Shown here piece by piece: positions 1-64,000 of a DNA stretch of 64,000 bases. Origin of the DNA: Mytilus trossulus. Taxonomy: Eukaryota. How positions within the stretch are numbered: the first letter of the stretch is position 1; each line of letters begins with the position of its first letter. A program made the position numbers and the translations under genes. The notes below the pieces were generated by a model that made no database searches, had not been told where the DNA came from, and saw nothing but the letters and a program-made list of their open reading frames with translations. Location of the stretch: contig NC_086376.1 of assembly GCF_036588685.1 (NCBI RefSeq), positions 87,523,630 through 87,587,629 of the forward strand, in the 5' to 3' direction.

Positions 1-3000
1 TCCATTATCTTCAAGCTAAGAAGCACACATATAATTGGTTATACTCTGGTAATTGAATTATTAGAAACATCATTATTACATGTATTCAGATAAGCAAAAT
101 AATAACGTTTCTGTCTGCCTCATGGGGATTTGAACATACAGTTTACATTTGTACCAGATTTCAGCAAATCAGAAACATACAAGTATCAAAAGAAAAACAT
201 GTACTTGAAGATAGCTGAAAAACGTGTTTATGTTGTACATGTATTTTGTGTTGAATTCAAATGAACCCTGTTACACTACCTGGTTGGTTTGAATTCACTT
301 CTTAACATCTCTGTCTATATCTATATGTAAATGAAAGTGGTTTTTTTTGTAATTTCAGCTTAAACAGAGACACACAAAGTAAAAACTTAAGTCAGGAATT
401 TTACATAAAATCCAATGTTTCAATTGTCATCTAACAATCACATAATAGTATCATATTTACATGTATTTGCAAGACGAGAGGTAAAAAAAAAGACTGCTGT
501 TTTTCTTTCATTTAGACTATTTTATCAAATAAATTGTTCTGCATATTCTGCATGTCACAAGTGAGAGAGTAGATCTTTAGAAGGGCCTCTCTCAAAGATG
601 GACTCCAACAGGACTAAATTTTGACCCAGGAGGTACAAATTTACAGACTGCATTTGGATTCCAATACCCATATTCCAATATAGCTATAAATAGTAGATAA
701 TGATAACTTGTACAAAATGTATATCTTAAAAAGTATTACGTCTTATTTATATTTAAATAAATCAAGTTTACTAATTTCTGCTTGGAAATATATATACCTT
801 TCAGTGGAGGATTCAGGAGGAGGGGGTTGGACCCCCCTTTATTTCTTGACGGACAATGCATTTGAATTGGGACTTATAGTTAGAACAACCCTTTACCCTA
901 GGTTAGAAACCACCTTTAAAAAATGTCTGGTTCTGGCTTTAATGCTATACTTACTGTCATATAATTATCATTGCCGTTAGTAGGAAATATGAGATAAAAA
1001 AAAATCTTGGGTAAAAAGAATAAAGATGGTATACCACCTGAAATTTTCTGAAAAAAAAAAGAATATTATGTAACTCTTTGATTTTATTTGATATATCAGA
1101 ATGTTTCCTACTGGGATAATTTTGAGATTCCTTTTCCCCAACTTAGTTCAGAACATCATTTTAGCATACCTAAATTAATTTTTTGGCAGTACTAACTTTT
1201 TCCTGCAGTGTTACAAGTATTAATAATAAATACATGTACATATAACCTATTGAATCTATGGCAGACGATGGTAGACATTTTTTTTATGATGAAGTACTTG
1301 AGAGATAAGATGTGTTCCTGTTTATGTTGTAAATATCTTCACCATAATGTTTTCATAATCTGAAGTGGAAGTGAGGCTGCAGAGGCTGGATTTCTTGTAA
1401 ATGTGTAAATAAATCAGAAAAGTATTATAGATAAATATTTTCTTTAGAAAAAGAGTCTTTGAAGAAAATGATAACTGTATCAGATAATTTTGACATCAAA
1501 GACATATTTTGTCTGGTTTTTTTTTTTCCATATTTTTTTCATGAATGAGGAATGACAATTTTAATTTCATATTTTTTTGTATTTTGTAACCACAGATGAT
1601 AAGAAGGTCAGTTAATTTCTGATTGGCATTTTAGTTCAATGGTTCCATCCTTTACCTGTTACCTGTTAGGATAGTGGAGACTTGAGATATTTTTATTTCA
1701 TGACAACAACTGACACAGATCTAGAGTGTTTACATTAACGGAAATGAGGGTTGAGTTTCAAAATCAATGGGGTTCTTTTTTTGTAGCTGACCATCATGAT
1801 TTTAACAGTAAATCCTTAGATAATTGGTTAATTATTTGAGTCAAGTATAAATCATGGCATGATAAAAAAGTTATTTCCCTGTTTTTTCTTCCTTTTATTG
1901 TTTATTTTGTTGAACAAATGTTGTGATCATGTCTTAAACATTGAAAGGTAGCATTAATAGGTAAAGTATTTAAAATGGAGTATTTTGAGGCATCTAAATA
2001 CATGTCTTGAAAAGAGATCAGACTCAGAAAAATTTAGTCTTGACTTGGATGTACTTTTTGCACTAGTAGAAAAAGAGTTAGAGGAAAATATTTTTATATG
2101 CATAAAATGAATGTTTGAATTTCAACCCCCAGAATTTTAAGAAAGAAGTTTCCTTTGCTGCATCAACTATTGTAGAAGGAATGTATTGGTACCCTCAACT
2201 ATCTCAGCTATGTTCTCTTACTTATTACATAGATTATTTTATCTGTCTAGTGATTTGATGATTATTTCTTATGTACAAGAACATTTATATAAATTGTTTT
2301 GAAAAGAGAAATTATCAAGTTGTTTTGATGTAATGTACTAAGTATATAATGGTTACACCTAAAAATCTGGGTGAATTTTCATAAAATTTAAATTTAGAAT
2401 TTTAAATTGAACCATGGTGTTTTTAAGTCATTATCAGAAAAGATATAGTTCCCAGTACGAGTAAATGTAGATTTCTGTTCATTGGGTTCAAGATATCCTT
2501 TATGGATTACAAGGCTTCATTGTATCATTCTTTTTTATATGTCACTATTTATATCTGTTTCATGCCACCATATCAGCCACCACTAATTTATTTAATTGCT
2601 ATAACCTTAAAGCCTTTTTTATTGCATTGCCAAAACAATATTCCAGAAAGTGCTTATTTGTGTCTTATTCTTTCAAACATGCTGAAAGATTGACCTGTTG
2701 CTTTAAATTTATGGAAATCTACCCTATTGCATTAGCCGTACTCAATGATACTATCTTTTTCTTGCATTTGTAAGTCTGGCACATTGTAATATATGTACTT
2801 TTAATGATGACAAAATAAAATATATCAATGGTCAATTTTAAACATCAACAGTTCCTTTTACTAGACCACTAGCTGTCTTGGTAGTATGAATATAATTTCC
2901 CCTGAAATCTTTCAGACCAATTTAAAATACATTAATCCTAGCTGTCAACAAATTAAGGCAGGGTGCTATTCATCTTCCCTCCTAAAATAAGATATAGATA

Positions 3001-4422
3001 AAGAGATAATTGTATTGACAACAGTACATCCTTGTTTTACTGTAACTAGACGTATACCTGTAGGGTAGACATGTATTATTATTAATAATATAGACATCAT
3101 GATCCTGAATATTTATAAATACTCAATTTGGGGAAAAAAATCCCCCTAATCATGTGAATTTGACCACATTCATCAGTTACAGTTAAATTTGCATGTGACT
3201 TTTCCTGTACATGAGTTGGTTTAATTTGAAAAGAGACAAAAAAGGGATGCTGAAATAAGATAGTGAATATGCATGAAGTTGAACAAAATAAAGTGAGAGC
3301 AGTTTACTGCGAGGTTCATATTTGCTGGAGTTAGGTGCATTTACAATCTTGTTATTGAGATGGCCTTGTTTATGAAAGAACAGGTAGTAAAGAAAAAAAA
3401 CTGACCTATTTATTTTTGGTGAATTTAATTGTAAACAAGCTAAAATCATATATTCATATACTATATATATTCATAAGACGTTAACCTAATTTGAAAATAA
3501 AGGACCCCTGCATATCAAGCACACCTACAATTGAGTTATAATTTTAAGAATCTACTTCTTCAACTTTCAGCTGATTTATGATTTATTGATTGACTTCTCT
3601 TACACTAAAATTTTCATTCCAGTTATCAAAATTTCTGTTTGATGAAATTCTTTCATTAGCCATAAAGTAGAACTTAAGTATCTATTTAGTGAGGTTTTAA
3701 AAGTCTTTAGGTCAAAGATCAAGTTCACAATGTTTATAAACAGACCAAACTTAGGAAAATTGACTCCAAACTGTAGAGTCATTATAATTTATGGCAATTT
3801 GATCAAAGGTTAAGGTCAAAATAGCTTCAAGTAGATTTATATTTTAAGGCTAATTTTTGGTTTCCTATAAAAAAAAAAACTCAACATCATGACCTTGACC
3901 CAAGTGGTCAATATCATGAGGTTCATACAACTTTGAATAAACTCATCATGAAAAAAGGGTATATATGTAAAGCAAGTGATTATGGTATATAGTGGAATTT
4001 TTGAAAGTTTCAACAGTACCAGCCATCAAATTAAATTGCTTTGTGTGGAGTAAATATTAAATTAAGGAGAAGTGGTATGATTGCCAATGACACATCTATC
4101 CATTAGAGATTGATTGAAATGGATTCTAGCAATCATACACTGTACAATCTGCAACAATGAGAAAAACTCACACCATATACTACATGTATATATTAATTAA
4201 GGTCAAAAATGAAAAATGTGAAACAATTTAAAAGCTATGTCTTTTCTTTTTGTTGATGTCTTATGTGTAAAAGAACATGAATAGGATTCAATAAGTTTTA
4301 AAGTAAGTCTTTTCTAGGTTATATGATGATTATTTCTATATTTTATTTATAAAAACAATATGCTACACTTTCTCTCTGCTTTCTTGCATCAAATAATTAT
4401 GTTCTTGTTCTTTATTTTTCAG

Positions 4423-4938
4423 AGGCTCCATTACTGAACAACATGTTAAATCGTCCGTCTGTGTCAATGCCTTCCGAGATATCAGCGATTACGTCACAGA
4501 TGACAGCAATGACATCAGAAACACAACCATCAACCACTGTGGTTCAGTCAAACAGTTTGCCTATCAAATATTATACAATGACTAGATTCTCTTTAATGCA
4601 ATGGCATAAACTTCAAGGGAAAAATGTACAGATCACTGATCCTAGTCGGACAATAGCTAATCGTACACCTGATGAGTTTTGCAATGGTTACGTTTTTTCA
4701 TCACGACCATTAAAATGTGGTGAAAAAGTAGTGTTACAAGTACTAGGAATAGATAGATCATATGTTGGTGGATTAGCCGTGGGCTTTACTACGTGTTCAC
4801 CCGATTCTGTGTCACAATCAGAACTTCCTGACGATGCTGATTTATTATTAGATAGAATGGAATATTGGGTTGTAAATAAAGACGTATATCGGTCACCAGA
4901 AATAGGAGACGAGTTGTGTTTTCATTTAACTAATGAGG
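4423..4938 (+). CDS. neur: neuralized exon, N-terminal part of the NHR domain
   Basis: ttttttcag acceptor at 4421-4422, donor G|GTTGGT after 4938; overlaps ORF 4443..4988. Confidence 0.9.
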
Positions 4939-7900
4939 GTTGGTATTATTTTGTACAAATTAAAATAACAAAATACCAAAAACTTTGAGGAAAATATAAA
5001 AAGGAAATAAAAGTCCCTAATCAAATGGCAATATCAAAAGCTGAAACGCATCTACTGAATTCAAACCTATCAAAAACAAAATACTGCCCATATGATTAAT
5101 TGACTTGGTTGGTTCAAGAAAAAAGCTATATCCATTTTGTCCATTAGTATAGATTGATCATACAGAATTCATTCTTTGATTACTGAATTATTGATGTAAA
5201 TCGGAAATTTGTCATCAATACAAAGGGAAAAATATATAAAGCCATGGTTGGTGTTAGATACATCTCAGGCTACACCCATGTCTGTGTTACATATTTTATG
5301 AAGGGATCAGATTGATTTCATAGACAGCATGATAAGCACAACTACATCAATGTCGCTTTTAAAAGGGTTTTCATAAACAGTTTGAGTCTGGCTCCATGTT
5401 GAAGGCTATACTTTCATGTATATTAGTTGTTTTATACATTGTGACTTGGATGGAGAGTCTCTTTGGCACTCATACCACATCTTTTTATTTATACTAGAGT
5501 CGGTTAATGTTGTAGTAATCATCTTTATTTCCCATTCATCTTTTGTTTGTTTAAAAATTTCCTGGAATATGTTTCCAGTCCAAAACTTTCAAAATCCTTA
5601 AAGAATATTTGATGTTACTTGGTTATATTGTTGTCTAGACAGTGTATGCATGCCATGAATTTCATAAATTGGATTGTTTTTCTCAAGGTCAAGGTTACAA
5701 ACTTAATTCAACCAGGATGTGTACGATTGGAATGTCTGTCTGCAAGGTGAAGATGACAAACATTTCAAAATTAAACAAAAATTGAATGCCTTTAAGGATA
5801 TTATTTCTTGTCAGTCACCGGCCAAAGTGTTGCATGTACGGTTGTTAACGAGGTCATAGGAAATACTTCATATACTTATATGAGTAAAAGGACTTTCAAT
5901 TTCATTTTGTAAACTTGTCTGGCAGTACCTTTAGTTAATGTTGTACCCTTTAGTTAGAATTGTACAATCTACATGCATATGTAAGCCATCCATATACTAT
6001 TGTAGTTAGGTTTCCACATGTTATTCTTCATGCTTGAAGATATTGATTTGACATTTGGTAGAAAGTTTTATCATGACAAATTACAGATCAAGTTGGAATT
6101 TTGCTCCAGTCTGATGTTTGTCTGCAGAGTTATGGTCCTTGGACTTTGAAAATTCATTCAAATAATCATTTTTTCCACATTCTGTTCATGCTTGAAGATA
6201 TTGAATTTATATTTGTTATATATTTTACACCATGACAAGTTATTAATCAAGTTAGCATTTTGTTCCAGGGCAATAAATTTTTACTGGTAGGGGACTATGT
6301 ATTGCTATACAATACTCTAAGAACGCTTGTTGCTTTAAATTTCCATTATCAAGATTCTCACAATTAGTTTTTGTCTTTATACATGACATATGCATGGGTT
6401 CGAATCCTGGCGAGGGAAGAACCAAAATTTGCGAAAGCAAATTTACAGATCTAACATTGTTGGGTTGGTGTTTAGACGAGTTGTATATACATTATGTACA
6501 CAGCCATGTATCACCATCATTGATGGCGATCCGATGGATAAATCTGTTGTAGAGTTGTCACTGACTCAGACGTACTTATGAATATAATTATTTTCTGTGA
6601 CTGTATCTTACATGAATTTGTAGGATCCTTTTCAATAGATAATTTAGCTGATCTGTAACAATAACATCTTCATGCCTGATATATCATGTACTGTAGTACG
6701 CCGCTAGATTAAAACTGAAGTGGAAAGTAAACACATGCCCACCAAAAGCGTTACTTTTGAAGCCCAGGTGGTCGTGTGGTCTAGCGGGACGGCTGCAGTG
6801 CAGGCGATTTGGTGTTACGATATCACAGTAGCATGGGTTCGAATCCCGGCGAGGGAAGAACCAAAAATTTGCGAAAGCAAATTTACAGATCTCATACCCG
6901 TAGCCAGGGGGGTTCGGACGAACCCCCCCTTGAAAACTAATAAGCACTGTGAAAGTAGATGTTCTGATAAAGTCGAGTTTGTGAGTCAAACGAACCCCCC
7001 TTTGGAAATTCCTGGCTACGGGCCTGGATCTAACATTGTTGGGTTGGTGTTTAGACAAGTTATTTTCCCTCCGGTTTATATGATCCGTTCATCCTTTATT
7101 GACTCTTTAAATTCAAGAGTTTATCTAAAAATGAGGGTACTTTTTCTAAAAATGAGGATACTCTTTATATGGCCTTCCAAATACCGTTTCGATCCCTAAC
7201 ATCACTGAAGAGACATTTATTGTCGAAATCCGGATCTGGTGTACTAAAATATATTGACACCGTAGGATTGTGGCATAACATCGCGGCCACAAGTTTAAAA
7301 AGTTTTTCTGTTTAGCATTAATTAAGATCCATTTTGTTACATCTTGTGATCAATTTTATTTGGCAATCAACAATGGCAGTCAGCAGGGTTAAAGAACATC
7401 AGTTGCTCTACCTGTTAGTCAAATGCGTTTTGTTTAAATATACTTTTTCACTTTTTGGGTCTTTTGGGAAATGTTGTTTGTGCTGTTTTAGACCCTTCTA
7501 CAACAAAATTTGTTTAACATGCACACCTATAAAAATTGCGGTTTTTATCCAACGCAATCATAGGTTTGAATGTAGTTTTCAATTTAGACTCGTTTATATA
7601 TATGTATATATATATATATATACAACTCGTCTAAACATCAACCCAACAATGTTAGATCTGTAAATTTGCTTTCGCAAATTTTTGGTTCTTCCCTCGCCGG
7701 GATTCGAACCCATGCTACTGTGATATCGTGACACCAAATCGCCTGCACTGCAGCCGTCCCGCTAGACCACACGACCACCTGGGCTCTCAAAAAAAGAGCT
7801 TTCGGTGGCCATATGTTACCTTTCCACGTCAGTTTTAATCTAGCGGCGTACTACAGTACATGATATATAAGGCATGAAGATGTTATATATATATATATGA

Positions 7901-9880
7901 AAATAACACTTTTTGACAGAATGTGTAAATAAAGAAGAATAGTTTGATGTTCAGGAGCTCACAATACATTGAATACATACATTAAACATTATTACTTAAG
8001 ACATTGGGTTCATTGACATTAAGATTGAATCACACCTAGGACTTCTAGTGTCCAACATATATCTGCCACAGTACATTGTAAAAATAAGGAGGTGTGGTAT
8101 GATTGATGAGTTTAAGTGACGAAGATAAAAGTAATCATAGGTCACCATTTACAGCCTTTAACAATGAAACAAACTATGTTTCCATTGTTACTCAAAAGTA
8201 CTACATGTATACAGATACAGATACATCAAGGTAGTGAAAGACTAAATTCATTCCTTTCTATGTAGTAACCCATCTTATTAGGTGTAAAAGTCTCCTTTTG
8301 GAACTTTATTGGTGCCCTGTTTAAGTATATAGAACATGACTCACTTACCAAAAATTACATACAAGATAAACAGTTCAAGTGATTTGCGAGAAAATTTGTA
8401 TGAAGTTGTTTCTGTCATGAAAATAATTATGGTCATAATTTCAATTATTTTTTTGTGTTTTCAGGAGAAGTGCGATATTCCAGAAACAACAGTAAAGTAG
8501 CCACTCTAATGCATGTAGATAGAACATTACCATTATGGATATTTTTTGACATATATGGAAACATACAAAAAATGAGATGTTTAGGTAAGTTTATATGCTG
8601 GAAGTAATGTTTACCGATTGAAAGGGAAACTTTGCTACTAACGACATAATTCTCAAAATACATACGTTATTTTAACCTGAATATTTCAGTCATTATATTC
8701 TGCAAATCTACGATTACAAATGTACTTCAATAACACCTGAATGCATGCATAGTCAATTAAATATCTTCAATCAGATCATTCGGAATAAGCTCAGAGTTTT
8801 CCTATCTCAATTAAAACTGAGATGATTGCTGATCGGTCACTTCTACAGGGCACCAATCCCAATCTAGGGTTCTTGAAGAGTTTATATCGTGTTTGGAATT
8901 CAGGTCCTTACAAGTAGAAGAGATTTATTAGGGGTATTACTAATATATTCATGTTAATGTTATTTTGAATAAAAACAGGTAGCTATGTTAATGAATAAAC
9001 TAATATTTTAAAGTTAATATATATTAGAAAATCTGGTTATGGTGCCAATGAGACAACGCACCATCCAAGTTACAATTTGTGTAAAAAGTAATCAATTATA
9101 GGTGAAAGCACAACCTTCCACACAGAGCCTTGACTCACATCTAACAGCAAGCTGTATAGGGCCCTAAAATGACTTCGTGTTAAATCATTCAAACAAGAAA
9201 ACCAAAGGTCTAATCTATATGAAAAACGAGAAACGAGAAACACTTATGAACAACATTCACAACCAACAAACAATGAACATCAGTGTGATGTATATACTAT
9301 ATATATTGCTAAGAAATGTGAATACAATTTAATCTTGACACCAAAATGAACTTTCAGTTTGACTTATATTTTGTATGTTTTTGCAGGTGTAGCACCTCAT
9401 CAGCCACCAGTGCCACCTCGACCACGTTCAACCTCCTACCTAACCCAGGGATCACCACTTAGTGTAGCTCTACCCCGTCCAGAGAGACCAGTTCAACCTA
9501 CCAACCAAAACATCGCTAATTCTCATGCTAGCACGCTACAACAAAGGCAACTGCAGGAACAGCATGCAGCATCCATGGTACGGAGTATCAGCGTGCCGTC
9601 TGGGGTTTATGTTTCGTCCAAATCGTCTCCTCCTGTTCCACCTAAAACCCATAAATCCCATTCCATTTCGACACCAACATCACCGACAGAAAATATGATC
9701 CCTGAAAATGATATAAGTGAATGTACAGTATGTTATGAAAGGGAAGTTAATTCTGTGTTATATAAATGTGGACACGTGTGTATGTGTTTCGAATGTGCCA
9801 TTCATGTAAAGGAAAAAGGAGCTTTATGTCCTATCTGTCGACAGACAATATTAGACGTCATCAAAATATATAAAACATGA
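4423..9880 (+). CDS. neur: Neuralized-like E3 ubiquitin ligase, 3' part (NHR domain + C-terminal RING); coding exons 4423-4938, 8465-8584, 9387-9880; upstream exons not identified in the window
   Basis: Exon 4423-4938 encodes an NHR/Neuralized domain (GKNVQI..FCNGYVFSSRPLKCGE..GGLAVGFTTCSP..LPDDADLLLDRMEYWVV). Phase-1 GT/AG introns join GEVRYSRNNSKVATLMHVDRTLPLWIFFDIYGNIQKMRCL and then a Pro/Ser linker plus the RING ECTVCYEREVNSVLYKCGHVCMCFECA..CPICRQTILDVIKIYKT*. Confidence 0.93.
6388..7886. repeat. tRNA-derived (SINE-like/satellite-like) repeat: tandem partial copies on + (6388-7060) and an inverted copy (7621-7886)
   Basis: A-box-like tggtcgtgtgg and B-box ggttcgaatcc (about 6762-6856); reverse-complement copy at 7621-7886. 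Confidence 0.7.
6893..7026. mobile_element. 134-bp MITE inserted in the tRNA-derived repeat
   Basis: TIR cccgtagccagg / cctggctacggg; 5-bp TSD gatct (6888-6892, 7027-7031); the empty site acagatctaacattg is visible in the sister copy near 6445. Confidence 0.85.
8465..8584 (+). CDS. neur: neuralized exon, C-terminal part of the NHR domain
   Basis: ttttcag|GAGAAG...TTAG|gtaagt; 120 nt, phase 1-1; PLWIFFDIYG motif. Confidence 0.9.
9387..9880 (+). CDS. neur: neuralized terminal coding exon, C3HC4 RING
   Basis: tttttgcag acceptor; RING motif; stop TGA at 9878-9880. Confidence 0.92.
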
Positions 9881-12800
9881 AACACTGTTATAAGCATTAT
9901 ATTTGATTCTTTATAAGGATAGAACCATTATGTTTGGTTTAGTAGGTAGTGTTAACTTCCTTTCCTCCTATCTGTGATTGTAATTTAATTTAAGAATTAT
10001 TTGTAACCTAAGATATTTACTAAGGTCATTAAATTATTTATTTTTGGCATATTTTTTTCCAAAGCTTATACAAGTTAAAAATTGTCAGAAAAGTGCTAGC
10101 CAAAAATATCTGAGTTAACTATGTGGAAATCTATTTAGTATACATTGTGAAGTAGAAAAAATGATAAATTTAGAGGTGCTACTTATTGGAAAGCCAAAGT
10201 AGATAAATGTAGTAAAATTGTAATATTGCTGGCAGTATTACATAAAAATGTGGCATTTAGATCAAATTTAAAGGTCTCATTTCTACTTCAATATGCATTA
10301 CTTTGTTATGATATTTGAAATAAAATTCTCTTCATTCAGATTCAGTAGTTTACCATTTTAAGAATATCAGAAAATTATCACACTAATTCAATTTGATCAA
10401 ACTTAATGAAAAATAATCTTTTTGTTTATAACCCTCATTTCTTTCTGTATTTGTTTTCTCCAGTCTATTTTTAGTCATCAATATTTTGTTTTCACCAATT
10501 TCCCCTTTTCAATCTCAGGACTTTTTATACATTCTTTTTATTTCTTGTAATGTATTTGTTTTTGAGTTATCCCCCTTTGAATGGTGCTCATTTATTGTTT
10601 TATCTTTGACAAGTGCTGTTGTGTACATAGATATGATTGAGAATAATGCATTTTAAAAGTAGATATAGTTGTATTGAAAAAGAAATTAAATTTCTTTTAT
10701 ATATATACTGGTCTGTGGTAACATTCATTAACATTATCATGGATTCAATTTTATACATGTTTTATTTGAATACTAAATTCAGAAATTTTTGCAATGTTTT
10801 TCTTAATCCAATAAAGCATCTCATTAATTCAAAAACACATTCTCAATTCATTTACCATAAGATTAAGCATTTTCAGAAATCCCATAACTTTTTGTCTTTA
10901 CAAAAATTGGCCACAATAACATAATTGAAGAATGCAAAAATAGTAATGTTCTTAAATTCAAATTCACTTGAGTCATCAATTGGATCTGAAAAACAAAATC
11001 AGAATTTGTAAGGTTTTAAATTGAAAAATAAAACATAATGTTAGAGCCTTTCAGAAAAAAAAATCTATTTTTAAAATGTAATTTTGTACTGTTTTATTTG
11101 GTGTTGTTTTCAATATAAAAAGCTTTAATATTTGAAAAAGAAGGTCCATTTCATCAGTACTTATACATCTATCAATAAATTTTGATGATATTAGCTTTCA
11201 TTAATCATAACATTCAAAATATAGACCAGTTTTCTTATGTCATAATGGTTGTTAAATATATTTGAAGAGATATTATATTTATATGTATATAATGGTTTAG
11301 TGCAATTGTTTTTATAACTCTTTAAAACTTGTTATCTAACAATGCAAGATGTCGGTATATATGAAATTATTTATTGAGCTATTTCCCCTTTTCATCATTT
11401 TTCATTTAGATCAAAATTGTATAAAAATGTGTCCTATAAAATATTCTGAATATGAACTAATAATTTCTTAAAATATCAAATTAACATCAAATTAACGTTT
11501 TTTGAAGTTTCAATTTAAAACTAACAATTACTTACACATAGATTACGACTGTTTTCTGTGGTGATATGTTGTTGTAACTTTTTTGTATACATTTTCCTAC
11601 ATATTGAATTCAAACTCTTTCTACTAAAATAATGTATATTAAAACATTTTACCAAATGATGAAACGATAGAAATCATTTAGCATGTTGAACGAGTTTAAA
11701 TGGCAGATTATTATTGTATGAATTTGAGAATTCTTTCCATTTCATTGAGTATTTTAACTAACAGGGTGACTGGTTCACACACAAAGTATTATATATTTTC
11801 ATTCATTCATTCATTCATCAAATTAGGATTTGTTTTCTCACTATTTCTATCAATTCTATAGGGGTGTATTTATTTTTACACAAAGTCAGCAGCTCTGAAA
11901 GTCTTATTTGGTCATCAGAAGACCTACTAGATAAGAGAAAAACTCAAAAATTATTTTCATGTTTTTAAGAATTCAAAAATTGCAGCATTATCAGATTGCA
12001 ATAATAAAAACTTGCATTCATAATTTCAGTAGTAATTATTCTTTGGTTACTTATATTTAATTTCCTATCATGTTAAATAAGTGCAAACATACAAACCATG
12101 CAAATGGTTTGCAGAATGCAATAATGTTGATATGAAGTGAGTAGTGATCTTTAATGCTCAGATTAAACACAATCATGCATATTTTAGGCATTGAAATCTT
12201 AAATGAAAACCTTGAAATTATCCAGATTTACAATATTGTTAGTCTTTACAGATTTTGTAGAAGAAATGATATTTTATCAGACAGAATTGTCCTTTTCTTG
12301 TTGATAAGATAATGGTGAAGTTAAAACATTTGATTTCAATTGCAATTGTTTCCATCTATTTTCTTGTCAGTTCCTTACTATATCATCTTTATAGAATCAC
12401 TAATCGGTGACTGCAATAGTTTGAAAAGAAAGTCATTGTACTATGTACCATGATTTTTAATTTCTTATAGCTGTCTCTGTTGAAAAAGAATAAGATTTTT
12501 AAAATGAGGTAGCTCTGTACACATTCTGACTTATTTTATATTATTATTTTTCAAGGGTACAGAGTTATAAATGAAGATGAATATCATTATCAGCTTTAAT
12601 GTAGAAATTGTTCTACATTTCACTTAATTTCATTGTTATTATGTCATCTTGTTACATTAGATGAGAGTTGCTGGAGTGTAATATACAAATAAACATTTTA
12701 GTATGACTCAAGTGTTTCCTTATTTAACAACAGATTTTAAATTGGAGAAGTACTGAACGGTTTGCTGTCTGTCGAAACAATGGTAGTTCACAGTAACTCT

Positions 12801-13103
12801 AAAGTTGATTGTCTTATTATTAACTCACTATCACAAGCCAATAACAATGGTCCTGGTCGATTTTAGAGAGTAGATGACAATCTTCCTTCAAAAGAAGAGA
12901 GATGAGAGGAGCCTAATTAAGTGCTTCCTAGTCGGGATCTATTTTTCATTGAGATTTTGATCCACTGTATATCCTTTCACACCAAGCTTTAGCTCATACC
13001 AAATAAGTTCTTTTGGAATTGACAGGTAGGAGAATAATTAAAACTGAGACAGTTTTGCTGTAAATGAGGTACAAATTGAACATTAAAGCACATTTTTAGG
13101 CAG

Positions 13104-13506
13104 TTAAGGATGTCTGCTTGTCATGTTTTGGATTTTTTGTCAGATTTTCGGAAACCTCTGGTTTTATCCATTTGAATGCCTTAAAAATTTTTCCCCATGA
13201 GCCCCATTTTTCTTTTTATAAATCTTTTACATGTACCGGTATAATAATAAGTCATTTGTAAATGACTTATAACATTTTATTTATTTATTAATAGTATTTG
13301 AGAACGCTAACTGGTTAAAGATAAAGCAATGAAAAATCAAGAGAGAACATTTTCCTGCCAAAATTCAAATGGCGTATATCTCGAAAACAAGCACATGGAC
13401 CCCTATATCTTTTCTGCTTTTTTGATTCCTCAATTTATTCCCTATCAATACATACTAGTTTTATGAAAAATTATTTATTCTGAAACTGAGCAGCGAACAT
13501 CCTTAA
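13104..13506. mobile_element. TTAA-flanked MITE
   Basis: ttaa-ggatgt....acatcc-ttaa termini. Confidence 0.65.
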
Positions 13507-16500
13507 GCTGCCCATTAAAATATTCCATATACCAAATATAGTTGATCTATTGCTTATAGTACATGTACTTGAAGAACAGATCAAAACAATAAAACTTAAC
13601 ATTGACCAATGAATCATGAAAATGAGGTCAAATTCAGATGATAACAGGAAATATGTGTTAACCTAATACAATCATTCTATACACCAAATATTGTTGTCTT
13701 GTTGCTTATAGGATGTGAAAAACAGATCAAAAACACAAAAACTTAACATTGACCAATGAACCATGAAAATGAGATCTAGGGAAGGTGATAACTACCAGAC
13801 AGACATGTACACCTAACAACCATTCCATACACAAAATAAAGTTGACCTGTATAGTATTTGAGAAACAGACATACTTGCAAAACTTTAACCCTTGATTACT
13901 GAATCATGAAATGATGTTGAGGTAGAGGTCAGGTTAACCCTATTTAAAGAACTTGTACAGGTTGCAAACCTATATACCAAATATGGTTATCTTATTACAA
14001 TAAGTGACGAAAGAAATCAAACAGTTACTGAACAAAGAAAATGAGGTCACAGTCATTGGACATTTGACAGACAGACACTTTGTATCAAAAGGTATCTGCA
14101 TACAATATTTAAAACATCTATGTCTTTCTACCTTTTGAAATATATGCTAAAAATGAGTTTTAATGTCAAATGAAAGAGTACCGGCTATAAAGTTGCAGAA
14201 AAAACCTGCAAAACTTTTTATAAATGCTGATCAACTTTCAGCATCAGCATACTGTTATTTCGAACCCAATGATAGTTTCAACAGATTCACCTGCAAATTA
14301 CCTGTCGATTTAAACTTTTGACAGTTCTATTATCCCATCTAATAAATACAATAGCTATTGTTCTCTGTGTAGTTTATTCACTGGGACCTTTAAATTTCTT
14401 CTAGGAGAAATCTATCACTCGTTAATTAATTTGACAACTGTGGTATATTTTCCATGTGTTTCTATTTGGTAATAAAACTTTGCCATAACAGAAAAGCTGT
14501 CAGTGAATTAGTGTACAGGAAGACAATAAGGCAATTTCTGCAGATTTTGATAAAATAAAACTTTCTTAAAACCAGTACCCCCTCTTTTTTTTGAATGATC
14601 AATAAAATTGAGAATGGAAATGGGGAATGTATCAAAGAGACAACAACCATTTGAATGGGGACATGTAGTTGGACCCCCCCCCCCCCCCCCCCCCCCCTAT
14701 TAAAAATGGCTGGATCCGCCCCTGAAGGAGACTTCGATGTATGGTCACTTTGATCTTCTGGCAGTCAAACCCTTGCCAGAATGGGGGTTCCAATGGCTGT
14801 GAGGATGTATAGGTATGCAGCCATGTCCAGTCAAAATGAGGGGCAAATCTAGTGCTTTGTAAAGACAGAGTGATACACTCTCTGCACGTTAACAATATCT
14901 TTGGAAAGTCTGCAGGAAACCTGTTGCAAGGTGTAACCAATACATCTTTATAGTTGCAGTCCAAATCAGAGGCCGATTTAGATTTAGGGAAAAAATTTGG
15001 TTGCTTATATAGGGAATCACTGAAGCGTGACTGGAGTGGCCACCCTCTTAGGTCAGTCAGTGGGCCCCCACTTATGAAAATTTCTAGATCTGCGACTGCA
15101 AATTCCCCGCTATGTGCATTCAGGATGGCGTCTGAAGCAGGACCTACCATTGGTGTTTATTGCTTACATTACTCTTGTCCTAAACATGCATGAATAATTC
15201 CCACTGGACATTATGACCTGAACATGCATGAAAATTTCCCACTGGACATTACGCAAACAATCCACTCTGTTCATATTAAATAACTCAAACTAATTTTTAC
15301 TTGTGAAAATCTTGTAATAATAAAGTTCATGTATATATAAGAAATAAAGTTAAATGCAACAAGTTTCTTGTAAATAATAAAAATAGTTATATATCAACTA
15401 TAAATCAACTGGATTAGCACCTAAATAAATAGAAATATGATATGAATAATGATTAGTAATAAAGTCGGTAAGGTTTCTAAATATTCCACCATATAACTGT
15501 GGATTCATTATTGTTGATGATGAAAAATTACTCATCGTGGATTAACAGGTTATTGATGAACCACAAATTTAAACTTTTAACAGTCACAATTTTCTTTAGG
15601 CTTATTACCCATGTTTAAAGAATTTAGCAAACCAAAAACTAAAATATCTATGAAAATACAATTTTTCATCATTCTACGAAATTGGTATCCAAGAAAATTA
15701 ATGAATCCACATTATATACCAGTTCAACTATAAATATTAATATGGTCTATTACACTTCTCTTCATATGAGACATATTCTGTCATATATTTTTTAACTTTG
15801 ATTACTGTTTGTTTTTATTTTTACTCAGTGTAGTACTGCTCATACTATTTGGTAATCTTTCTCAGAAATATCAAATGCATACCAGTAATCAGTTTGAATT
15901 TAAACAAATAGTGACTACCAGTATTTCAATTCTAAAAATCAAATCTTTAGGTATATGCTTTCGAGCATTTCTACAAAACATTAAAAAAGTTTAAGGAAAA
16001 TACTGAGCTCCAAGTTCTGAAAATGTGGCACAAAAAAGTTTGATTTTTTTGTTAAAATGTCCACCACATGTTTAAATACACAAAATATTATTGCACAACT
16101 ATTTAAGGTTAAATAAAATTATAAAATACATAATGCAATATTGTAAATGTTTTGTTCATGTATAAAAATGTTCACAACACAAGCAGACTATAAATAAAAT
16201 AAATAAAAACAATTGGGAAATATTATTTGACATATATTCATTAATATTACAGATAAAATGGTAGAAAAAGTACTTGTAAAAAAATAACAATATAAACTAA
16301 ATAAACCAATGTACATTGTACTAACATCAGTGACTGAAGACCATAAAACAACAGTGCAAATATTTTAAACGCAAAAAACTCCCAACCTGCAGTTGCATTT
16401 GAAAATAAAATAACCTTAAAACAGTTGATAAGTATGACTTGGGGGAAATGCCTAATATTAAATGAACTATTCATGTTAAAGCTACCCATTCATATAATAT

Positions 16501-17514
16501 TATTTTGGCCTAGTTTTTATAAGTAGAAATTCAGAAGGTATCATAAGCCCTGATAAAAAAGAATATTACTGAAAAATCATCCTTTAATCTTTTTTCCATT
16601 TCATGTACATGTATTAAAAGAGTACACATTATGCATATACAATAGTAGGTCAATGGCTTACTTGTATTTAAAACTGGGAAAGGCTGAAGTTTATTAAGCC
16701 CTTCAATAGTTTCATGGTGAAAACAAAACAATTAAAGGGGGACATACACCCTCTTCAAACCTTCTGAATTTGTCACTGGAAAGTGTTCTAATTACAGTAC
16801 AAATATATGCATGTTAGTTATTTTTTCAGTTGAATTTTCTAGTACATGGGAGATAATCCAATTTGAATTATATTCTATTGTCCTTACAAATGTATTATTG
16901 CAAAGCAAAGAAAACTTTTCCACAGATTCATCTCCTATTTAAATTTAAATAATTATATTGATCAGATTGAAAACATTTTAATGATATTGAATATATAGAA
17001 CATCACAAGCATTTTGTTTTAGTTAAAACCTGTATTTTCATCTATTACAAAGATATTATTTTACTCTGACCTGTAAAGTAATTAATGAGTGATAGATTTC
17101 TATTAGAAATAATTAAAAGGTCCTAGTGAATAAACTACACAAAGAACAATAGCTATTGTATTTATTAAAAGGGACAATAGAACTGACAAAATTTTAAATA
17201 TTCATTTGGTTCTCTATAAATATATGGAGAATATATGTGATACATAATAAAAGTATGACTAACAGAAAAATTATGTAAATATAAGCTTCCTATAGAAATT
17301 TTTGGCAGGTAACTTACAAAACATTCATAAATAAATCTCCACAAAAGTTACCAAATTTCTAAAACAATCTAGATTTAAAAAAACAAATATCGTTTTCACT
17401 GAAATCTTCCACCAATATTATTAATGGCAACACCAAATGCATGACATCTTCTATAAAAATTGTATATTTCTGTCTTTTGAAATAAAAAAAAGTCATATAA
17501 AGAGTAAAATTGAG

Positions 17515-17706
17515 TTATTCCGTTTTAAATATTTGTGTTAACTTTGGTGGCCTGTGCTCCTCTATTCTACGTAAGCCAAGATCATCTCTGTCAGCATCCA
17601 CAATCTCTCTCTGTCTCTGTCGAATCAGTCGTCTCTGCCACTGAGTGGCTAGGACAATGGCACTGGTGGCATCACTGTTACTGGAATCTTCAGGAGCCTT
17701 TAAACC
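17515..17706 (-). CDS. vinculin/alpha-catenin-like gene, terminal coding exon
   Basis: ctttag|GGT TTA AAG..; 63 codons GLKAPEDSS..QWQRRLIRQRQRE..DDLGLRRIEEHRPPKLTQIFKTE, then TAA. Confidence 0.8.
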   Translation of the reverse strand, partial: GLKAPEDSSNSDATSAIVLATQWQRRLIRQRQREIVDADRDDLGLRRIEEHRPPKLTQIFKTE

Positions 17707-20700
17707 CTAAAGTAAAAGGTTTAGTATAAAGTTACTGTGGATTCATTTATTTTCATAAGCACCAATTTTCATGAAATTGAGGATAATGTATTTTACAGGA
17801 TATTGGATTCCAGGTATTGCCAAAGTCTGCATAATGAAAAAAATTGTTGTTCAGTGAATATCCTTATTTGTGGTTCAACTGTTTCCATGAAATTGATAAA
17901 ATATATAATCCCAAGAGCTCTCATCTTTGGATTATATTATTGTCTACGGTTCATGTGTATGTGATATTGAAAAAGCCATATCATATACACTTTATTAAAT
18001 ACCACAGAGATGTTTTTAGGCGACAGGACGTCATACAGATTAGGGGTTTAATAAAGCCTTTGCAACAGGAATTGACATTGATGACGTGACGTCATACAGA
18101 TTTAAGATGTGATAAAACCGTGACTGATAGAGATACATGTATCATTGTTGATAGTTGATACAGCATAATTGCCGTTGATTTAATTACACATATAATTTAT
18201 TGGTATTCACTTCTAAGTATATAATAAAAGTTTTTATATGATAATCCTTTAATAAATTTCATGACGTCACAGTGTATATGCCTTTAATGAGCAGACTGTA
18301 CTTATTGATTTTTCCATATGCACGAACATTTATGTTTTATTCAATAAACACAATACACATTAACATTACAAAAGTGCAGTTGTAACACAAGTTTTAACAC
18401 TTTTACAGCTTAAATCTCCTTATATCAAGGGTATAATAGTCAAATCAATGATTATACAATTTGTTTTCTTGTTTGAGGGTAAAAAAATCTCCACAAAAAT
18501 TATATGTGCCAATGCTTATACAACTGCATACTAAATATCATTGGCTTACCATTTATAGTGGTTTTCCTTAATAAACTGACCTAATCACAAACTTTAGCAT
18601 TTTAATTAACCATGACTGAGGGGTAGGGTCAAATAATCTCCATGGAAATTATATGTATTACAAATGTTATTTCAACTGATTGGGAAGCTAGTGTTTTAAT
18701 TTGCATAAGGACAGTCTATTTGAAGATGTGTGTGATAAGGATGATTGCCTTTATAATTATTATTGAATTCTAATCACGTATCAGTGTCACCAAACGCATA
18801 TACAAAAGAACTGAGTGTTTGATATGGGACAAATAACTGGACACTTCATTGGTGAGTTTTTCCAAAAAATCCTGTCTATAGATGGACTGGTCTTAAATGA
18901 GCTAACTTCTTAAACCCCGCCCATTCAAGTGAAATTAATCAAGTAATACCAATGCTTATTCAACTATATATTAGATGTCATGGCAGGACAATAGAACTGT
19001 TTACATCATACATACTTTTACACATACTGCCTCAGCTGCTTTCATGGTCTGTAGAACAATCTTCATCAAGTTTTCTGCATTCTCCGTCAAAATTTTAGTC
19101 ACCTAAAATGAAATAAAACATTTGGGTTTTAAGACATAGGAAATTCTAACTTATCCAAAACATTACAGTTTTACTCCTGTTCATTAATAGATATATAAAC
19201 AATTCAACAGTTTCATGAAACTGCTTAAAGAAGTTTTGAGTTATAACCTGAAAACTAGAAGATTCCCCTTTTTTTATGAATAAAATGCCATAATCCGGAA
19301 TCATAATATCTAAAATTTATATAAATTAAAGGGAGCTGACATCAATAGATATAAACAAAGTGAACACAAATTGGCTAAAGCCTTTTAAACTGAAGAACAG
19401 ACAGACAATGGTTTACCATAATACATCCTGGAAACAGGCATATGATGTTCAGTAGTTGTTGTTTGTTGATGTGGTTCATAAAAGTTTCTCGTTTCATAGT
19501 TGTTTATATAGACTAGATCGTTGTTTTTCACGTTTTAATGGTTTTAAACTAGTCATTTTTGGGGACCTTTATAGCTTGCTGTTTGGTGTGAGCCAAGGCT
19601 TCGTGTTGACGACCGTATTTTGACCTATAATGGTTTACTTTTATAAATTGTGACTCGGATGGAGAGTTGTCTAACTGGCACTCATACCACATCTTCTTAT
19701 AATAACTTATATCTATATAAAAGGTTATAATTCAATTCATGGAAAATTACTCAATGGCATTCTTATTGCATGAAAGATGCGAGAAAACTAATGCACTTGC
19801 ATTTCTACCATGAAACCTTACCAAAAAATCAGATATTATTGTAGTCTTCTATTTTGACAAAAGTTGCAAAGCTAGGTAATGCAAAAAAATTAACTCTTAT
19901 TTCAAATTTTTATTGCATCATGTAGTTGCAGCTTTCGTTGACATTGCAATAATTAAAGTCCTGTTTGAGTCAATTCACAATAAAAAAATAAACGCACATA
20001 ATAATTTCTGAAAAAACAGTTTTCAAAAGTGCATTTTTACAGAAAAAACTTGGTATCTGTGTGTAATTTATAAAAGATGTATACAAGGCTCCGTGTTGAA
20101 GGCCGGACATTGACCTATAAAGGTTTACTTTTATAAATTGTTATTTGGATGGAGAGTTGTCCCATTGGCACTCACATCACATCTTCCTATATCTATATAC
20201 AGTTTATATGCAGTAAATACTAAATAGGTGCAAAAAAGCACTGCAAACAGTGATACAGCAAATCTAAAATGTGATCAAATTGATAGTGATAATCTAGCAT
20301 GGCAATTCTAATCTCCATGACAAAACTCACATCTAATAAATGACAAACACATTCATTCAAAACTTTCTGGCTTTGCTACTAAGATTCTTCAACATAAGAC
20401 TGATATTTAAAGCAAATTGTAGCTTATTTTTAAGTAAATATAAACACTTCTACACAAAGTAATATTTCACACATATTTCTACCTTGTCTTTGTACCAAAC
20501 AAACACTTCCTCATTTGATGGAATCTATAAAATGTCATATAAGTTTTTCATCTAACATTTAATTCAATTATTAACATATTTCAAGTTTCTTTTGATGGAA
20601 ATATCATTGGGAGAGATCCCTTTGCCCCAAACAAAAATGCATCCTTTTGCACCACAACTTTTTCCTCAAATGCTACGTTTGCGCCACCTGTTTTAAAATT

Positions 20701-23700
20701 AAATGGTATCAATTGCATCAAAAATAAAACATACAATTGCGCCAATTAAAAGAAAAATGACTTCCCTACTCCTATATTCGGACTGGGAACCAGCAGTTTA
20801 AACAGTAAATGTTTCCTTTTCTGAAACATATCTTATCCAAAAATACAAACATTGAAGGATGAAATGCATAAAACAGTTCATAATAATTCCTAATAATTAT
20901 AAAGCTAAAAGGCATGGTGGAAACAAAGTACTGTGAGTTCCGAATATTGGCGCAATTGATATATATTGAAAGCAAAATTTGGCGCAAATGATTATTGATA
21001 CCCCTGAAAATCAGTAATTGGGGCAAAAGTCTGCTGCCGTATGATTGAAATGTATTGTAAAATGACAGCTATTCTAAAGCTAACAACTAAAAATTTAAGT
21101 CCAGATGTTACCACAAAGTCTTTAACTGGTTACACTTCTTACACTATAAAACAAGCTCCATTAGTCACCCTTAGAACATGTATATAAAATATAAACAGTA
21201 AAATAAAGTAAACAAAACATCTATTCAAATTTGTAAATGTTGACGTCCATTTTCATACTTATCTTTAATTCAAAATATTTAAAATCACAAATCCTACCCC
21301 CTCAGCTTACCCTTCGGGAACACCTGAAATCACCCAGAGTTTTTGGTAGGGTTCATGTTGCTAAGATTTTATTTTTACATGTTGTGTTTTGTATACTATT
21401 GTTTGTATGCCATGGCTTTATATGTTTATTTTCAATTTATAAGTTTGAATGTCCCGCTAGTATCTTTCATCCCACTTGTTCACTTTAATCTTTAATGTGG
21501 TAATTGATTATGCTTTTATTTTACAAGAAACCATCTGAAAGAAAGCTAAAAATTGGCAATCCTGTCTCTTGTTCAGGTCCCAGCAACAAACCCTTCCAAT
21601 AATTAACTTACATCTCCATCTCCTGATGAGCCTTGATGGACATTGGATATTATACTCAGCTGTGTACTGACTGTTGGTATCTGGTTGGCATAAAATATCA
21701 AATCTCTGGCAAACCTAAAAAAGATTAATAAAAGAGTATATTTTAAAGTTAATGGTTTTTCCAATTAAATTATTGCGAAAGCCAATGATACTTTTTCCTG
21801 AATAAACTACACACAGAACAATACCTATTGTATTTGTTCAATGGGACAAAAGAACTGCCAAAAGTTAAAATGGACAGGAACCTATCAGGTGAATCTGTGA
21901 AAAAGTATCATAAGGTTCGCAATAAGTCAAATGACTTTATTCAAATAAAAGAAGAATGTGGCTGATGACATGAATGTCCCTGTTCAAACTTTGCAATTTT
22001 CAAATTTAAAAAGGGGTCTAACTCTCTGACAGTAAATGACTTGCTGCTAAAATTAAAATTCTGTCTGTGTGTTGCCATTCTAAGCAATGTGTTTAAGTTT
22101 TATAAAATTTGCTTTAGGCATGTAAGTAAGAGCACAGAACCAAAAAATTTCAATTTTCCAAGTTATTAAGGGACATAACTCTAAACTGTAAGTGACTCAC
22201 TGCCCAAATTCAAACTCTGTTTGCAAGTTTTGATTTTTAATTGTGTACGAGTTTTGTAAAATTTGCATGTGGCAATAAATTATTTATTTTATATTTTTAT
22301 ACAAATAGGTTCTGATCTTAAATCTACAATATACTAGATATAACCAGTTGACTCTGGTAAGAATTAGTTAAACTTCATTTATAACACCAAGTTTGCAGAT
22401 TACATATTGGAATTTTATATCATGGCAGTTTGGGATTTCAGTATTCTATTGATAAACTGTATAAAAATATAATCAATAAATAAGACATAATACGGGTAAA
22501 ACTAAAATTTAACTGCAATTATTTTAGTATCAACCAAAATATTTAATTCTGAAAAAAGATGTGCAAAAAAAAAATTGGCAAAATTTTTTTGTATACTTTG
22601 TTGCCCCTGAATCTGAAAATTTTACACCAGCAAAAATAACCCTTTATATGGTCTGTCACAGTTAGCACAGTGACAGAATCAATTAATCAATGAAAGATTG
22701 TACATTTTGAATTATTTCTATAGAATATTGTGCAAATGTCAGCAAGAAGGAAGGGTTTCCTGTCTTGACACTAGACAACACTCACAAATAGAAGGAACAC
22801 TGAATATAGACAAAAGCTTTTCATTTAGTGTTTGTGTACCAAATAATTGGCTTAGGCTTACTTAAAGTTATGCAGATATTTTTTATTTAGTATTTTTTTC
22901 AGGAAATAGGAGGTTAAAATAAAGGATAAAGAGAAAAGAAAACATTATGCACTTCAAACTATTTTATGCAATGTATGAAATTCTGACTATTTTGAAAATA
23001 TTCATCAATTTTGAAACTGTGATTCCTGCAAACAAACCTTTTATCCACACAATGCTGAGAGAGGATTTCTGCAAATTTCATCATCTTTCTTCCATTCTCT
23101 GCTACAGATCTTGCTGTCTTTACTAGTTCTTCATGTGTCTGTAAAATCAAAGAAATAAATTATATTATCCTGATTTAGAGTAATTTCTCGCAATTTGATT
23201 GGCTGATATTGTCCTAATAAATTTCAGTACAATTTTTTATTACGTCAATAGGAATTATCTCCCTTATTTATTACGTCACTTGGGATTATCTCCCTTCTAC
23301 CATTGACCTAATTTTTTTTTTTTAAATGAGTTGCTTCATAGTCCTAATATTTTAATTTTTCACAGTTTAAGATTAAATATCTAAAATAAATTTGGTTGCT
23401 GTTGTCATTAAATTGAATTTAAATATAATAATATGTAATATAACAAAATCAGGATAAATTCGTTACACAGTGTTCAATTGTCCTAATACGGAATTTATCG
23501 GGTCAATAAAATTCATATCATGTTTGGCTTCGCCTCACCCGATATGAATTTTATTGACCCGATAAATTCTCGTATTAGGACAATTGAACACTGTGTAACT
23601 AATATTATTTGCCCAGAATTTAAAACTAGAGGCTCTAAAGAGCCTGTGTCGCTCACCTTGGTCTATGTGCATATTAAACAAAGGACACAAATGGATTCAT

Positions 23701-26700
23701 GACAAAATTGTATTTTGGTGATGGTGATGTGTTTGAAGTTCTTACTTTACTGAACGATTTTGCTTCTTACAATTATATCTATCATGAACTTTGCCCATTA
23801 GTAACAGAGAACTATATTTGGTAAAAATTTACATAAATTTACCAAATTAATGAAAATTGTTAAAAATTGACTATAAAGGGCAATAACTCCTAAAGGGGTC
23901 AACTGACCATTTTGGTCATGCTGACTTATTTGTAGATCTTACTTTGCTGAACATTATTGCTGTTTACAATTTATCTCTATCTATAATAATATTCAAGATA
24001 ATAACCAAAAACAGCAAAATTTCCTCAAAATTACCAATTCAGGGGCAGCAACCCAACAACCGATTGACCGATTCATCTGAAAATTTCAGGGCAGATAGTT
24101 CTTGACCTGATAAACATTTTTATCCCATGTCAGATTTCCTCAAAATGCTTTGGTTTTTGAGTTATAAGCCAAAAACTGCATTTTACCCCTATGTTCTATT
24201 TTTAGCGGTGGCGGCCATCTTGGTTGGTTGACCAGGTCACGCCACACATTTTTTAAACTAGATACCCCAAAGATGATTGTGGCCAAGTTTGGATTAATTT
24301 GGCCAAGTAGTTTCAGAGGAGAAGATTTTTGTAAAAGATTACTTTAATTTTCGAAAAATGGTTAAAAATTGACTATAAAGGGCAATAACTCCTAAACGGG
24401 TCAACTGACCATTTTGGTCATGCTGACTTATTTGTAGATCTTACTTTGCTGAACATTATTGCTGTTTACAGTTTATCTCTATCTATAATAATATTCAAGA
24501 TAATAACCAAAAACAGCAAAATTTCTTCAAAATTACCAATTCAGGGGCAGCAACCCAACAACCGATTGACCGATTCATCTGAAAATTTCAGGGCAGATAG
24601 ATCTTGACCTGATAAACATTTTTATCCCTTGTCAGATTTGCTCTTTATGCTTTGGTTTTTGAGTTATAAGCCAAAAACTGCATTTTACCCCTATGTTCTA
24701 TTTTTAGCCGTGGCGGCCATCTTGGTTGGTTGACCGGGTCACGCCACACATTTTTTAAACTAGATACCCCAATGATGATTGTGGCCAAGTTTGGTTTGAT
24801 TTGGCCCAGTAGTTTCAGAGGAGAAGATTTTTGTAAAAGTTAACGACGACGGACGACGACGGACGACGACGGACGACGGACGACGACGACGACGACGGAC
24901 GCCGGACGCCAAGTGATGAGAAAAGCTCACTTGGCCCTTCGGGCCAGGTGAGCTAAAAAAGAAAGAATGGTGCAACTGACTGTCAAACTGTCACCAAAGG
25001 ATATCAGCCATCCTTAGAGCACATTAACCTAGAAAGTTATATTAAAAGGAGTAAATCAGATCACAGTTTTCAAGAAATGAATTCATACAGTGACCTTCTG
25101 AATGCAAAAGCCTTTTTAAACCTGCATTAATGTAATGTAATATGTTGCAATTTCGAAATTGACCTATTTGACCTAGATATGACAACTGTTTATGCTGGCT
25201 GTTCAAAACAAGTAGTACTCCTCCCTCTAAAAAAATCACATTGCCAGTTGTTTGCTTGTTCACAAACTAAAAAGGGAGGTTCATGGAATAGCCTTCACAA
25301 ACACTCTACACTAATAAACATTGGACATATAGATTAACTTAATTGTCCTAATCAGAATTGAGATAGTTGATGCAAGCTATACTTTATTGTAGTTTTAACA
25401 TGGGTATTTTACTATCGCTCAAGCAAAAATTAATCACCAATATAGTACCTACCCATGTTAAAACTACAATAAAGTATAGCTTGAATCAATTATTTCTTAA
25501 TTAAGGCCATTTGCCGGCAGAGAAAATAAACAAAGCCAAAACCATCATTCTTTTGATTTTCAACGTAGATCTTGGTTCTATAATTTTTACTTCTATTTAC
25601 AAAATAACAATTTTTTCTTCTACTGTATTACAGCATTCAAAAAAGTCTTAAAATAAACTAGACCTTCCACATAACCAGGTACCTGTTGAAGAGCAGATGA
25701 TATAATATTGATAAATTTCATTAATAAATAAAAGGTGTTGTACTATGTTGAACTCAAAACTAGAATAACTTTGAAATTCATTCAATTTTAGGGTTAATTT
25801 GAATCTAAAACCATCTGTCAAATTTTTTTGAAACTGCCTACTGTAAATTCTAATATTATGACATGCATTTATTATTGCAAATTTCATCATTCTAGACAAA
25901 ATGCAATTTCAATTTTTGCCATATTAAGAAAAATCCTGTTTCTTTCGTATCTAGATTTTCAAAATGAGAGTTTAAATTATTGTCATTATAGCGCTGTCAC
26001 AATTTTTGCAATAATTTCTGAATTTACAGTATTTAAAGCAGTGATGTGGTCATACAGTTTAAGTTATTCGAACTATGCCTGAAATATTATTTTTTATATG
26101 AAAAGGCCATACAAAGGTCAAATTGTGTATTCAACCCTGATGTGATAAATCTGTTTCCAAGTAATTACATCTTAATTCCCAAATAAAAATCATAAAATTA
26201 ATATTAAAAACAAACAAAGATGCTTTCCTCCTTTGTACCTTTAATCTGATTATTTACCTTTTCCTAGAAATAATCAGAATTAATTATAGATTATATGTGA
26301 CACCAGGTGTGAAATTGTCACTCACCCTGTAAACAAAAGATTATGGGAGGAGTCTTATGAAATACCTCAGTATTTACAGAGGTGTGCAGAACCAATTTAT
26401 GTATGATGAATCAAGGGCCACATTCAGTATCGTAGCTGCTACATTGTTTTTGACGGTTGAACGTGTGGCTATAGACTAGCTGCTACATAGATATTGAGAA
26501 CAGCTACGTAGCCGCTACTTAGCTGCTCAATATTGAACTCAACCCTGATAATTTTTTTTATTTTTCTATTTATTTTTAGACAATGCAATTTTTATATATC
26601 AATTGTGGATGTTTTTGTTATCGTCAATATTCATTAACATCTGTTTTTAGAAGTACAATTACAATTATTTCTGCATTTTCTGTTGCAGAATTTTAATTTT

Positions 26701-29700
26701 CATCCTGTCTTGGACAGGTCTACTAATGGTCATGCAGCTCTAACATGACCAAGATATGCCCCAACAAAATGAAATGAAATTCCCCTGAACTTATTGAGTG
26801 AGAACTTCAGAATAGCATATTATACCTATTTGTAAATTAATTTTCCTAGAAATCCTACCACAAAAAAAAGTTTTTAAAAATTTGTGATTTGGCTGTTGAA
26901 AGCTCATGAAATAAACCCCATATTGAATTTTATACAGTTACTGTCTTTTGATGAGGTAAATATGTGGTTTCATTGACTTTTGCCAACGGGCGAAGTGAAT
27001 TTCATTTTTTTTAATTTCAATTAAACCATATATTTACCAAAACAAAAGATAGTAATTTTTTACCATAACCAAAAGCACACAATGTTTTGCACGGTGAATA
27101 TACTTTTTCCGTAGATGAACATGCTTGTTTATTCAAATTTCACATTCACATAGAAAAACCTTCTTAAGTTTTATCAAAATGGAATTTTAAGATTTATTCA
27201 ATATTTCCAATTTCCTATAATCTCTGTCAATTGAAGGAACCTAAAACTAGTTTCTATTATGATAAAAACAGTCATTTTGGATCATTGATGGTTATAACAA
27301 AGACTTTTCTGTACTGAGATCTAGTTGACTAGCAGATGCAACACTAAATACTTTTCTTCTATATATATTTTGATTAATGATTAAACAATGTAATACAAAA
27401 GTACATAGTTGTAACTGTTGTTACCGATTTTATCCCTAAATTCATATTTTTTAAGAGGTGCAACTGAAAGTAGGCAAATGCATCATGTAAAATATAAAAA
27501 AATAAATAGGATCAACTGTTATTAAGTGAGTATGAAAGTATAAACATATTTGATTTGATTTGTTTTTAATTTTATTTAAGTATATTTACCATTCAATTAA
27601 AGAAAGGGAAGGAAAAGATTTAAAAAGGAAAACTATTTCTATTTAGTTAAAAGATGGACTTTTCCCCATTGTCCTTAGAAAGGGGAGAGGGAGAGTTACA
27701 CTAAGTGTGCTAACACACTTGGCAACCCTCACACTCTTCACATGCCTGTCCAATTAAGGAGCATGGGTACTCGCATAGGTAATGACCCTGTAAACTAAAA
27801 CCCTTTAAAAGCCACAAAGCTATCTATGGTGGTCTCCTAAACAGCCTGTGGAAGATAGTTTCCCACAATCTGCCCAATATGTATTTAATGGACAATGTGA
27901 TAAACATGTCATGTTAAATAAACAGTAGTTCTATAGTGCTTATCTTGAAAAAAAATCAAATAAACAAGTCTGACCAAAAATAATGGTGTTTCAGTATCAA
28001 AAATATGAAAATATGTACAAAAAAACACATTCCAACATTGTAGTAAAAATCACAAAAATGCTGATGGTTTTATAAACTTTTTCCCCTGGGGACCAACATG
28101 AGGTTGAAGGCCCAGTACCTTTTCTATATATAGCTAGACAATCACTGTCCCCTTTTAACATGTTTAAACATATAAAAAAGCATATTTTTTTTTTAATGTA
28201 AATTATAAAAGACAACATCAATGTTCATCAAATGTTTTCTTCCTGTTCCTAATATAGGCCCAGACACAGTTATATAAGTATCATGAAGTCATTGAACCTT
28301 ATTTAATGCTAATCTGTTTACTCTAAGTACAGTTTAATGAAATCCAAGCTGTTCCCTCAAAAATAAAACTGAACATATGTACAATATATTCTATAAAAAC
28401 TGCACACCATATCATCAAGGGATTTTTTGCTTCATAAACAATTGTTATTTTCTACTTAATTTAACCAATCCTTGTTTTATTGTAAATTGTTTAATTCCTT
28501 GTAAATGAATATGAATAAATATATGAATACTAACTATGAACCAACCAAGGTTAAGCTAAAATCTTTACGAATGACTTGATAAAGAAAAATAAGAAATATT
28601 TGTGGCATTCTAAACTTGATTTTTCTCTAATACAGACATGAATAAATTAGTTCTTAGAATTACTGGACTGTTTATTGGTTTAATACTAAGTGTTTTATCG
28701 TAAGTATACTCTTTTGTTATTATTTGTGTAAAATGTTTTGTTTGATCAATATTTCATTTATTCATTATTGATGATAATTCAGAAGAAGAAAAAATGTACT
28801 GTAAATTCTGAAATTATTGTGATGTTTTTATTATTGCCAAAAATGTGAAAGGGTTATAAACGCAATACCTAAAATTCACATTTGAAATTTTTTGTGTGCA
28901 AACAGGATTTTTCTGAATATCACAAAAATTCAAGTTGAAAAACAAAATCACAATAATAAATGCACACAATTATTTCTGAATTTACAGTATTCCTTAACTT
29001 TACAGATATTAATATAAAGTGCTACAGCTAGAAATATACCGGGTATATCAACTTCAATAAATATATTCATTTTATAATTAGAATTCTAGTATAACATGTA
29101 TAATATTCTTTTTTCACTTTAGAAACAAACAAATAGAACATGGTCTGCACATGATTGATGTCACAATAGAAATTGTCATTTTGATAATGAACAACACCGG
29201 ATATGAAAATGAACATTTTTGTTGATATTGCTTGCTAGGAAATTAAATAAACTCAATCCTAAAGAAAGTTTACATATATATTTGTTATTTTTTTTCTTGT
29301 ATATCGTTTGAATTTCTGTAACCTTTTGGTATCTTTAAATCAAAATTACAGTCTTAAAAAAGTGTACAAAAATTCCTAAGGAAATGCAGTGGAAATAATG
29401 CAACCAGTAATGTCTGTTAATATATTTTTTTTCTTTTTGTTTTTTAAAGACATGGATTTGGTTTTGCAAATTCCTAGAAATATTTTAGTGATGTTATAAT
29501 TATAAATTTTCTAACAATTGCATTAAAAACTGCAACTGGTAATACAAATTTCTTACATATTTACATATTTACCAAAACATTAAAATAAGGCTGAGTATAA
29601 AATGCTAATACATAATCAGAATTTAATATTATAAAATAATCCAACTACTTTACAATAAATATATTTTCTCCATCATTTAAAATTCAAATCTTATATTTCC

Positions 29701-32700
29701 TTGGATAAAGTACTGCAGTACAATATTGCAAAAGTATGCGACCATGTGATAATCAAAAGGCAATTTAATCAAAACTCTAATTTTTGAGTTATTTAACATT
29801 TCTTGTTTGGTGTGAGAAAATATTTCTCCTCACGAGTGAAATGCACAGACAAGTTTGCTCTGCAAGCCTCTCACTTTATAATATAAAAATTTAACTGTCT
29901 CCAGTGGTGAAATATCATAAGACATTAGTTGTAGTGTTGAAATCTATATATGAAACTAATTATCAGCATATAGAAATGGGATGAAATAGGAGACTTGATT
30001 AAGGCCTCCAGTACAAATCCAATTTCTTCAAAGTTTTAGTTGCCTTCAATCTTTTATATTTTCTTTATTTCTTGTGTTGACTAAAAGTTATCATTTAAAT
30101 GAAGGATAAGAATGGATGAAAATTCTGAAAATATAACCACCTATGAAGTTAATTAATTCTTTCTCATATAATCAAACTTGTATAACATTTGATATAAACT
30201 CATCATAGATTTGATATTTTCGCCAATTACCCTATGCCAATAGACTCATCATTATATAGATACGTTCTAGGAATTATTCACTTTTTTTCAGGGAATCAAC
30301 TCCACTACTGGATGACCTTTACTTATCAACAAATCTAGATAATATTTTATCCAAGCAATTCAAATTTTACATCTATGACCTACCATCTTCCATGAATGCG
30401 GACATTGTAAATTATGCAGTTCAAAACTATGGATTACGGAACTGTATGTCACTGAGAAATAACGGCATGGGAGATGAACTGCTCACCATAGGAGAAAATA
30501 ATGAGATATCAGTTCGTAACACAGACCAGTTTGCTCTGGAAGTTATCATTCACCAAAAGTTATTGAAAAGTTCCTACAGAACATTAGACCCAGATTTGGC
30601 TGACATTTTCTACGTTCCGGCCTATGTTGGTACACATTGTATATTTTTCAACAAATATTATTTCACAAGTTTAAGTGACCAATTAATCATGAACTTAACA
30701 GAATTTCTACTTTCTCAAAAATATTATATAGAAGGAAAGCCTCACTTTTCAACAATTAGTAAAATTCACAGAGAAATGTGTTCAGAGTTTTGCCCTTATC
30801 TGCAGTACAATATAGCACAAAATATGACATTTCTATCCATAGAAAGGGAAGTAACCCCATCTGATAACTTGTTTATGAAAACTGCTGCTCAGTCCATTAA
30901 TGTTGTTCCATACCCTTCTTTTATACACTGGGTACCAGAAAACATGACTAAGAATTCACTACCAATTCAAAGCTTAGACCAGAGAGACGTGTTCATATTC
31001 TTACCTGCAGGAATTATTTGCCAAAATGAATTCAGATGTAAAATCATGGAACAATTTACACATAAAACAAATCAATCATACGAAGAATACAAAAATAAAA
31101 CTTTGCCAACAGAAATGGTTTTCTTTGAAGTGGCACAATGTGACCAGGAAACAGAAAAAAATTTAGTGTTGTGGATGCATCTTTCTGTTTTCTGTTTACA
31201 GCCACCAGGAGATTCCCCGACCAGAAAATCATTTTACGATTCAATAATGAGTGGTTGTATACCAGTAACATTTGGAAACCACTCTTTACAATATGCATTT
31301 TCAAAATATTTTGATTTTTCAAAGTTTACTGTATCAATACCTGTGGATATAGCTAACAATGATAAAGGAATACTTAATTTTCTGAAGGATATAGATATAA
31401 AAACAATGCAAAGACTGCATTCAAATCTACTACATGTTATGAAATACATGCAGTATTCAATATCATCTGATGATAAAATGGAAGAACCAGATGATGCAAT
31501 GAAGTTCATTCTTGCAGAGCTAGCAGATAAACTTATTCCAAAAACATAATGGCACCAGTTCTTTAAAATATATATTTATTTTTGTATGTTTTTTTTATAA
31601 TAAAGTATTTTACATTTTAACAGCATTTTTGTTATAAATAATATTATAAAATGTTTATGGAACTGAACTATGTTCAGATGTTAAGTTGCTACAATTATCT
31701 CTATCTATAATGAACTTGGCCCAGTTATTACAGTGGAAAATATTTTCTAAAAAATTATGAAAATTGTTAAAAAATGACAATAAAGGGCAATACCTCCTTC
31801 AGGGGTCAACTGACCTTTTTGGTCTAGTTGACTCATTTGTACCGGTAATCTTACTTTGCTGAACATTTTTGTTGTTTACAGTTTATCTCTATCTATAATA
31901 ATATTCAAGATAATAACCAAAAACAGCCAAATTTCCTTCAAAAGTTCCAATTCAGGGGCAGCAACCCAACAACCAGTAGTTGGATTCATCTGAAAATTTC
32001 AGGGCAGATAGATATTGACTTGCAAAACAATTGAACCCATGTCTGAATTGCTCTTAATGTTTTGGTTTCAAAGTTATAAGCCAAAAACTACATTTTACCC
32101 CTATGTTGTATTTTTAGCCATGGCAGCCATCTTGGTTGGTAGGCAGGGTCATCGCACACATTTTTTAAACTGGATACCTCAATGATGATTATGGCCAAGT
32201 ATGGTTAAATTTGAACAAGTAGTTTTGAAGGATAAGATTTTTGTAAAAGATTAGAAAAAATTACAAAAAAATTGGTAAACAAGAATGTGTCCCCAGTACA
32301 CGAATGCCCCACTCGCACTATCATTTTCTATGTTCAATGGACCGTGAAATTGAGGTAAAAACTCTAATTTGGCATTTAAATTTAAAAGATCATATCATAG
32401 GGAACATGTGTCCAAATTTTGAAGTCGATTGGACTTCAACTTCATCAAAAACTACCTTGACCAAAAACTTTAACCTGAAGCGGGACAGACGGACCAACAG
32501 ACGAACGGACGGACGAACGGACGAACGGACGCACAGACCAGAAAACATAATGCCCCTCTACTATCGTAGGTGGGGCATAAAAATGACTATAAAGGGCAAT
32601 TACTCCTTAAGGGGTCAACTGACCATTTTAGTCATATAAACTTATTTGTAGATCCTACTTTGCTGATCATTATTGCTACTTACAGTTTATCTCTATCTAT

Positions 32701-35700
32701 AATAATATTCAAAATAATAGCCAAAAAAAACCGGTATAATTTCCATAAAATTACAAATTCAGGGGCATCAACCCAACAACTGGTTGTCCGATTCGTCTGA
32801 AAACTTCAGGGCAGATGTATCTTTATCTGATAAACAATTTTACCCCTGTGTCAGATTTGCTCTAAATGCTTTGGTTTCAGAGTTATAAGCTCAAATCTAC
32901 ATTTTACCCCTATGTTCTATTTTTAGCCATGGCGGCCATCTTGGTTGGTTGGCAAGGTCACGCCACACATATTTTAAACTAGATACCCCAATAACGATTG
33001 TGGCCAAGTTTGGTTTAATTTGTCTCAGTAGTTTGAGAGCAGATGATTTTTGGTAAAAGGTAACAACAACAGACGACGACGACAGACGCCAACAAAATGA
33101 CGCAAAGTGATGAGAAAAGCTCTCTTGGCCCTTCGGGCCAGGTGAGCTAAAAAATCTCATATGCCTCACATCTCATAATATGGCAGTACAGTTTGTGGTG
33201 TCTAACTTCTGAATTCTGAAATTTTACTGCCAAATATATGGATGAAGAAAAGCAACAAAGGAACTATAAAATTAAGAATAGAAATGGGGAGTATGTCAAA
33301 GAGACAACAAACCGACCAAAGAGCATGTATTGGCCAAAAGCCACCAATGAATCTTTAAGACATTAAAAAAATCCTGCACCAGGAGGTGGGCTTCAGCAGA
33401 GCCCCATATAAAAAAAATAGAACTAATTCAGTGAAAATGAACGTCATACTAAAGGAGGTCTCATTGGGGGTTCCGATCCCTGATCCCACTTACTGTTTTG
33501 TCAGATTCCTGCATCCTGCTTACACTATGTACGTAAGCAATTCTCATTTTTTTTAATTTCCCGTGTCCCACTAGACTCCATTTCCCATTTCACACCACAA
33601 TAATTTGATTTTCACTTGTCACGCTTACAATAAAATCAGCAATCCCTCGTCACGATTAGACCCTAATGAGACCCACAGTTATCTCCAAAACAATAGAATA
33701 AACTAAAATTTAAAAAAAACATACAAGACTATCAAATGACAGAGGGTCCTGACCTTGGACAGACACAAAATTGCAACAAAGTCCAGATGTTTTGTGAGGT
33801 CTCAACTTCCCCTCATACCTCTAGGCAATGTAGAATAAAGAAACCTACAGCAATATGCACAGTATTCAATGGATGGTTACTTCCCTTATTTTATGGTCTT
33901 TTTATACACATTCACTCTACATCCATTATACTATCAACAGAATATAAAGATAACTTACTTGAATCTGACCTTCACCTCTTATATAGCCTGTCATTTTATT
34001 TATCTGTGAGGACATCTCCTTAGCAACCTTAACAATAGGATTACAATCATCTTCCCATTTCTCTGCCTCGGACTGCAGGTATTTTGATGCTGCCTGTCAA
34101 AGCAATAAATCATAAGAAAATAACCAGTTTCATACTGCATTTTTTCGCTCATCAAGTGAAAAAAAAATCATAAATGAGAACATTTTAACATGAAGAAAGA
34201 GTTTGAATGCATTCCGTTACAAAGGATTTTAAAAAAGATGTACTGTGAGCTAATTTTGCCTTATTAAGTTTGATGAAAAATATTGTTGCTTATATTTAAA
34301 AGTATAACTTACGGCAAACAGGAATAGCATAAAATAAAGAGCTGAAAAAGTGTCATACAATATTTCATAACCAAATGCAGCTTGGACTTGGAGCTACCCT
34401 TTGAATTAGAATTCAAAAGGGGAAATAAAAAGCTAAACAGACACACTTTCTGTTGCATATGCCACAAATATTCTTTTAAATTTTAATATATTGAGTTTCT
34501 GTCATTTTGGTCATGATTGGCATTTCTGGCATAGGGAAAACCTAAAACTGGAAGGATCACAATTCATTTCAAGTATGGCAAATTTTAAAAATAATCTATA
34601 ACTTACTAGAACAGAAGCATTAGGTTTATAAGGAGAATCTGATGCCTTCTTTTTCCTTCCAACTTTAGAAAATTGACCAACTGCCATATTCTGTTTTTCA
34701 CTGGAAAAAATAGGTTTAATTTTTCATTTTATTGAGAAATGCAGAGTTGTTATCATGATACTAAACTTCTTCCAAGAAATTTTGGATGAATTGTGTTATA
34801 ATTGTCATCACTACATAAATTTCTGTTTTTAGTAAAAAAAATATTTACATTTTGTCAAAAATCCTAAAAATTAATGCACACACAAATTTCTTAATTTACA
34901 GTTCATGTCCTATTATGTTTAAGATTTGGTCCAATCAGCAGAAATGTAACAAAAGGAGTAGGTTCCGGTAAGGGCCGATTTTGGCCTCAAATTTCAGGTT
35001 CATCTAACGAAAGTTTTTTGACACTATTTAAACACTTAAGTGTCTATTTCAATTGATTCGATAAGTTTATGCAAAAGATTTTAACTGATTTAGTCATTAA
35101 AAATGCTCTGATGTATGCTTAAATATGACAAATCTATCAAATATGCCAAAAAACGTCACTTTTCAAATGTTTTTTTGTCAAAAATGAAAGTCCGTGTTCA
35201 TCCTCAACCTTTATATATATGTTTTGTATTATCATCAAATACAACTTACATTTCAATATTATGAATGAACACGAATGCGGCCACTTCCATTTTAGACAGA
35301 AACCTTCTAAAAATTAACCTAAATGATAGAATTTTGAAGATTTCAGTAATTTAGCATGACTTAATGATGGTAGAACACGATATGTGTGCCTTGTATTGTC
35401 AAAAACAGCCCATATTTATGTAGCAGAAGCATTTGACTTTCCAAAACATAGCTTGAAGATTACATTTTCACAATTTAGTAAAACTGCTATATTTTGGGGC
35501 CAAAAAGGGGGTCTTACTGAACCTACTCCTTAAATATGTATACATTAATAGCTAAATTACACAGGATAGGTAAAAATGTGATAAAATAAGGTTGAATGAT
35601 TATAAGTTAAATACAGTCAGTAATGTTACCTTTAGACATTTATATTTGATGTATTTTTGTATGCTTGTTAATTCAAAGAGACTTCTGTCATATTTATTAT

Positions 35701-38700
35701 TTTATCCAAATATTAAACATCTGATGATATCAGATAGTAATATCTACATTTTCACAGCAATAATTTGCCAGATATACATTGTAGTATCATTAAGACAGCA
35801 ATTTCAAAATTTAAACATGATTGCCAATATAAACCTTGTAACACAGAGAAGTTCTTCATGTACTGTTCTAAATCCTCCATGTTTGTTGTCATTCTCCTCA
35901 ACTGATTGGATTGAAGGCTCTAATGTGTCAGTATGTGTACATTCTTCAGGTGTTTTAACACCTAAAACTTTATTCAAGTCTGTGAAATGTAAAGAAGATA
36001 AGTAACAAAGGGTATATGACAGCTTTATATTAAGAAATAATTCATGGCAGCTGTAGATTTGTTTTCATTAAACCATGGGTCGGGCATTTATATTCGATTA
36101 TTTTACCCTGAGCCTTAGCAAGGGGTAAAATACAAATATAAATGCCCAACCAATGGTTAAATGAAAACAAATCTAAGGCTGCAATGAATTATTTCGATTC
36201 TAATAGGACAAATTTCGGTAATTTTGTTTACCATGAAAGCCCTATACATACAATATTGTTTTTGGCTGTTCCATTTACCAAATTTTGATAATATAAGTAA
36301 TATTATATAATTCATTGATAAATTTTTTAATAGCATTTTTCACTTATATGTTTTCTTCCAATGTAATTTTATTCGTTCTGAGGCATATAAGAAGCTTTAA
36401 AACGCCGGGTATTTACATTTGATTTTTTGTGTACGGAAACATACTTGTGACATCCTCTTTTTTCATTGCCATGCCAAGACAATAACATCATTTTGCCGAA
36501 TTTTCGTTTTATGAAATTTTACCAGGAAAAGTAATTTGTAAATCTACTAATTTGTTTATTTTGCTGTAGAATAGACAAAAATATATTGTATTTGAATCTT
36601 GGCCTATGTAAACTAGGGGTTTTAATGTCGAAAATTGAGAATATCTGGTAGTATGAATAAGTTTGTTGTAACTCAGAACAGCCATATTACTGTATTTGCG
36701 CTAAAGGTAGATATTTATAGATTATTACATGGCATTTTCCATATGGCCCTGGTATCAGCCCTAGACTCCCATATCAAGCCAGAGGGCTTGATATGGGTCG
36801 TGGGCTGATATTACGGACCATATGGAAAATGACATGTAATAATCTATTTATCACATATTTTCAAGCAAGAGAAAGAAAAAAATAGCATACACCAAATTAT
36901 GTTTAATATTTCATCACAAATTCAAAAAGACATTTAATGAAAAAAAAATCAAAATATGTATCACCATGCACCATGAGTTAAAAAAAAAAGTTCGTATCAC
37001 AGTACGTAAGCAACGTTTTGTGATAAGATTCTGAAATAATTAACAATAAATATATTTATTCTAAGAATTGCAAATATTAAACGACTTAAAGTGTTACATT
37101 ACCAATGTTAAATATGCTTTATAGGAAGAATACCATATCGCTACTCATTCCAGTGTGGCGTCAAATTTTGACATCTAAATTCTTTATGACATCAAAATTT
37201 TACAAAACTTTTGTGATTTTCACTATTGATATTTACTTATTTCTACTACAGCAGATTCGTAAATTTCTAAATTTCTTTTCATTGTGTTCTCATTTTTAAT
37301 TTTTTGTATGAATTTACATGCATCGTCATTTGACACAGGCACTTGTCTCCAAAAAAAAATCCTATACACCTTAATGTTATATTAAGGTATATATAGGGAA
37401 AAAAAATTTGAGACAAGTGCCTGTGTCATTTGATCTGAGAGAAAACTCTCCTGGTCGTTTTGCTGCTTTGGCTGACAACTTGTTTACAAATTAATTTTGA
37501 TTGACAGGTTTACCGGAAGTTAAACTCGGGGGCTTGATATGGATTTCGAAGGCTGATATCGATCTCGGCCCCGAGGGCTGATAACCAACCTTGACTTCCG
37601 GCTATTATTGGCCATGCAAAAACGTACATATCAGTATAAAATATGTGATAAATTGTGATTATACTGGTTGACGATAATAGGTCATCATATTATAATTCAA
37701 ATTTCCATATGTGTATTAAAATGTCTGTGTGTTTTACTTTAAAATTATTTACTGGCGCGAAAAAAAATTACTCTTTAAAAATATTTAGGTTATTGCTGTA
37801 TGACATCAATATGTTATTTGTACATGTCCTATGGCATTTCAGAGATAGTTCAGTTAATACCCAATAGCGTAAATACAACTATACAAGACTCTGGAGATAA
37901 TTTAGATAATAACTATCATTACTTTTAACTAATCCTGGCTTTAAATCTTTCATCTGTTGTATACACACTAAAAGTTGACGAACTTTAGCTGCCCATGAAA
38001 CTTTCTGTTTTGTGAATTCTTCCATTGTACTTGATAAATCGCCATCTTCTACAATAATATAAAAATAGGTAAAGCACAGTGGTTGAAATAATTTAACCAC
38101 TTGTCTTAATATATTCTGTATTTTTTTTTCAAATCAAGGTTCTTTTATAAAAGGTTGTTGAATACCTGACAAGTAAAAATTAATATGTTAAAAGCTGGAA
38201 TAACCAAAAAGATTTAACTAATTATATATATAGTCTTACTGGCATATTTTTTTCAGAGATGTTTCATTTTATCAATTCATTTCTTTTTGTAGATTGAGGA
38301 AAATCCTATTTTCATGGATATTTGATTTTGTGGGTTGCTGAAGTCAGAATGTTCTTAAGTCTTTAAATAAATAGCTTGGTTCACCTATATCCTGGATATC
38401 CATGAACATTAGTATTCTAAGAATAATTATTCATACAATATACAGAAAAGGCTCCTGTTTTTCACCTACCAGTTAATTTTTTGACAATATCAATAAGCTG
38501 AGGAGATATACCAGTTACTTCATCTAAACACTTTCTAACAGCTGATCGCTTGTCAAGTTCTGTAGACAGCTGGATACCTTGTAAAGTTTTCTGTCGTAAA
38601 CTCATCAAACTTTCACTGAATTTACTGAGAGACAACTGAAACTCTGACATGCACATTTGTTTTTCTGCATCTACAAAAAATTTTCAAAGAAAGTGTTATG

Positions 38701-41700
38701 AAAAGAACATTTAAAAATATAAAAAAAAGTCAATCATTCAAAATACAATCAAAGTGCTTGTAAGTATTGAATGATAAAGATTGCATTAATTTATCAGTGG
38801 GAAATAAAATTAATAAATATCGCATTGAATTAAGCATTGGTTGTGGTTGATACAACTACAATTTTGGACAATGGGAGACAACTCCAATTTTTAAAGATTG
38901 CTTTTATAATGACATTGTTTATATTTTTAGAACAGATGTCAGATGCATGCACCTTGCATAAGTTATGTAATTTTTCTTGATAGGTGTAGCTTTACTTTGT
39001 AATTGGAATATCTGAGCATACATTACATTTATAAGTTTCTGGAAATGTTCATGGATAAGATGTATAGAATGTTATGATCAATGCACTATATTTTGTGTAT
39101 CAAAAAAGGTAGTGATAAGCCTTAGAAGATTTAGATATCAAGTCAGTCCCATAAGGTTTTGATTGTATTCCATGCAATCTTTACCTAAAAATGGAAAAAA
39201 CATTAATTTGTCACTGCTAATATTTTTTTTGTGATTGTAGGAATTTTTCAATAAGTTGTATTGAGTTTATTAGGAAAAGTTGCAGTACCAAAAAAAGCAA
39301 TGGCAAAGTCCATGCTTTGGTTAGGAACAACTAAATAATTATTCAAAATAAAAAAAAAAAAAAAAGATGCACAGCAGCATTATATGATTAAGAAGACATT
39401 TAAAAATAGTTCACTCAGAAAGAGTTGCAGATACAATATTGGTATTTTCAAAATTATGCTATGGCAAAGTCTGTGTTTTGGTATTAAAGGAAAACCCCTA
39501 AAAAAAAATTATTCATATCAAAAGTATAATTACCTGTTTTAGCTGTCCTAACTTCCACAGCGCTATCTGACAGTTTATTTAACAATGCTGTATACATTAA
39601 TGTCTGCTCTTGTAATATATCCATACATTTTATACTCTGAAAATAGAAACACTTATTTTTGACATTCCTTTTAGTGGATGTTAACACCATAAACATAAAA
39701 TTTTGCAAAATTAGTAACTACATTCATATATCAAACATTTTTAAAATACTTTTAGATCATAAAAATATCTACATATATCTAATTTTTCTGTACATATTAC
39801 CATTGCACACATTAATGGTTTTCATTTTAGAGTAAATTCCTTTCACACCGCCTATCCTGACAAACTTCACTTGATATACTGTATGTGTTTTACTCATAAC
39901 TTAAGGCCCTACACTGACCTATCTTTGTTTACTTCTATGGCAATTGGTCTCTTTTGGAGAGTTTTCTCATTGGCAATCATACCACATATTTTTTTTTATA
40001 TTGACACCAGATTTTTAATATAACCTATAAATTACTATTATCCTAACTGGGAAGTATCTTTATTGAATCAACCTGGTTTGGACTAACCTTAACAATCCAC
40101 TGTGCAGAAAGTAGACCAAGTCTACAACATATGTATGTCACGGTTATCTTATCCACTTCTCTCTTTTTCCTGGAGGAAGTGGATTTCATACTGTCATATA
40201 ATCCATCTAGATCTAAACAAAGGGATGTTGCTAATTCAGAAACACTGTCATTTCTGAAATAATAAAGTCATATCCATGTAGCTGTTGTTTATTTAGATAA
40301 ATTGACCAGTTGGAGAAATCATATCTACAACTAACTGAATCCACTGAAAGAGATTACCAGAAACAAAAAGTTCCTATTAAAAAGAGGTGAGATTCAAGGT
40401 ATGGTCAGGGAAATATCAATCAAATTTAAAAAAAAAACCATGTCCATGTTACAACTTTACATTATCAAAGAATAAATCATAAAGCTATGACATTAAAATC
40501 AATGATGAACTTACCCAAGACATGCACTGTGTAAGAGATTCCTAATCTGACTATTCTGATGCAGTATATGTTACTTACCCAAGACATGCACTGTGTAAGA
40601 GATTCCTGATCTGACTATTCTGATGCAGTATATGTTACTTACCCAAGACATGCACTGTGTAAGAAATTCCTGATCTGACTATTCTGATGCAGTACATGTT
40701 ACTTACCCAAGACATGCACTGTGTAAGAGATTCCTAATCTGACTATTCTGATGCAGTATATGTTACTTACCCAAGACATGCACTGTGTAAGAGATTCCTA
40801 ATCTGACTATTCTGATGCAGTACATGTTACTTACCCAAGACATGCACTGTGTAAGAGATTCCTGATCTGACTATTCTGATGCAGTATATGTTACTTACCC
40901 AAGACATGCACTGTGTAAGAGATTCCTGATCTGACTATTCTGATGCAGTATATGCTACTTACCCAAGACATGCACTGTGTAAGAGATTCCTAATCTGACT
41001 ATTCTGATGCAGTACATGTTACTTACCCAAGACATGCACTGTGTAAGAGATTCCTGATCTGACTATTCTGATGCAGTATATGTTACTTACCCAAGACATG
41101 CACTGTGTAGGAGATTCCTGATCTGACTATTCTGATGCAGTATATGTTACTTACCCAAGACATGCACTGTGTAAGAGATTCCTAATCTTACCATTCTGAT
41201 GCAGTATATGTTACTTACCCAAGACATGCACTGTGTAGGAGATTCCTGATCTGACTATTCTGATGCAGTATATGTTACTTACCCAAGACATGCACTGTGT
41301 AAGAGATTCCTGATCTGACTATTCTGATGCAGTACATGTTACTTACCCAAGACATGCACTGTGTAAGAGATTCCTGATCTGACTATTCTGATGCAGTATA
41401 TGTTACTTACCCAAGACATGCACTGTGTAGGAGATTCCTAATCTGACTATTCTGATGCAGTATATGTTACTTACCCAAGACATGCACTGTGTAGGAGATT
41501 CCTAATCTGACTATTCTGATGCAGTATATGTTACTTACCCAAGACATGCACTGTGTAAGAGATTCCTGATCTGACTATTCTGATGCAGTATATGTTACTT
41601 ACCCAAGACATGCACTGTGTAAGAGATTCCTGATCTGACTATTCTGATGCAGTATATGTTACTTACCCAAGACATGCACTGTGTAGGAGATTCCTGATCT

Positions 41701-44700
41701 GACTATTCTGATGCAGTATATGTTACTTACCCAAGACATGCACTGTGTAAGAGATTCCTAATCTTACCATTCTGATGCAGTATATGTTACTTACCCAAGA
41801 CATGCACTGTGTAGGAGATTCCTGATCTGACTATTCTGATGCAGTATATGTTACTTACCCAAGACATGCACTGTGTAAGAGATTCCTGATCTGACTATTC
41901 TGATGCAGTATATGTTACTTACCCAAGACATGCACTGTGTAAGAGATTCCTAATCTGACTATTCTGATGCAGTACATGTTACTTACCCAAGACATGCACT
42001 GTGTAAGAGATTCCTGATCTGACTATTCTGATGCAGTATATGTTACTTACCCAAGACATGCACTGTGTAAGAGATTCCTGATCTGACTATTCTGATGCAG
42101 TACATGTTACTTACCCAAGACATGCACTGTGTAAGAGATTCCTAATCTTACCATTCTGATGCAGTATATGTTACTTACCCAAGACATGCACTGTGTAGGA
42201 GATTCCTGATCTGACTATTCTGATGCAGTATATGTTACTTACCCAAGACATGCACTGTGTAAGAGATTCCTGATCTGACTATTCTGATGCAGTATATGTT
42301 ACTTACCCAAGACATGCACTGTGTAAGAGATTCCTAATCTGACTATTCTGATGCAGTACATGTTACTTACCCAAGACATGCACTGTGTAAGAGATTCCTG
42401 ATCTGACTATTCTGATGCAGTATATGTTACTTACCCAAGACATGCACTGTGTAAGAGATTCCTGATCTGACTATTCTGATGCAGTATATGCTACTTACCC
42501 AAGACATGCACTGTGTAAGAGATTCCTAATCTGACTATTCTGATGCAGTACATGTTACTTACCCAAGACATGCACTGTGTAAGAGATTCCTGATCTGACT
42601 ATTCTGATGCAGTATATGTTACTTACCCAAGACATGCACTGTGTAGGAGATTCCTGATCTGACTATTCTGATGCAGTATATGTTACTTACCCAAGACATG
42701 CACTGTGTAAGAGATTCCTAATCTTACCATTCTGATGCAGTATATGTTACTTACCCAAGACATGCACTGTGTAGGAGATTCCTGATCTGACTATTCTGAT
42801 GCAGTATATGTTACTTACCCAAGACATGCACTGTGTAAGAGATTCCTGATCTGACTATTCTGATGCAGTACATGTTACTTACCCAAGACATGCACTGTGT
42901 AAGAGATTCCTGATCTGACTATTCTGATGCAGTATATGTTACTTACCCAAGACATGCACTGTGTAGGAGATTCCTAATCTGACTATTCTGATGCAGTATA
43001 TGTTACTTACCCAAGACATGCACTGTGTAGGAGATTCCTAATCTGACTATTCTGATGCAGTATATGTTACTTACCCAAGACATGCACTGTGTAAGAGATT
43101 CCTGATCTGACTATTCTGATGCAGTATATGTTACTTACCCAAGACATGCACTGTGTAAGAGATTCCTGATCTGACTATTCTGATGCAGTATATGTTACTT
43201 ACCCAAGACATGCACTGTGTAGGAGATTCCTGATCTGACTATTCTGATGCAGTATATGTTACTTACCCAAGACATGCACTGTGTAAGAGATTCCTAATCT
43301 TACCATTCTGATGCAGTATATGTTACTTACCCAAGACATGCACTGTGTAGGAGATTCCTGATCTGACTATTCTGATGCAGTATATGTTACTTACCCAAGA
43401 CATGCACTGTGTAAGAGATTCCTGATCTGACTATTCTGATGCAGTACATGTTACTTACCCAAGACATGCACTGTGTAAGAGATTCCTGATCTGACTATTC
43501 TGATGCAGTATATGTTACTTACCCAAGACATGCACTGTGTAAGAGATTCCTGATCTGACTATTCTGATGCAGTACATGTTACTTACCCAAGACATGCACA
43601 GTGCAAGAGATTCCTAATCTGACTATTCTGATGCAGTACATGTTACTTACCCAAGACATGCACTGTGTAAGAGATTCCTGATCTGACTATTCTGATGCAG
43701 TACATATTACTTACCCAAGACATGCACTGTGTAAGAGATTCCTAATCTGACTATTCTGATGCAGTATATGTTACTTACCCAAGACATGCACTGTGTAAGA
43801 GATTCCTGATCTGACTATTCTGATGCAGTACATGTTACTTACCCAAGACATGCACTGTGCAAGAGATTCCTAATCTGACTATTCTGATGCAGTATATGTT
43901 ACTTACCCAAGACATGCACTGTGTAAGAGATTCCTAATCTGACTATTCTGATGCAGTATATGTTCAAACAGTTGTGAGTCTTTCAATGGAATGCTGTCAT
44001 TTGGCCACACTCTTCTGTCACAACCTTTAGTGTAAAGGTCAGAGGTCAAACCTTCAAGGTCATCCAGAACACAAAATATTCTTACAGCCCATTCTCTGCA
44101 AAGTTGTTCAAGTTGACATTTATCTTGATGAGTAGCTGCAATAAAGAAAGCTACATTAACATATATGTAATGTGGTTTCATAACTCTACAACAGTTTAAT
44201 ACAGGGTGATATCTTATATTTTTATAACTTTGACAATTATTCATCATAAGTTTTTTTTTTTTTTTGGTTTCAAACATTTTAAAAGTGAAATTGTGAAATA
44301 ACATTTTTTATAAATAATCATTTTTTGTTCATTTTTAACAAAATAAGCTCAAAAACATTGATGATGCACCATTGGCTTGCAAGTAGATAATTCAACTCAT
44401 TTGAATCTGTATTCATGGGAACTTCAATTTAAAATTGTTTCTATAGGACTTTTGGTAATTTGGATAGATGTTTTTTTTTTAAATATGTTATAAATAAAAT
44501 AACAGATTTTGAGTCTTATCAGTGAACATATATTTGACAGCTAATGCCCCTTAAAAAACAGGTCATCGGACTTCCGAGATAAACATGAGTGCTGACAACT
44601 CATAAAATTACTATGGTTACAAAAAAATAGTACACTATAAGCCATAGTAATATTATCTAATGTTAATAACAGGACAATGACAATCTTTAGGACTTACATG

Positions 44701-47700
44701 ATTTATATATGACACCTGATGTTGTTACTATGGTAACTGTAATGTTATCTAACTCGTTACTATTCTCTTGCAGACGTTGACATCTTTCTTCCCCAATATC
44801 TTTATCACCAATACTTTCTGTTAAATCCATTAGTTCTGATATACTTGTGGTGTGTTGTTTTAATGAGTCAATCTACATAATTAAATCACACGAAATAGAT
44901 ATAGGAATATGTGGTACGTGTGCCAATAAGACAACTCTCCATTCAAGTAACAATTTATAAAAGTAAACCATTATAGGTCAAGGTTTGGCCATTTTATTAA
45001 GATAACCAGAAAGGCCATTATATCATCTTTTAAAATCATTAGAGTCATTATTTGGACCACAGAGTCTTGTGCATATGATATATCAGTACTCTCAAAAAGT
45101 TCAATTTACTAGGATCTTTTTATAAAATGTCAAAGTTTTGATCAGAACTTTAATTGGACACCATTATATTGGATGATTTTACCATGTTTAAAAGGACATT
45201 ATAAAATGAACATAATTGTTGTACTATTGCCAGAACATATTCATTTTGTCAGATGGATAAAGGCATGAAGCCCACTAAAATACTGTTGGAATCTGTTAAA
45301 AGTCATCAGTTGGTATCTATGCATGACAGGAAATAGTTCTAACCTGTTGTTTCATTAAGCGCTGATCAGATGACGTGGTTGACTGATAAACAGGGTCGGA
45401 AATGTCCTTCCATTGGTCCACTGTAACATCTATAAATACTCTTATCTTCTCAATCTTCAATGGAAAGCAGTGGTATTAGACGAATGCAATGTGTATACTC
45501 AATAAATGTAAAACTTACACTTTATTAGATGGCTTGATTTTTAAGATCAGAAAGTGCATTTTTGTTATATTTTTTCTAATTGTGAGAGTAACATGAGGCA
45601 GATGTTACCGCAAAAAAGTTTAAGGTCTGTTTTAAATGTCTCCTATCTTTTATTAATCAAACCCAAATTTTCGTGAAATTGTATGTTTTATGATAAATAA
45701 TTGAAAAACAAGTGTATTGCATTCGTCAAAAAGCAAACTATCAGAGATTCTTTTTGTATCTTAGTCTTTTTATCTAGATTTATGCTGCAATGACAATAAT
45801 ATGATTATTTGTAGATTCCAATTTTCTGAATCATCAGTCATTTTGTGTTATAAATCATAATTTCAGACTCCCAAATCAAAAGTCAATGGAAAATAAGCAT
45901 CTTTGGTTGTTCAATTTTGAGTACTTATATCTACCATATAAAGAAAATGGCAGAATTTGCAGTTAAAGTAATGTCAAAAACCTTTTTCTTGTTAGCTAAC
46001 ATTCAAATGTAAGCTAAGGGTGTCATTTAAGTACAAAGCGCTGTTCATTTTGATATAAAATCATCATGTTCTAGTCTTAAATATGGTTGTATGATTTCCC
46101 TCTGAACATTATTCTATCTATCTTTTAAGGACCTACCTTGACTTCCCATAGTTGACTTAGAGAACAAATATCAGAAATATCATCTTGATCACCCATTGCT
46201 ACATATTTTAATTTCTCTGTCAGATCTGCAACTAATTCATCTACCTCACTGCACAAGGAATGTATATTTCTGTTAACAAATAAAATTTTAAATAAGAATA
46301 AAATTATTTATTATTCCAATCATGGGCCCATGATGGGCAACATGACATGTATACACACAAAACAATGCCTTGTGATTTGTAACAGAAAAACTTATTTTTA
46401 TGTTGAAATGAAATATTAAAAGTTTTAAGATTTTATCAAGTCAGATTAAGAGCTACATATATTTCTTCATTTAAAATGAGTCATGTACATTAAATTCCTG
46501 TCAGGACCATAAAATCATTACAATTATCATTGTTATTACATATATAAATTATCATTTCATCTAACATTTATTTATACAAGAAAGTATTTACATAGAAATG
46601 TTGAAAATACACAAATATTACTAAAATTTCGGAAACTTTTCGTTATAGGAAGTATTTTAGTTAATTTTTGCTAACTTTTTTAAATGTTAAAACATAACTC
46701 ATACAATAGGCTTTACTCAGTTTTGATTCTTGTACTTTTGTTAATTTAAGCTCATTGCTGGTTTTTTTCCGAAACATGTAAATGGTCCAGCAAAATGGAA
46801 TCAATTCACAGAAATAAACAAAAAATAATTCACAAACATGGCTATTTGTCTCATGGACACATACCACATCTTCTTATATCTATAAATGGTCAGAACAAAA
46901 CCATACCTTCTTTTGGCAGTATCAGAGTGTACCAAAAGACATTCAGCACTATCTACTATATGATTACTCCAGCCTAACAAATCTCCGCTCACAGACTTTA
47001 TAACATGCTTATCTCCCTTGGTTACAGCACCAGTTATCTTTTCCTTTATATGAGAGGTAGTGGTTGAATCTACAGAATCAAAAGTGCATTCATATAACAG
47101 GTTACAGAAGAATTGTAACTGAAAAGATCAATAAATTATAAAATTATAAGTCAATCTAAATTTATGAAAATGAGGTAAAATGCAAACGACATACATGCCA
47201 CATAGAAGCGTCAGACCATATAAACATTAAGGAACAAAATATAGATAATTTAGATCTACTGGTTAACCATGTTAAATTTGAAAAAAATGTACAAATAATC
47301 TATATCTTTGTCATCTATAACATGCAGTAAACATACCCAGTATATAATGCTTTCAGAAACATTTTTTACAATTGCATAAAAATACATGGGCTCAAAGTGT
47401 AGTGATACCATATTTACCTTGGATTCATTTATTTTCATATGCAGACTTAAGTGGATACTTTTATTTCATGAATAGTAATGAATACACAGTTTCAAAATAT
47501 TCAACTATAATTTTACTCCATACCTTGACTAGACTTTAACCTTGATGTGCGTTGATATGATTCTACAGGCTTCCTGCTCTGTTGATGGGATTCCTGTGGC
47601 TTAACTTTTGTTTGATGATATGATTCCTGAGATGAGACAGATTGCAATGATTCAGTACTTTGCTGAAATGCACTTCTTTGTAAGGGGACTACTTTTTGTA

Positions 47701-50700
47701 GCGTAGACATAGATGAGTGTGTGAGAAAGTCCTCCTTACTGCAGATATCCTCCTGTAGGAATCTGTTGTCAAGTGGTAGGGATTTCAAAGCACCAGTTGA
47801 TGAAAATTTAATGTGACTAGAACTGGATGTTTTCCTCCTTTTCTCTGCTTCTATAATGTGAAGGAAACATTTTAAATTAAAACTGTGGTTTTCTTTCTTA
47901 CATATTATTCTAAAAGGCATTGCTTGCAAATAAATTAGTGTTCTGTTAGAAGACATTAAAGTGGGTTTCATTGGGGTCTAAGCGTGACGCGGGATTGCCA
48001 ATTTTTTGTAAGCGGGACACGTGAAAGTCAAATTAATGTGTCGTGAAAACCGGAAATGAGGTCTTGCGGGACCCGGGAAATGACAAAAAAATATGATTAT
48101 TTATACGTACATAGTGTAAGCGGGATACGGGAATCTGATTAAACAGTAAGCGCGATCCGGGCTCGGAACCCCCAAATGAGACCCCCATTAAAGTTGAAGT
48201 TTTCCTTCTTTCGGCAGCTTCTGTAATGTATTTTTTTTAATAAGAAAACATATTTATTCTAAATATGATTTTAAATGGTATTGCCTAATGAATGAATGAG
48301 AGTTCAGTTTAAGATAATTTTTCACATCCATTCCTTGCAATAGTTTCTATTTGTATATATAAAATCTATACACAAGCATACACTTTTGAATATTATAGTT
48401 AGCAATTTTTTTCAATCTTGTGGCTGTAAAATCTTTGATTGTTTGTCTTTAATCATAAAATATGATGTTTAATGCTTTTCATCAGAAATTAAAAGCTAAA
48501 AAGTTTAAAAGTATAAAAACCTGCAAATCTGAGATTCCGTCTCTCTGGACTAAGTATGCTTGGCTGATTATCTGCATTTAAACCATTTTTCACTTTTCTT
48601 ACACATTCTAACAAATGTGATAATCTTCTAAGTAATGATTCTACAGCTGAATTACTGGTAACATCAGAGTATACATGAGTTGATCCTGCTCTTATACCAG
48701 TTATTGCTGTAAGTTGAAAGAAAAGAACTCAAGATTATAAATATTTTATTAAACAATGGCTTTCACAAAAAATCTAACATTGTAAAATACTAACGTTGCA
48801 AGTTTGCTCTCGTCTTAAGTGTTAAAAAATGGAGACATTTGTCAATATCAATTGAACAGTTGGTCCTAAATGTGACAATAGGTAAAAAGTTACATAAACG
48901 AAAGTCAAAGATGCAATTGTATAAAAGCTGATATGATGGACTTATAAATTCTAGAAAAAACACTTATTTATGTATGGCCTTTTGATCAAACCAGACTTCA
49001 AGCTTGATGACAAAAGGTGGAAGTAAAATGATCATGTGGTAGGGTTAAAACAATATAGAGAAAAATGGATTGATTAACATAATAATTACAGTCAATACAT
49101 CTCAAAATTTATCTTTCATTACGATTTTCTGTAATTTAAGAAGAAGAAAAAAACGCTGCCAATTCACTTATTATTATGGATTATATTTTACTTGGATAAT
49201 AATTATTATTTTTATTTTCATAGACATTAGATTTTATGGTTTTGCCAAAGTCTGTATACCAGCCTTTAGAAAATGTGTACATTATTGACCATTTTAATTT
49301 GTTTTTAACCTATACCCACAAAATATATGGAAATTGAATCCACTGTATATAAATATGAACAAACCTTTATGGAGGCTTTTAACATAAACCAATAATCCAT
49401 TACGATATAGTGGATCATCATGGCTGTCGACAATTCTCTCTCCAACCTGACACACACGTCGTGATCTACCCACCAGAGATTTTATTGCACTATTTATACC
49501 TTCTACATCACAGGTCATTACAAATCCTCTACAGACACCTATATCTTCTTCAATTCTTTTCTCTGAATTAAATAAAGGGAACTGATAATATATATGCACA
49601 TGCTGACAAAATATATCATAATTGGTTGACAATATATAGAATACTCATCTATGAAAACCACCTACATGACCTATTGATCTTCAAATACTGTAGGTTTCAG
49701 AAAAAATCAGATTTTTTAATATCAATGCAAAAATAGCCAAAAAAAACAACTTGAAATTCAAAATTTGATAGCATTAAATGTATGCAAATTTTTATGAAAT
49801 TTTAAAAATCAATTTCACAATTTTGTCTATTGTTCAACCATCCCAATAATAAATTATATAAAATTCCTTAACTTACAGTATGCAGGGGTTAATTTTTTAA
49901 GTTGAAATTAAATATACCAATCTTTCACCATTTTAAGACAAATTATATTATTACTAACCAGAGACACCCATAAATATCTGAGGATCTGTCATTTCATCCA
50001 AGATTTGCATCAAAGTATTCAACTCAAATGACCATTCTTTCATCAGAAGCTTGACATGACGGACGGCCATTTTGTCTAACTGGTCCCTTGCCATACATAG
50101 AGCTGCTGGAACAATGTCAGGATCCAGTCTTTCAAGATGACATACACATGTTCTTATTACTCTCACACCTATTAGATATTTTCATATTATATATGTATAA
50201 GAAACTGTTAAACTGTAAAGCCATTTGATCAAAACAAAATCATGCACTGAAAGGTCCAATTAATGTTACCATGTGATTGTCCAATTTTGAACATCAAATA
50301 AATGTCTAGCCAAAACAGGGGCTAGACTGTATTCATGTAAATATAAATTTACACTTTCCGTTGAAAGATATCCATCAAGTAATTTTGCAACAGTACAAAT
50401 TTGTTATTATACTGCCATATTCAACTTATTTCTTTATTGTTGTTTTTTTTAAATTTTCAATCACATTGTGTATAAGTTTATAAACATTTGGTGGAGGCAA
50501 ACTCAAATTAGAGAATGGGATCCAATTTTAAGGCATATAGACAGATATATAGACAATGGATAACCTTAGTGTTTATTAAAAGTGTTGTTGCATTTAATGA
50601 TGAATTAATAAATACAGAAAAAAATCCACTCTAAGCAGAAAGTGTTAACTGATGAACTGAATTGACAGAAGAGTTGACCACTCTGTATAGATAATATACA

Positions 50701-53700
50701 TATATATTCTTTAATGCGGTTTACACTAAACTAATAAATCTTACGTGTGGCATCAGTTGAGCTAGCTGCAGCAAAGCTGGCAACTTGACACATTTTATCT
50801 GCATGTTCTTCAAACTCTGTTATCAAAATGTCATTTTCTCCTATAGACTGATCCTGTTGAATGATAAAATATACATTCCAATTAATACCAAATTAAAAAA
50901 CAAAACAAATAAAATCTGGAGACTGTCAAATTGATCCAAGACTGTTTTACAAATAATAAGACATTACTTTCAGCCAAGTCTCACCATAAGACTTTAGACA
51001 AAGTTCAGAATCGGGCACTATGTATCATCACAGGTGCTATGAAATCAACACCAATAAAAAGTATGGAGGATATAACAAACATACCCCCAATAGGAAAGAG
51101 AAGGGAGTGCAAAGCCATGATACAGGCCGGCAAATATCAGTGTTCACAAGACCACCCAATGAATACTAGACTAAAACAACTCTCATCAGGCAGACTAAAA
51201 AGATCCAGCTTTACATTAGAGACAAGAGCATTGCAAAGAAAACACCATGAAGCCCTACCAAAATATATAGAACACATAGTTTTCACAAAGAATAACACCC
51301 CATGTGAAGAAAAACTTGGAAATGTCACCATCCAGACCTCAGTTCCGCTCATTACCACCAGAGATGAACAGACTAGTAATGTAAAGAAAATACTTACAAT
51401 GAGTATGCTTGAAGAACAGTATCCTTCAGAAACTTGGGTAAGAGTATATACAGATGGGTCAGCCACAAATGCCACAACAAATGGAGGGGCTGGTATATAC
51501 ATTAAGTACCCCAATGGAGATCAACAATCAGAAGCAATACCAACAGGCCTACATTATTCAAACTACAAAGCTGAAGAAGAAGCCATTACTAATGCTGCAC
51601 ACTCCATCAAAAACAAAATCGATGATACATCTCAAGTAGTATTCCTGACTGATGCCCTCCCTGTTCTACAAGCTTTGAAGAACGACAAGCTGCCTCAACT
51701 CCAACAAGCTTTATACAACATCAAAAGTCTGACAACAGTAATTCAGTGGATCCCTTCACACTGTGGAGTTTGGACTAATGAATAAGCCGACAGATTAGCA
51801 AAGTATGGTGCTGAACAACAACAGGAAGAAAATCCAGTCTGCTTTACAGAGATGAAGACTATCATAAAATCTCTGTTCAACACTCCACAGCAACAAGATA
51901 GTTACCACCAGCTAACAAGATCTGAACAAACCACCATATTTAGACTGAGGACAGGACCAACATCTACACAAAGTCATGAAAGTTGTTCCATCTCCTATGT
52001 GTCCTTGTGGAGAAGCAGACCAGGATACAGCACACCTCTTCCAGTCATGCAATTTCCATCAGGCATTGAGAGATAAGATATGGCACTCAGTAACATCACT
52101 TGAAGAGAAGCTATACGTACCAGTGGATGCCCTACAGAAGACCACCAGATTTGTTGAGGAGACTGGTATTCAAGTGTAAAGGCGAACGATAAGAAGAAGA
52201 ATAAGACATTTATCAATTATGCTTGCTTTAAAAGATCTGAATTCTTTTAAATAAAATGACACATCAGATTATTTTACCTCGAAATAACATGTCAACAAAT
52301 TTTATCGTAAAGTTAACAGAACATTTTCTCTTCTTGATGTCCCAACTAAATAAAAAAAGCTCATCTTTTACTATTAATTTTTCTATTCTAGTAATATATA
52401 TTTCGAGCATAGGGAATACAAAATCCTATTAAGAGTATCTTTCATGAGTTTCTTGACCTATTAACAATTTCCATTACTCCAAGAACGATGTTATCAAATG
52501 TAGTAATGTATAAATAGCAGAGGAGTATATGAAAAGAAAAATGGTGTTGTACCTGTTTAGGATACATAGCTGCCTTTATCAATCTTTCTATAGGTTCTGT
52601 TGTTTCTTTGAATATATCTACTATCAAGTGAAGTAAACTCATGTTGACGTTCTTCTCCAGTTCACAAAACTCATCAATCAAGGATTCACAACACTCATCA
52701 TAATCCTCTCTGTACAAAATAAAATCTCATTATACATTGTAGTGCTGTGTATTCATCATTATTCTGGATATACCATTTTTTATCTATGAGTAGGTATATA
52801 TGTGATCTTTGATGGTTATATAGGCTTGAAAATATAATTTGGCAAATCACAAAAAATATAGGTTCTCATTCTTTCAATCCACAAAAAATGAATGAATCCA
52901 CAGTAATCAAAATTTAGGTAACTATTAAACAAGAATGTCTCCAAAGTACATGGATGCCCCACTCGCACTATCATTTTCCATGTTCAATGGACCGAGAAAT
53001 TGGATAAAAAATATAATTAGGCATTAAAATTAGAAAGATAATATCATAGGGAACATGTGTACTAAGTTTCAAGTTGATTGGACTTCAACTTCATTAAAAA
53101 CTACCTTGACCAAAAACTTTAACCTGAAGTGGGACAGACGGACGAACGAACAGATGGTCGAACGAACATACAGATGAACGAACAGACACACAGACCAGAA
53201 AACATAATGCCCCTCTACTATTGTAGGTGGGGCATAAAAACAATTACCTTTCACAATGAGGGAAATTTATTGTAAGCAATAATGTGATAAAAACAAGAGT
53301 GTCCATGCTGAAGTGGCTTCTTGCTTTACTGACCATGACTGAATTTTATGTTGAAATCTTTCGGATTAAAATTAGAAACAAATAAAACAGAATATATTTT
53401 GACACATCTTAAAATATCTTTTGATTGTATCTAATTTTCCCTTTCTGTTACTTATATCTTTTAAATGTATTGTTTGTGACACATGTTCTTTTTTCAGTTT
53501 CATTATATATATACTGACCTCATTCTTTGTATATCTGTTTTCTCTTTGATAGAAATGGACAAGGCTAATACACGACCTTTAAGTTGTAAAATCTACAAAT
53601 AATTATATATTTATCACATTAAAAACTGGTTTTAATGGCACTCCTGCATTTCTTGTTGGCAAACATAATATAAATACATGGATATTCTTATACATTAGTT

Positions 53701-56700
53701 TAATTTTTCAATGTCTACTTTTGTTTTTTGTATTTATTAAAATATCAATCTCCATATCACAATTGTTGTATAAATCCTCAATTGGGTTGAATGAGACATT
53801 CCACAATACTTTTCAACTTTAAAATTGGTTTGGTATTTTTAACTTTTTTGTTTTGAGCTTCACTGTTGAGTCTTTTGTTGACAAAAACCTGCATCTGGAT
53901 TTAAAATTATAAACCTGGTTTCTTTGATGTTTTTTTTCTTACCATCAACTCAGGATTCAGATTTCATATAAAACCAAAAAGAATGCTATGTTTGATGTTG
54001 CACTAAGCATACAATCAGTGCACTATTATAAATTATTATGTCTACTCACCCTTTGACAATTAATGATTATAAGATTTCTATATGTATCTGTACAGAGATG
54101 TGCCACTAACATACTATGTCTGATAATTCCTTCTGTCCAACTTTCTACATCTATATCTAAATCTTCTCGGTTTTCTGTAGACAGGGCCTCTAATATCTAA
54201 AATTGTTTGCATTAATAACATATTTTTTATAACACCCTTGATAACATATATATCCCACAGTTCTTGAAAAGAAGTGGCTTGAAAGTTTTGAAGACCAAAA
54301 TTTTGGCATTTTGCAAATAGAAATAAAAGTGAGTAGCAGCAGATTTTCATGGATGACCTGAGAATATTTTTGAGAGCCATGCTATCCTATTTGTATGCTC
54401 TTATATAGATATACATTTAAAATCATAACATTGAAATACACACCTGACACTAGGGTGAAAATAGGTTGAATATTGATATTTGATGTAAAGTGTGATCACT
54501 TCAGCACATAATGCATGAAGACTTACATAAAACTTTAAAAAAGAAATACAGCAATAAAAGACTTGTTCCTATGATATAAGGATGTATACGCAAAAATTAA
54601 TAAAAAAGTTGTGGCAAATATTGTTGTAATATGTGTATGATGAGTATTTCATATTTACTGTGACACATATACAGAATAGTGAAAAATATTGTCTAAATAA
54701 GTGTATGAGGTGTATGTCATATTTATTGTGCCACATATACAAAATAATGACAATAATTGATTATTTATGTTCAAGAACCATTTTTAAAATAAAATGTCTT
54801 TACTTAAAACATACCTGATCAATTTTAGAAACAAAGTATCCAGGTTCCTCTACATCTAAATAATCTTCTTCAGTAAATTTGTTTTCTATGGCCTCAACTA
54901 TATCTCTAACAGCAGACAAAACTTGGTTTATCACATAGGACTTGCTCACCTGTCAAAAAGTTAAAGTCTAATAATAATCAAGATTAAAAATGTTAAAACT
55001 AGGTAAAGTGGATTCTATTAAGGATTTCAGATTTTAAGTACAGTATTTTGTGTTTCCGTTAGAGATGTTTGTTCTCATCATTTAAATCTTCAGTTCAGGA
55101 TCTAAAATAAAGGTTATGATTACTTTTGGATCTGCTTATTCATGCAAATATACTGAACCTAACCGTGTAATACTACTTACATGAGCCTGTGCATTACTAG
55201 GATATTTTATACAACTTTGTAAAGCTACACTTATTGATGGAATGGATTTCTTCAGTAGATTGAGAGCTGTAATTATTTTCTCCCTTTGTCTATCTTGACA
55301 CAGATCTTTTTGTCTCTTGTTTGCTAAAGATGTTAAAATGGAAGTAGTATCTGTGAAACTCTGAAAGTAAAACCAAGATGTGCTTAAGATGTTAGAATGG
55401 AAGTTGTATCTGTGAAACTCTGAAAGTAAAACCAAGATGTGCTAAAGATGTTAGAATGGAAGTAGTATCTGTGAAACTCTGAAAGTAAAACCAAGATGTG
55501 CTAAAGATGTCAGAATGGAAGTTGTATCTGTGAAACTCTGAAAGTAAAACCAAGATGTGCTAAAGATGTCAGAATGGAAGTTGTATCTGTGAAACTCTGA
55601 AAGTAAAACCAAGATGTGCTAAAGATGTTAGAATGGAAGTAGTATCTGTGAAACTCTGAAAGTAAAACCAAGATGTGCTAAAGATGTCAGAATGGAAGTT
55701 GTATCTGTGAAACTCTGAAAGTAAAACCAAGATGTGCTAAAGATGTCAGAATGGAAGTTGTATCTGTGAAACTCTGAAAGTAAAACCAAGATGTGCTAAA
55801 GATGTCAGAATGGAAGTTGTATCTGTGAAACTCTGAAAGTAAAACCAAGATGTGCTAAAGATGTTAGAATGGAAGTAGTATCTGTGAAACTCTGAAAGTA
55901 AAACCAAGATGTGCTAAAGATGTCAGAATGGAAGTTGTATCTGTGAAACTCTGAAAGTAAAACCAAGATGTGCTAAAGATGTCAGAATGGAAGTTGTATC
56001 TGTGAAACTCTGAAAGTAAAACCAAGATGTGCTAAAGATGTTAGAATGGAAGTAGTATCTGACCAAGATGTGCTAAAGATGTCAGAATGGAAGTTGTATC
56101 TGTGAAACTCTGAAAGTAAAACCAAGATGTGCTAAAGATGTTAGAATGGAAGTAGTATCTGTGAAACTCTGAAAGTAAAACCAAGATGTGCTAAAGATGT
56201 TAGAATGGAAGTAGTATCTGTGAAACTCTGAAAGTAAAACCAAGATGTGCTAAAGATTTTAGAATGGAAGTAGTATCTGTGAAACTCTGAAAGTAAAACC
56301 AAGATGTGCTAAAGATGTTAGAATGGAAGTTGTATCTGTGAAACTCTGAAAGTAAAACCAAGATGTGCTTAAGATGTTAGAATGGAAGTTGTATCTGTGA
56401 AACTCTGAAAGTAAAACCACTGTCTTATTAGTATGGATTAAAAATAATAAGGAAAGGAAGTTTGCTAAAATTGCTAAGTTTATTTATTCCTGCATTCTGC
56501 TTTTGTATAACAAGCCCTTCTGTCATGTAGTGTTTTAGCTACTAATTTTAACATTGTCATAAAGCAAGAGGTTTGGCATGTCATTAAACCAGGTTCAACC
56601 CACCATTTTTTTTAATGTCCTGTACCCTATCAGGAATATGGCAGTTTTTATCAAATACTTTGTTTCTAAATGTGTTGGTGTTTGTTTTGTTGCACCTCTG

Positions 56701-59700
56701 TGTTCCTGTTGTTTTTCTCTTATAGTTATTAAATGTGTTTCCATCAGTTTTGGTTGATGACCCCAATTTGTTTGTTTCTCTATTGATTTATGAATTTTGA
56801 ACACCAGTATACTACTGTTGCATTTATCAATAATTCGAAATCCTTTTCAACATGTGTCTGGTTTATTAATATGATTACCTTAAATCTAGATAACAGATCA
56901 GTCATATTATTAACATGACTTAGGAGTCCAACAGTTTCTGAGACAGTATGGGCTGCAGCCAGAATTCTCCTAACTTCATAATCATCAGAGACAAGTAACA
57001 CCTACAAAATAGTAAACAATATTGTTTTCACATAATATGCATACAGTTTAGGGTTCTTTATTTGTTCCAAGTAGATAAGACATTGTTAATTTATCTTCTT
57101 GCATTTATAATAAGAAGTACTAATACATGTATATATATTTACTTTTTTATTTATCTATTAAATGTGAAGTTGGCCAAAAAAAATCAAAGTTTTCAAAATA
57201 TTATGCTTCTGAGGTCCTAATATGAACTCTGTTAATCGACCAGAAAGTCATACAAAGACAAAAAAAAATCAAATCTAGTATCTTTATTGTTCATTTCAAA
57301 ATAATCAGGAAAGCAACTAGCATTTCATGGACTACATCTTACTTTCATTGTTCCTTGAAGAACATTCTTTGAGGCAGTTATAACTCGACTCTTATTTTCT
57401 TTACTAGCTGATGCCGTAACTCTCTGTGATGCTATATATAAATCACTGCTAGATAAATCTAAGATCTCACAAGCACTCTCCATCTGTCTCTTCAGCTCCT
57501 GTTATAACATATAAGTGAATATATATAAATCACTGCTAGATAAATCTAAGATCTCACAAGCACTCTCCATCTGTCTCTTCAGCTCCTGTTATAACATATA
57601 AGTAAATATATATAAATCACTGCTAGATAAATCTAAGATCTCACAAGCACTCTCCATCTGTCTTTTCAGCTCCTGTTATAACATATAAGTAAATGTTCAG
57701 TGGTTGTCATATTTATTTTTTTTCGCAACTGTTTGTTATAAATTAGGCCATTAGTTTTCTCAATTGAATTGATTCATATTTTCATGTGGGTAACCATACA
57801 GTTTGATTTTTTCACGTTATTGAAGGCCTTACAGTTGCCTATAATTTCCTACATCCACTTCATTTGAACTTTGGTGGATAGTTGTCTTGTTGGCTATATA
57901 CCACATTCATGACCATAATGACATCTTCTAATTTTTTTTACAAAATTTATAAACTCAAATTCTGATTTTGTCTCTGAATTTAGCTTCAGTCAGCGCTACT
58001 AAATCTTTAGTTTTCTGTGTAATGTTTTGTGGACTGTTGTTTGTTGTTATTTTTCTTTTTGAATATCTTGCATGTGTCTTTGTATCTAATCAATGGGTTT
58101 TGATTACAATTTTGTAATGATTGAAATTTGTATTTAAAATAATGGTTTTAAAACTAATATTTGCCAAAATAAATTTAAACTAAATTGATTTTCCAGTCCA
58201 ATTCTAGCTGGTTCTTTTTACAATTAAATACAGTCTGAAAGGAGAAAAAAATTATAGAAATACATAAACCAACTGGTCATAAGATATTAGATTTTTGCTA
58301 AGGTTTGATTATCTCTTGCATGTCGCATGTCTTAGTGTCTAGTATATTTAACCATAAGTTACAAGAAATGTTTGTTGCCTACATCATCTGCAGTCTTGTT
58401 AGCTCTTTCTTTTCCTAGTGTCACAAGACGTTCTGCAGCCTGCATAACCATTTCAGCACAGGGCCCCATATCTGTTTGAATGCCATCTGAATGGTCAAGA
58501 ATGATCAACAACGAAATCTGAAAAAGAAAATATTTTTGAAATGATTAGTGATATATACAAAAAAAATGATTTATATTAAAGTATCAAAATAAAAATATAA
58601 GTGAACCAACATCTTGTGTTGTGATTGTGCGGTAGGGTAAAAACGAGTGGATACCGCTAGGTATTCACAGTCATCTTGAAAAAAATGAATATGTCGACAA
58701 TAAAGACAACAACACTCATGTTTTTACTGTGTAGTATCTATTTATTGGGTCTACATGTTTCGCCTAATCGATAGGCATCATCAGGACAATTGTACAAAGA
58801 AATATGACAGTGAAGTATGAATTTAGCGGTTAGCGGTTTTAACCGGAAGTACAAGTTAAACAATGGTGGTTATGGTGACGTTATATAAATAGATAGTGAA
58901 AGTGAAAGTAAATTACAATAGAAAATATATAAACATGATAAATAGAAATGTTCGTGTTTTCTTGAATGGTAACAGCATCTCTTGTGGTTGACATCTATCC
59001 TGTTCTGTGTAGTTAATCTCATGAGAGGTCTTTGGTGGTATTGCACGTTGTAGTTATCTAAATAAATAATCATGTCAGTGAATTCCAAATTGGACAACAC
59101 CTCACTGTTCACTCCGTACAGTCAACTGGCTTCGCTCTGGGACCCTTGAGTTACTGCTTCCAATTGCGTCGGAAATGGTGTGAAGTGTATGATCGTCGCA
59201 CATTTTGGAAATTAAAAAAAGTGGTAAATCCGTAAATATTTAATTATGAGTTGTGTTAATGATTTTACTTTTGATGTGGTTTGATGTTGAATCTGTACAT
59301 GCTGTAAGAGCTTCCAGCAGGTTTCTTCTTTCTTAACCGGTGGTAAAGTATTGTAATAGTTGAGACTCTGTTAAATCTTTATGTTAATTTTGCGTAGTGT
59401 CATAAATTCAGCTAGGTGGTCATGATTTTTTAATAGTGTTATCAGCGGTTGTAGCGATTTCTTCTTCTCTTGCTCCTTCTCTTCTTGGACAGTGTGGAAT
59501 CTTGGTCATTTTCAGGAAAAGATAAGGAATCTTGGTATTGGTCAGTAGCTGATCTCTTGCTGGATCCAGAACTTTTTCAAGGGTCGATTTGACTTGTACC
59601 CAAAACTTTAAGCTGAGGCAGGGCAGGGCAGACAAATTCTTGTCAAATCAGCATCTGGTCAAATTGACATCCTACATGTATGTAGTCATTTTGGCACCCA

Positions 59701-59724
59701 TGTCAAATACATGTATGTAATTGT

Positions 59725-59758
<34 letters not shown>

Positions 59759-60336
59759 CAGTGTTCTATGCAAAAAGATCAAAACTAAGAAACTGGTGTC
59801 CATAAATTGACAGAAATATTGACTTACCATGCTTATTCACTATTTTTTAGGGGTTTCTGTATGTATTTTTTCCTTCCACATACCTAATTTGTATCAAATG
59901 GCAATGTATTGGATAATTGTAATGTGTTATGTATGCTTTAACTTGTTAAGCATTTTGCATTATTGTAGGTTTAATATTGCTTTAACTTTCCTGAAAATGA
60001 ATTAACCAACTAATTGTCGAATTGACTTTTTATAGGTGCCGATTTGACCAGGCGTCGACTAGACTTTAAACGGACAGACGAAGGACGTACGCTCAGAAAA
60101 AAAAACCTGACGCCCCTAGTTTGGATATTAAAAGTCAAAGGGTGAAAATCAGTTGTGGCTGATGTCTTTTCGCATAATTTTGGGAAATAAAAATATATCG
60201 TCTGCCACATCACAGCATTTTTGAGAGCTGACTAACGCGGGGTTTTACATCTCACCTGTGACGCAATTGGTGCTAAAACTCGTTCTATCGATTTTGTTTG
60301 TACTAAATTTGACAAAAGTCCACATGTAACTTCCAT
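17515..60336 (-). CDS. Large vinculin/alpha-catenin superfamily protein (about 1,493 aa, 30 coding exons)
   Basis: Exons in transcript order: 60336-60256, 58517-58383, 57498-57343, 57001-56879, 55360-55181, 54949-54815, 54196-54050, 53592-53519, 52709-52553, 50853-50745, 50168-49959, 49562-49365, 48706-48521, 47850-47524, 47069-46907, 46269-46137, 45454-45344, 44872-44698, 44135-43907, 40253-40088, 39636-39534, 38670-38470, 38048-37923, 35979-35835, 34700-34607, 34093-33959, 23138-23038, 21714-21612, 19102-19016, 17706-17515. All introns are GT-AG with matching phases; total 4482 nt. The N-terminus QTKSIERVLAPIASQIS and VLLVSDDYEVRRIL resemble vinculin D1. The tail EAEKWEDDCNPIVKVAKEM..IPTVSTQLSIISNV..ENAENLMKIVLQTMKAAE resembles the vinculin/alpha-catenin F-actin-binding domain. 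Confidence 0.88.
19446..19700. repeat. Dispersed SINE-like repeat family (other copies at about 5380-5487, 9030-9280, 20085-20195, 39880-39990, 44898-44990, 57695-57905)
   Basis: Shared end motif ggagagttgtc(t)cattggcactcataccacatctt, found in both orientations. Confidence 0.7.
20483..20524 (-). CDS. Candidate 42-nt cassette exon of the vinculin-like gene (IPSNEEVFVWYKDK)
   Basis: ttatag acceptor and AAG|gtagaa donor; 14 open codons, phase 0-0, inside a phase-0 intron. Confidence 0.45.
23165..23600. mobile_element. Fold-back element: short inverted repeat plus a ~140-bp terminal palindrome
   Basis: ttatcctgattt...aaatcaggataa, followed by a near-perfect hairpin at 23462-23599 whose loop contains ggcttcgcctc. 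Confidence 0.6.
23624..24960 (+). mobile_element. Non-autonomous Helentron/DINE-1-like element with internal ~500-bp tandem units and a (GACG) microsatellite
   Basis: Subterminal inverted repeat gctcacc...ggtgagc; stem-loop ggcccttcgggcc near the end; two ~501-bp internal repeats; A-rich flanks. Confidence 0.7.
28797..28989. mobile_element. TA-flanked MITE (Tc1/mariner-like); related copy at about 25839-26031
   Basis: tactgtaaattctgaaattattg ... caattatttctgaatttacagta. Confidence 0.7.
30292..31549 (+). CDS. GT47/exostosin-domain glycosyltransferase (MUR3/KATAMARI-like), nested antisense in intron 26 of the vinculin-like gene; 5' end unresolved
   Basis: Uninterrupted frame (open from 30260) with FYIYDLP, TDQFALEVIIHQKL..RTLDPDLADIFYVPAYVG and [26 protein letters not shown], all GT47 motifs. 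There is no Met upstream of the first domain motif; a ctttttttcag acceptor at 30290-30291 suggests an unlocated upstream exon. Confidence 0.85.
31690..33153 (+). mobile_element. Second, more diverged copy of the same Helentron-like family, containing a nested insertion
   Basis: Same internal repeats and same terminus ttggcccttcgggccaggtgagctaaaaa at about 33125-33153. Confidence 0.7.
32278..32583 (+). mobile_element. Short Helentron-like element (aacaagaatgtgtcc...ggggcataaaaa) nested in the element above
   Basis: atgcccc/ggggcat inverted repeat, terminal hairpin, GACG microsatellite; closely similar copy at 52928-53240. Confidence 0.7.
33456..33675. mobile_element. MITE, same family as 47962-48185
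   Basis: ggtctcattggggg...ccctaatgagaccc; reverse-complement similarity to the 48-kb copy. Confidence 0.7.
33959..34093 (-). CDS. vinculin/alpha-catenin-like gene exon 26, start of the actin-binding tail domain
   Basis: AASKYLQSEAEKWEDDCNPIVKVAKEMSSQINKMTGYIRGEGQIQ, similar to the alpha-catenin tail segment KWDDSGNDIIVLAKQM..RGKGPLK. Confidence 0.88.
34953..35531. mobile_element. MITE with long imperfect TIRs
   Basis: aaggagtaggttccggtaag... / ...cttactgaacctactcctt. Confidence 0.75.
36035..36197. repeat. Long imperfect palindrome (fold-back element end)
   Basis: gaaataattcat..tagatttgttttcatt / aatgaaaacaaatcta..atgaattatttc. Confidence 0.75.
36716..36848. repeat. Long imperfect palindrome (fold-back element end)
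   Basis: atagattattacatg..ttttccatatgg / ccatatggaaaa..catgtaataatctat. Confidence 0.75.
40509..43964. repeat. Tandem array, 54 x 64 bp, unit = last 58 nt of exon 19 + donor GTAAGT
   Basis: Unit acttacccaagacatgcactgtgtaagagattcct(a/g)atctgactattctgatgcagta(t/c)atgtt; period 64; 3456 bp = 54 units; the terminal unit is the true exon end. Confidence 0.98.
47962..48185. mobile_element. hAT-like MITE
   Basis: 8-bp TSD cattaaag (47954-47961, 48186-48193); TIR about gggtctcattgggg; sister copy in opposite orientation at about 33456-33675. Confidence 0.8.
50966..52199 (+). mobile_element. 5'-truncated non-LTR retrotransposon (RT C-terminal remnant + RNase H + C-terminal Cys/His motif; I-group-like), degenerate
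   Basis: LDKVQNRALCIITGAMKSTPI; RNase H motifs VYTDGSA..NYKAEEEA..FLTDA..QWIPSHCG; in-frame stop at 51783 and a frameshift near 51957; CPCGEADQDTAHLFQSC; (AAG)n tail; 11-bp TSD aataagacatt at 50955-50965 and 52200-52210. Confidence 0.92.
52928..53240 (+). mobile_element. Short Helentron-like element, same family as 32278-32583
   Basis: Colinear similarity over about 310 bp. Confidence 0.7.
55322..56419. repeat. Tandem array, about 19 x 59 bp, unit = exon 5 acceptor + first 38 nt of the exon
   Basis: Unit gctaaagatgt(t/c)agaatggaagt(a/t)gtatctgtgaaactctgaaagtaaaaccaagatgt; one copy (56031-56070) has a 19-bp deletion that removes the acceptor. Confidence 0.97.
57434..57694. repeat. Tandem array, 3 x 87 bp, unit = 22 nt of intron/acceptor + first 65 nt of exon 3
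   Basis: ctcctgttataac recurs at 57496, 57583 and 57670. Confidence 0.97.
58600..59650. mobile_element. Probable decayed retroelement fragment (possibly Penelope-like) in intron 1
   Basis: CpG-richer segment with broken minus-strand coding-like frames and the motif catgtttcgcc....ggcatcatcagg, reminiscent of Penelope-type repeats; no intact domain recognised. Confidence 0.3.
60256..60336 (-). CDS. vinculin/alpha-catenin-like gene, first coding exon (MEVTCGLLSNLVQTKSIERVLAPIASQ)
   Basis: ATG at 60336-60334; CAG|GTGAGA donor; family motif TxSIERxLxPxxxQ. Confidence 0.85.
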
Positions 60337-63300
60337 CTGAATTTAAAATTGTTCAAAAATAGCTGAAACTTTTGTTATCACTGTACAAACATTTTCAAAA
60401 CAATCCTCGGCTTTATTCTTCGTTTCAAAGATAAAACCCGAGAACACAAGGTTTACACAAATAAATATGCGGATCCGATCTAGGCACATACGTTTAATTT
60501 GATTTATTGTGTTATAATTTATTTATGTATTCCTGAATATTTTGACACCATAACTAGTTAATATCTAAACATATCTAATCTTCTATCACTATCTTTACAA
60601 CTTTTAGTGTCACTTTTTAATTTTCGCTAAATGAAATTTGGCCAGACTGTCTGCGTAAAATATAATTGCCAAATCAAAAATATAATACTTTTGGGAACAA
60701 TACAATTCATTAATTATTTCTGAAGATGTATAATTTTAAAATGTATACTGTTTATGAACTATTTTGTAATTGATATTGTGTATAATATGCTTCTGTTACG
60801 CAGTTGTTTTCTGCTGCTGAGTTTTCTTTATCAAACTATTTCTAAAACTATCAAAGGTATATGAAACAAGCTTTCTGTAATTTTAATGTTTAATTTCAAT
60901 ACTTTTTAACTAATGTACGGCAAATATATACTAACCTAAGTCATGTATGCACGTTTTCTTTTATATCTACTAATAGTTAAAAAGAAATATCGTCACATCA
61001 TAGTATATTTCATTCGGTTATTGTTGATTGCAAGCTTCTTTTTTTGAGTTTGTAACCGAAGTTAAAATTGATAAACAAACAACACTGAACACGTAGGGCA
61101 CGTAAAACATTGGTTTAGCAATGATATTTTTCATATTTTCAGTACGTTCCCATTTGTTAATAAGACTTTTCCGTAACAGTTGTTAAATGCTTTGTTGGAC
61201 TAGTATTAAATTTGTACTACAATAATAAGTTTTTGATACTAACTTTCGGAGTTCCAGTGGACGTTTGTTGAAATTCTTTCATCACGGTCTCCTCTCGCAC
61301 TTGCGCTGTGCGAAAGGCCGATGTTCTAACGAAATATCTTGTGTAACGGTATTAAACTGCATACTGACAATTTCTGACGAATTAATGTACGAGAAGACAA
61401 CAATTCAATTGCAGTACATTTATGAAGATTGTGATAACATAAATGAAATTCTTTTACCAGAAAGTTAACGTTCACTTATTTTATAGTCAGTAAAACACGG
61501 ACATTATATAGGAATTGAATTCGTGTCGAATGCGAATCGAATTCGCTAAGCGAGTTCACCCACTCATCTTTTTAAATTCGAATTGATTCGAATTGGTTAA
61601 TTCGAATTATCCAAATCGCATTAGAAATACGCTTGTGTGAATACGAATGTTTCGATAACTGATACGGATTCAAATGAAATTAAAATACTGACTTGACCCA
61701 ATAACGCAAGAAATATGATTCATGACTCATCGTGTTTAATAAAATTGAATCTAACAGGCTGCTACATATAATGGCGAAATATCATTTCTCACGGTATTCT
61801 CCTTTATATAAATGTTTAAAACAAAATATCTAATCCGTGCAGCTAATGGCGTATTTTTTTTTTAAATGAAATGCTTTACATAATTATCATTGACAACTAA
61901 ACAGATAATGATTCGTATTGCTTTCTTTAATTTTCACAGAACAAATGACCTTACACTTTTAAACATGATGTTTTACACATGAAACATCATGTCAGATCTG
62001 TGATAGGAAATTGTCATAGGTTATGTTACTATATAAGACAGAATCATTGTGACATCCGAGCCCTTACGACTTGTACAGGAGACACGGTAAGTCAAACAGT
62101 TCTTCTTCAAACGACATCCGTATCATTATTATAGTCATATCTTTTACCGTCTGCTTTGTAAATGGTCAGAAAATTCCATGAGAGTTTGGATTTGATTTGA
62201 TTGTATGTGTTTTAACGCCACTTTTAAGCAATGCATTTGGGCTATTTCGCGGCGGCCAGTTTTTATTAGTGGACGAAACCGGAGTGCACAGAGAAAACCG
62301 CCAACCTTTGATAGGAAAATGAGAGTTTGGAATTCAGAATTTTTATAATTTTCTATCTGTGAATGTAGATACCCATACATGAAAGAAGGATTTATTATAC
62401 AATGCATTGGCGGACAGGCCTTAGTAGCGCCGGATGCACTGTCTGTTATTCTTTAATTTAAATTTTATTAATCTGGTGTTTAAGGATGCTTAGAAAGTTG
62501 TTTTGTGATTTTTTGATACCTTTTTTTGTAAATTGTATGCCTTTCATGATATCAAATTAGATATATTCTCGGATACATCCCATCTTCACATTTTAATTCC
62601 ATGCGAGTTGTAGACAGCGAGACTATACCTGTACAATATTATTTTTCGTGTGCTTTTTTCCACCGCTGTTTTTTTACGGAGAGGGTTATTTTGATTGAAC
62701 TTGGTTTTTATGAATATTAATTTAAAAAAAAAAACATGTTTTTTTTTATCTGACATAATTTTTACCGTGAATCCATTGTTATTTCAAAGATAACATGAAG
62801 TATTATCGAAATACAATCAACTTGTAAAGGGTTCTTATGTAGCTAGCTTGCTTGGAACCTTATTATGATTTTTAACATTTTGATGAATAAACAGATATAT
62901 GAAACAGATATAGACATACTGGTAATACTTCCTTCAACCCCAAACAAAAACCAGCAAATTGGAGTTATAATTTTGCTGACCCGCGAGCTCTCACAGAGAA
63001 TGAAACAAATGAGTAACGATACATAAGCTTTCATCAGTTTACCTGAATAGATGTTAATGTAATATAGGCAACTTAATTTTTTTTTTTTTTTCAAATTAAA
63101 ATACTTTGAGTAAATATAACGGCTATCATTAAAAACCGATCGTCATAGTAAATACTCTAATATGATAATATCTGAGGCTGTTGTTCGCTGTTTAAATTGA
63201 GTTTGCCTGTTTGTAACATTGCGATATTTACATACATTTTTGATTTCTGAATTTATGTAAATGTAATGTAAAATTGAAAAAAAATCCTGTGATTTACTGC

Positions 63301-64000
63301 CGAATTTACGCAAGGAATAAAGTTTTGAATAAATCTATTATCTAAAACAGCAATACTTGTTCATGTCTAGATTTTGGATATTTAAGTTTACACGGGAAAC
63401 TCTATACAACGAAATTGAGCCTGAAAATGGGGAATGTGTCAAAGAGACAGAAACACAACCAAAGAGCAAACAGCAGTAGAAGGCCACCAATGTGTCTTCA
63501 ACACAGCGAGGGAAATCCCACACCCGGAGGAGGGCTTCATCTGACCCCTAAAAAAATGTGTACTAGTTCAGTGAAAATGAACGTGACACTTAACTCCGAA
63601 ACATTTAAATGAGCTAGAATTGAAAATCATACAAGACTGACTGACAAATACCATATACTATGGAACAGGCACAAACACGAGGCGGTGTTAACCATGTTTA
63701 GTGATATATAAACTCTCCCCCTTTATCTCTTGCCTATGTAAAAACAAAATAAACACACAGCAATACGCACAGTTAAACTCAGTTTAAAAGAAGTCCGAGT
63801 CTGATGTCAGAATAGGTTACAAAAGAAACTAAGCAAATTACAATGGTACATACACCAACAAAGGACTACTCTAGCAGTTACTGAAATGCCAACTCCAGAC
63901 ATCTATAAGACTGAATGAAGTATTATGTCTTCATCAAATGAAAACCAATCACAATCAACCCCCTCAATGGTTCAGAATACATGTGTTTATTTCAGATGCA

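What the first reader, a model, noticed from the sequence alone, without database searches (positions are those of the whole stretch)
40509..57694. Variants between array copies are largely synonymous in the exon reading frame, although the copies are intronic
Seen: in the 64-mer the variants include ATT/ATC (Ile), TTA/CTA/TTG (Leu) and conservative ATA/GTA (Ile/Val). In the 59-mer they are ACT/ACA (Thr) and TTA/CTA/CTG (Leu). In the 87-mer it is AAG/AAA (Lys). Disruptive changes exist but are fewer (SQ>GK in five units, TTA>TAA in two units, some singletons). Inference: the arrays may store coding alleles and exchange them with the functional exon edge by gene conversion or unequal crossover, so that array variation is filtered by protein-level selection. 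The number of independent variants is small.
Basis: partly seen in the sequence, partly recalled or inferred. Interest (0 to 1): 0.7.

Follow-up and report, generated by a model that had tools for sequence, protein, structure and literature searches.

The report
Intron repeats carry protein-selection imprint
In a mussel, repeats copied from exon edges into introns carry about twice as many silent changes among their common variants as chance predicts, likely because the working exon keeps feeding its alleles into the repeats; this gene alone shows the effect only weakly.

Summary
The three arrays are real: 54 x 64 nt (donor), about 19 x 59 nt and 3 x 87 nt (acceptors), built from exon edges of a Mytilus vinculin/alpha-catenin-like gene. 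They are 'mirage' minisatellites, a known kind that this scan already noted at many other places in this genome. The variants named exist, but 'largely synonymous' overstates it: 8 of 16 independent changes are silent (4.5 expected, P about 0.04, post hoc). I ran the proposed genome-wide test on 134 other junction arrays. The silent share rises with copy frequency: singletons 117/475 (1.1x expected), shared at 25-90% 82/177 (1.8x, CI 1.5-2.1), fixed against the exon 28/50 (2.3x). A pre-set replication set agreed (30/59, 1.8x). Wrong frames show no excess in these classes, and removing in-frame arrays does not change it. So array variation is partly filtered by protein-level selection. The likely cause is passive: the exon copy takes part in repeat turnover and seeds coding alleles into the array. 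A functional allele store is not supported: most variants change residues, stops are not depleted, and no array residue appears in 11 Mytilus proteins. Direction of exchange and population exon alleles remain untested.

The parts
17518..60336 (-). Host gene: vinculin/alpha-catenin-like, about 1508 aa, about 31 coding exons
   Evidence: tblastn of P0001 and relatives; Pfam Vinculin hits on 4 exons, below the curated cut-off
43907..44135 (-). Exon whose last 58 nt form the functional copy of the 64-mer
   Evidence: 4 of 4 RNA-like contig sets cover exactly this span and continue into neighbouring exons
40509..43964 (-). 64-nt donor array, 54 copies (58 exon nt plus GTAAGT); functional copy 43901-43964, 53 intronic copies; 10 variant sites, 4 silent
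55181..55360 (-). Exon whose first 39 nt form the functional copy of the 59-mer
55322..56419 (-). 59-nt acceptor array, 18 intronic copies plus the exon copy; 5 variant sites, 3 silent; all 8 CTG copies also carry ACA
57343..57498 (-). Exon whose first 66 nt form the functional copy of the 87-mer
57433..57694 (-). 87-nt acceptor array, 3 copies; one silent exon-part variant, one intron-part variant; in-frame TAA in the intron part
   Evidence: the stop is read from the sequence

Best explanation
These are intronic minisatellites copied from exon edges, and their common variants are enriched for silent changes, likely because the working exon copy takes part in repeat turnover and seeds its selected alleles into the array. 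Shown: the arrays, use of the exon-adjacent donor at the 64-mer, and a silent excess that grows with copy frequency across 134 arrays. Inferred: slippage, unequal crossover or conversion copies the exon edge (of this chromosome, a homologue or a paralogue) into the array; array-born mutations are neutral and stay mostly rare, while exon-born changes start at high frequency and are mostly silent. Roughly 40% of variants at 25-90% and 60% of fixed differences would be exon-derived (from 46% and 56% silent against a null of 24-26% and 13 of 17 silent among between-species differences in one exon). It is a by-product, not a function.
For: Combined silent observed/expected: singletons 117/105, shared <25% 68/48.5, shared 25-90% 82/45.6 (array-bootstrap CI 1.51-2.11), fixed 28/12.0. 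Pre-set replication (note): 43/41.2, 31/20.8, 30/16.9, 8/3.4. Pfam-confirmed frames 31/15.3. Holds without 20 in-frame-open arrays (70/39.6), and in the discovery set under a trinucleotide null (1.59x), without CpG changes, for transversions alone, and without the three strongest arrays. L091: most interior copies differ from the exon at 6 sites, all silent, with mosaic copies and no paralogue found. L192: both array copies carry two silent letters that are the exon allele of the second gene copy L193. Toy simulation: without exchange the 25-90% class stays at 0.8-1.2x; with the exon as donor and fast turnover it reaches about 1.45x and the fixed class 2.1x (1.9x and 2.4x in one run). Stops are not depleted and 32 of 103 arrays keep fixed differences from the exon, which fits outward copying better than constant overwriting of the exon.
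Against: No array variant was seen as an exon allele for this gene: the one listed difference in the array-covered exon of other mussels (43942) is not in the array, and 1 to 4 further differences per run were not listed by the tool. Two contigs likely carry the window's 59-mer exon allele, not the array's (inferred from a count). Simulated exon-to-array copying alone falls a little short of the observed 1.8x, and two-way or inward models fit as well or better. No gradient along arrays: carriers sit at mean position 0.52 for both silent and non-silent variants. Singletons read in one wrong frame show 1.21x (P 0.006), so the null is off by up to about 20%. Intron parts of units are intermediate and do not differ significantly from either class. 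Only 31 of 50 discovery arrays exceed expectation individually. 85 of 134 frames rest on my splice and codon model without a Pfam hit.
Confidence: 0.52

Rival explanations
1. Back-flow with purging is the main cause: array copies overwrite the exon edge often enough (contraction or conversion) that chromosomes whose arrays carry residue-changing variants at high frequency are selected against.
For: Simulated two-way or inward exchange at fast turnover gives 1.65-2.0x for the 25-90% class and about 3x for fixed, close to observed. Low-divergence arrays and arrays without fixed differences show the stronger excess (1.85x and 1.71x against 1.46x and 1.41x). L080 has 7 of 7 shared variants silent.
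Against: Stops are not purged more than missense changes (17 against 15.6 and 8 against 10.1 expected); a stop sits in 7 of 10 copies at L122 and 12 of 29 at L128; 32 of 103 arrays keep fixed differences from their exon.
Confidence: 0.28
2. No exchange: copies mutate neutrally after birth, fixed silent differences arise in the exon lineage, and the rest is chance or a mis-specified mutation null.
For: The window alone is borderline (8 of 16). One wrong-frame singleton control is 1.21x. No-exchange simulations give 1.3-1.5x for the fixed class and single runs up to 1.4x for the 25-90% class.
Against: The 25-90% class is 1.8x in both sets, wrong frames give 0.87x and 0.53x there, and the excess survives context nulls. 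Six linked silent differences inside L091 are not expected from array-born mutation.
Confidence: 0.1
3. The copies are sometimes translated (downstream donors or upstream acceptors used), so selection acts on them directly.
For: 20 of 134 arrays continue the exon frame without a stop for at least one unit; L080 stays open for 865 codons; their shared variants are also enriched.
Against: The excess is the same in the other 114 arrays (1.77x). In the window 64 and 59 are not multiples of three, the 87-mer has an in-frame stop, and 4 of 4 contig sets use the first donor.
Confidence: 0.06
4. The arrays are maintained as a functional store of coding alleles, like silent donor cassettes.
For: Coding-like alleles do sit in arrays (L091, L192).
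Against: The stored differences are mostly silent, so they offer little new protein; residue-changing variants behave neutrally and include stops; the covered residues are nearly invariant across 11 Mytilus proteins; arrays fall on unrelated housekeeping genes and copy number differs between duplicate genes.
Confidence: 0.04

Closest known systems
Amphioxus 'mirage' minisatellites (Adh3, globins BflGb6 and BflGb9, troponin C, PGBD5); PMC3087553 and PMC3902484, passages read
   Same: Tandem copies spanning an exon-intron boundary, at donors or acceptors, with splicing at the authentic site and concerted evolution inside the cluster.
   Different: PMC3087553 reports that cluster boundaries are excluded from homogenisation, and its text has no occurrence of 'synonymous' or 'gene conversion'. 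Here a frequency-dependent silent excess indicates that the exon copy is not fully excluded. The original Adh paper (PMC117041) was not held and may bear on this.
Human F7 intron 7 37-bp VNTR; PMC1557585, abstract read
   Same: First unit spans the exon-intron boundary, later donors are silent pseudo-sites, the most upstream donor is used.
   Different: Studied for splice-site choice; the abstract says nothing on coding-frame bias of repeat variants.
Gene conversion between functional genes and silent copies (pseudogene donors, antigenic-variation cassettes); recalled, no call
   Same: Non-expressed copies that exchange sequence with an expressed copy can show a coding-like variant pattern.
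   Different: Here the copies are 20-110 nt exon fragments in tandem inside the gene's own intron, with no sign of directed donor function or of diversifying selection.

Membership tests
Mirage / junction-spanning minisatellite | Head-to-tail units that include an exon edge and its splice signal | tested here: met
Mirage / junction-spanning minisatellite | Normal splicing at the exon-adjacent copy | tested here: met
   64-mer: 4 of 4 contig sets. 59-mer: 2 contigs stop matching just upstream of the last acceptor. Contigs drop rare isoforms.
Mirage / junction-spanning minisatellite | Turnover and concerted evolution among units | tested here: met
   12 unit types in 54 copies, exact 17-unit block repeated at distance 24
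Mirage / junction-spanning minisatellite | Length polymorphism between individuals or cells | not tested
   No DNA runs were laid; duplicate gene copies differ in copy number
Mirage / junction-spanning minisatellite | Boundary units excluded from homogenisation (as reported for BflGb6) | tested here: inconclusive
   32 of 103 arrays keep fixed differences from the exon, but the silent excess in shared variants points to exchange
Silent donor-cassette store | Silent copies hold intact, diverse amino-acid alternatives | tested here: not met
   Stops at neutral rate; no window array residue in 11 Mytilus proteins
Silent donor-cassette store | Transfer from silent copy to expressed site | not testable with these tools
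   Needs population haplotypes or pedigrees

The most novel reading that the evidence does not exclude
Exon edges and their intronic arrays exchange sequence in both directions at hundreds of mussel genes, fast enough that selection on the protein acts on untranslated repeat copies: arrays archive alleles from other haplotypes or species, can write them back into the exon, and raise the mutation load on the covered codons (about fourfold in the toy model).
Probability: 0.28. Interest if true: 0.75.

Novelty: new variant of a known kind. Interest (0 to 1): 0.55.

Why it matters
The repeat type is known, but it is usually described as inert clutter whose edge copy is left out of turnover. A replicated coding-frame bias in intronic copies shows that coding and non-coding copies share ancestry recently and repeatedly. 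It gives a way to measure exchange between an exon and its neighbouring repeat from one assembly, suggests that arrays may record earlier or foreign exon alleles in a hybridising genus, and warns that short reads from such arrays can look like plausible silent exon SNPs. If back-flow is real, these arrays are local mutators of coding sequence.

Tried and rejected
A 'ceiling' argument (one-way copying cannot exceed a silent share of 2p/(1+p); exceeded) is withdrawn: the simulation shows one-way copying passes it in high-frequency classes. An acceptor-pattern search gave 79 matches against 51 for its reversed control and few arrays, so the test set is mostly donor arrays. Entry of alleles at the far end of arrays: singletons in the farthest copy are not enriched (17 of 67 against 15.6). 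Position gradient along arrays: none. Intron part of units as a neutral yardstick: inconclusive (P 0.14 against non-silent, 0.19 against silent, 42 arrays). A metagenome scan for the 64-mer exon found nothing. No listed holder was on record as RNA; the contigs laid are spliced, which I take as RNA. An automatic exon model of the whole gene failed, so exon limits other than the three studied are tblastn estimates. Literature: 8 searches (listings only, apart from the three papers named) showed no report of silent-variant bias in junction repeats; a word search of earlier scan notes gave 0. The Adh mirage paper was not held; no supplements were read.

Full report
Setting. The window encodes on the minus strand a protein of about 1508 residues of the vinculin/alpha-catenin group (Pfam Vinculin on 4 of 20 ORFs sent; best relative a Mytilus cluster of 11 proteins; closest by tblastn the M. 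trossulus protein). Three tandem arrays overlap exon edges: 54 x 64 nt at a donor, about 19 x 59 nt and 3 x 87 nt at acceptors. RNA-like contigs of 4 of 4 runs cover exactly 43907-44135 and continue into the neighbouring exons, so the first donor is used and the other 53 copies are intronic. Two contigs cover the 59-mer exon and stop matching six bases upstream of the last acceptor.

The observation. Counted as independent substitutions in the exon frame, 4 of 10, 3 of 5 and 1 of 1 are silent: 8 of 16, against 4.5 expected when each change keeps its base type and is placed at random in the exon part of the unit (P 0.04, post hoc; the probability for the edge site 43963 was set by hand). 'Largely synonymous' holds only when weighted by copies, which are not independent (an exact 17-unit block recurs 24 units on). 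None of the residue-changing variants (I>V, SQ>GK, H>Y, L>F, S>C, T>K) is in any of 11 Mytilus proteins; the only difference among them over array-covered residues is L>Q in three records. In three runs of more distant mussels the one listed change in the array-covered exon (43942, silent) is not an array variant; 1 to 4 differences per run near contig-piece ends were not listed, so a match there is neither shown nor excluded. Of the 17 listed differences in that exon, 13 are silent.

Genome-wide test. Pattern searches for repeated splice motifs behind an acceptor (at most the first 100 rows each) gave places from which I hand-picked 200 stretches that looked like distinct loci, before seeing variants. 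Exon and frame were called from splice scores (weights recalled, approximate), an open frame and a codon model trained on the window's genes, without use of variants. Discovery: 140 loci, 114 candidates, 90 accepted (3 dropped by hand as double calls, 21 below thresholds); 34 of 105 peptides sent had a Pfam hit. Replication: 60 loci, 54 candidates, 44 accepted (5 second copies of duplicated genes and 5 below thresholds dropped); 14 of 47 peptides sent had a Pfam hit. Frequency classes were set after I had seen the discovery variant list; the replication prediction was written down first.

Result. Discovery, silent observed/expected: singletons 74/63.9 of 286, shared <25% 37/27.7 of 121, shared 25-90% 52/28.7 of 118, fixed 20/8.6 of 36. 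Replication: 43/41.2 of 189, 31/20.8 of 91, 30/16.9 of 59, 8/3.4 of 14. Combined ratios 1.11, 1.40, 1.80 (array-bootstrap CI 1.51-2.11) and 2.33 (1.87-2.86); two- and three-copy duplications 44/27.5 of 99. Read in the two wrong frames the 25-90% class gives 0.87 and 0.53. Against this, singletons in one wrong frame give 1.21 (P 0.006), so ratios up to about 1.2 are noise. The excess holds for Pfam-confirmed frames (31/15.3 of 58), without the 20 arrays that stay in frame (70/39.6 of 154), and in the discovery set with a trinucleotide null (1.59), without CpG changes, for transversions alone, and without the three strongest arrays. Overall only 339 of 1013 variants are silent, stops occur at the neutral rate, and 8 stops reach 25% or more of copies.

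Cases. At L091 most interior copies differ from the exon at six sites, all silent; two copies are mosaics with an exon-type 3' part and the last copy is exon-type; no second copy of the exon was found in the genome. At L192 both array copies carry two silent letters that are the exon allele of the other gene copy, L193 (flanks 92% alike, allele or paralogue not resolved). In the window's 59-mer all 8 CTG copies also carry ACA, giving a unit type three silent changes from the exon. L080 has 7 of 7 shared variants silent but is also an open frame of 865 codons, so it is set apart.

Mechanism. A toy Wright-Fisher model (250 chromosomes, 12 copies plus an exon slot, selection only on the exon slot, 6 seeds) gives 0.8-1.2x for the 25-90% class without exchange, up to 1.46x with the exon as donor only, up to 1.70x with the exon as recipient only, and up to 2.04x two-way; fixed class 1.3-1.5x, 2.1x, up to 3.0x and up to 3.3x. 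Exchange at fast turnover is needed; direction is not identified. The model is illustrative, with arbitrary parameters. I favour outward copying as the main cause because whole coding-like alleles sit in arrays, stops are not purged and 32 of 103 arrays keep fixed differences from their exon; back-flow with purging is the main rival. There is no positional gradient along arrays and the intron parts of units are uninformative.

Comparison. The arrays meet the tested features of amphioxus 'mirage' minisatellites (PMC3087553 and PMC3902484, passages read) and resemble the human F7 intron 7 VNTR (PMC1557585, abstract read). PMC3087553 describes boundary units as excluded from homogenisation and does not use the words synonymous or gene conversion. 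Eight literature searches found no report of a coding-frame bias in such repeats; the original Adh paper was not held. Earlier scan notes on this genome found the array class many times and, for single arrays, judged the copies unselected; single arrays have too few variants to show the effect, as the window does.

Verdict. Known repeat kind; the window's own signal is weak and overstated; the underlying idea is right at genome scale and appears unreported. It is likely a passive footprint of exchange with the exon, not an allele store.

Noticed in passing
L080 (G000:C1:8300-13300, minus): 87-nt donor array, at least 48 copies, continues the exon frame without a stop for 865 codons; all 7 shared variants are silent. 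The gene looks FAM135-like (label recalled). Candidate for translated or strongly coupled copies.
   Followed up: partly
L204, L034, L142, L162: Further donor arrays whose whole length or most of it stays in frame without a stop (for example 57 nt x 69 at L204).
   Followed up: no
L091: Beyond the last array copy lies an older, degenerate copy of the same exon edge, suggesting repeated rounds of duplication at one junction.
   Followed up: no
window 40509-43964: Higher-order structure: a run of 17 unit types recurs exactly 24 units later.
   Followed up: partly
window 55322-56419: Each 59-nt unit has about 5 extra bases between the exon part and the intron part that repeat a word a few bases upstream in the unit, as a templated insertion would.
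   Followed up: no
window 30260-31546 (+): A 429-codon exostosin GT47 reading frame lies inside an intron of the host gene on the opposite strand.
   Followed up: no
window 50913-52176 (+): Broken retroelement-like fragment with an RNase H hit inside an intron; covered by RNA-like contigs in 4 runs.
   Followed up: no
window 4353-9877 (+): Exons of a neuralized-like gene (Neuralized and RING hits) facing the host gene's 3' end.
   Followed up: no
window about 44920-44984, 47960-48190, 52927-53240: High-copy interspersed repeats that draw thousands of contigs in every run.
   Followed up: no
G000 genome-wide: Repeated donor motifs far outnumber their reversed controls (914 against 271; 64 against 3; 193 against 3; match counts, not arrays), so donor arrays are common in this genome.
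   Followed up: partly

What the first reader, a model, noticed from the sequence alone, without database searches (positions are those of the whole stretch)
40509..57694. Splice-junction minisatellites: three independent tandem arrays, each built on an exon-intron boundary of one gene
Seen: the only non-transposon minisatellites I found in 64 kb (64-, 59- and 87-bp units, unrelated in sequence) each consist of an exon edge plus its splice signal, and each extends into the intron. They give 54 donors at exon 19, 18 acceptors at exon 5 and 3 acceptors at exon 3. About 38 kb of intron has no comparable purely intronic array. In all three, only the exon-proximal site preserves the ORF, and the original intron flank remains at the distal end. 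Inference: a mutational process is targeted to splice junctions (for example co-transcriptional R-loops or breaks, with slippage or rolling-circle amplification). Alternatively the arrays act as copy-number-tunable splice decoys or poison sites coupled to NMD. Purifying selection explains why no arrays are purely exonic, but not why none are purely intronic.
Basis: partly seen in the sequence, partly recalled or inferred. Interest (0 to 1): 0.92.

Follow-up and report, generated by a model that had tools for sequence, protein, structure and literature searches.

The report
Splice-junction ("mirage") minisatellites in mussel gene
Three tandem repeats in one bivalve vinculin/alpha-catenin-like gene are each copies of an exon edge plus its splice site; this repeat type is already described ("mirages" in amphioxus, F7 and a few other human genes), and where RNA could be checked the mRNA is spliced normally at the genuine copy.

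Summary
TRF finds three arrays at the stated coordinates: 64 bp x 54, 59 bp x about 18.6, and 87 bp x 3. They lie in a minus-strand gene of at least 28 exons (60336-17521). The gene belongs to the vinculin/alpha-catenin family, and its 1,500-aa orthologues are in pearl oyster, scallop and clams.

Each unit is an exon edge plus a short piece of intron carrying the splice signal. This gives 54 GG|GTAAGT donors, 18 acceptors and 3 acceptors. Every distal site would lead to a premature stop codon.

RNA contigs from three runs join exon 4 to 55360 and exon 2 to 57498. So the exon-adjacent acceptors of arrays 2 and 3 are the ones used.

The kind is known: "mirages" in amphioxus, and human F7, IFI6, CBS, LMNB2 and PDGF. 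This scan has already reported it many times elsewhere in this same genome.

Placement on junctions is nominally non-random in the window (P about 7e-4 to 6e-3, uncorrected for how the window was picked). A broader duplication test is not significant, and 14 arrays in a random 200 kb show no clear junction type.

No evidence supports a decoy function. A junction-targeted mutation process remains untested.

The parts
17521..60336 (-). Host gene: vinculin/alpha-catenin-family gene of about 1,500 codons, at least 28 exons. ATG at 60336, last coding exon 17706-17521.
   Evidence: tblastn of bivalve orthologues P0006 (Pinctada, 1519 aa), P0004 (Ylistrum, 1508 aa) and P0014 (Mactra, 1556 aa) is collinear from 60336 to 17521. 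Collinear exon hits to Pfam PF01044. Alpha-catenin chains in PDB match at E=6e-6. Splice-site model.
40509..43964 (-). Array 1: 54 units of exactly 64 nt. Each is the last 58 nt of exon 19 plus GTAAGT. Unit 0 (43964-43901) is the genuine exon end with its donor. The array fills 3,398 of the 3,653 nt of intron 19.
   Evidence: There are no indels and all 54 donors are intact. Units 9-25 recur as units 33-49, a 24-unit block duplication.
43907..44135 (-). Exon 19 (acceptor ...ttattgcag|CTA, donor TGG|gtaagt, phase 2).
   Evidence: P0004 residues 911-986 and P0006 924-1000 align to the very end of the exon. Model. Not checked with RNA.
40088..40253 (-). Exon 20, the partner of the exon 19 donor. 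Only 255 nt of unique intron lie between it and array 1.
   Evidence: Best in-frame acceptor tatttcag|AAA. Its translation aligns to P0004 992-1040, directly after exon 19 (E=6e-4).
55322..56419 (-). Array 2: 18 acceptors (56404...55360). The unit is 59 nt: about 15 nt of intron end, the first 39 nt of exon 5 and about 5 nt of filler. It has a 3-unit higher-order period and one 41-nt truncated unit. The two edge pseudo-units share a variant (TTAAGCA).
55181..55360 (-). Exon 5. The genuine acceptor is at 55360, the last of the 18.
   Evidence: RNA contigs of X8 and X9 join 55360 to 56879 (skip 1518, CT..AC on the + strand). The PacBio RNA run X20 shows the same exon 4 end. Orthologue residue 169 onward aligns from the first codon.
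56879..57001 (-). Exon 4.
   Evidence: RNA joints 56879|55360 and 57001|57343. Pfam PF01044 positions 118-158.
57433..57694 (-). Array 3: three units of 87 nt, each 21 nt of intron end plus the first 66 nt of exon 3. Acceptors at 57672, 57585 and 57498.
   Evidence: tblastn also hits the pseudo-copy at 57675-57592.
57343..57498 (-). Exon 3. The genuine acceptor is at 57498, the last of three.
   Evidence: RNA contigs of X8, X9 and X20 join 57498 to 58383. Orthologue residues 76-127 match the exon exactly.
47826..48229 (-). Possible old fourth junction duplication. The exon 14 acceptor segment (47859-47826, cacattatag|AAGCAGAG...) has a 79%-identical copy at 48229-48196. A GC-rich MITE-like insert lies between them (about 48190-47990).
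   Evidence: Local score is 16.5, against a null 95th percentile of 13 and a 99th of 23, so it is suggestive only.

Best explanation
These are junction ('mirage'-type) minisatellites. Three times independently, a 59-87-nt segment straddling a splice junction of this gene was duplicated in tandem. One of the three carries a few filler bases at the copy junction, which suggests end-joining repair. The duplicates then grew by unequal exchange. Because each copy carries its own splice signal, all extra copies lie inside the intron as long as the spliceosome keeps using the site next to the real exon. The protein is therefore unchanged and the arrays are tolerated. Duplications lying wholly inside exons would be removed by selection. 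I take the arrays to be by-products without a function of their own. Shown: the anatomy, that the seeding exon edges are the older sequence, use of the genuine acceptors for arrays 2 and 3, and block duplication inside array 1. Inferred: how the first duplications arose, neutrality, and use of the first donor in array 1. Why junctions are favoured over plain intron is not explained. A bias of the seeding duplications towards exon sequence, followed by the selection filter, is my preferred guess.
For: Arrays and unit anatomy. The units are unique to this locus in the genome, so they are not a dispersed satellite or transposon. The exon edges copied into the arrays align to orthologous proteins of three bivalve species, so the exons came first and the arrays derive from them. 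RNA contigs of three runs join only the exon-adjacent acceptors. Array 1 has a duplicated 24-unit block and array 2 has a 177-bp higher-order period and shared edge variants, which are the marks of unequal exchange. A DNA contig of another organism (X2) joins 55376 to 56371 with 9 other letters. That is 985 nt fewer, equal to 16 x 59 + 41, and so fits a much shorter array 2 there, VNTR-like. Published precedents show the same anatomy and normal splicing: amphioxus Adh3, globin, TnC and PGBD5 'mirages', human F7, IFI6, CBS, LMNB2 and PDGF, and human internal tandem repeats at exon-intron boundaries.
Against: Uniform placement of duplications plus selection does not by itself predict three of three arrays on junctions (nominal P about 7e-4). 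So an unexplained bias remains, unless this is selection of an extreme window. Array 1 has no RNA evidence. Contigs cannot exclude minor use of pseudo-sites followed by decay. An 89-nt RNA contig over 55369-55457 sits at 12-20% of the mRNA depth. It could be unspliced pre-mRNA, boosted in depth because the units are repeated, or an isoform using an upstream acceptor. Copy numbers come from one assembly only.
Confidence: 0.8

Rival explanations
1. A mutational process aimed at exon-intron junctions, or at exons, seeds these duplications far more often than elsewhere. Candidates are transcription- or splicing-linked breaks, stable RNA:DNA hybrids over exons, or exon-positioned nucleosomes. The arrays would still be neutral, but their placement and their clustering in particular genes would reflect that process. 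This concerns the origin and is compatible with the best explanation.
For: Three of three short-unit arrays with 3 or more copies lie on junctions, and there is none in about 34 kb of ancestral intron. The units are mostly exonic, with short intron parts of 6, about 15 and 21 nt. There is a possible fourth, older case at exon 14. Unchecked notes from this scan report genes with 4-11 such arrays elsewhere in this genome. The literature calls the generating mechanism unclear.
Against: The window was selected for looking odd. The 'any local duplicate' test is not significant (P=0.5). The short intron parts are not significantly short (my combined estimate is P about 0.13 for three cases). A random 200 kb shows 14 arrays and no clear junction type. 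Nothing here measures breaks, R-loops or chromatin.
Confidence: 0.3
2. The arrays work as copy-number-tunable splice decoys. Pseudo-sites capture part of the transcripts, and these carry premature stops and are destroyed by NMD, which sets the expression level. Alternatively, 54 donors could act as a U1 snRNP sink.
For: All pseudo-sites keep intact consensus signals, and all lead to premature stops. A short RNA contig covers the proximal part of array 2, while other single-copy intron sequence has no depth.
Against: The assembled transcripts of three RNA runs use only the genuine acceptors. Intact signals are expected anyway in young, homogenised arrays at 96-98% identity. The extra RNA depth over the array is what repeated units in unspliced pre-mRNA would give. 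In published cases pseudo-sites are silent or only the nearest one or two are used, and no regulatory role has been shown.
Confidence: 0.07
3. Assembly artefact: the arrays, or their copy numbers, are produced by the assembler.
For: The 24-unit block that occurs twice in array 1 could be a duplicated assembly path. No long reads could be laid.
Against: The units carry ordered variants and higher-order periods. Contigs of independent DNA and RNA runs break 29-30 nt into array 3, at 57462. That is what a 31-mer graph does where a repeat starts, which implies at least 2 copies in those samples too. Junction arrays are reported at many other loci of this genome by notes of this scan that I did not check.
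Confidence: 0.04

Closest known systems
Amphioxus 'mirages' (Adh3, globins BflGb6 and BflGb9, TnC, PGBD5)
   Same: Minisatellite-like tandem duplications whose unit spans an exon-intron boundary, at either the 5' or the 3' boundary. Several can occur per gene. Splice signals are reiterated, mRNA splicing is normal, copy number varies, and edge units escape homogenisation.
   Different: A different phylum (mollusc). The arrays here are larger (54 and 18 copies, against 2-6 in the globins). Instability and somatic variation were not tested here.
Human F7 intron 7 VNTR (37-bp units)
   Same: The first unit spans the exon-intron boundary, giving 5-9 identical donors. Only the most upstream, genuine donor is used.
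   Different: The F7 unit is mostly intronic (4 nt of exon plus 33 nt of intron), whereas array 1 is 58 nt of exon plus 6 nt of intron. Array 1 has 54 copies. Donor choice in array 1 was not checked with RNA.
Human IFI6 (6-16), CBS, LMNB2 and PDGF junction minisatellites
   Same: They reiterate donor sites 10-26 times in the intron. Either only the genuine site is used, or the genuine site plus the nearest one or two pseudo-sites.
   Different: These are all donor-side cases. Two of the three arrays here are acceptor-side.
Internal tandem repeats at exon-intron boundaries of human segmental-duplication genes
   Same: Tandem repeats at boundaries that alter intron structure and can activate cryptic sites.
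   Different: Those cases are linked to alternative transcripts and the formation of new introns. Neither is seen here.

Membership tests
Junction ('mirage') minisatellite | Head-to-tail tandem array of a short unit (tens to about 150 bp) | tested here: met
   TRF: 64 bp x 54, 59 bp x 18.6, 87 bp x 3. Unit tables.
Junction ('mirage') minisatellite | The terminal unit is the genuine exon edge plus the adjacent intron, and the exon part is real coding sequence older than the array | tested here: met
   Orthologues from three bivalve species align across the copied exon edges, and exon limits coincide with the alignment limits.
Junction ('mirage') minisatellite | The splice signal is reiterated in the copies | tested here: met
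   54 donors, 18 acceptors and 3 acceptors counted.
Junction ('mirage') minisatellite | The mature mRNA is spliced at the genuine, exon-adjacent site | tested here: met
   Met for arrays 2 and 3: joints 55360|56879 and 57498|58383 in RNA contigs of X8, X9 and X20.
Junction ('mirage') minisatellite | Copy number varies between individuals (VNTR behaviour) | tested here: inconclusive
   One DNA contig of organism B lacks 985 nt (17 units) of array 2. De Bruijn contigs can collapse repeats, so this is weak.
Vinculin/alpha-catenin family (Pfam PF01044), for the host gene | Match to the family profile over the protein | tested here: inconclusive
   Exons were searched one at a time. Hits are collinear at profile positions 118-158, 167-205, 427-496 and 495-550, scoring 16-31 bits each, all below the 38.1-bit whole-protein cut-off. 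PDB alpha-catenin M-domain chains match at E=6e-6. Orthologues are named 'Vinculin' and 'CTNA2-like' by their sources. The joined protein was not searched.

The most novel reading that the evidence does not exclude
The mussel genome has a mutation process coupled to transcription, splicing or exon chromatin. It seeds short tandem duplications preferentially at exon-intron junctions and clusters them in certain genes. Under this reading, junction minisatellites would be a systematic, measurable class of germline mutation rather than scattered accidents, and this gene would be one of its targets.
Probability: 0.25. Interest if true: 0.7.

Novelty: new member of a known kind. Interest (0 to 1): 0.33.

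Why it matters
In itself this is another example of a described oddity with no visible effect on the protein. It is useful as a natural test of splice-site choice: 54 identical donors and 18 identical acceptors, each acceptor unit carrying its own branch-point-like CTAAC or CTGAC motif, compete in one gene. Taken with the many similar loci that this scan has noted in the same genome, it is also material for asking why duplications that straddle junctions are so common in some invertebrate genomes. The literature leaves that question open.

Tried and rejected
- The search for related loci on metagenome contigs found no relative. The tool notes that records of the window's own genome, or of one very near it, may be left out.
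- A plan to collect exon loci through Pfam hits in the genome failed for the same reason.
- The genome-wide enrichment test therefore remains undone.

Tests that did not support a claim:
- Junction 60-mers against intronic 60-mers with any duplicate in the same intron: not significant (3/54 against 10/217, P=0.5). Transposon copies in intron 24 inflate the control.
- Rolling-circle growth: not favoured, because of the block duplication and higher-order periods.
- Dispersed satellite or transposon origin of the units: rejected.
- The exon recruited from a pre-existing array: rejected, because orthologues conserve the exon edges.

Exons were searched one by one by reference and the joined step was left out. 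In one search the exons were concatenated only to compute G+C.
Full report
WHAT IS THERE

The window is G000:C4:87523630-87587629 of a 1.30-Gb genome with about 31% G+C. TRF reports three strong arrays at exactly the coordinates given:
- 40509-43964: period 64, 54.0 copies, 96% matches.
- 55322-56419: period 59 with a 177-bp higher-order period, about 18.6 copies.
- 57433-57694: period 87, 3.0 copies, 98% matches.

The three units are unrelated to each other. A search of the whole genome found them only at this locus, so they are not dispersed satellites or transposon parts.

THE HOST GENE

Stop-free stretches on the minus strand gave collinear exon-by-exon hits to Pfam Vinculin PF01044 and to alpha-catenin chains in the PDB.

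A HMMER search with one exon (window:49960-50181:-) returned proteins of about 1,500 aa. Their sources name them:
- 'Vinculin', Pinctada imbricata.
- an uncharacterised protein, Ylistrum balloti.
- a hypothetical protein, Mactra antiquata.
- 'CTNA2-like', Mya arenaria.

tblastn of these proteins on the window is collinear from an ATG at 60336 to 17521 on the minus strand.

Exons were searched one at a time by reference.

ANATOMY OF THE ARRAYS

Array 1:
- It has 54 units of exactly 64 nt. Each is the last 58 nt of exon 19 plus GTAAGT.
- Unit 0 is the genuine exon end.
- All 54 TTGG|GTAAGT donors are intact.
- The array occupies 3,398 of the 3,653 nt of intron 19. Only 255 nt of unique intron remain before exon 20 (40253).
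- Units 9-25 recur as units 33-49, a duplicated 24-unit block.

Array 2:
- It has 18 TTTCAG|AGTTTCA acceptors from 56404 to 55360.
- The unit is about 15 nt of intron end, the first 39 nt of exon 5 and about 5 filler bases at the copy junction. Units read CATCTTG where the ancestral flank reads GACAGTG.
- One unit is truncated to 41 nt.
- The two edge pseudo-units share a variant.

Array 3:
- It has three units, each 21 nt of intron end plus the first 66 nt of exon 3.
- Acceptors lie at 57672, 57585 and 57498.

In each array the unique intron flank is at the distal end. Every distal site would give a premature stop:
- Array 1: GGG TAA straight after the exon end.
- Array 2: stops at codons 11-28.
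- Array 3: TAA at codon 27, even though 87 is a multiple of three.

ARE THE EXON EDGES REAL, AND WHICH CAME FIRST?

The copied exon parts align to the orthologues:
- The first 22 residues of exon 3 (ELKRQMESACEILDLSSSDLYI) match DYSRQMLSACEILDLASSNLYI.
- The first 13 residues of exon 5 (SFTDTTSILTSLA) match SFTDAAAQLCTLA.
- The last residues of exon 19 align up to ...LLHSACL.

Exon limits coincide with the alignment limits. Exon 20 aligns to the residues that follow directly. The exons are therefore ancestral and the arrays are derived from them.

RNA EVIDENCE

One run search and one laying call were allowed. I laid 54000-58700, which covers arrays 2 and 3. Contigs of two probable RNA runs (X8, X9) and one PacBio RNA run (X20) give these joints, with GT..AG ends on the minus strand:
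- 54196|54815
- 55360|56879
- 57001|57343
- 57498|58383

So exon 4 is joined to the last of the 18 acceptors, and exon 2 to the last of the 3. Contigs drop rare variants, so minor use of pseudo-sites is not excluded.

An 89-nt contig over 55369-55457 has 12-20% of the mRNA depth, while single-copy intron has none. Repeated units in unspliced pre-mRNA would produce the same result.

Use of its first donor is inferred from homology and from the F7 precedent.

A DNA contig of another organism (X2) joins 55376 to 56371 with 9 other letters. That is 985 nt fewer, equal to 16 x 59 + 41, as if array 2 were 17 units shorter there. Contigs of X2 and X8 break at 57462, which is 29-30 nt into array 3. 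A 31-mer graph breaks like this at the start of a repeat. Both points are indirect.

IS THE PLACEMENT MORE THAN CHANCE?

Inside the gene, TRF at a lower threshold finds five tandem duplications with units of 25 bp or more:
- the three junction arrays;
- two purely intronic two-copy ones, at 23236-23296 and 54616-54750.

Intron 24 also holds transposon-related tandem duplications of 502 bp and about 807 bp.

A scan of all 54 junctions for copies in the adjacent intron picks out only four. The null 95th percentile is 13 and the 99th is 23:

| Junction | Local score |
|---|---|
| Exon 3 acceptor | 58 |
| Exon 5 acceptor | 56.5 |
| Exon 19 donor | 60 |
| Exon 14 acceptor | 16.5 |

The exon 14 case is an old 79%-identical copy at 48229-48196, with a MITE-like insert between the two copies.

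Under uniform placement in the array-free gene:
- A unit of these sizes spans a junction with probability 0.076-0.116.
- All three on junctions gives about 7e-4.
- Three of five gives 6e-3.

Using the array density of a random 200 kb (14 arrays with a period of at least 25 bp and about 3 or more copies), 0.08-0.23 junction arrays are expected in this gene. That gives P(3 or more) of about 7e-5 to 2e-3.

These figures are not corrected for the window having been chosen because it looks unusual. With hundreds of windows read, about one such gene could arise by chance.

A broader test, whether a 60-mer has any duplicate in the same intron, is not significant (3/54 against 10/217, P=0.5).

In the random 200 kb none of the arrays shows a convincing junction signature by a flank open-frame check, and I inspected two of them by eye. 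Most are transposon-borne or satellites. The sample is too small to measure enrichment.

WHAT IT IS AND HOW IT WORKS

The simplest reading has three steps:
- Three independent short tandem duplications arose across junctions. One has filler bases typical of end joining, and none shows clear microhomology.
- The copies grew by unequal exchange, as shown by block duplication, higher-order periods and edge units that escape homogenisation.
- The arrays are tolerated because the exon-adjacent site keeps being chosen, so all extra copies are removed with the intron.

Duplications lying wholly inside exons would be lost to selection. This explains why exon-derived arrays always carry a splice site along.

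It does not explain why plain intronic short-unit arrays are missing here. A seeding bias towards exon sequence or junctions is possible but untested. I found no evidence that the arrays regulate the gene.

COMPARISON WITH WHAT IS KNOWN

The kind is described.
- They recur in amphioxus globin, TnC and PGBD5 genes, at both 5' and 3' boundaries.
- In these cases splicing is normal, length is unstable, and the generating mechanism is 'unclear' (PMC3087553; PMC3902484). The original paper, PMC117041, is not held.
- In humans, the first unit of the F7 intron 7 VNTR spans the boundary, and only the most upstream of 5-9 identical donors is used.
- IFI6, CBS, LMNB2 and PDGF are similar (PMC1557585).
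- Boundary repeats in human segmental-duplication genes are catalogued in PMC2812944.

A text search found no paper linking this repeat type to Mytilus.

This scan has already reported the same thing on other DNA of this same genome many times. Seventeen notes contain both 'mirage' and 'minisatellite'. Some describe 4-11 arrays in one gene, and the follow-ups reach the same classification. I did not check those loci.

VERDICT

This is a new member of a known kind, of modest interest. The open question is the cause of the junction bias and of the clustering of such arrays in particular genes.

Noticed in passing
window 47990-48190 (-): A GC-rich MITE-like insert with repeated 'cccgcttac' motifs. 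It sits between the exon 14 acceptor and its old upstream copy.
   Followed up: no
window 23853-24654 and 31770-33057: Purely intronic tandem duplications with long periods in intron 24: 502 bp at 97% identity, and about 807 bp at 75-88%. They belong to a dispersed repeat also seen as a 234-bp x 2 array in L037:7058-7527. They carry repeated open frames such as ...KPNLATIIIGVSSLKNVWRD...
   Followed up: partly
window 56512-56982 and 57611-58081: Parts of introns 4 and 2 reach summed contig depths in the thousands to tens of thousands in a DNA run, where neighbouring bins show about 5-10. This indicates very high-copy repeats next to arrays 2 and 3.
   Followed up: no
G000:C1:26001466-26027886; C3:16309078-16365028; C4:20128862-20149986: Long tandem series of near-identical open frames for protein-kinase domains, spaced about 1.7-1.9 kb apart. 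Dozens of copies occur at each of the three loci.
   Followed up: no
L027:1806-10000 and L040:2730-10000: Large satellites in the random sample: 153-bp units x at least 53 at 99% identity, and 382-bp units x at least 19 at 93%. Both run off the end of the fetched piece.
   Followed up: no
window 54944-55181 (-): RNA contigs of X8 and X9 read GTAAG at the exon 5/6 joint, where canonical splicing of the window sequence predicts GTGAG. This is best explained by a synonymous GTG>GTA variant in the first codon of exon 6. X20 shows the canonical joint.
   Followed up: partly
window 55360-56419 (-): The exon-derived part of each array 2 unit contains TTCTAAC or TTCTGAC about 35 nt before the next AG. 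Each unit is thus a complete module of branch-point-like motif, pyrimidine tract and AG. The genuine acceptor must now draw its branch point from the neighbouring pseudo-unit.
   Followed up: no

What the first reader, a model, noticed from the sequence alone, without database searches (positions are those of the whole stretch)
55322..56419. 18 tandem acceptors (TTTTACTTTCAG|AGT) upstream of exon 5, with a templated filler at the unit junction
Seen: only the acceptor at 55361-55362 continues into the exon. Upstream acceptors add 59n nt and reach TAA/TGA within the next unit. The functional acceptor is preceded by repeat sequence rather than the ancestral intron, so its branch point must come from exon-derived repeat sequence; CTAAC/CTGAC motifs occur in the copies, where the true exon has TTAAC. 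The unit junction contains about 5 extra nt (agatg) that match neither flank but copy the nearby aaagatgt. Inference: a template-switch or Pol theta-type origin, and possible selection for branch-point-like variants.
Basis: partly seen in the sequence, partly recalled or inferred. Interest (0 to 1): 0.7.

Follow-up and report, generated by a model that had tools for sequence, protein, structure and literature searches.

The report
Mussel splice-acceptor "mirage" with junction filler
The end of an intron and the start of the next exon of a mussel vinculin-family gene are repeated head to tail, giving 18 splice acceptors, and the main RNA-like assemblies carry only one copy, so this is likely a tolerated repeat of the "mirage" kind known from lancelets, with only weak signs of a templated origin and none that a branch point had to be selected.

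Summary
Confirmed: a 59-bp unit (15 nt intron end, 39 nt of exon 5, 5-nt filler) gives 18 acceptors in a Mytilus vinculin-family gene; 17 lead to stops. Two RNA-guessed runs of one study join exon 4 to a single unit and the exon body; the allele of origin is unresolved. The array occurs under four organism labels; one contig looks array-free. The filler is absent from all three native introns seen, so it arose at the junction. Templating is borderline (p about 0.05-0.07), and two other organisms carry a variant without an exact template. Branch-point selection is unsupported: CTRAY precedes 3 of 29 native acceptors versus 31 of 345 deep-intron windows, and the exon's TTAAC is already branch-like. 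One neighbouring array does show a CTGAT only before its working acceptor. The same gene has two more such arrays, and 10 of 37 flanking arrays have exon-edge anatomy. This is an amphioxus-type 'mirage' (PMC3087553); the scan has noted many on other DNA and in this genome.

The parts
55322..56419 (-). Acceptor-type mirage array: 59-bp unit (15 nt intron end + 39 nt exon 5 start + 5 nt filler), 18 acceptors
55361..55375 (-). Intronic part of the last unit with the productive acceptor AG (55362-55361)
   Evidence: RNA-guessed contigs
55181..55360 (-). Exon 5 (180 nt, phase 0; donor GTAAGT) of a vinculin-family gene
   Evidence: 100% identical over 60 aa to Mytilus protein P0001; PF01044
55376..55380 (-). 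Junction filler CATCT (last junction; same in every full unit of the window)
   Evidence: absent from native introns and CACCT in run X17
55391..55395 (-). Candidate branch motif CTAAC for the last acceptor (A at 55392, -32), exon-derived; predicted only
56024..56064 (-). 41-nt unit that lost its acceptor by an 18-nt deletion
56427..56433 (-). Native-intron branch-like TACTAAT, 24 nt before the first (ancestral-context) acceptor; predicted only
56879..57001 (-). Exon 4; donor GT at 56878-56877
   Evidence: joint in run X8
57433..57694 (-). Second acceptor array in the same gene (87 bp x3, exon 3); the two upstream acceptors hit TAA; no filler
40509..43964 (-). Donor array in the same gene (64 bp x54); the first donor (exon end 43907) matches the public protein models; blunt junction

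Best explanation
A 54-bp stretch across the intron 4/exon 5 border of a mussel vinculin-family gene is tandemly repeated with a 5-nt junction insertion, giving 18 acceptors, and it likely arose as one local duplication, later amplified by unequal exchange, that is tolerated because splicing likely uses the exon-side acceptor and removes the other copies with the intron. Shown: the anatomy; stops behind 17 of 18 acceptors; a one-unit junction as the majority path in RNA-guessed contigs; a filler that is not ancestral intron; presence of the array in several organisms. Inferred: the last acceptor wins because only it is followed by the whole 180-nt exon and its strong donor (exon definition), since the upstream context of the internal acceptors is nearly identical. 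The branch point is probably the exon-derived YTAAC at -32. Any leak to upstream acceptors would be removed by nonsense-mediated decay. The T>C change and the other unit variants spread by homogenisation that spares the coding end copy.
For: Anatomy and stops. All 11 of 11 Mytilus proteins of the cluster join exon 4 to exon 5 without repeat sequence (these are gene predictions). X8: a contig with a joint from the exon 4 donor to the unit start (depth 57.9) and a loose end that is the true exon body. X12: a 677-nt contig exon 6-exon 5-exon 4 (depth 16.7) with the last unit's TTAAC, in a run that also holds the array unit at depth 2.73. Array contigs appear in runs labelled organisms A, B, C and D; X17 also has a 766-nt contig running from native intron straight into exon 5. 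Such arrays are common: 3 in this gene, and 10 of 37 locus-specific flanking arrays vs 153 of 3000 random windows (p 1e-5), 4 of those 10 exons with Pfam hits. Amphioxus mirages are reported not to disturb splicing (PMC3087553 and PMC3902484, passages).
Against: The RNA label of X8 and X12 is a guess, both are from one study, and contigs show only the majority path. The mRNA could come from an array-free allele, and steady-state RNA cannot show products lost to decay. The array-free contig in X17 could be an assembler short-cut. In human reporter libraries equal tandem acceptors showed no positional preference (PMC6783452 section 7), so exclusive use of the last acceptor is not automatic. Exon definition was not tested here.
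Confidence: 0.8

Rival explanations
1. Leaky or poison array: upstream acceptors, especially the first one with its native TACTAAT or the last few, take a real share of splicing, and NMD hides the products, so copy number tunes gene dose.
For: Internal acceptors score the same as the real one (9.8). 16 of 17 copies carry the same branch-like motif. The nearest upstream acceptors would give ordinary-sized exons (239, 298 nt). The array unit is present in RNA-guessed run X12 (depth 2.73 vs 16.7).
Against: A unit depth of 2.73 summed over many copies also fits about 1% pre-mRNA or DNA background (my estimate, assuming about 18 copies). The array persists across four organism labels in a conserved, intact gene.
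Confidence: 0.12
2. Compensatory branch-point gain: the duplication displaced the native branch point, and selection fixed T>C in the copy so that the last acceptor stayed efficient.
For: All 17 copies have C where the true exon has T. T is also seen in X12's mRNA-like contig and X17's exon, while C is seen in organism C's copies. The match to the recalled U2-pairing motif rises from 5 of 7 to 6 of 7, equal to the native intron's. In a BUB3-like array (L191) a CTGAT at -20 occurs only before the working acceptor, in 1 of 13 upstream units.
Against: CTRAY precedes 3 of 29 native acceptors vs 31 of 345 deep-intron windows. Three other acceptor arrays show no gain. 2 of 5 arrays against a 9% background gives p 0.07, and the BUB3-like case was found through a word search that held 'branch point'. 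One early mutation plus homogenisation explains a fixed C.
Confidence: 0.12
3. The filler is untemplated or secondary: a random insertion at the junction, or a later change within the unit, and says nothing about Pol theta.
For: Template p is only 0.05-0.07 and was tested after the match was noticed. Entry and exit microhomologies are 1 nt each. CACCT (organism D; related CCT junction in C) has no exact template. Of 5 other short fillers (2-5 nt) in the flanks none reached p below 0.05 at the 20-nt window (best 0.067).
Against: A 7-nt direct match 11 nt from the breakpoint is the expected form of a templated insertion (PMC13031629 passages). CACCT is one transition away from it, so it may be the derived state.
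Confidence: 0.4
4. New-intron birth: the first acceptor is used and the repeats are removed as a second, new intron.
For: Proposed as a model for mirages in PMC3087553 (passage).
Against: The unit has no usable donor (best GT scores 0.9 vs 10.2 for the exon 5 donor). The first unit carries an in-frame TAA. RNA-guessed contigs show one unit only.
Confidence: 0.02

Closest known systems
Amphioxus 'mirage' minisatellites, acceptor type BflGb6 (also BflGb9, Adh3, troponin C, PGBD5). PMC3087553: seven passages seen. PMC3902484: one passage. The original Adh3 paper (PMC117041) is not held and was not seen.
   Same: Tandem copies of an intron 3' end plus the exon start; splice signals in the copies; normal mRNA; copy number differs between haplotypes; boundary copies escape homogenisation; unit length within the reported 10-160 bp.
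   Different: A mussel gene; 18 acceptors vs 3-6 units in BflGb6; only 15 nt of intron, so the native branch point is left behind; a 5-nt junction filler; the array is shared by four organism labels. The passages seen do not discuss fillers or branch points.
Human F7 intron 7 37-bp VNTR (PMC1557585; abstract and outline seen)
   Same: A minisatellite spanning an exon-intron boundary whose identical extra splice sites stay silent.
   Different: Donor side, explained by 5'-to-3' scanning. It mirrors the 64-bp x54 donor array of this gene, not the acceptor array, where the last site must win.
Pol theta (TMEJ)-completed tandem duplications with templated junction insertions (PMC13031629; five passages seen)
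   Same: A 1-20 bp insertion at the junction between tandem copies that matches flanking sequence.
   Different: Those duplications arise in TONSL mutants and are far larger (median about 200 kb in the Arabidopsis passage seen). Here the unit is 59 bp, the match is statistically marginal, and no genetic test is possible.

Membership tests
Mirage minisatellite (PMC3087553) | [quoted passage not shown] | tested here: met
   15 nt intron + 39 nt exon 5 per unit
Mirage minisatellite (PMC3087553) | Copies keep AG/GT splice signals | tested here: met
   18 acceptors; 1 unit lacks one
Mirage minisatellite (PMC3087553) | Regular mRNA splicing is not disturbed | tested here: met
   Majority path in 2 RNA-guessed runs of one study is the normal junction; allele of origin and NMD-lost products not resolved
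Mirage minisatellite (PMC3087553) | Length or copy variation between haplotypes | tested here: met
   41-nt unit in the window; shorter junction in X11; unit-contig depth 10.5 in X2 vs 170 in X17; likely array-free contig in X17; contig-level evidence only
Mirage minisatellite (PMC3087553) | Homogenised copies with boundary copy excluded | tested here: met
   17 of 17 copies have C where the coding end copy has T
Mirage minisatellite (PMC3087553) | Somatic instability (Adh3) | not testable with these tools
   Needs long reads of several tissues of one animal
Pol theta-type templated-junction duplication | Short insertion at the junction belonging to neither flank | tested here: met
   5 nt; absent from three native introns
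Pol theta-type templated-junction duplication | Insertion copied from flanking DNA beyond chance | tested here: inconclusive
   7-nt match, p 0.048-0.074; the variant CACCT has no exact match
Pol theta-type templated-junction duplication | Dependence on POLQ | not testable with these tools
   Historical germline event
Intron gain by tandem duplication | Unit supplies a usable donor as well as an acceptor | tested here: not met
   Best GT score 0.9 vs 10.2

The most novel reading that the evidence does not exclude
Acceptor-side mirages in mussels survive only when exon-derived repeat sequence supplies or gains a branch point. The T>C change fixed in every copy here, and the CTGAT found only before the working acceptor of the BUB3-like array, would be compensatory splice-signal evolution written into repeats that were born by templated (Pol theta-like) junctions and have lasted through several mussel lineages. 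The many arrays in the genome would then be a natural experiment on 3' splice-site and branch-point choice.
Probability: 0.12. Interest if true: 0.55.

Novelty: new member of a known kind. Interest (0 to 1): 0.22.

Why it matters
Little as a single case: it is one more mirage, common in this genome. Two features are useful. The internal acceptors have almost the same upstream context as the working one, so the locus isolates the role of downstream exon and donor sequence in acceptor choice. Alleles with and without the array appear to exist, so splicing cost and branch-point position can be measured directly. Such arrays can also mislead gene models and short-read assemblies.

Tried and rejected
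RNA structure as the selector: four 150-nt windows (last, second-last, internal and first acceptor) all fold less well than shuffles (z +1.1 to +2.4); rejected. New intron within the array: no donor in the unit; rejected. Paralogues or other copies of the unit in the own genome: the DNA search found only this locus (counts are lower bounds). Metagenome contigs pattern scan: 0 matches. The look-up of sequencing runs listed no run on record as RNA; seven were guessed RNA and three of these were laid (X8, X22, X12). X22 gave a spliced exon 3-exon 4 contig but no listed piece across the exon 4/5 junction; most tables were crowded out by a high-copy repeat in intron 4, so DNA loose ends of X1 and X2 there were not visible. 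Template test with a 40-nt window was confounded for short-period arrays (it reads into the second copy), so only the 20-nt window is used for the flanking arrays. Five long apparent fillers (9-19 nt) are probably edge decay and were not interpreted. A fetch aimed at a DBNL donor array noted by the scan did not show it (L193). Paper searches (listings only) showed no paper on mussel mirage arrays or on branch points in mirages; the library lacks most subscription journals. The original Adh3 mirage paper could not be read, and supplements of PMC3087553 were not opened; both may bear on fillers and branch points.

Full report
What is there. The window holds a multi-exon gene on the minus strand. 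Exon 5 (55360-55181) is 100% identical over 60 aa to a 1508-aa Mytilus protein (P0001) that carries the Vinculin family (PF01044, E 6e-105) and Serendipity_A. P0001 maps exon by exon along the window from 60336 to 17518. The array at 55322-56419 is made of a 59-bp unit: 15 nt of intron end, 39 nt of exon 5 and a 5-nt filler. There are 18 acceptors, plus one 41-nt unit without an acceptor. Of the 18, 17 reach TAA or TGA within 33-84 nt; only the last reads into the exon. Two weak cryptic AGs in the last two units are in frame and open (scores 3.0 and -0.6 vs 9.8).

Which acceptor is used. All 11 of 11 Mytilus proteins in the cluster join exon 4 to exon 5 without repeat sequence; these are gene predictions. 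No listed run was on record as RNA, so three guessed-RNA runs were laid as contigs. X8 has a contig that joins the exon 4 donor to the unit start and leaves after 39 nt into the true exon body (depth 57.9). X12 has a 677-nt contig covering exon 6, exon 5 and exon 4 (depth 16.7); no difference is listed at 55336, so it carries the last unit's TTAAC. X12 also holds the array unit as an 89-nt circular contig at depth 2.73. X22 gave no listed piece across this junction. X8 and X12 come from one study, contigs show only the majority path, and the mRNA might come from an array-free allele. So last-acceptor use is likely, not proven.

Alleles and relatives. Array contigs or raised depth appear under four organism labels: A (X1, X12), B (X2), C (X11) and D (X17). 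X17 also has a 766-nt contig running from native intron straight into exon 5. This is likely an array-free allele, though an assembler short-cut is not excluded. The native intron ends in ACAG|TGG in the window and X11, and GCAG|TGG in X17.

The filler. It is CATCT in the window, X12 and X2, but CACCT in X17; X11 has units with a junction 5 nt shorter that shares CCT. CATCT plus one flanking base on each side matches ACATCTT 11 nt upstream. Random fillers of local composition do as well in 4.8-7.4% of trials. CACCT has no exact template in the window's flanks. Among 37 flanking arrays, 10 end blunt (-1 to +1), 17 overlap by 2 nt or more, and 10 have an apparent filler of 2 nt or more, 5 of them short; none of the 5 short ones reached p below 0.05 (best 0.067). 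Templated insertions at tandem-duplication junctions are a hallmark of Pol theta end joining (PMC13031629, passages), so the idea is reasonable. I put it at about even odds for templating and less for Pol theta specifically.

The branch point. With only 15 nt of intron in the unit, the last acceptor has lost the native TACTAAT (56433-56427). The best candidate is TTCTAAC with A at -32 (55392), a 6 of 7 match to the U2-pairing motif (motif recalled); an unmutated exon copy would give TTTTAAC, 5 of 7. T appears ancestral in the exon (window, X12, X17) and C is shared by copies in the window and in X11. But this gene does not need CTRAY: it precedes 3 of 29 native acceptors and 31 of 345 deep-intron windows (Fisher p 0.74), while TTRAY precedes 11 of 29. 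In human reporters an optimal branch point did not generally change the choice between tandem acceptors (PMC6783452, section 7). Of four other acceptor arrays, three show no gain (the 87-bp array, L072, L038). The fourth, a BUB3-like array (L191; name from the scan's note), has CTGAT at -20 only in the unit before its working acceptor, 1 of 13 upstream units. Since 16 of 17 copies here carry CTRAY, it cannot be what singles out the last acceptor.

How ordinary it is. The same gene has an 87-bp x3 acceptor array at exon 3 and a 64-bp x54 donor array. In 1.8 Mb of flanking DNA plus the window, TRF gave 589 rows, 98 arrays after filters and 45 locus-specific ones, 42 of them in the flanks. Five were dropped because their edges could not be phased, leaving 37. 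With splice-site matrices trained on this gene (30 acceptors, 29 donors, a few possibly misplaced), 11 of 37 had exon-edge anatomy at the first threshold vs 400 of 3000 random windows (p 0.007). At a stricter threshold chosen after seeing the scores it was 10 of 37 vs 153 of 3000 (p 1e-5). Four of those 10 exons have Pfam hits; the other six are unconfirmed. The scan's own unchecked notes list many such arrays in this genome and others.

Mechanism. Most likely a single local duplication across the boundary, with a 5-nt insertion at the join, was amplified and homogenised by unequal exchange (inferred). It is tolerated because the acceptor followed by the full exon and its strong donor is the one defined (inferred; exon definition is from my own knowledge and was not tested). 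Folding does not single out the last acceptor, and the unit has no donor that could make a new intron. Leak hidden by nonsense-mediated decay remains the main unexcluded rival.

Comparison. The anatomy is that of the amphioxus 'mirage' BflGb6, described as tandem duplications of an intron 3' end and exon start that do not disturb splicing (PMC3087553, passages; PMC3902484, one passage). The human F7 VNTR is the donor-side counterpart (PMC1557585, abstract and outline). Five defining features were tested and met; somatic instability could not be tested. Verdict: a real, ordinary new member of a known kind, interest 0.22. The branch-point compensation reading stays open at about 0.12.

Noticed in passing
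window 57433-57694 (-): 87-bp x3 acceptor array at exon 3 of the same gene. The unit length is a multiple of 3, but both upstream acceptors hit an in-frame TAA. Raised depth in X1 and X2 suggests it is shared with organism B.
   Followed up: partly
window 40509-43964 (-): 64-bp x54 donor array (GG|GTAAGT) behind exon 44135-43907; blunt junction; public protein models use the first donor.
   Followed up: partly
L191:1893-2622 (G000:C4 about 9,976,858), minus strand: BUB3-like acceptor array (56 bp): only the unit before the working acceptor has a T>A change that makes CTGAT at -20, and it is 1 nt longer.
   Followed up: partly
window 56418-56360 and 55433-55375: The first and the second-last units are the only two with the TTAAG variant, while interior units keep the exon's TTTAG; unexplained.
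   Followed up: no
L072:1276 onward (G000:C4 88,031,276-88,041,071): A 62-bp array of about 158 copies (9.8 kb) with acceptor anatomy before a 77-nt candidate exon; exon not confirmed by Pfam.
   Followed up: partly
L076:6268-7173, L078:6595-7258, L079:9945-L080:385: Three donor-type arrays behind calcium-binding EGF exons within 35 kb, probably one gene.
   Followed up: partly
G000:C4 87,872,847 (86 bp x2): Tandem duplication whose 4-nt filler forms an inverted repeat with the flank (7-nt match, p about 0.07).
   Followed up: partly
window 50913-51785 (+): 290-codon open frame with an RNase H domain (PF00075) inside an intron of the gene, likely a retroelement fragment.
   Followed up: partly
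window 56550-56860: Intron 4 carries pieces of very high-copy dispersed repeats (summed contig depth above 100,000 in X1).
   Followed up: no
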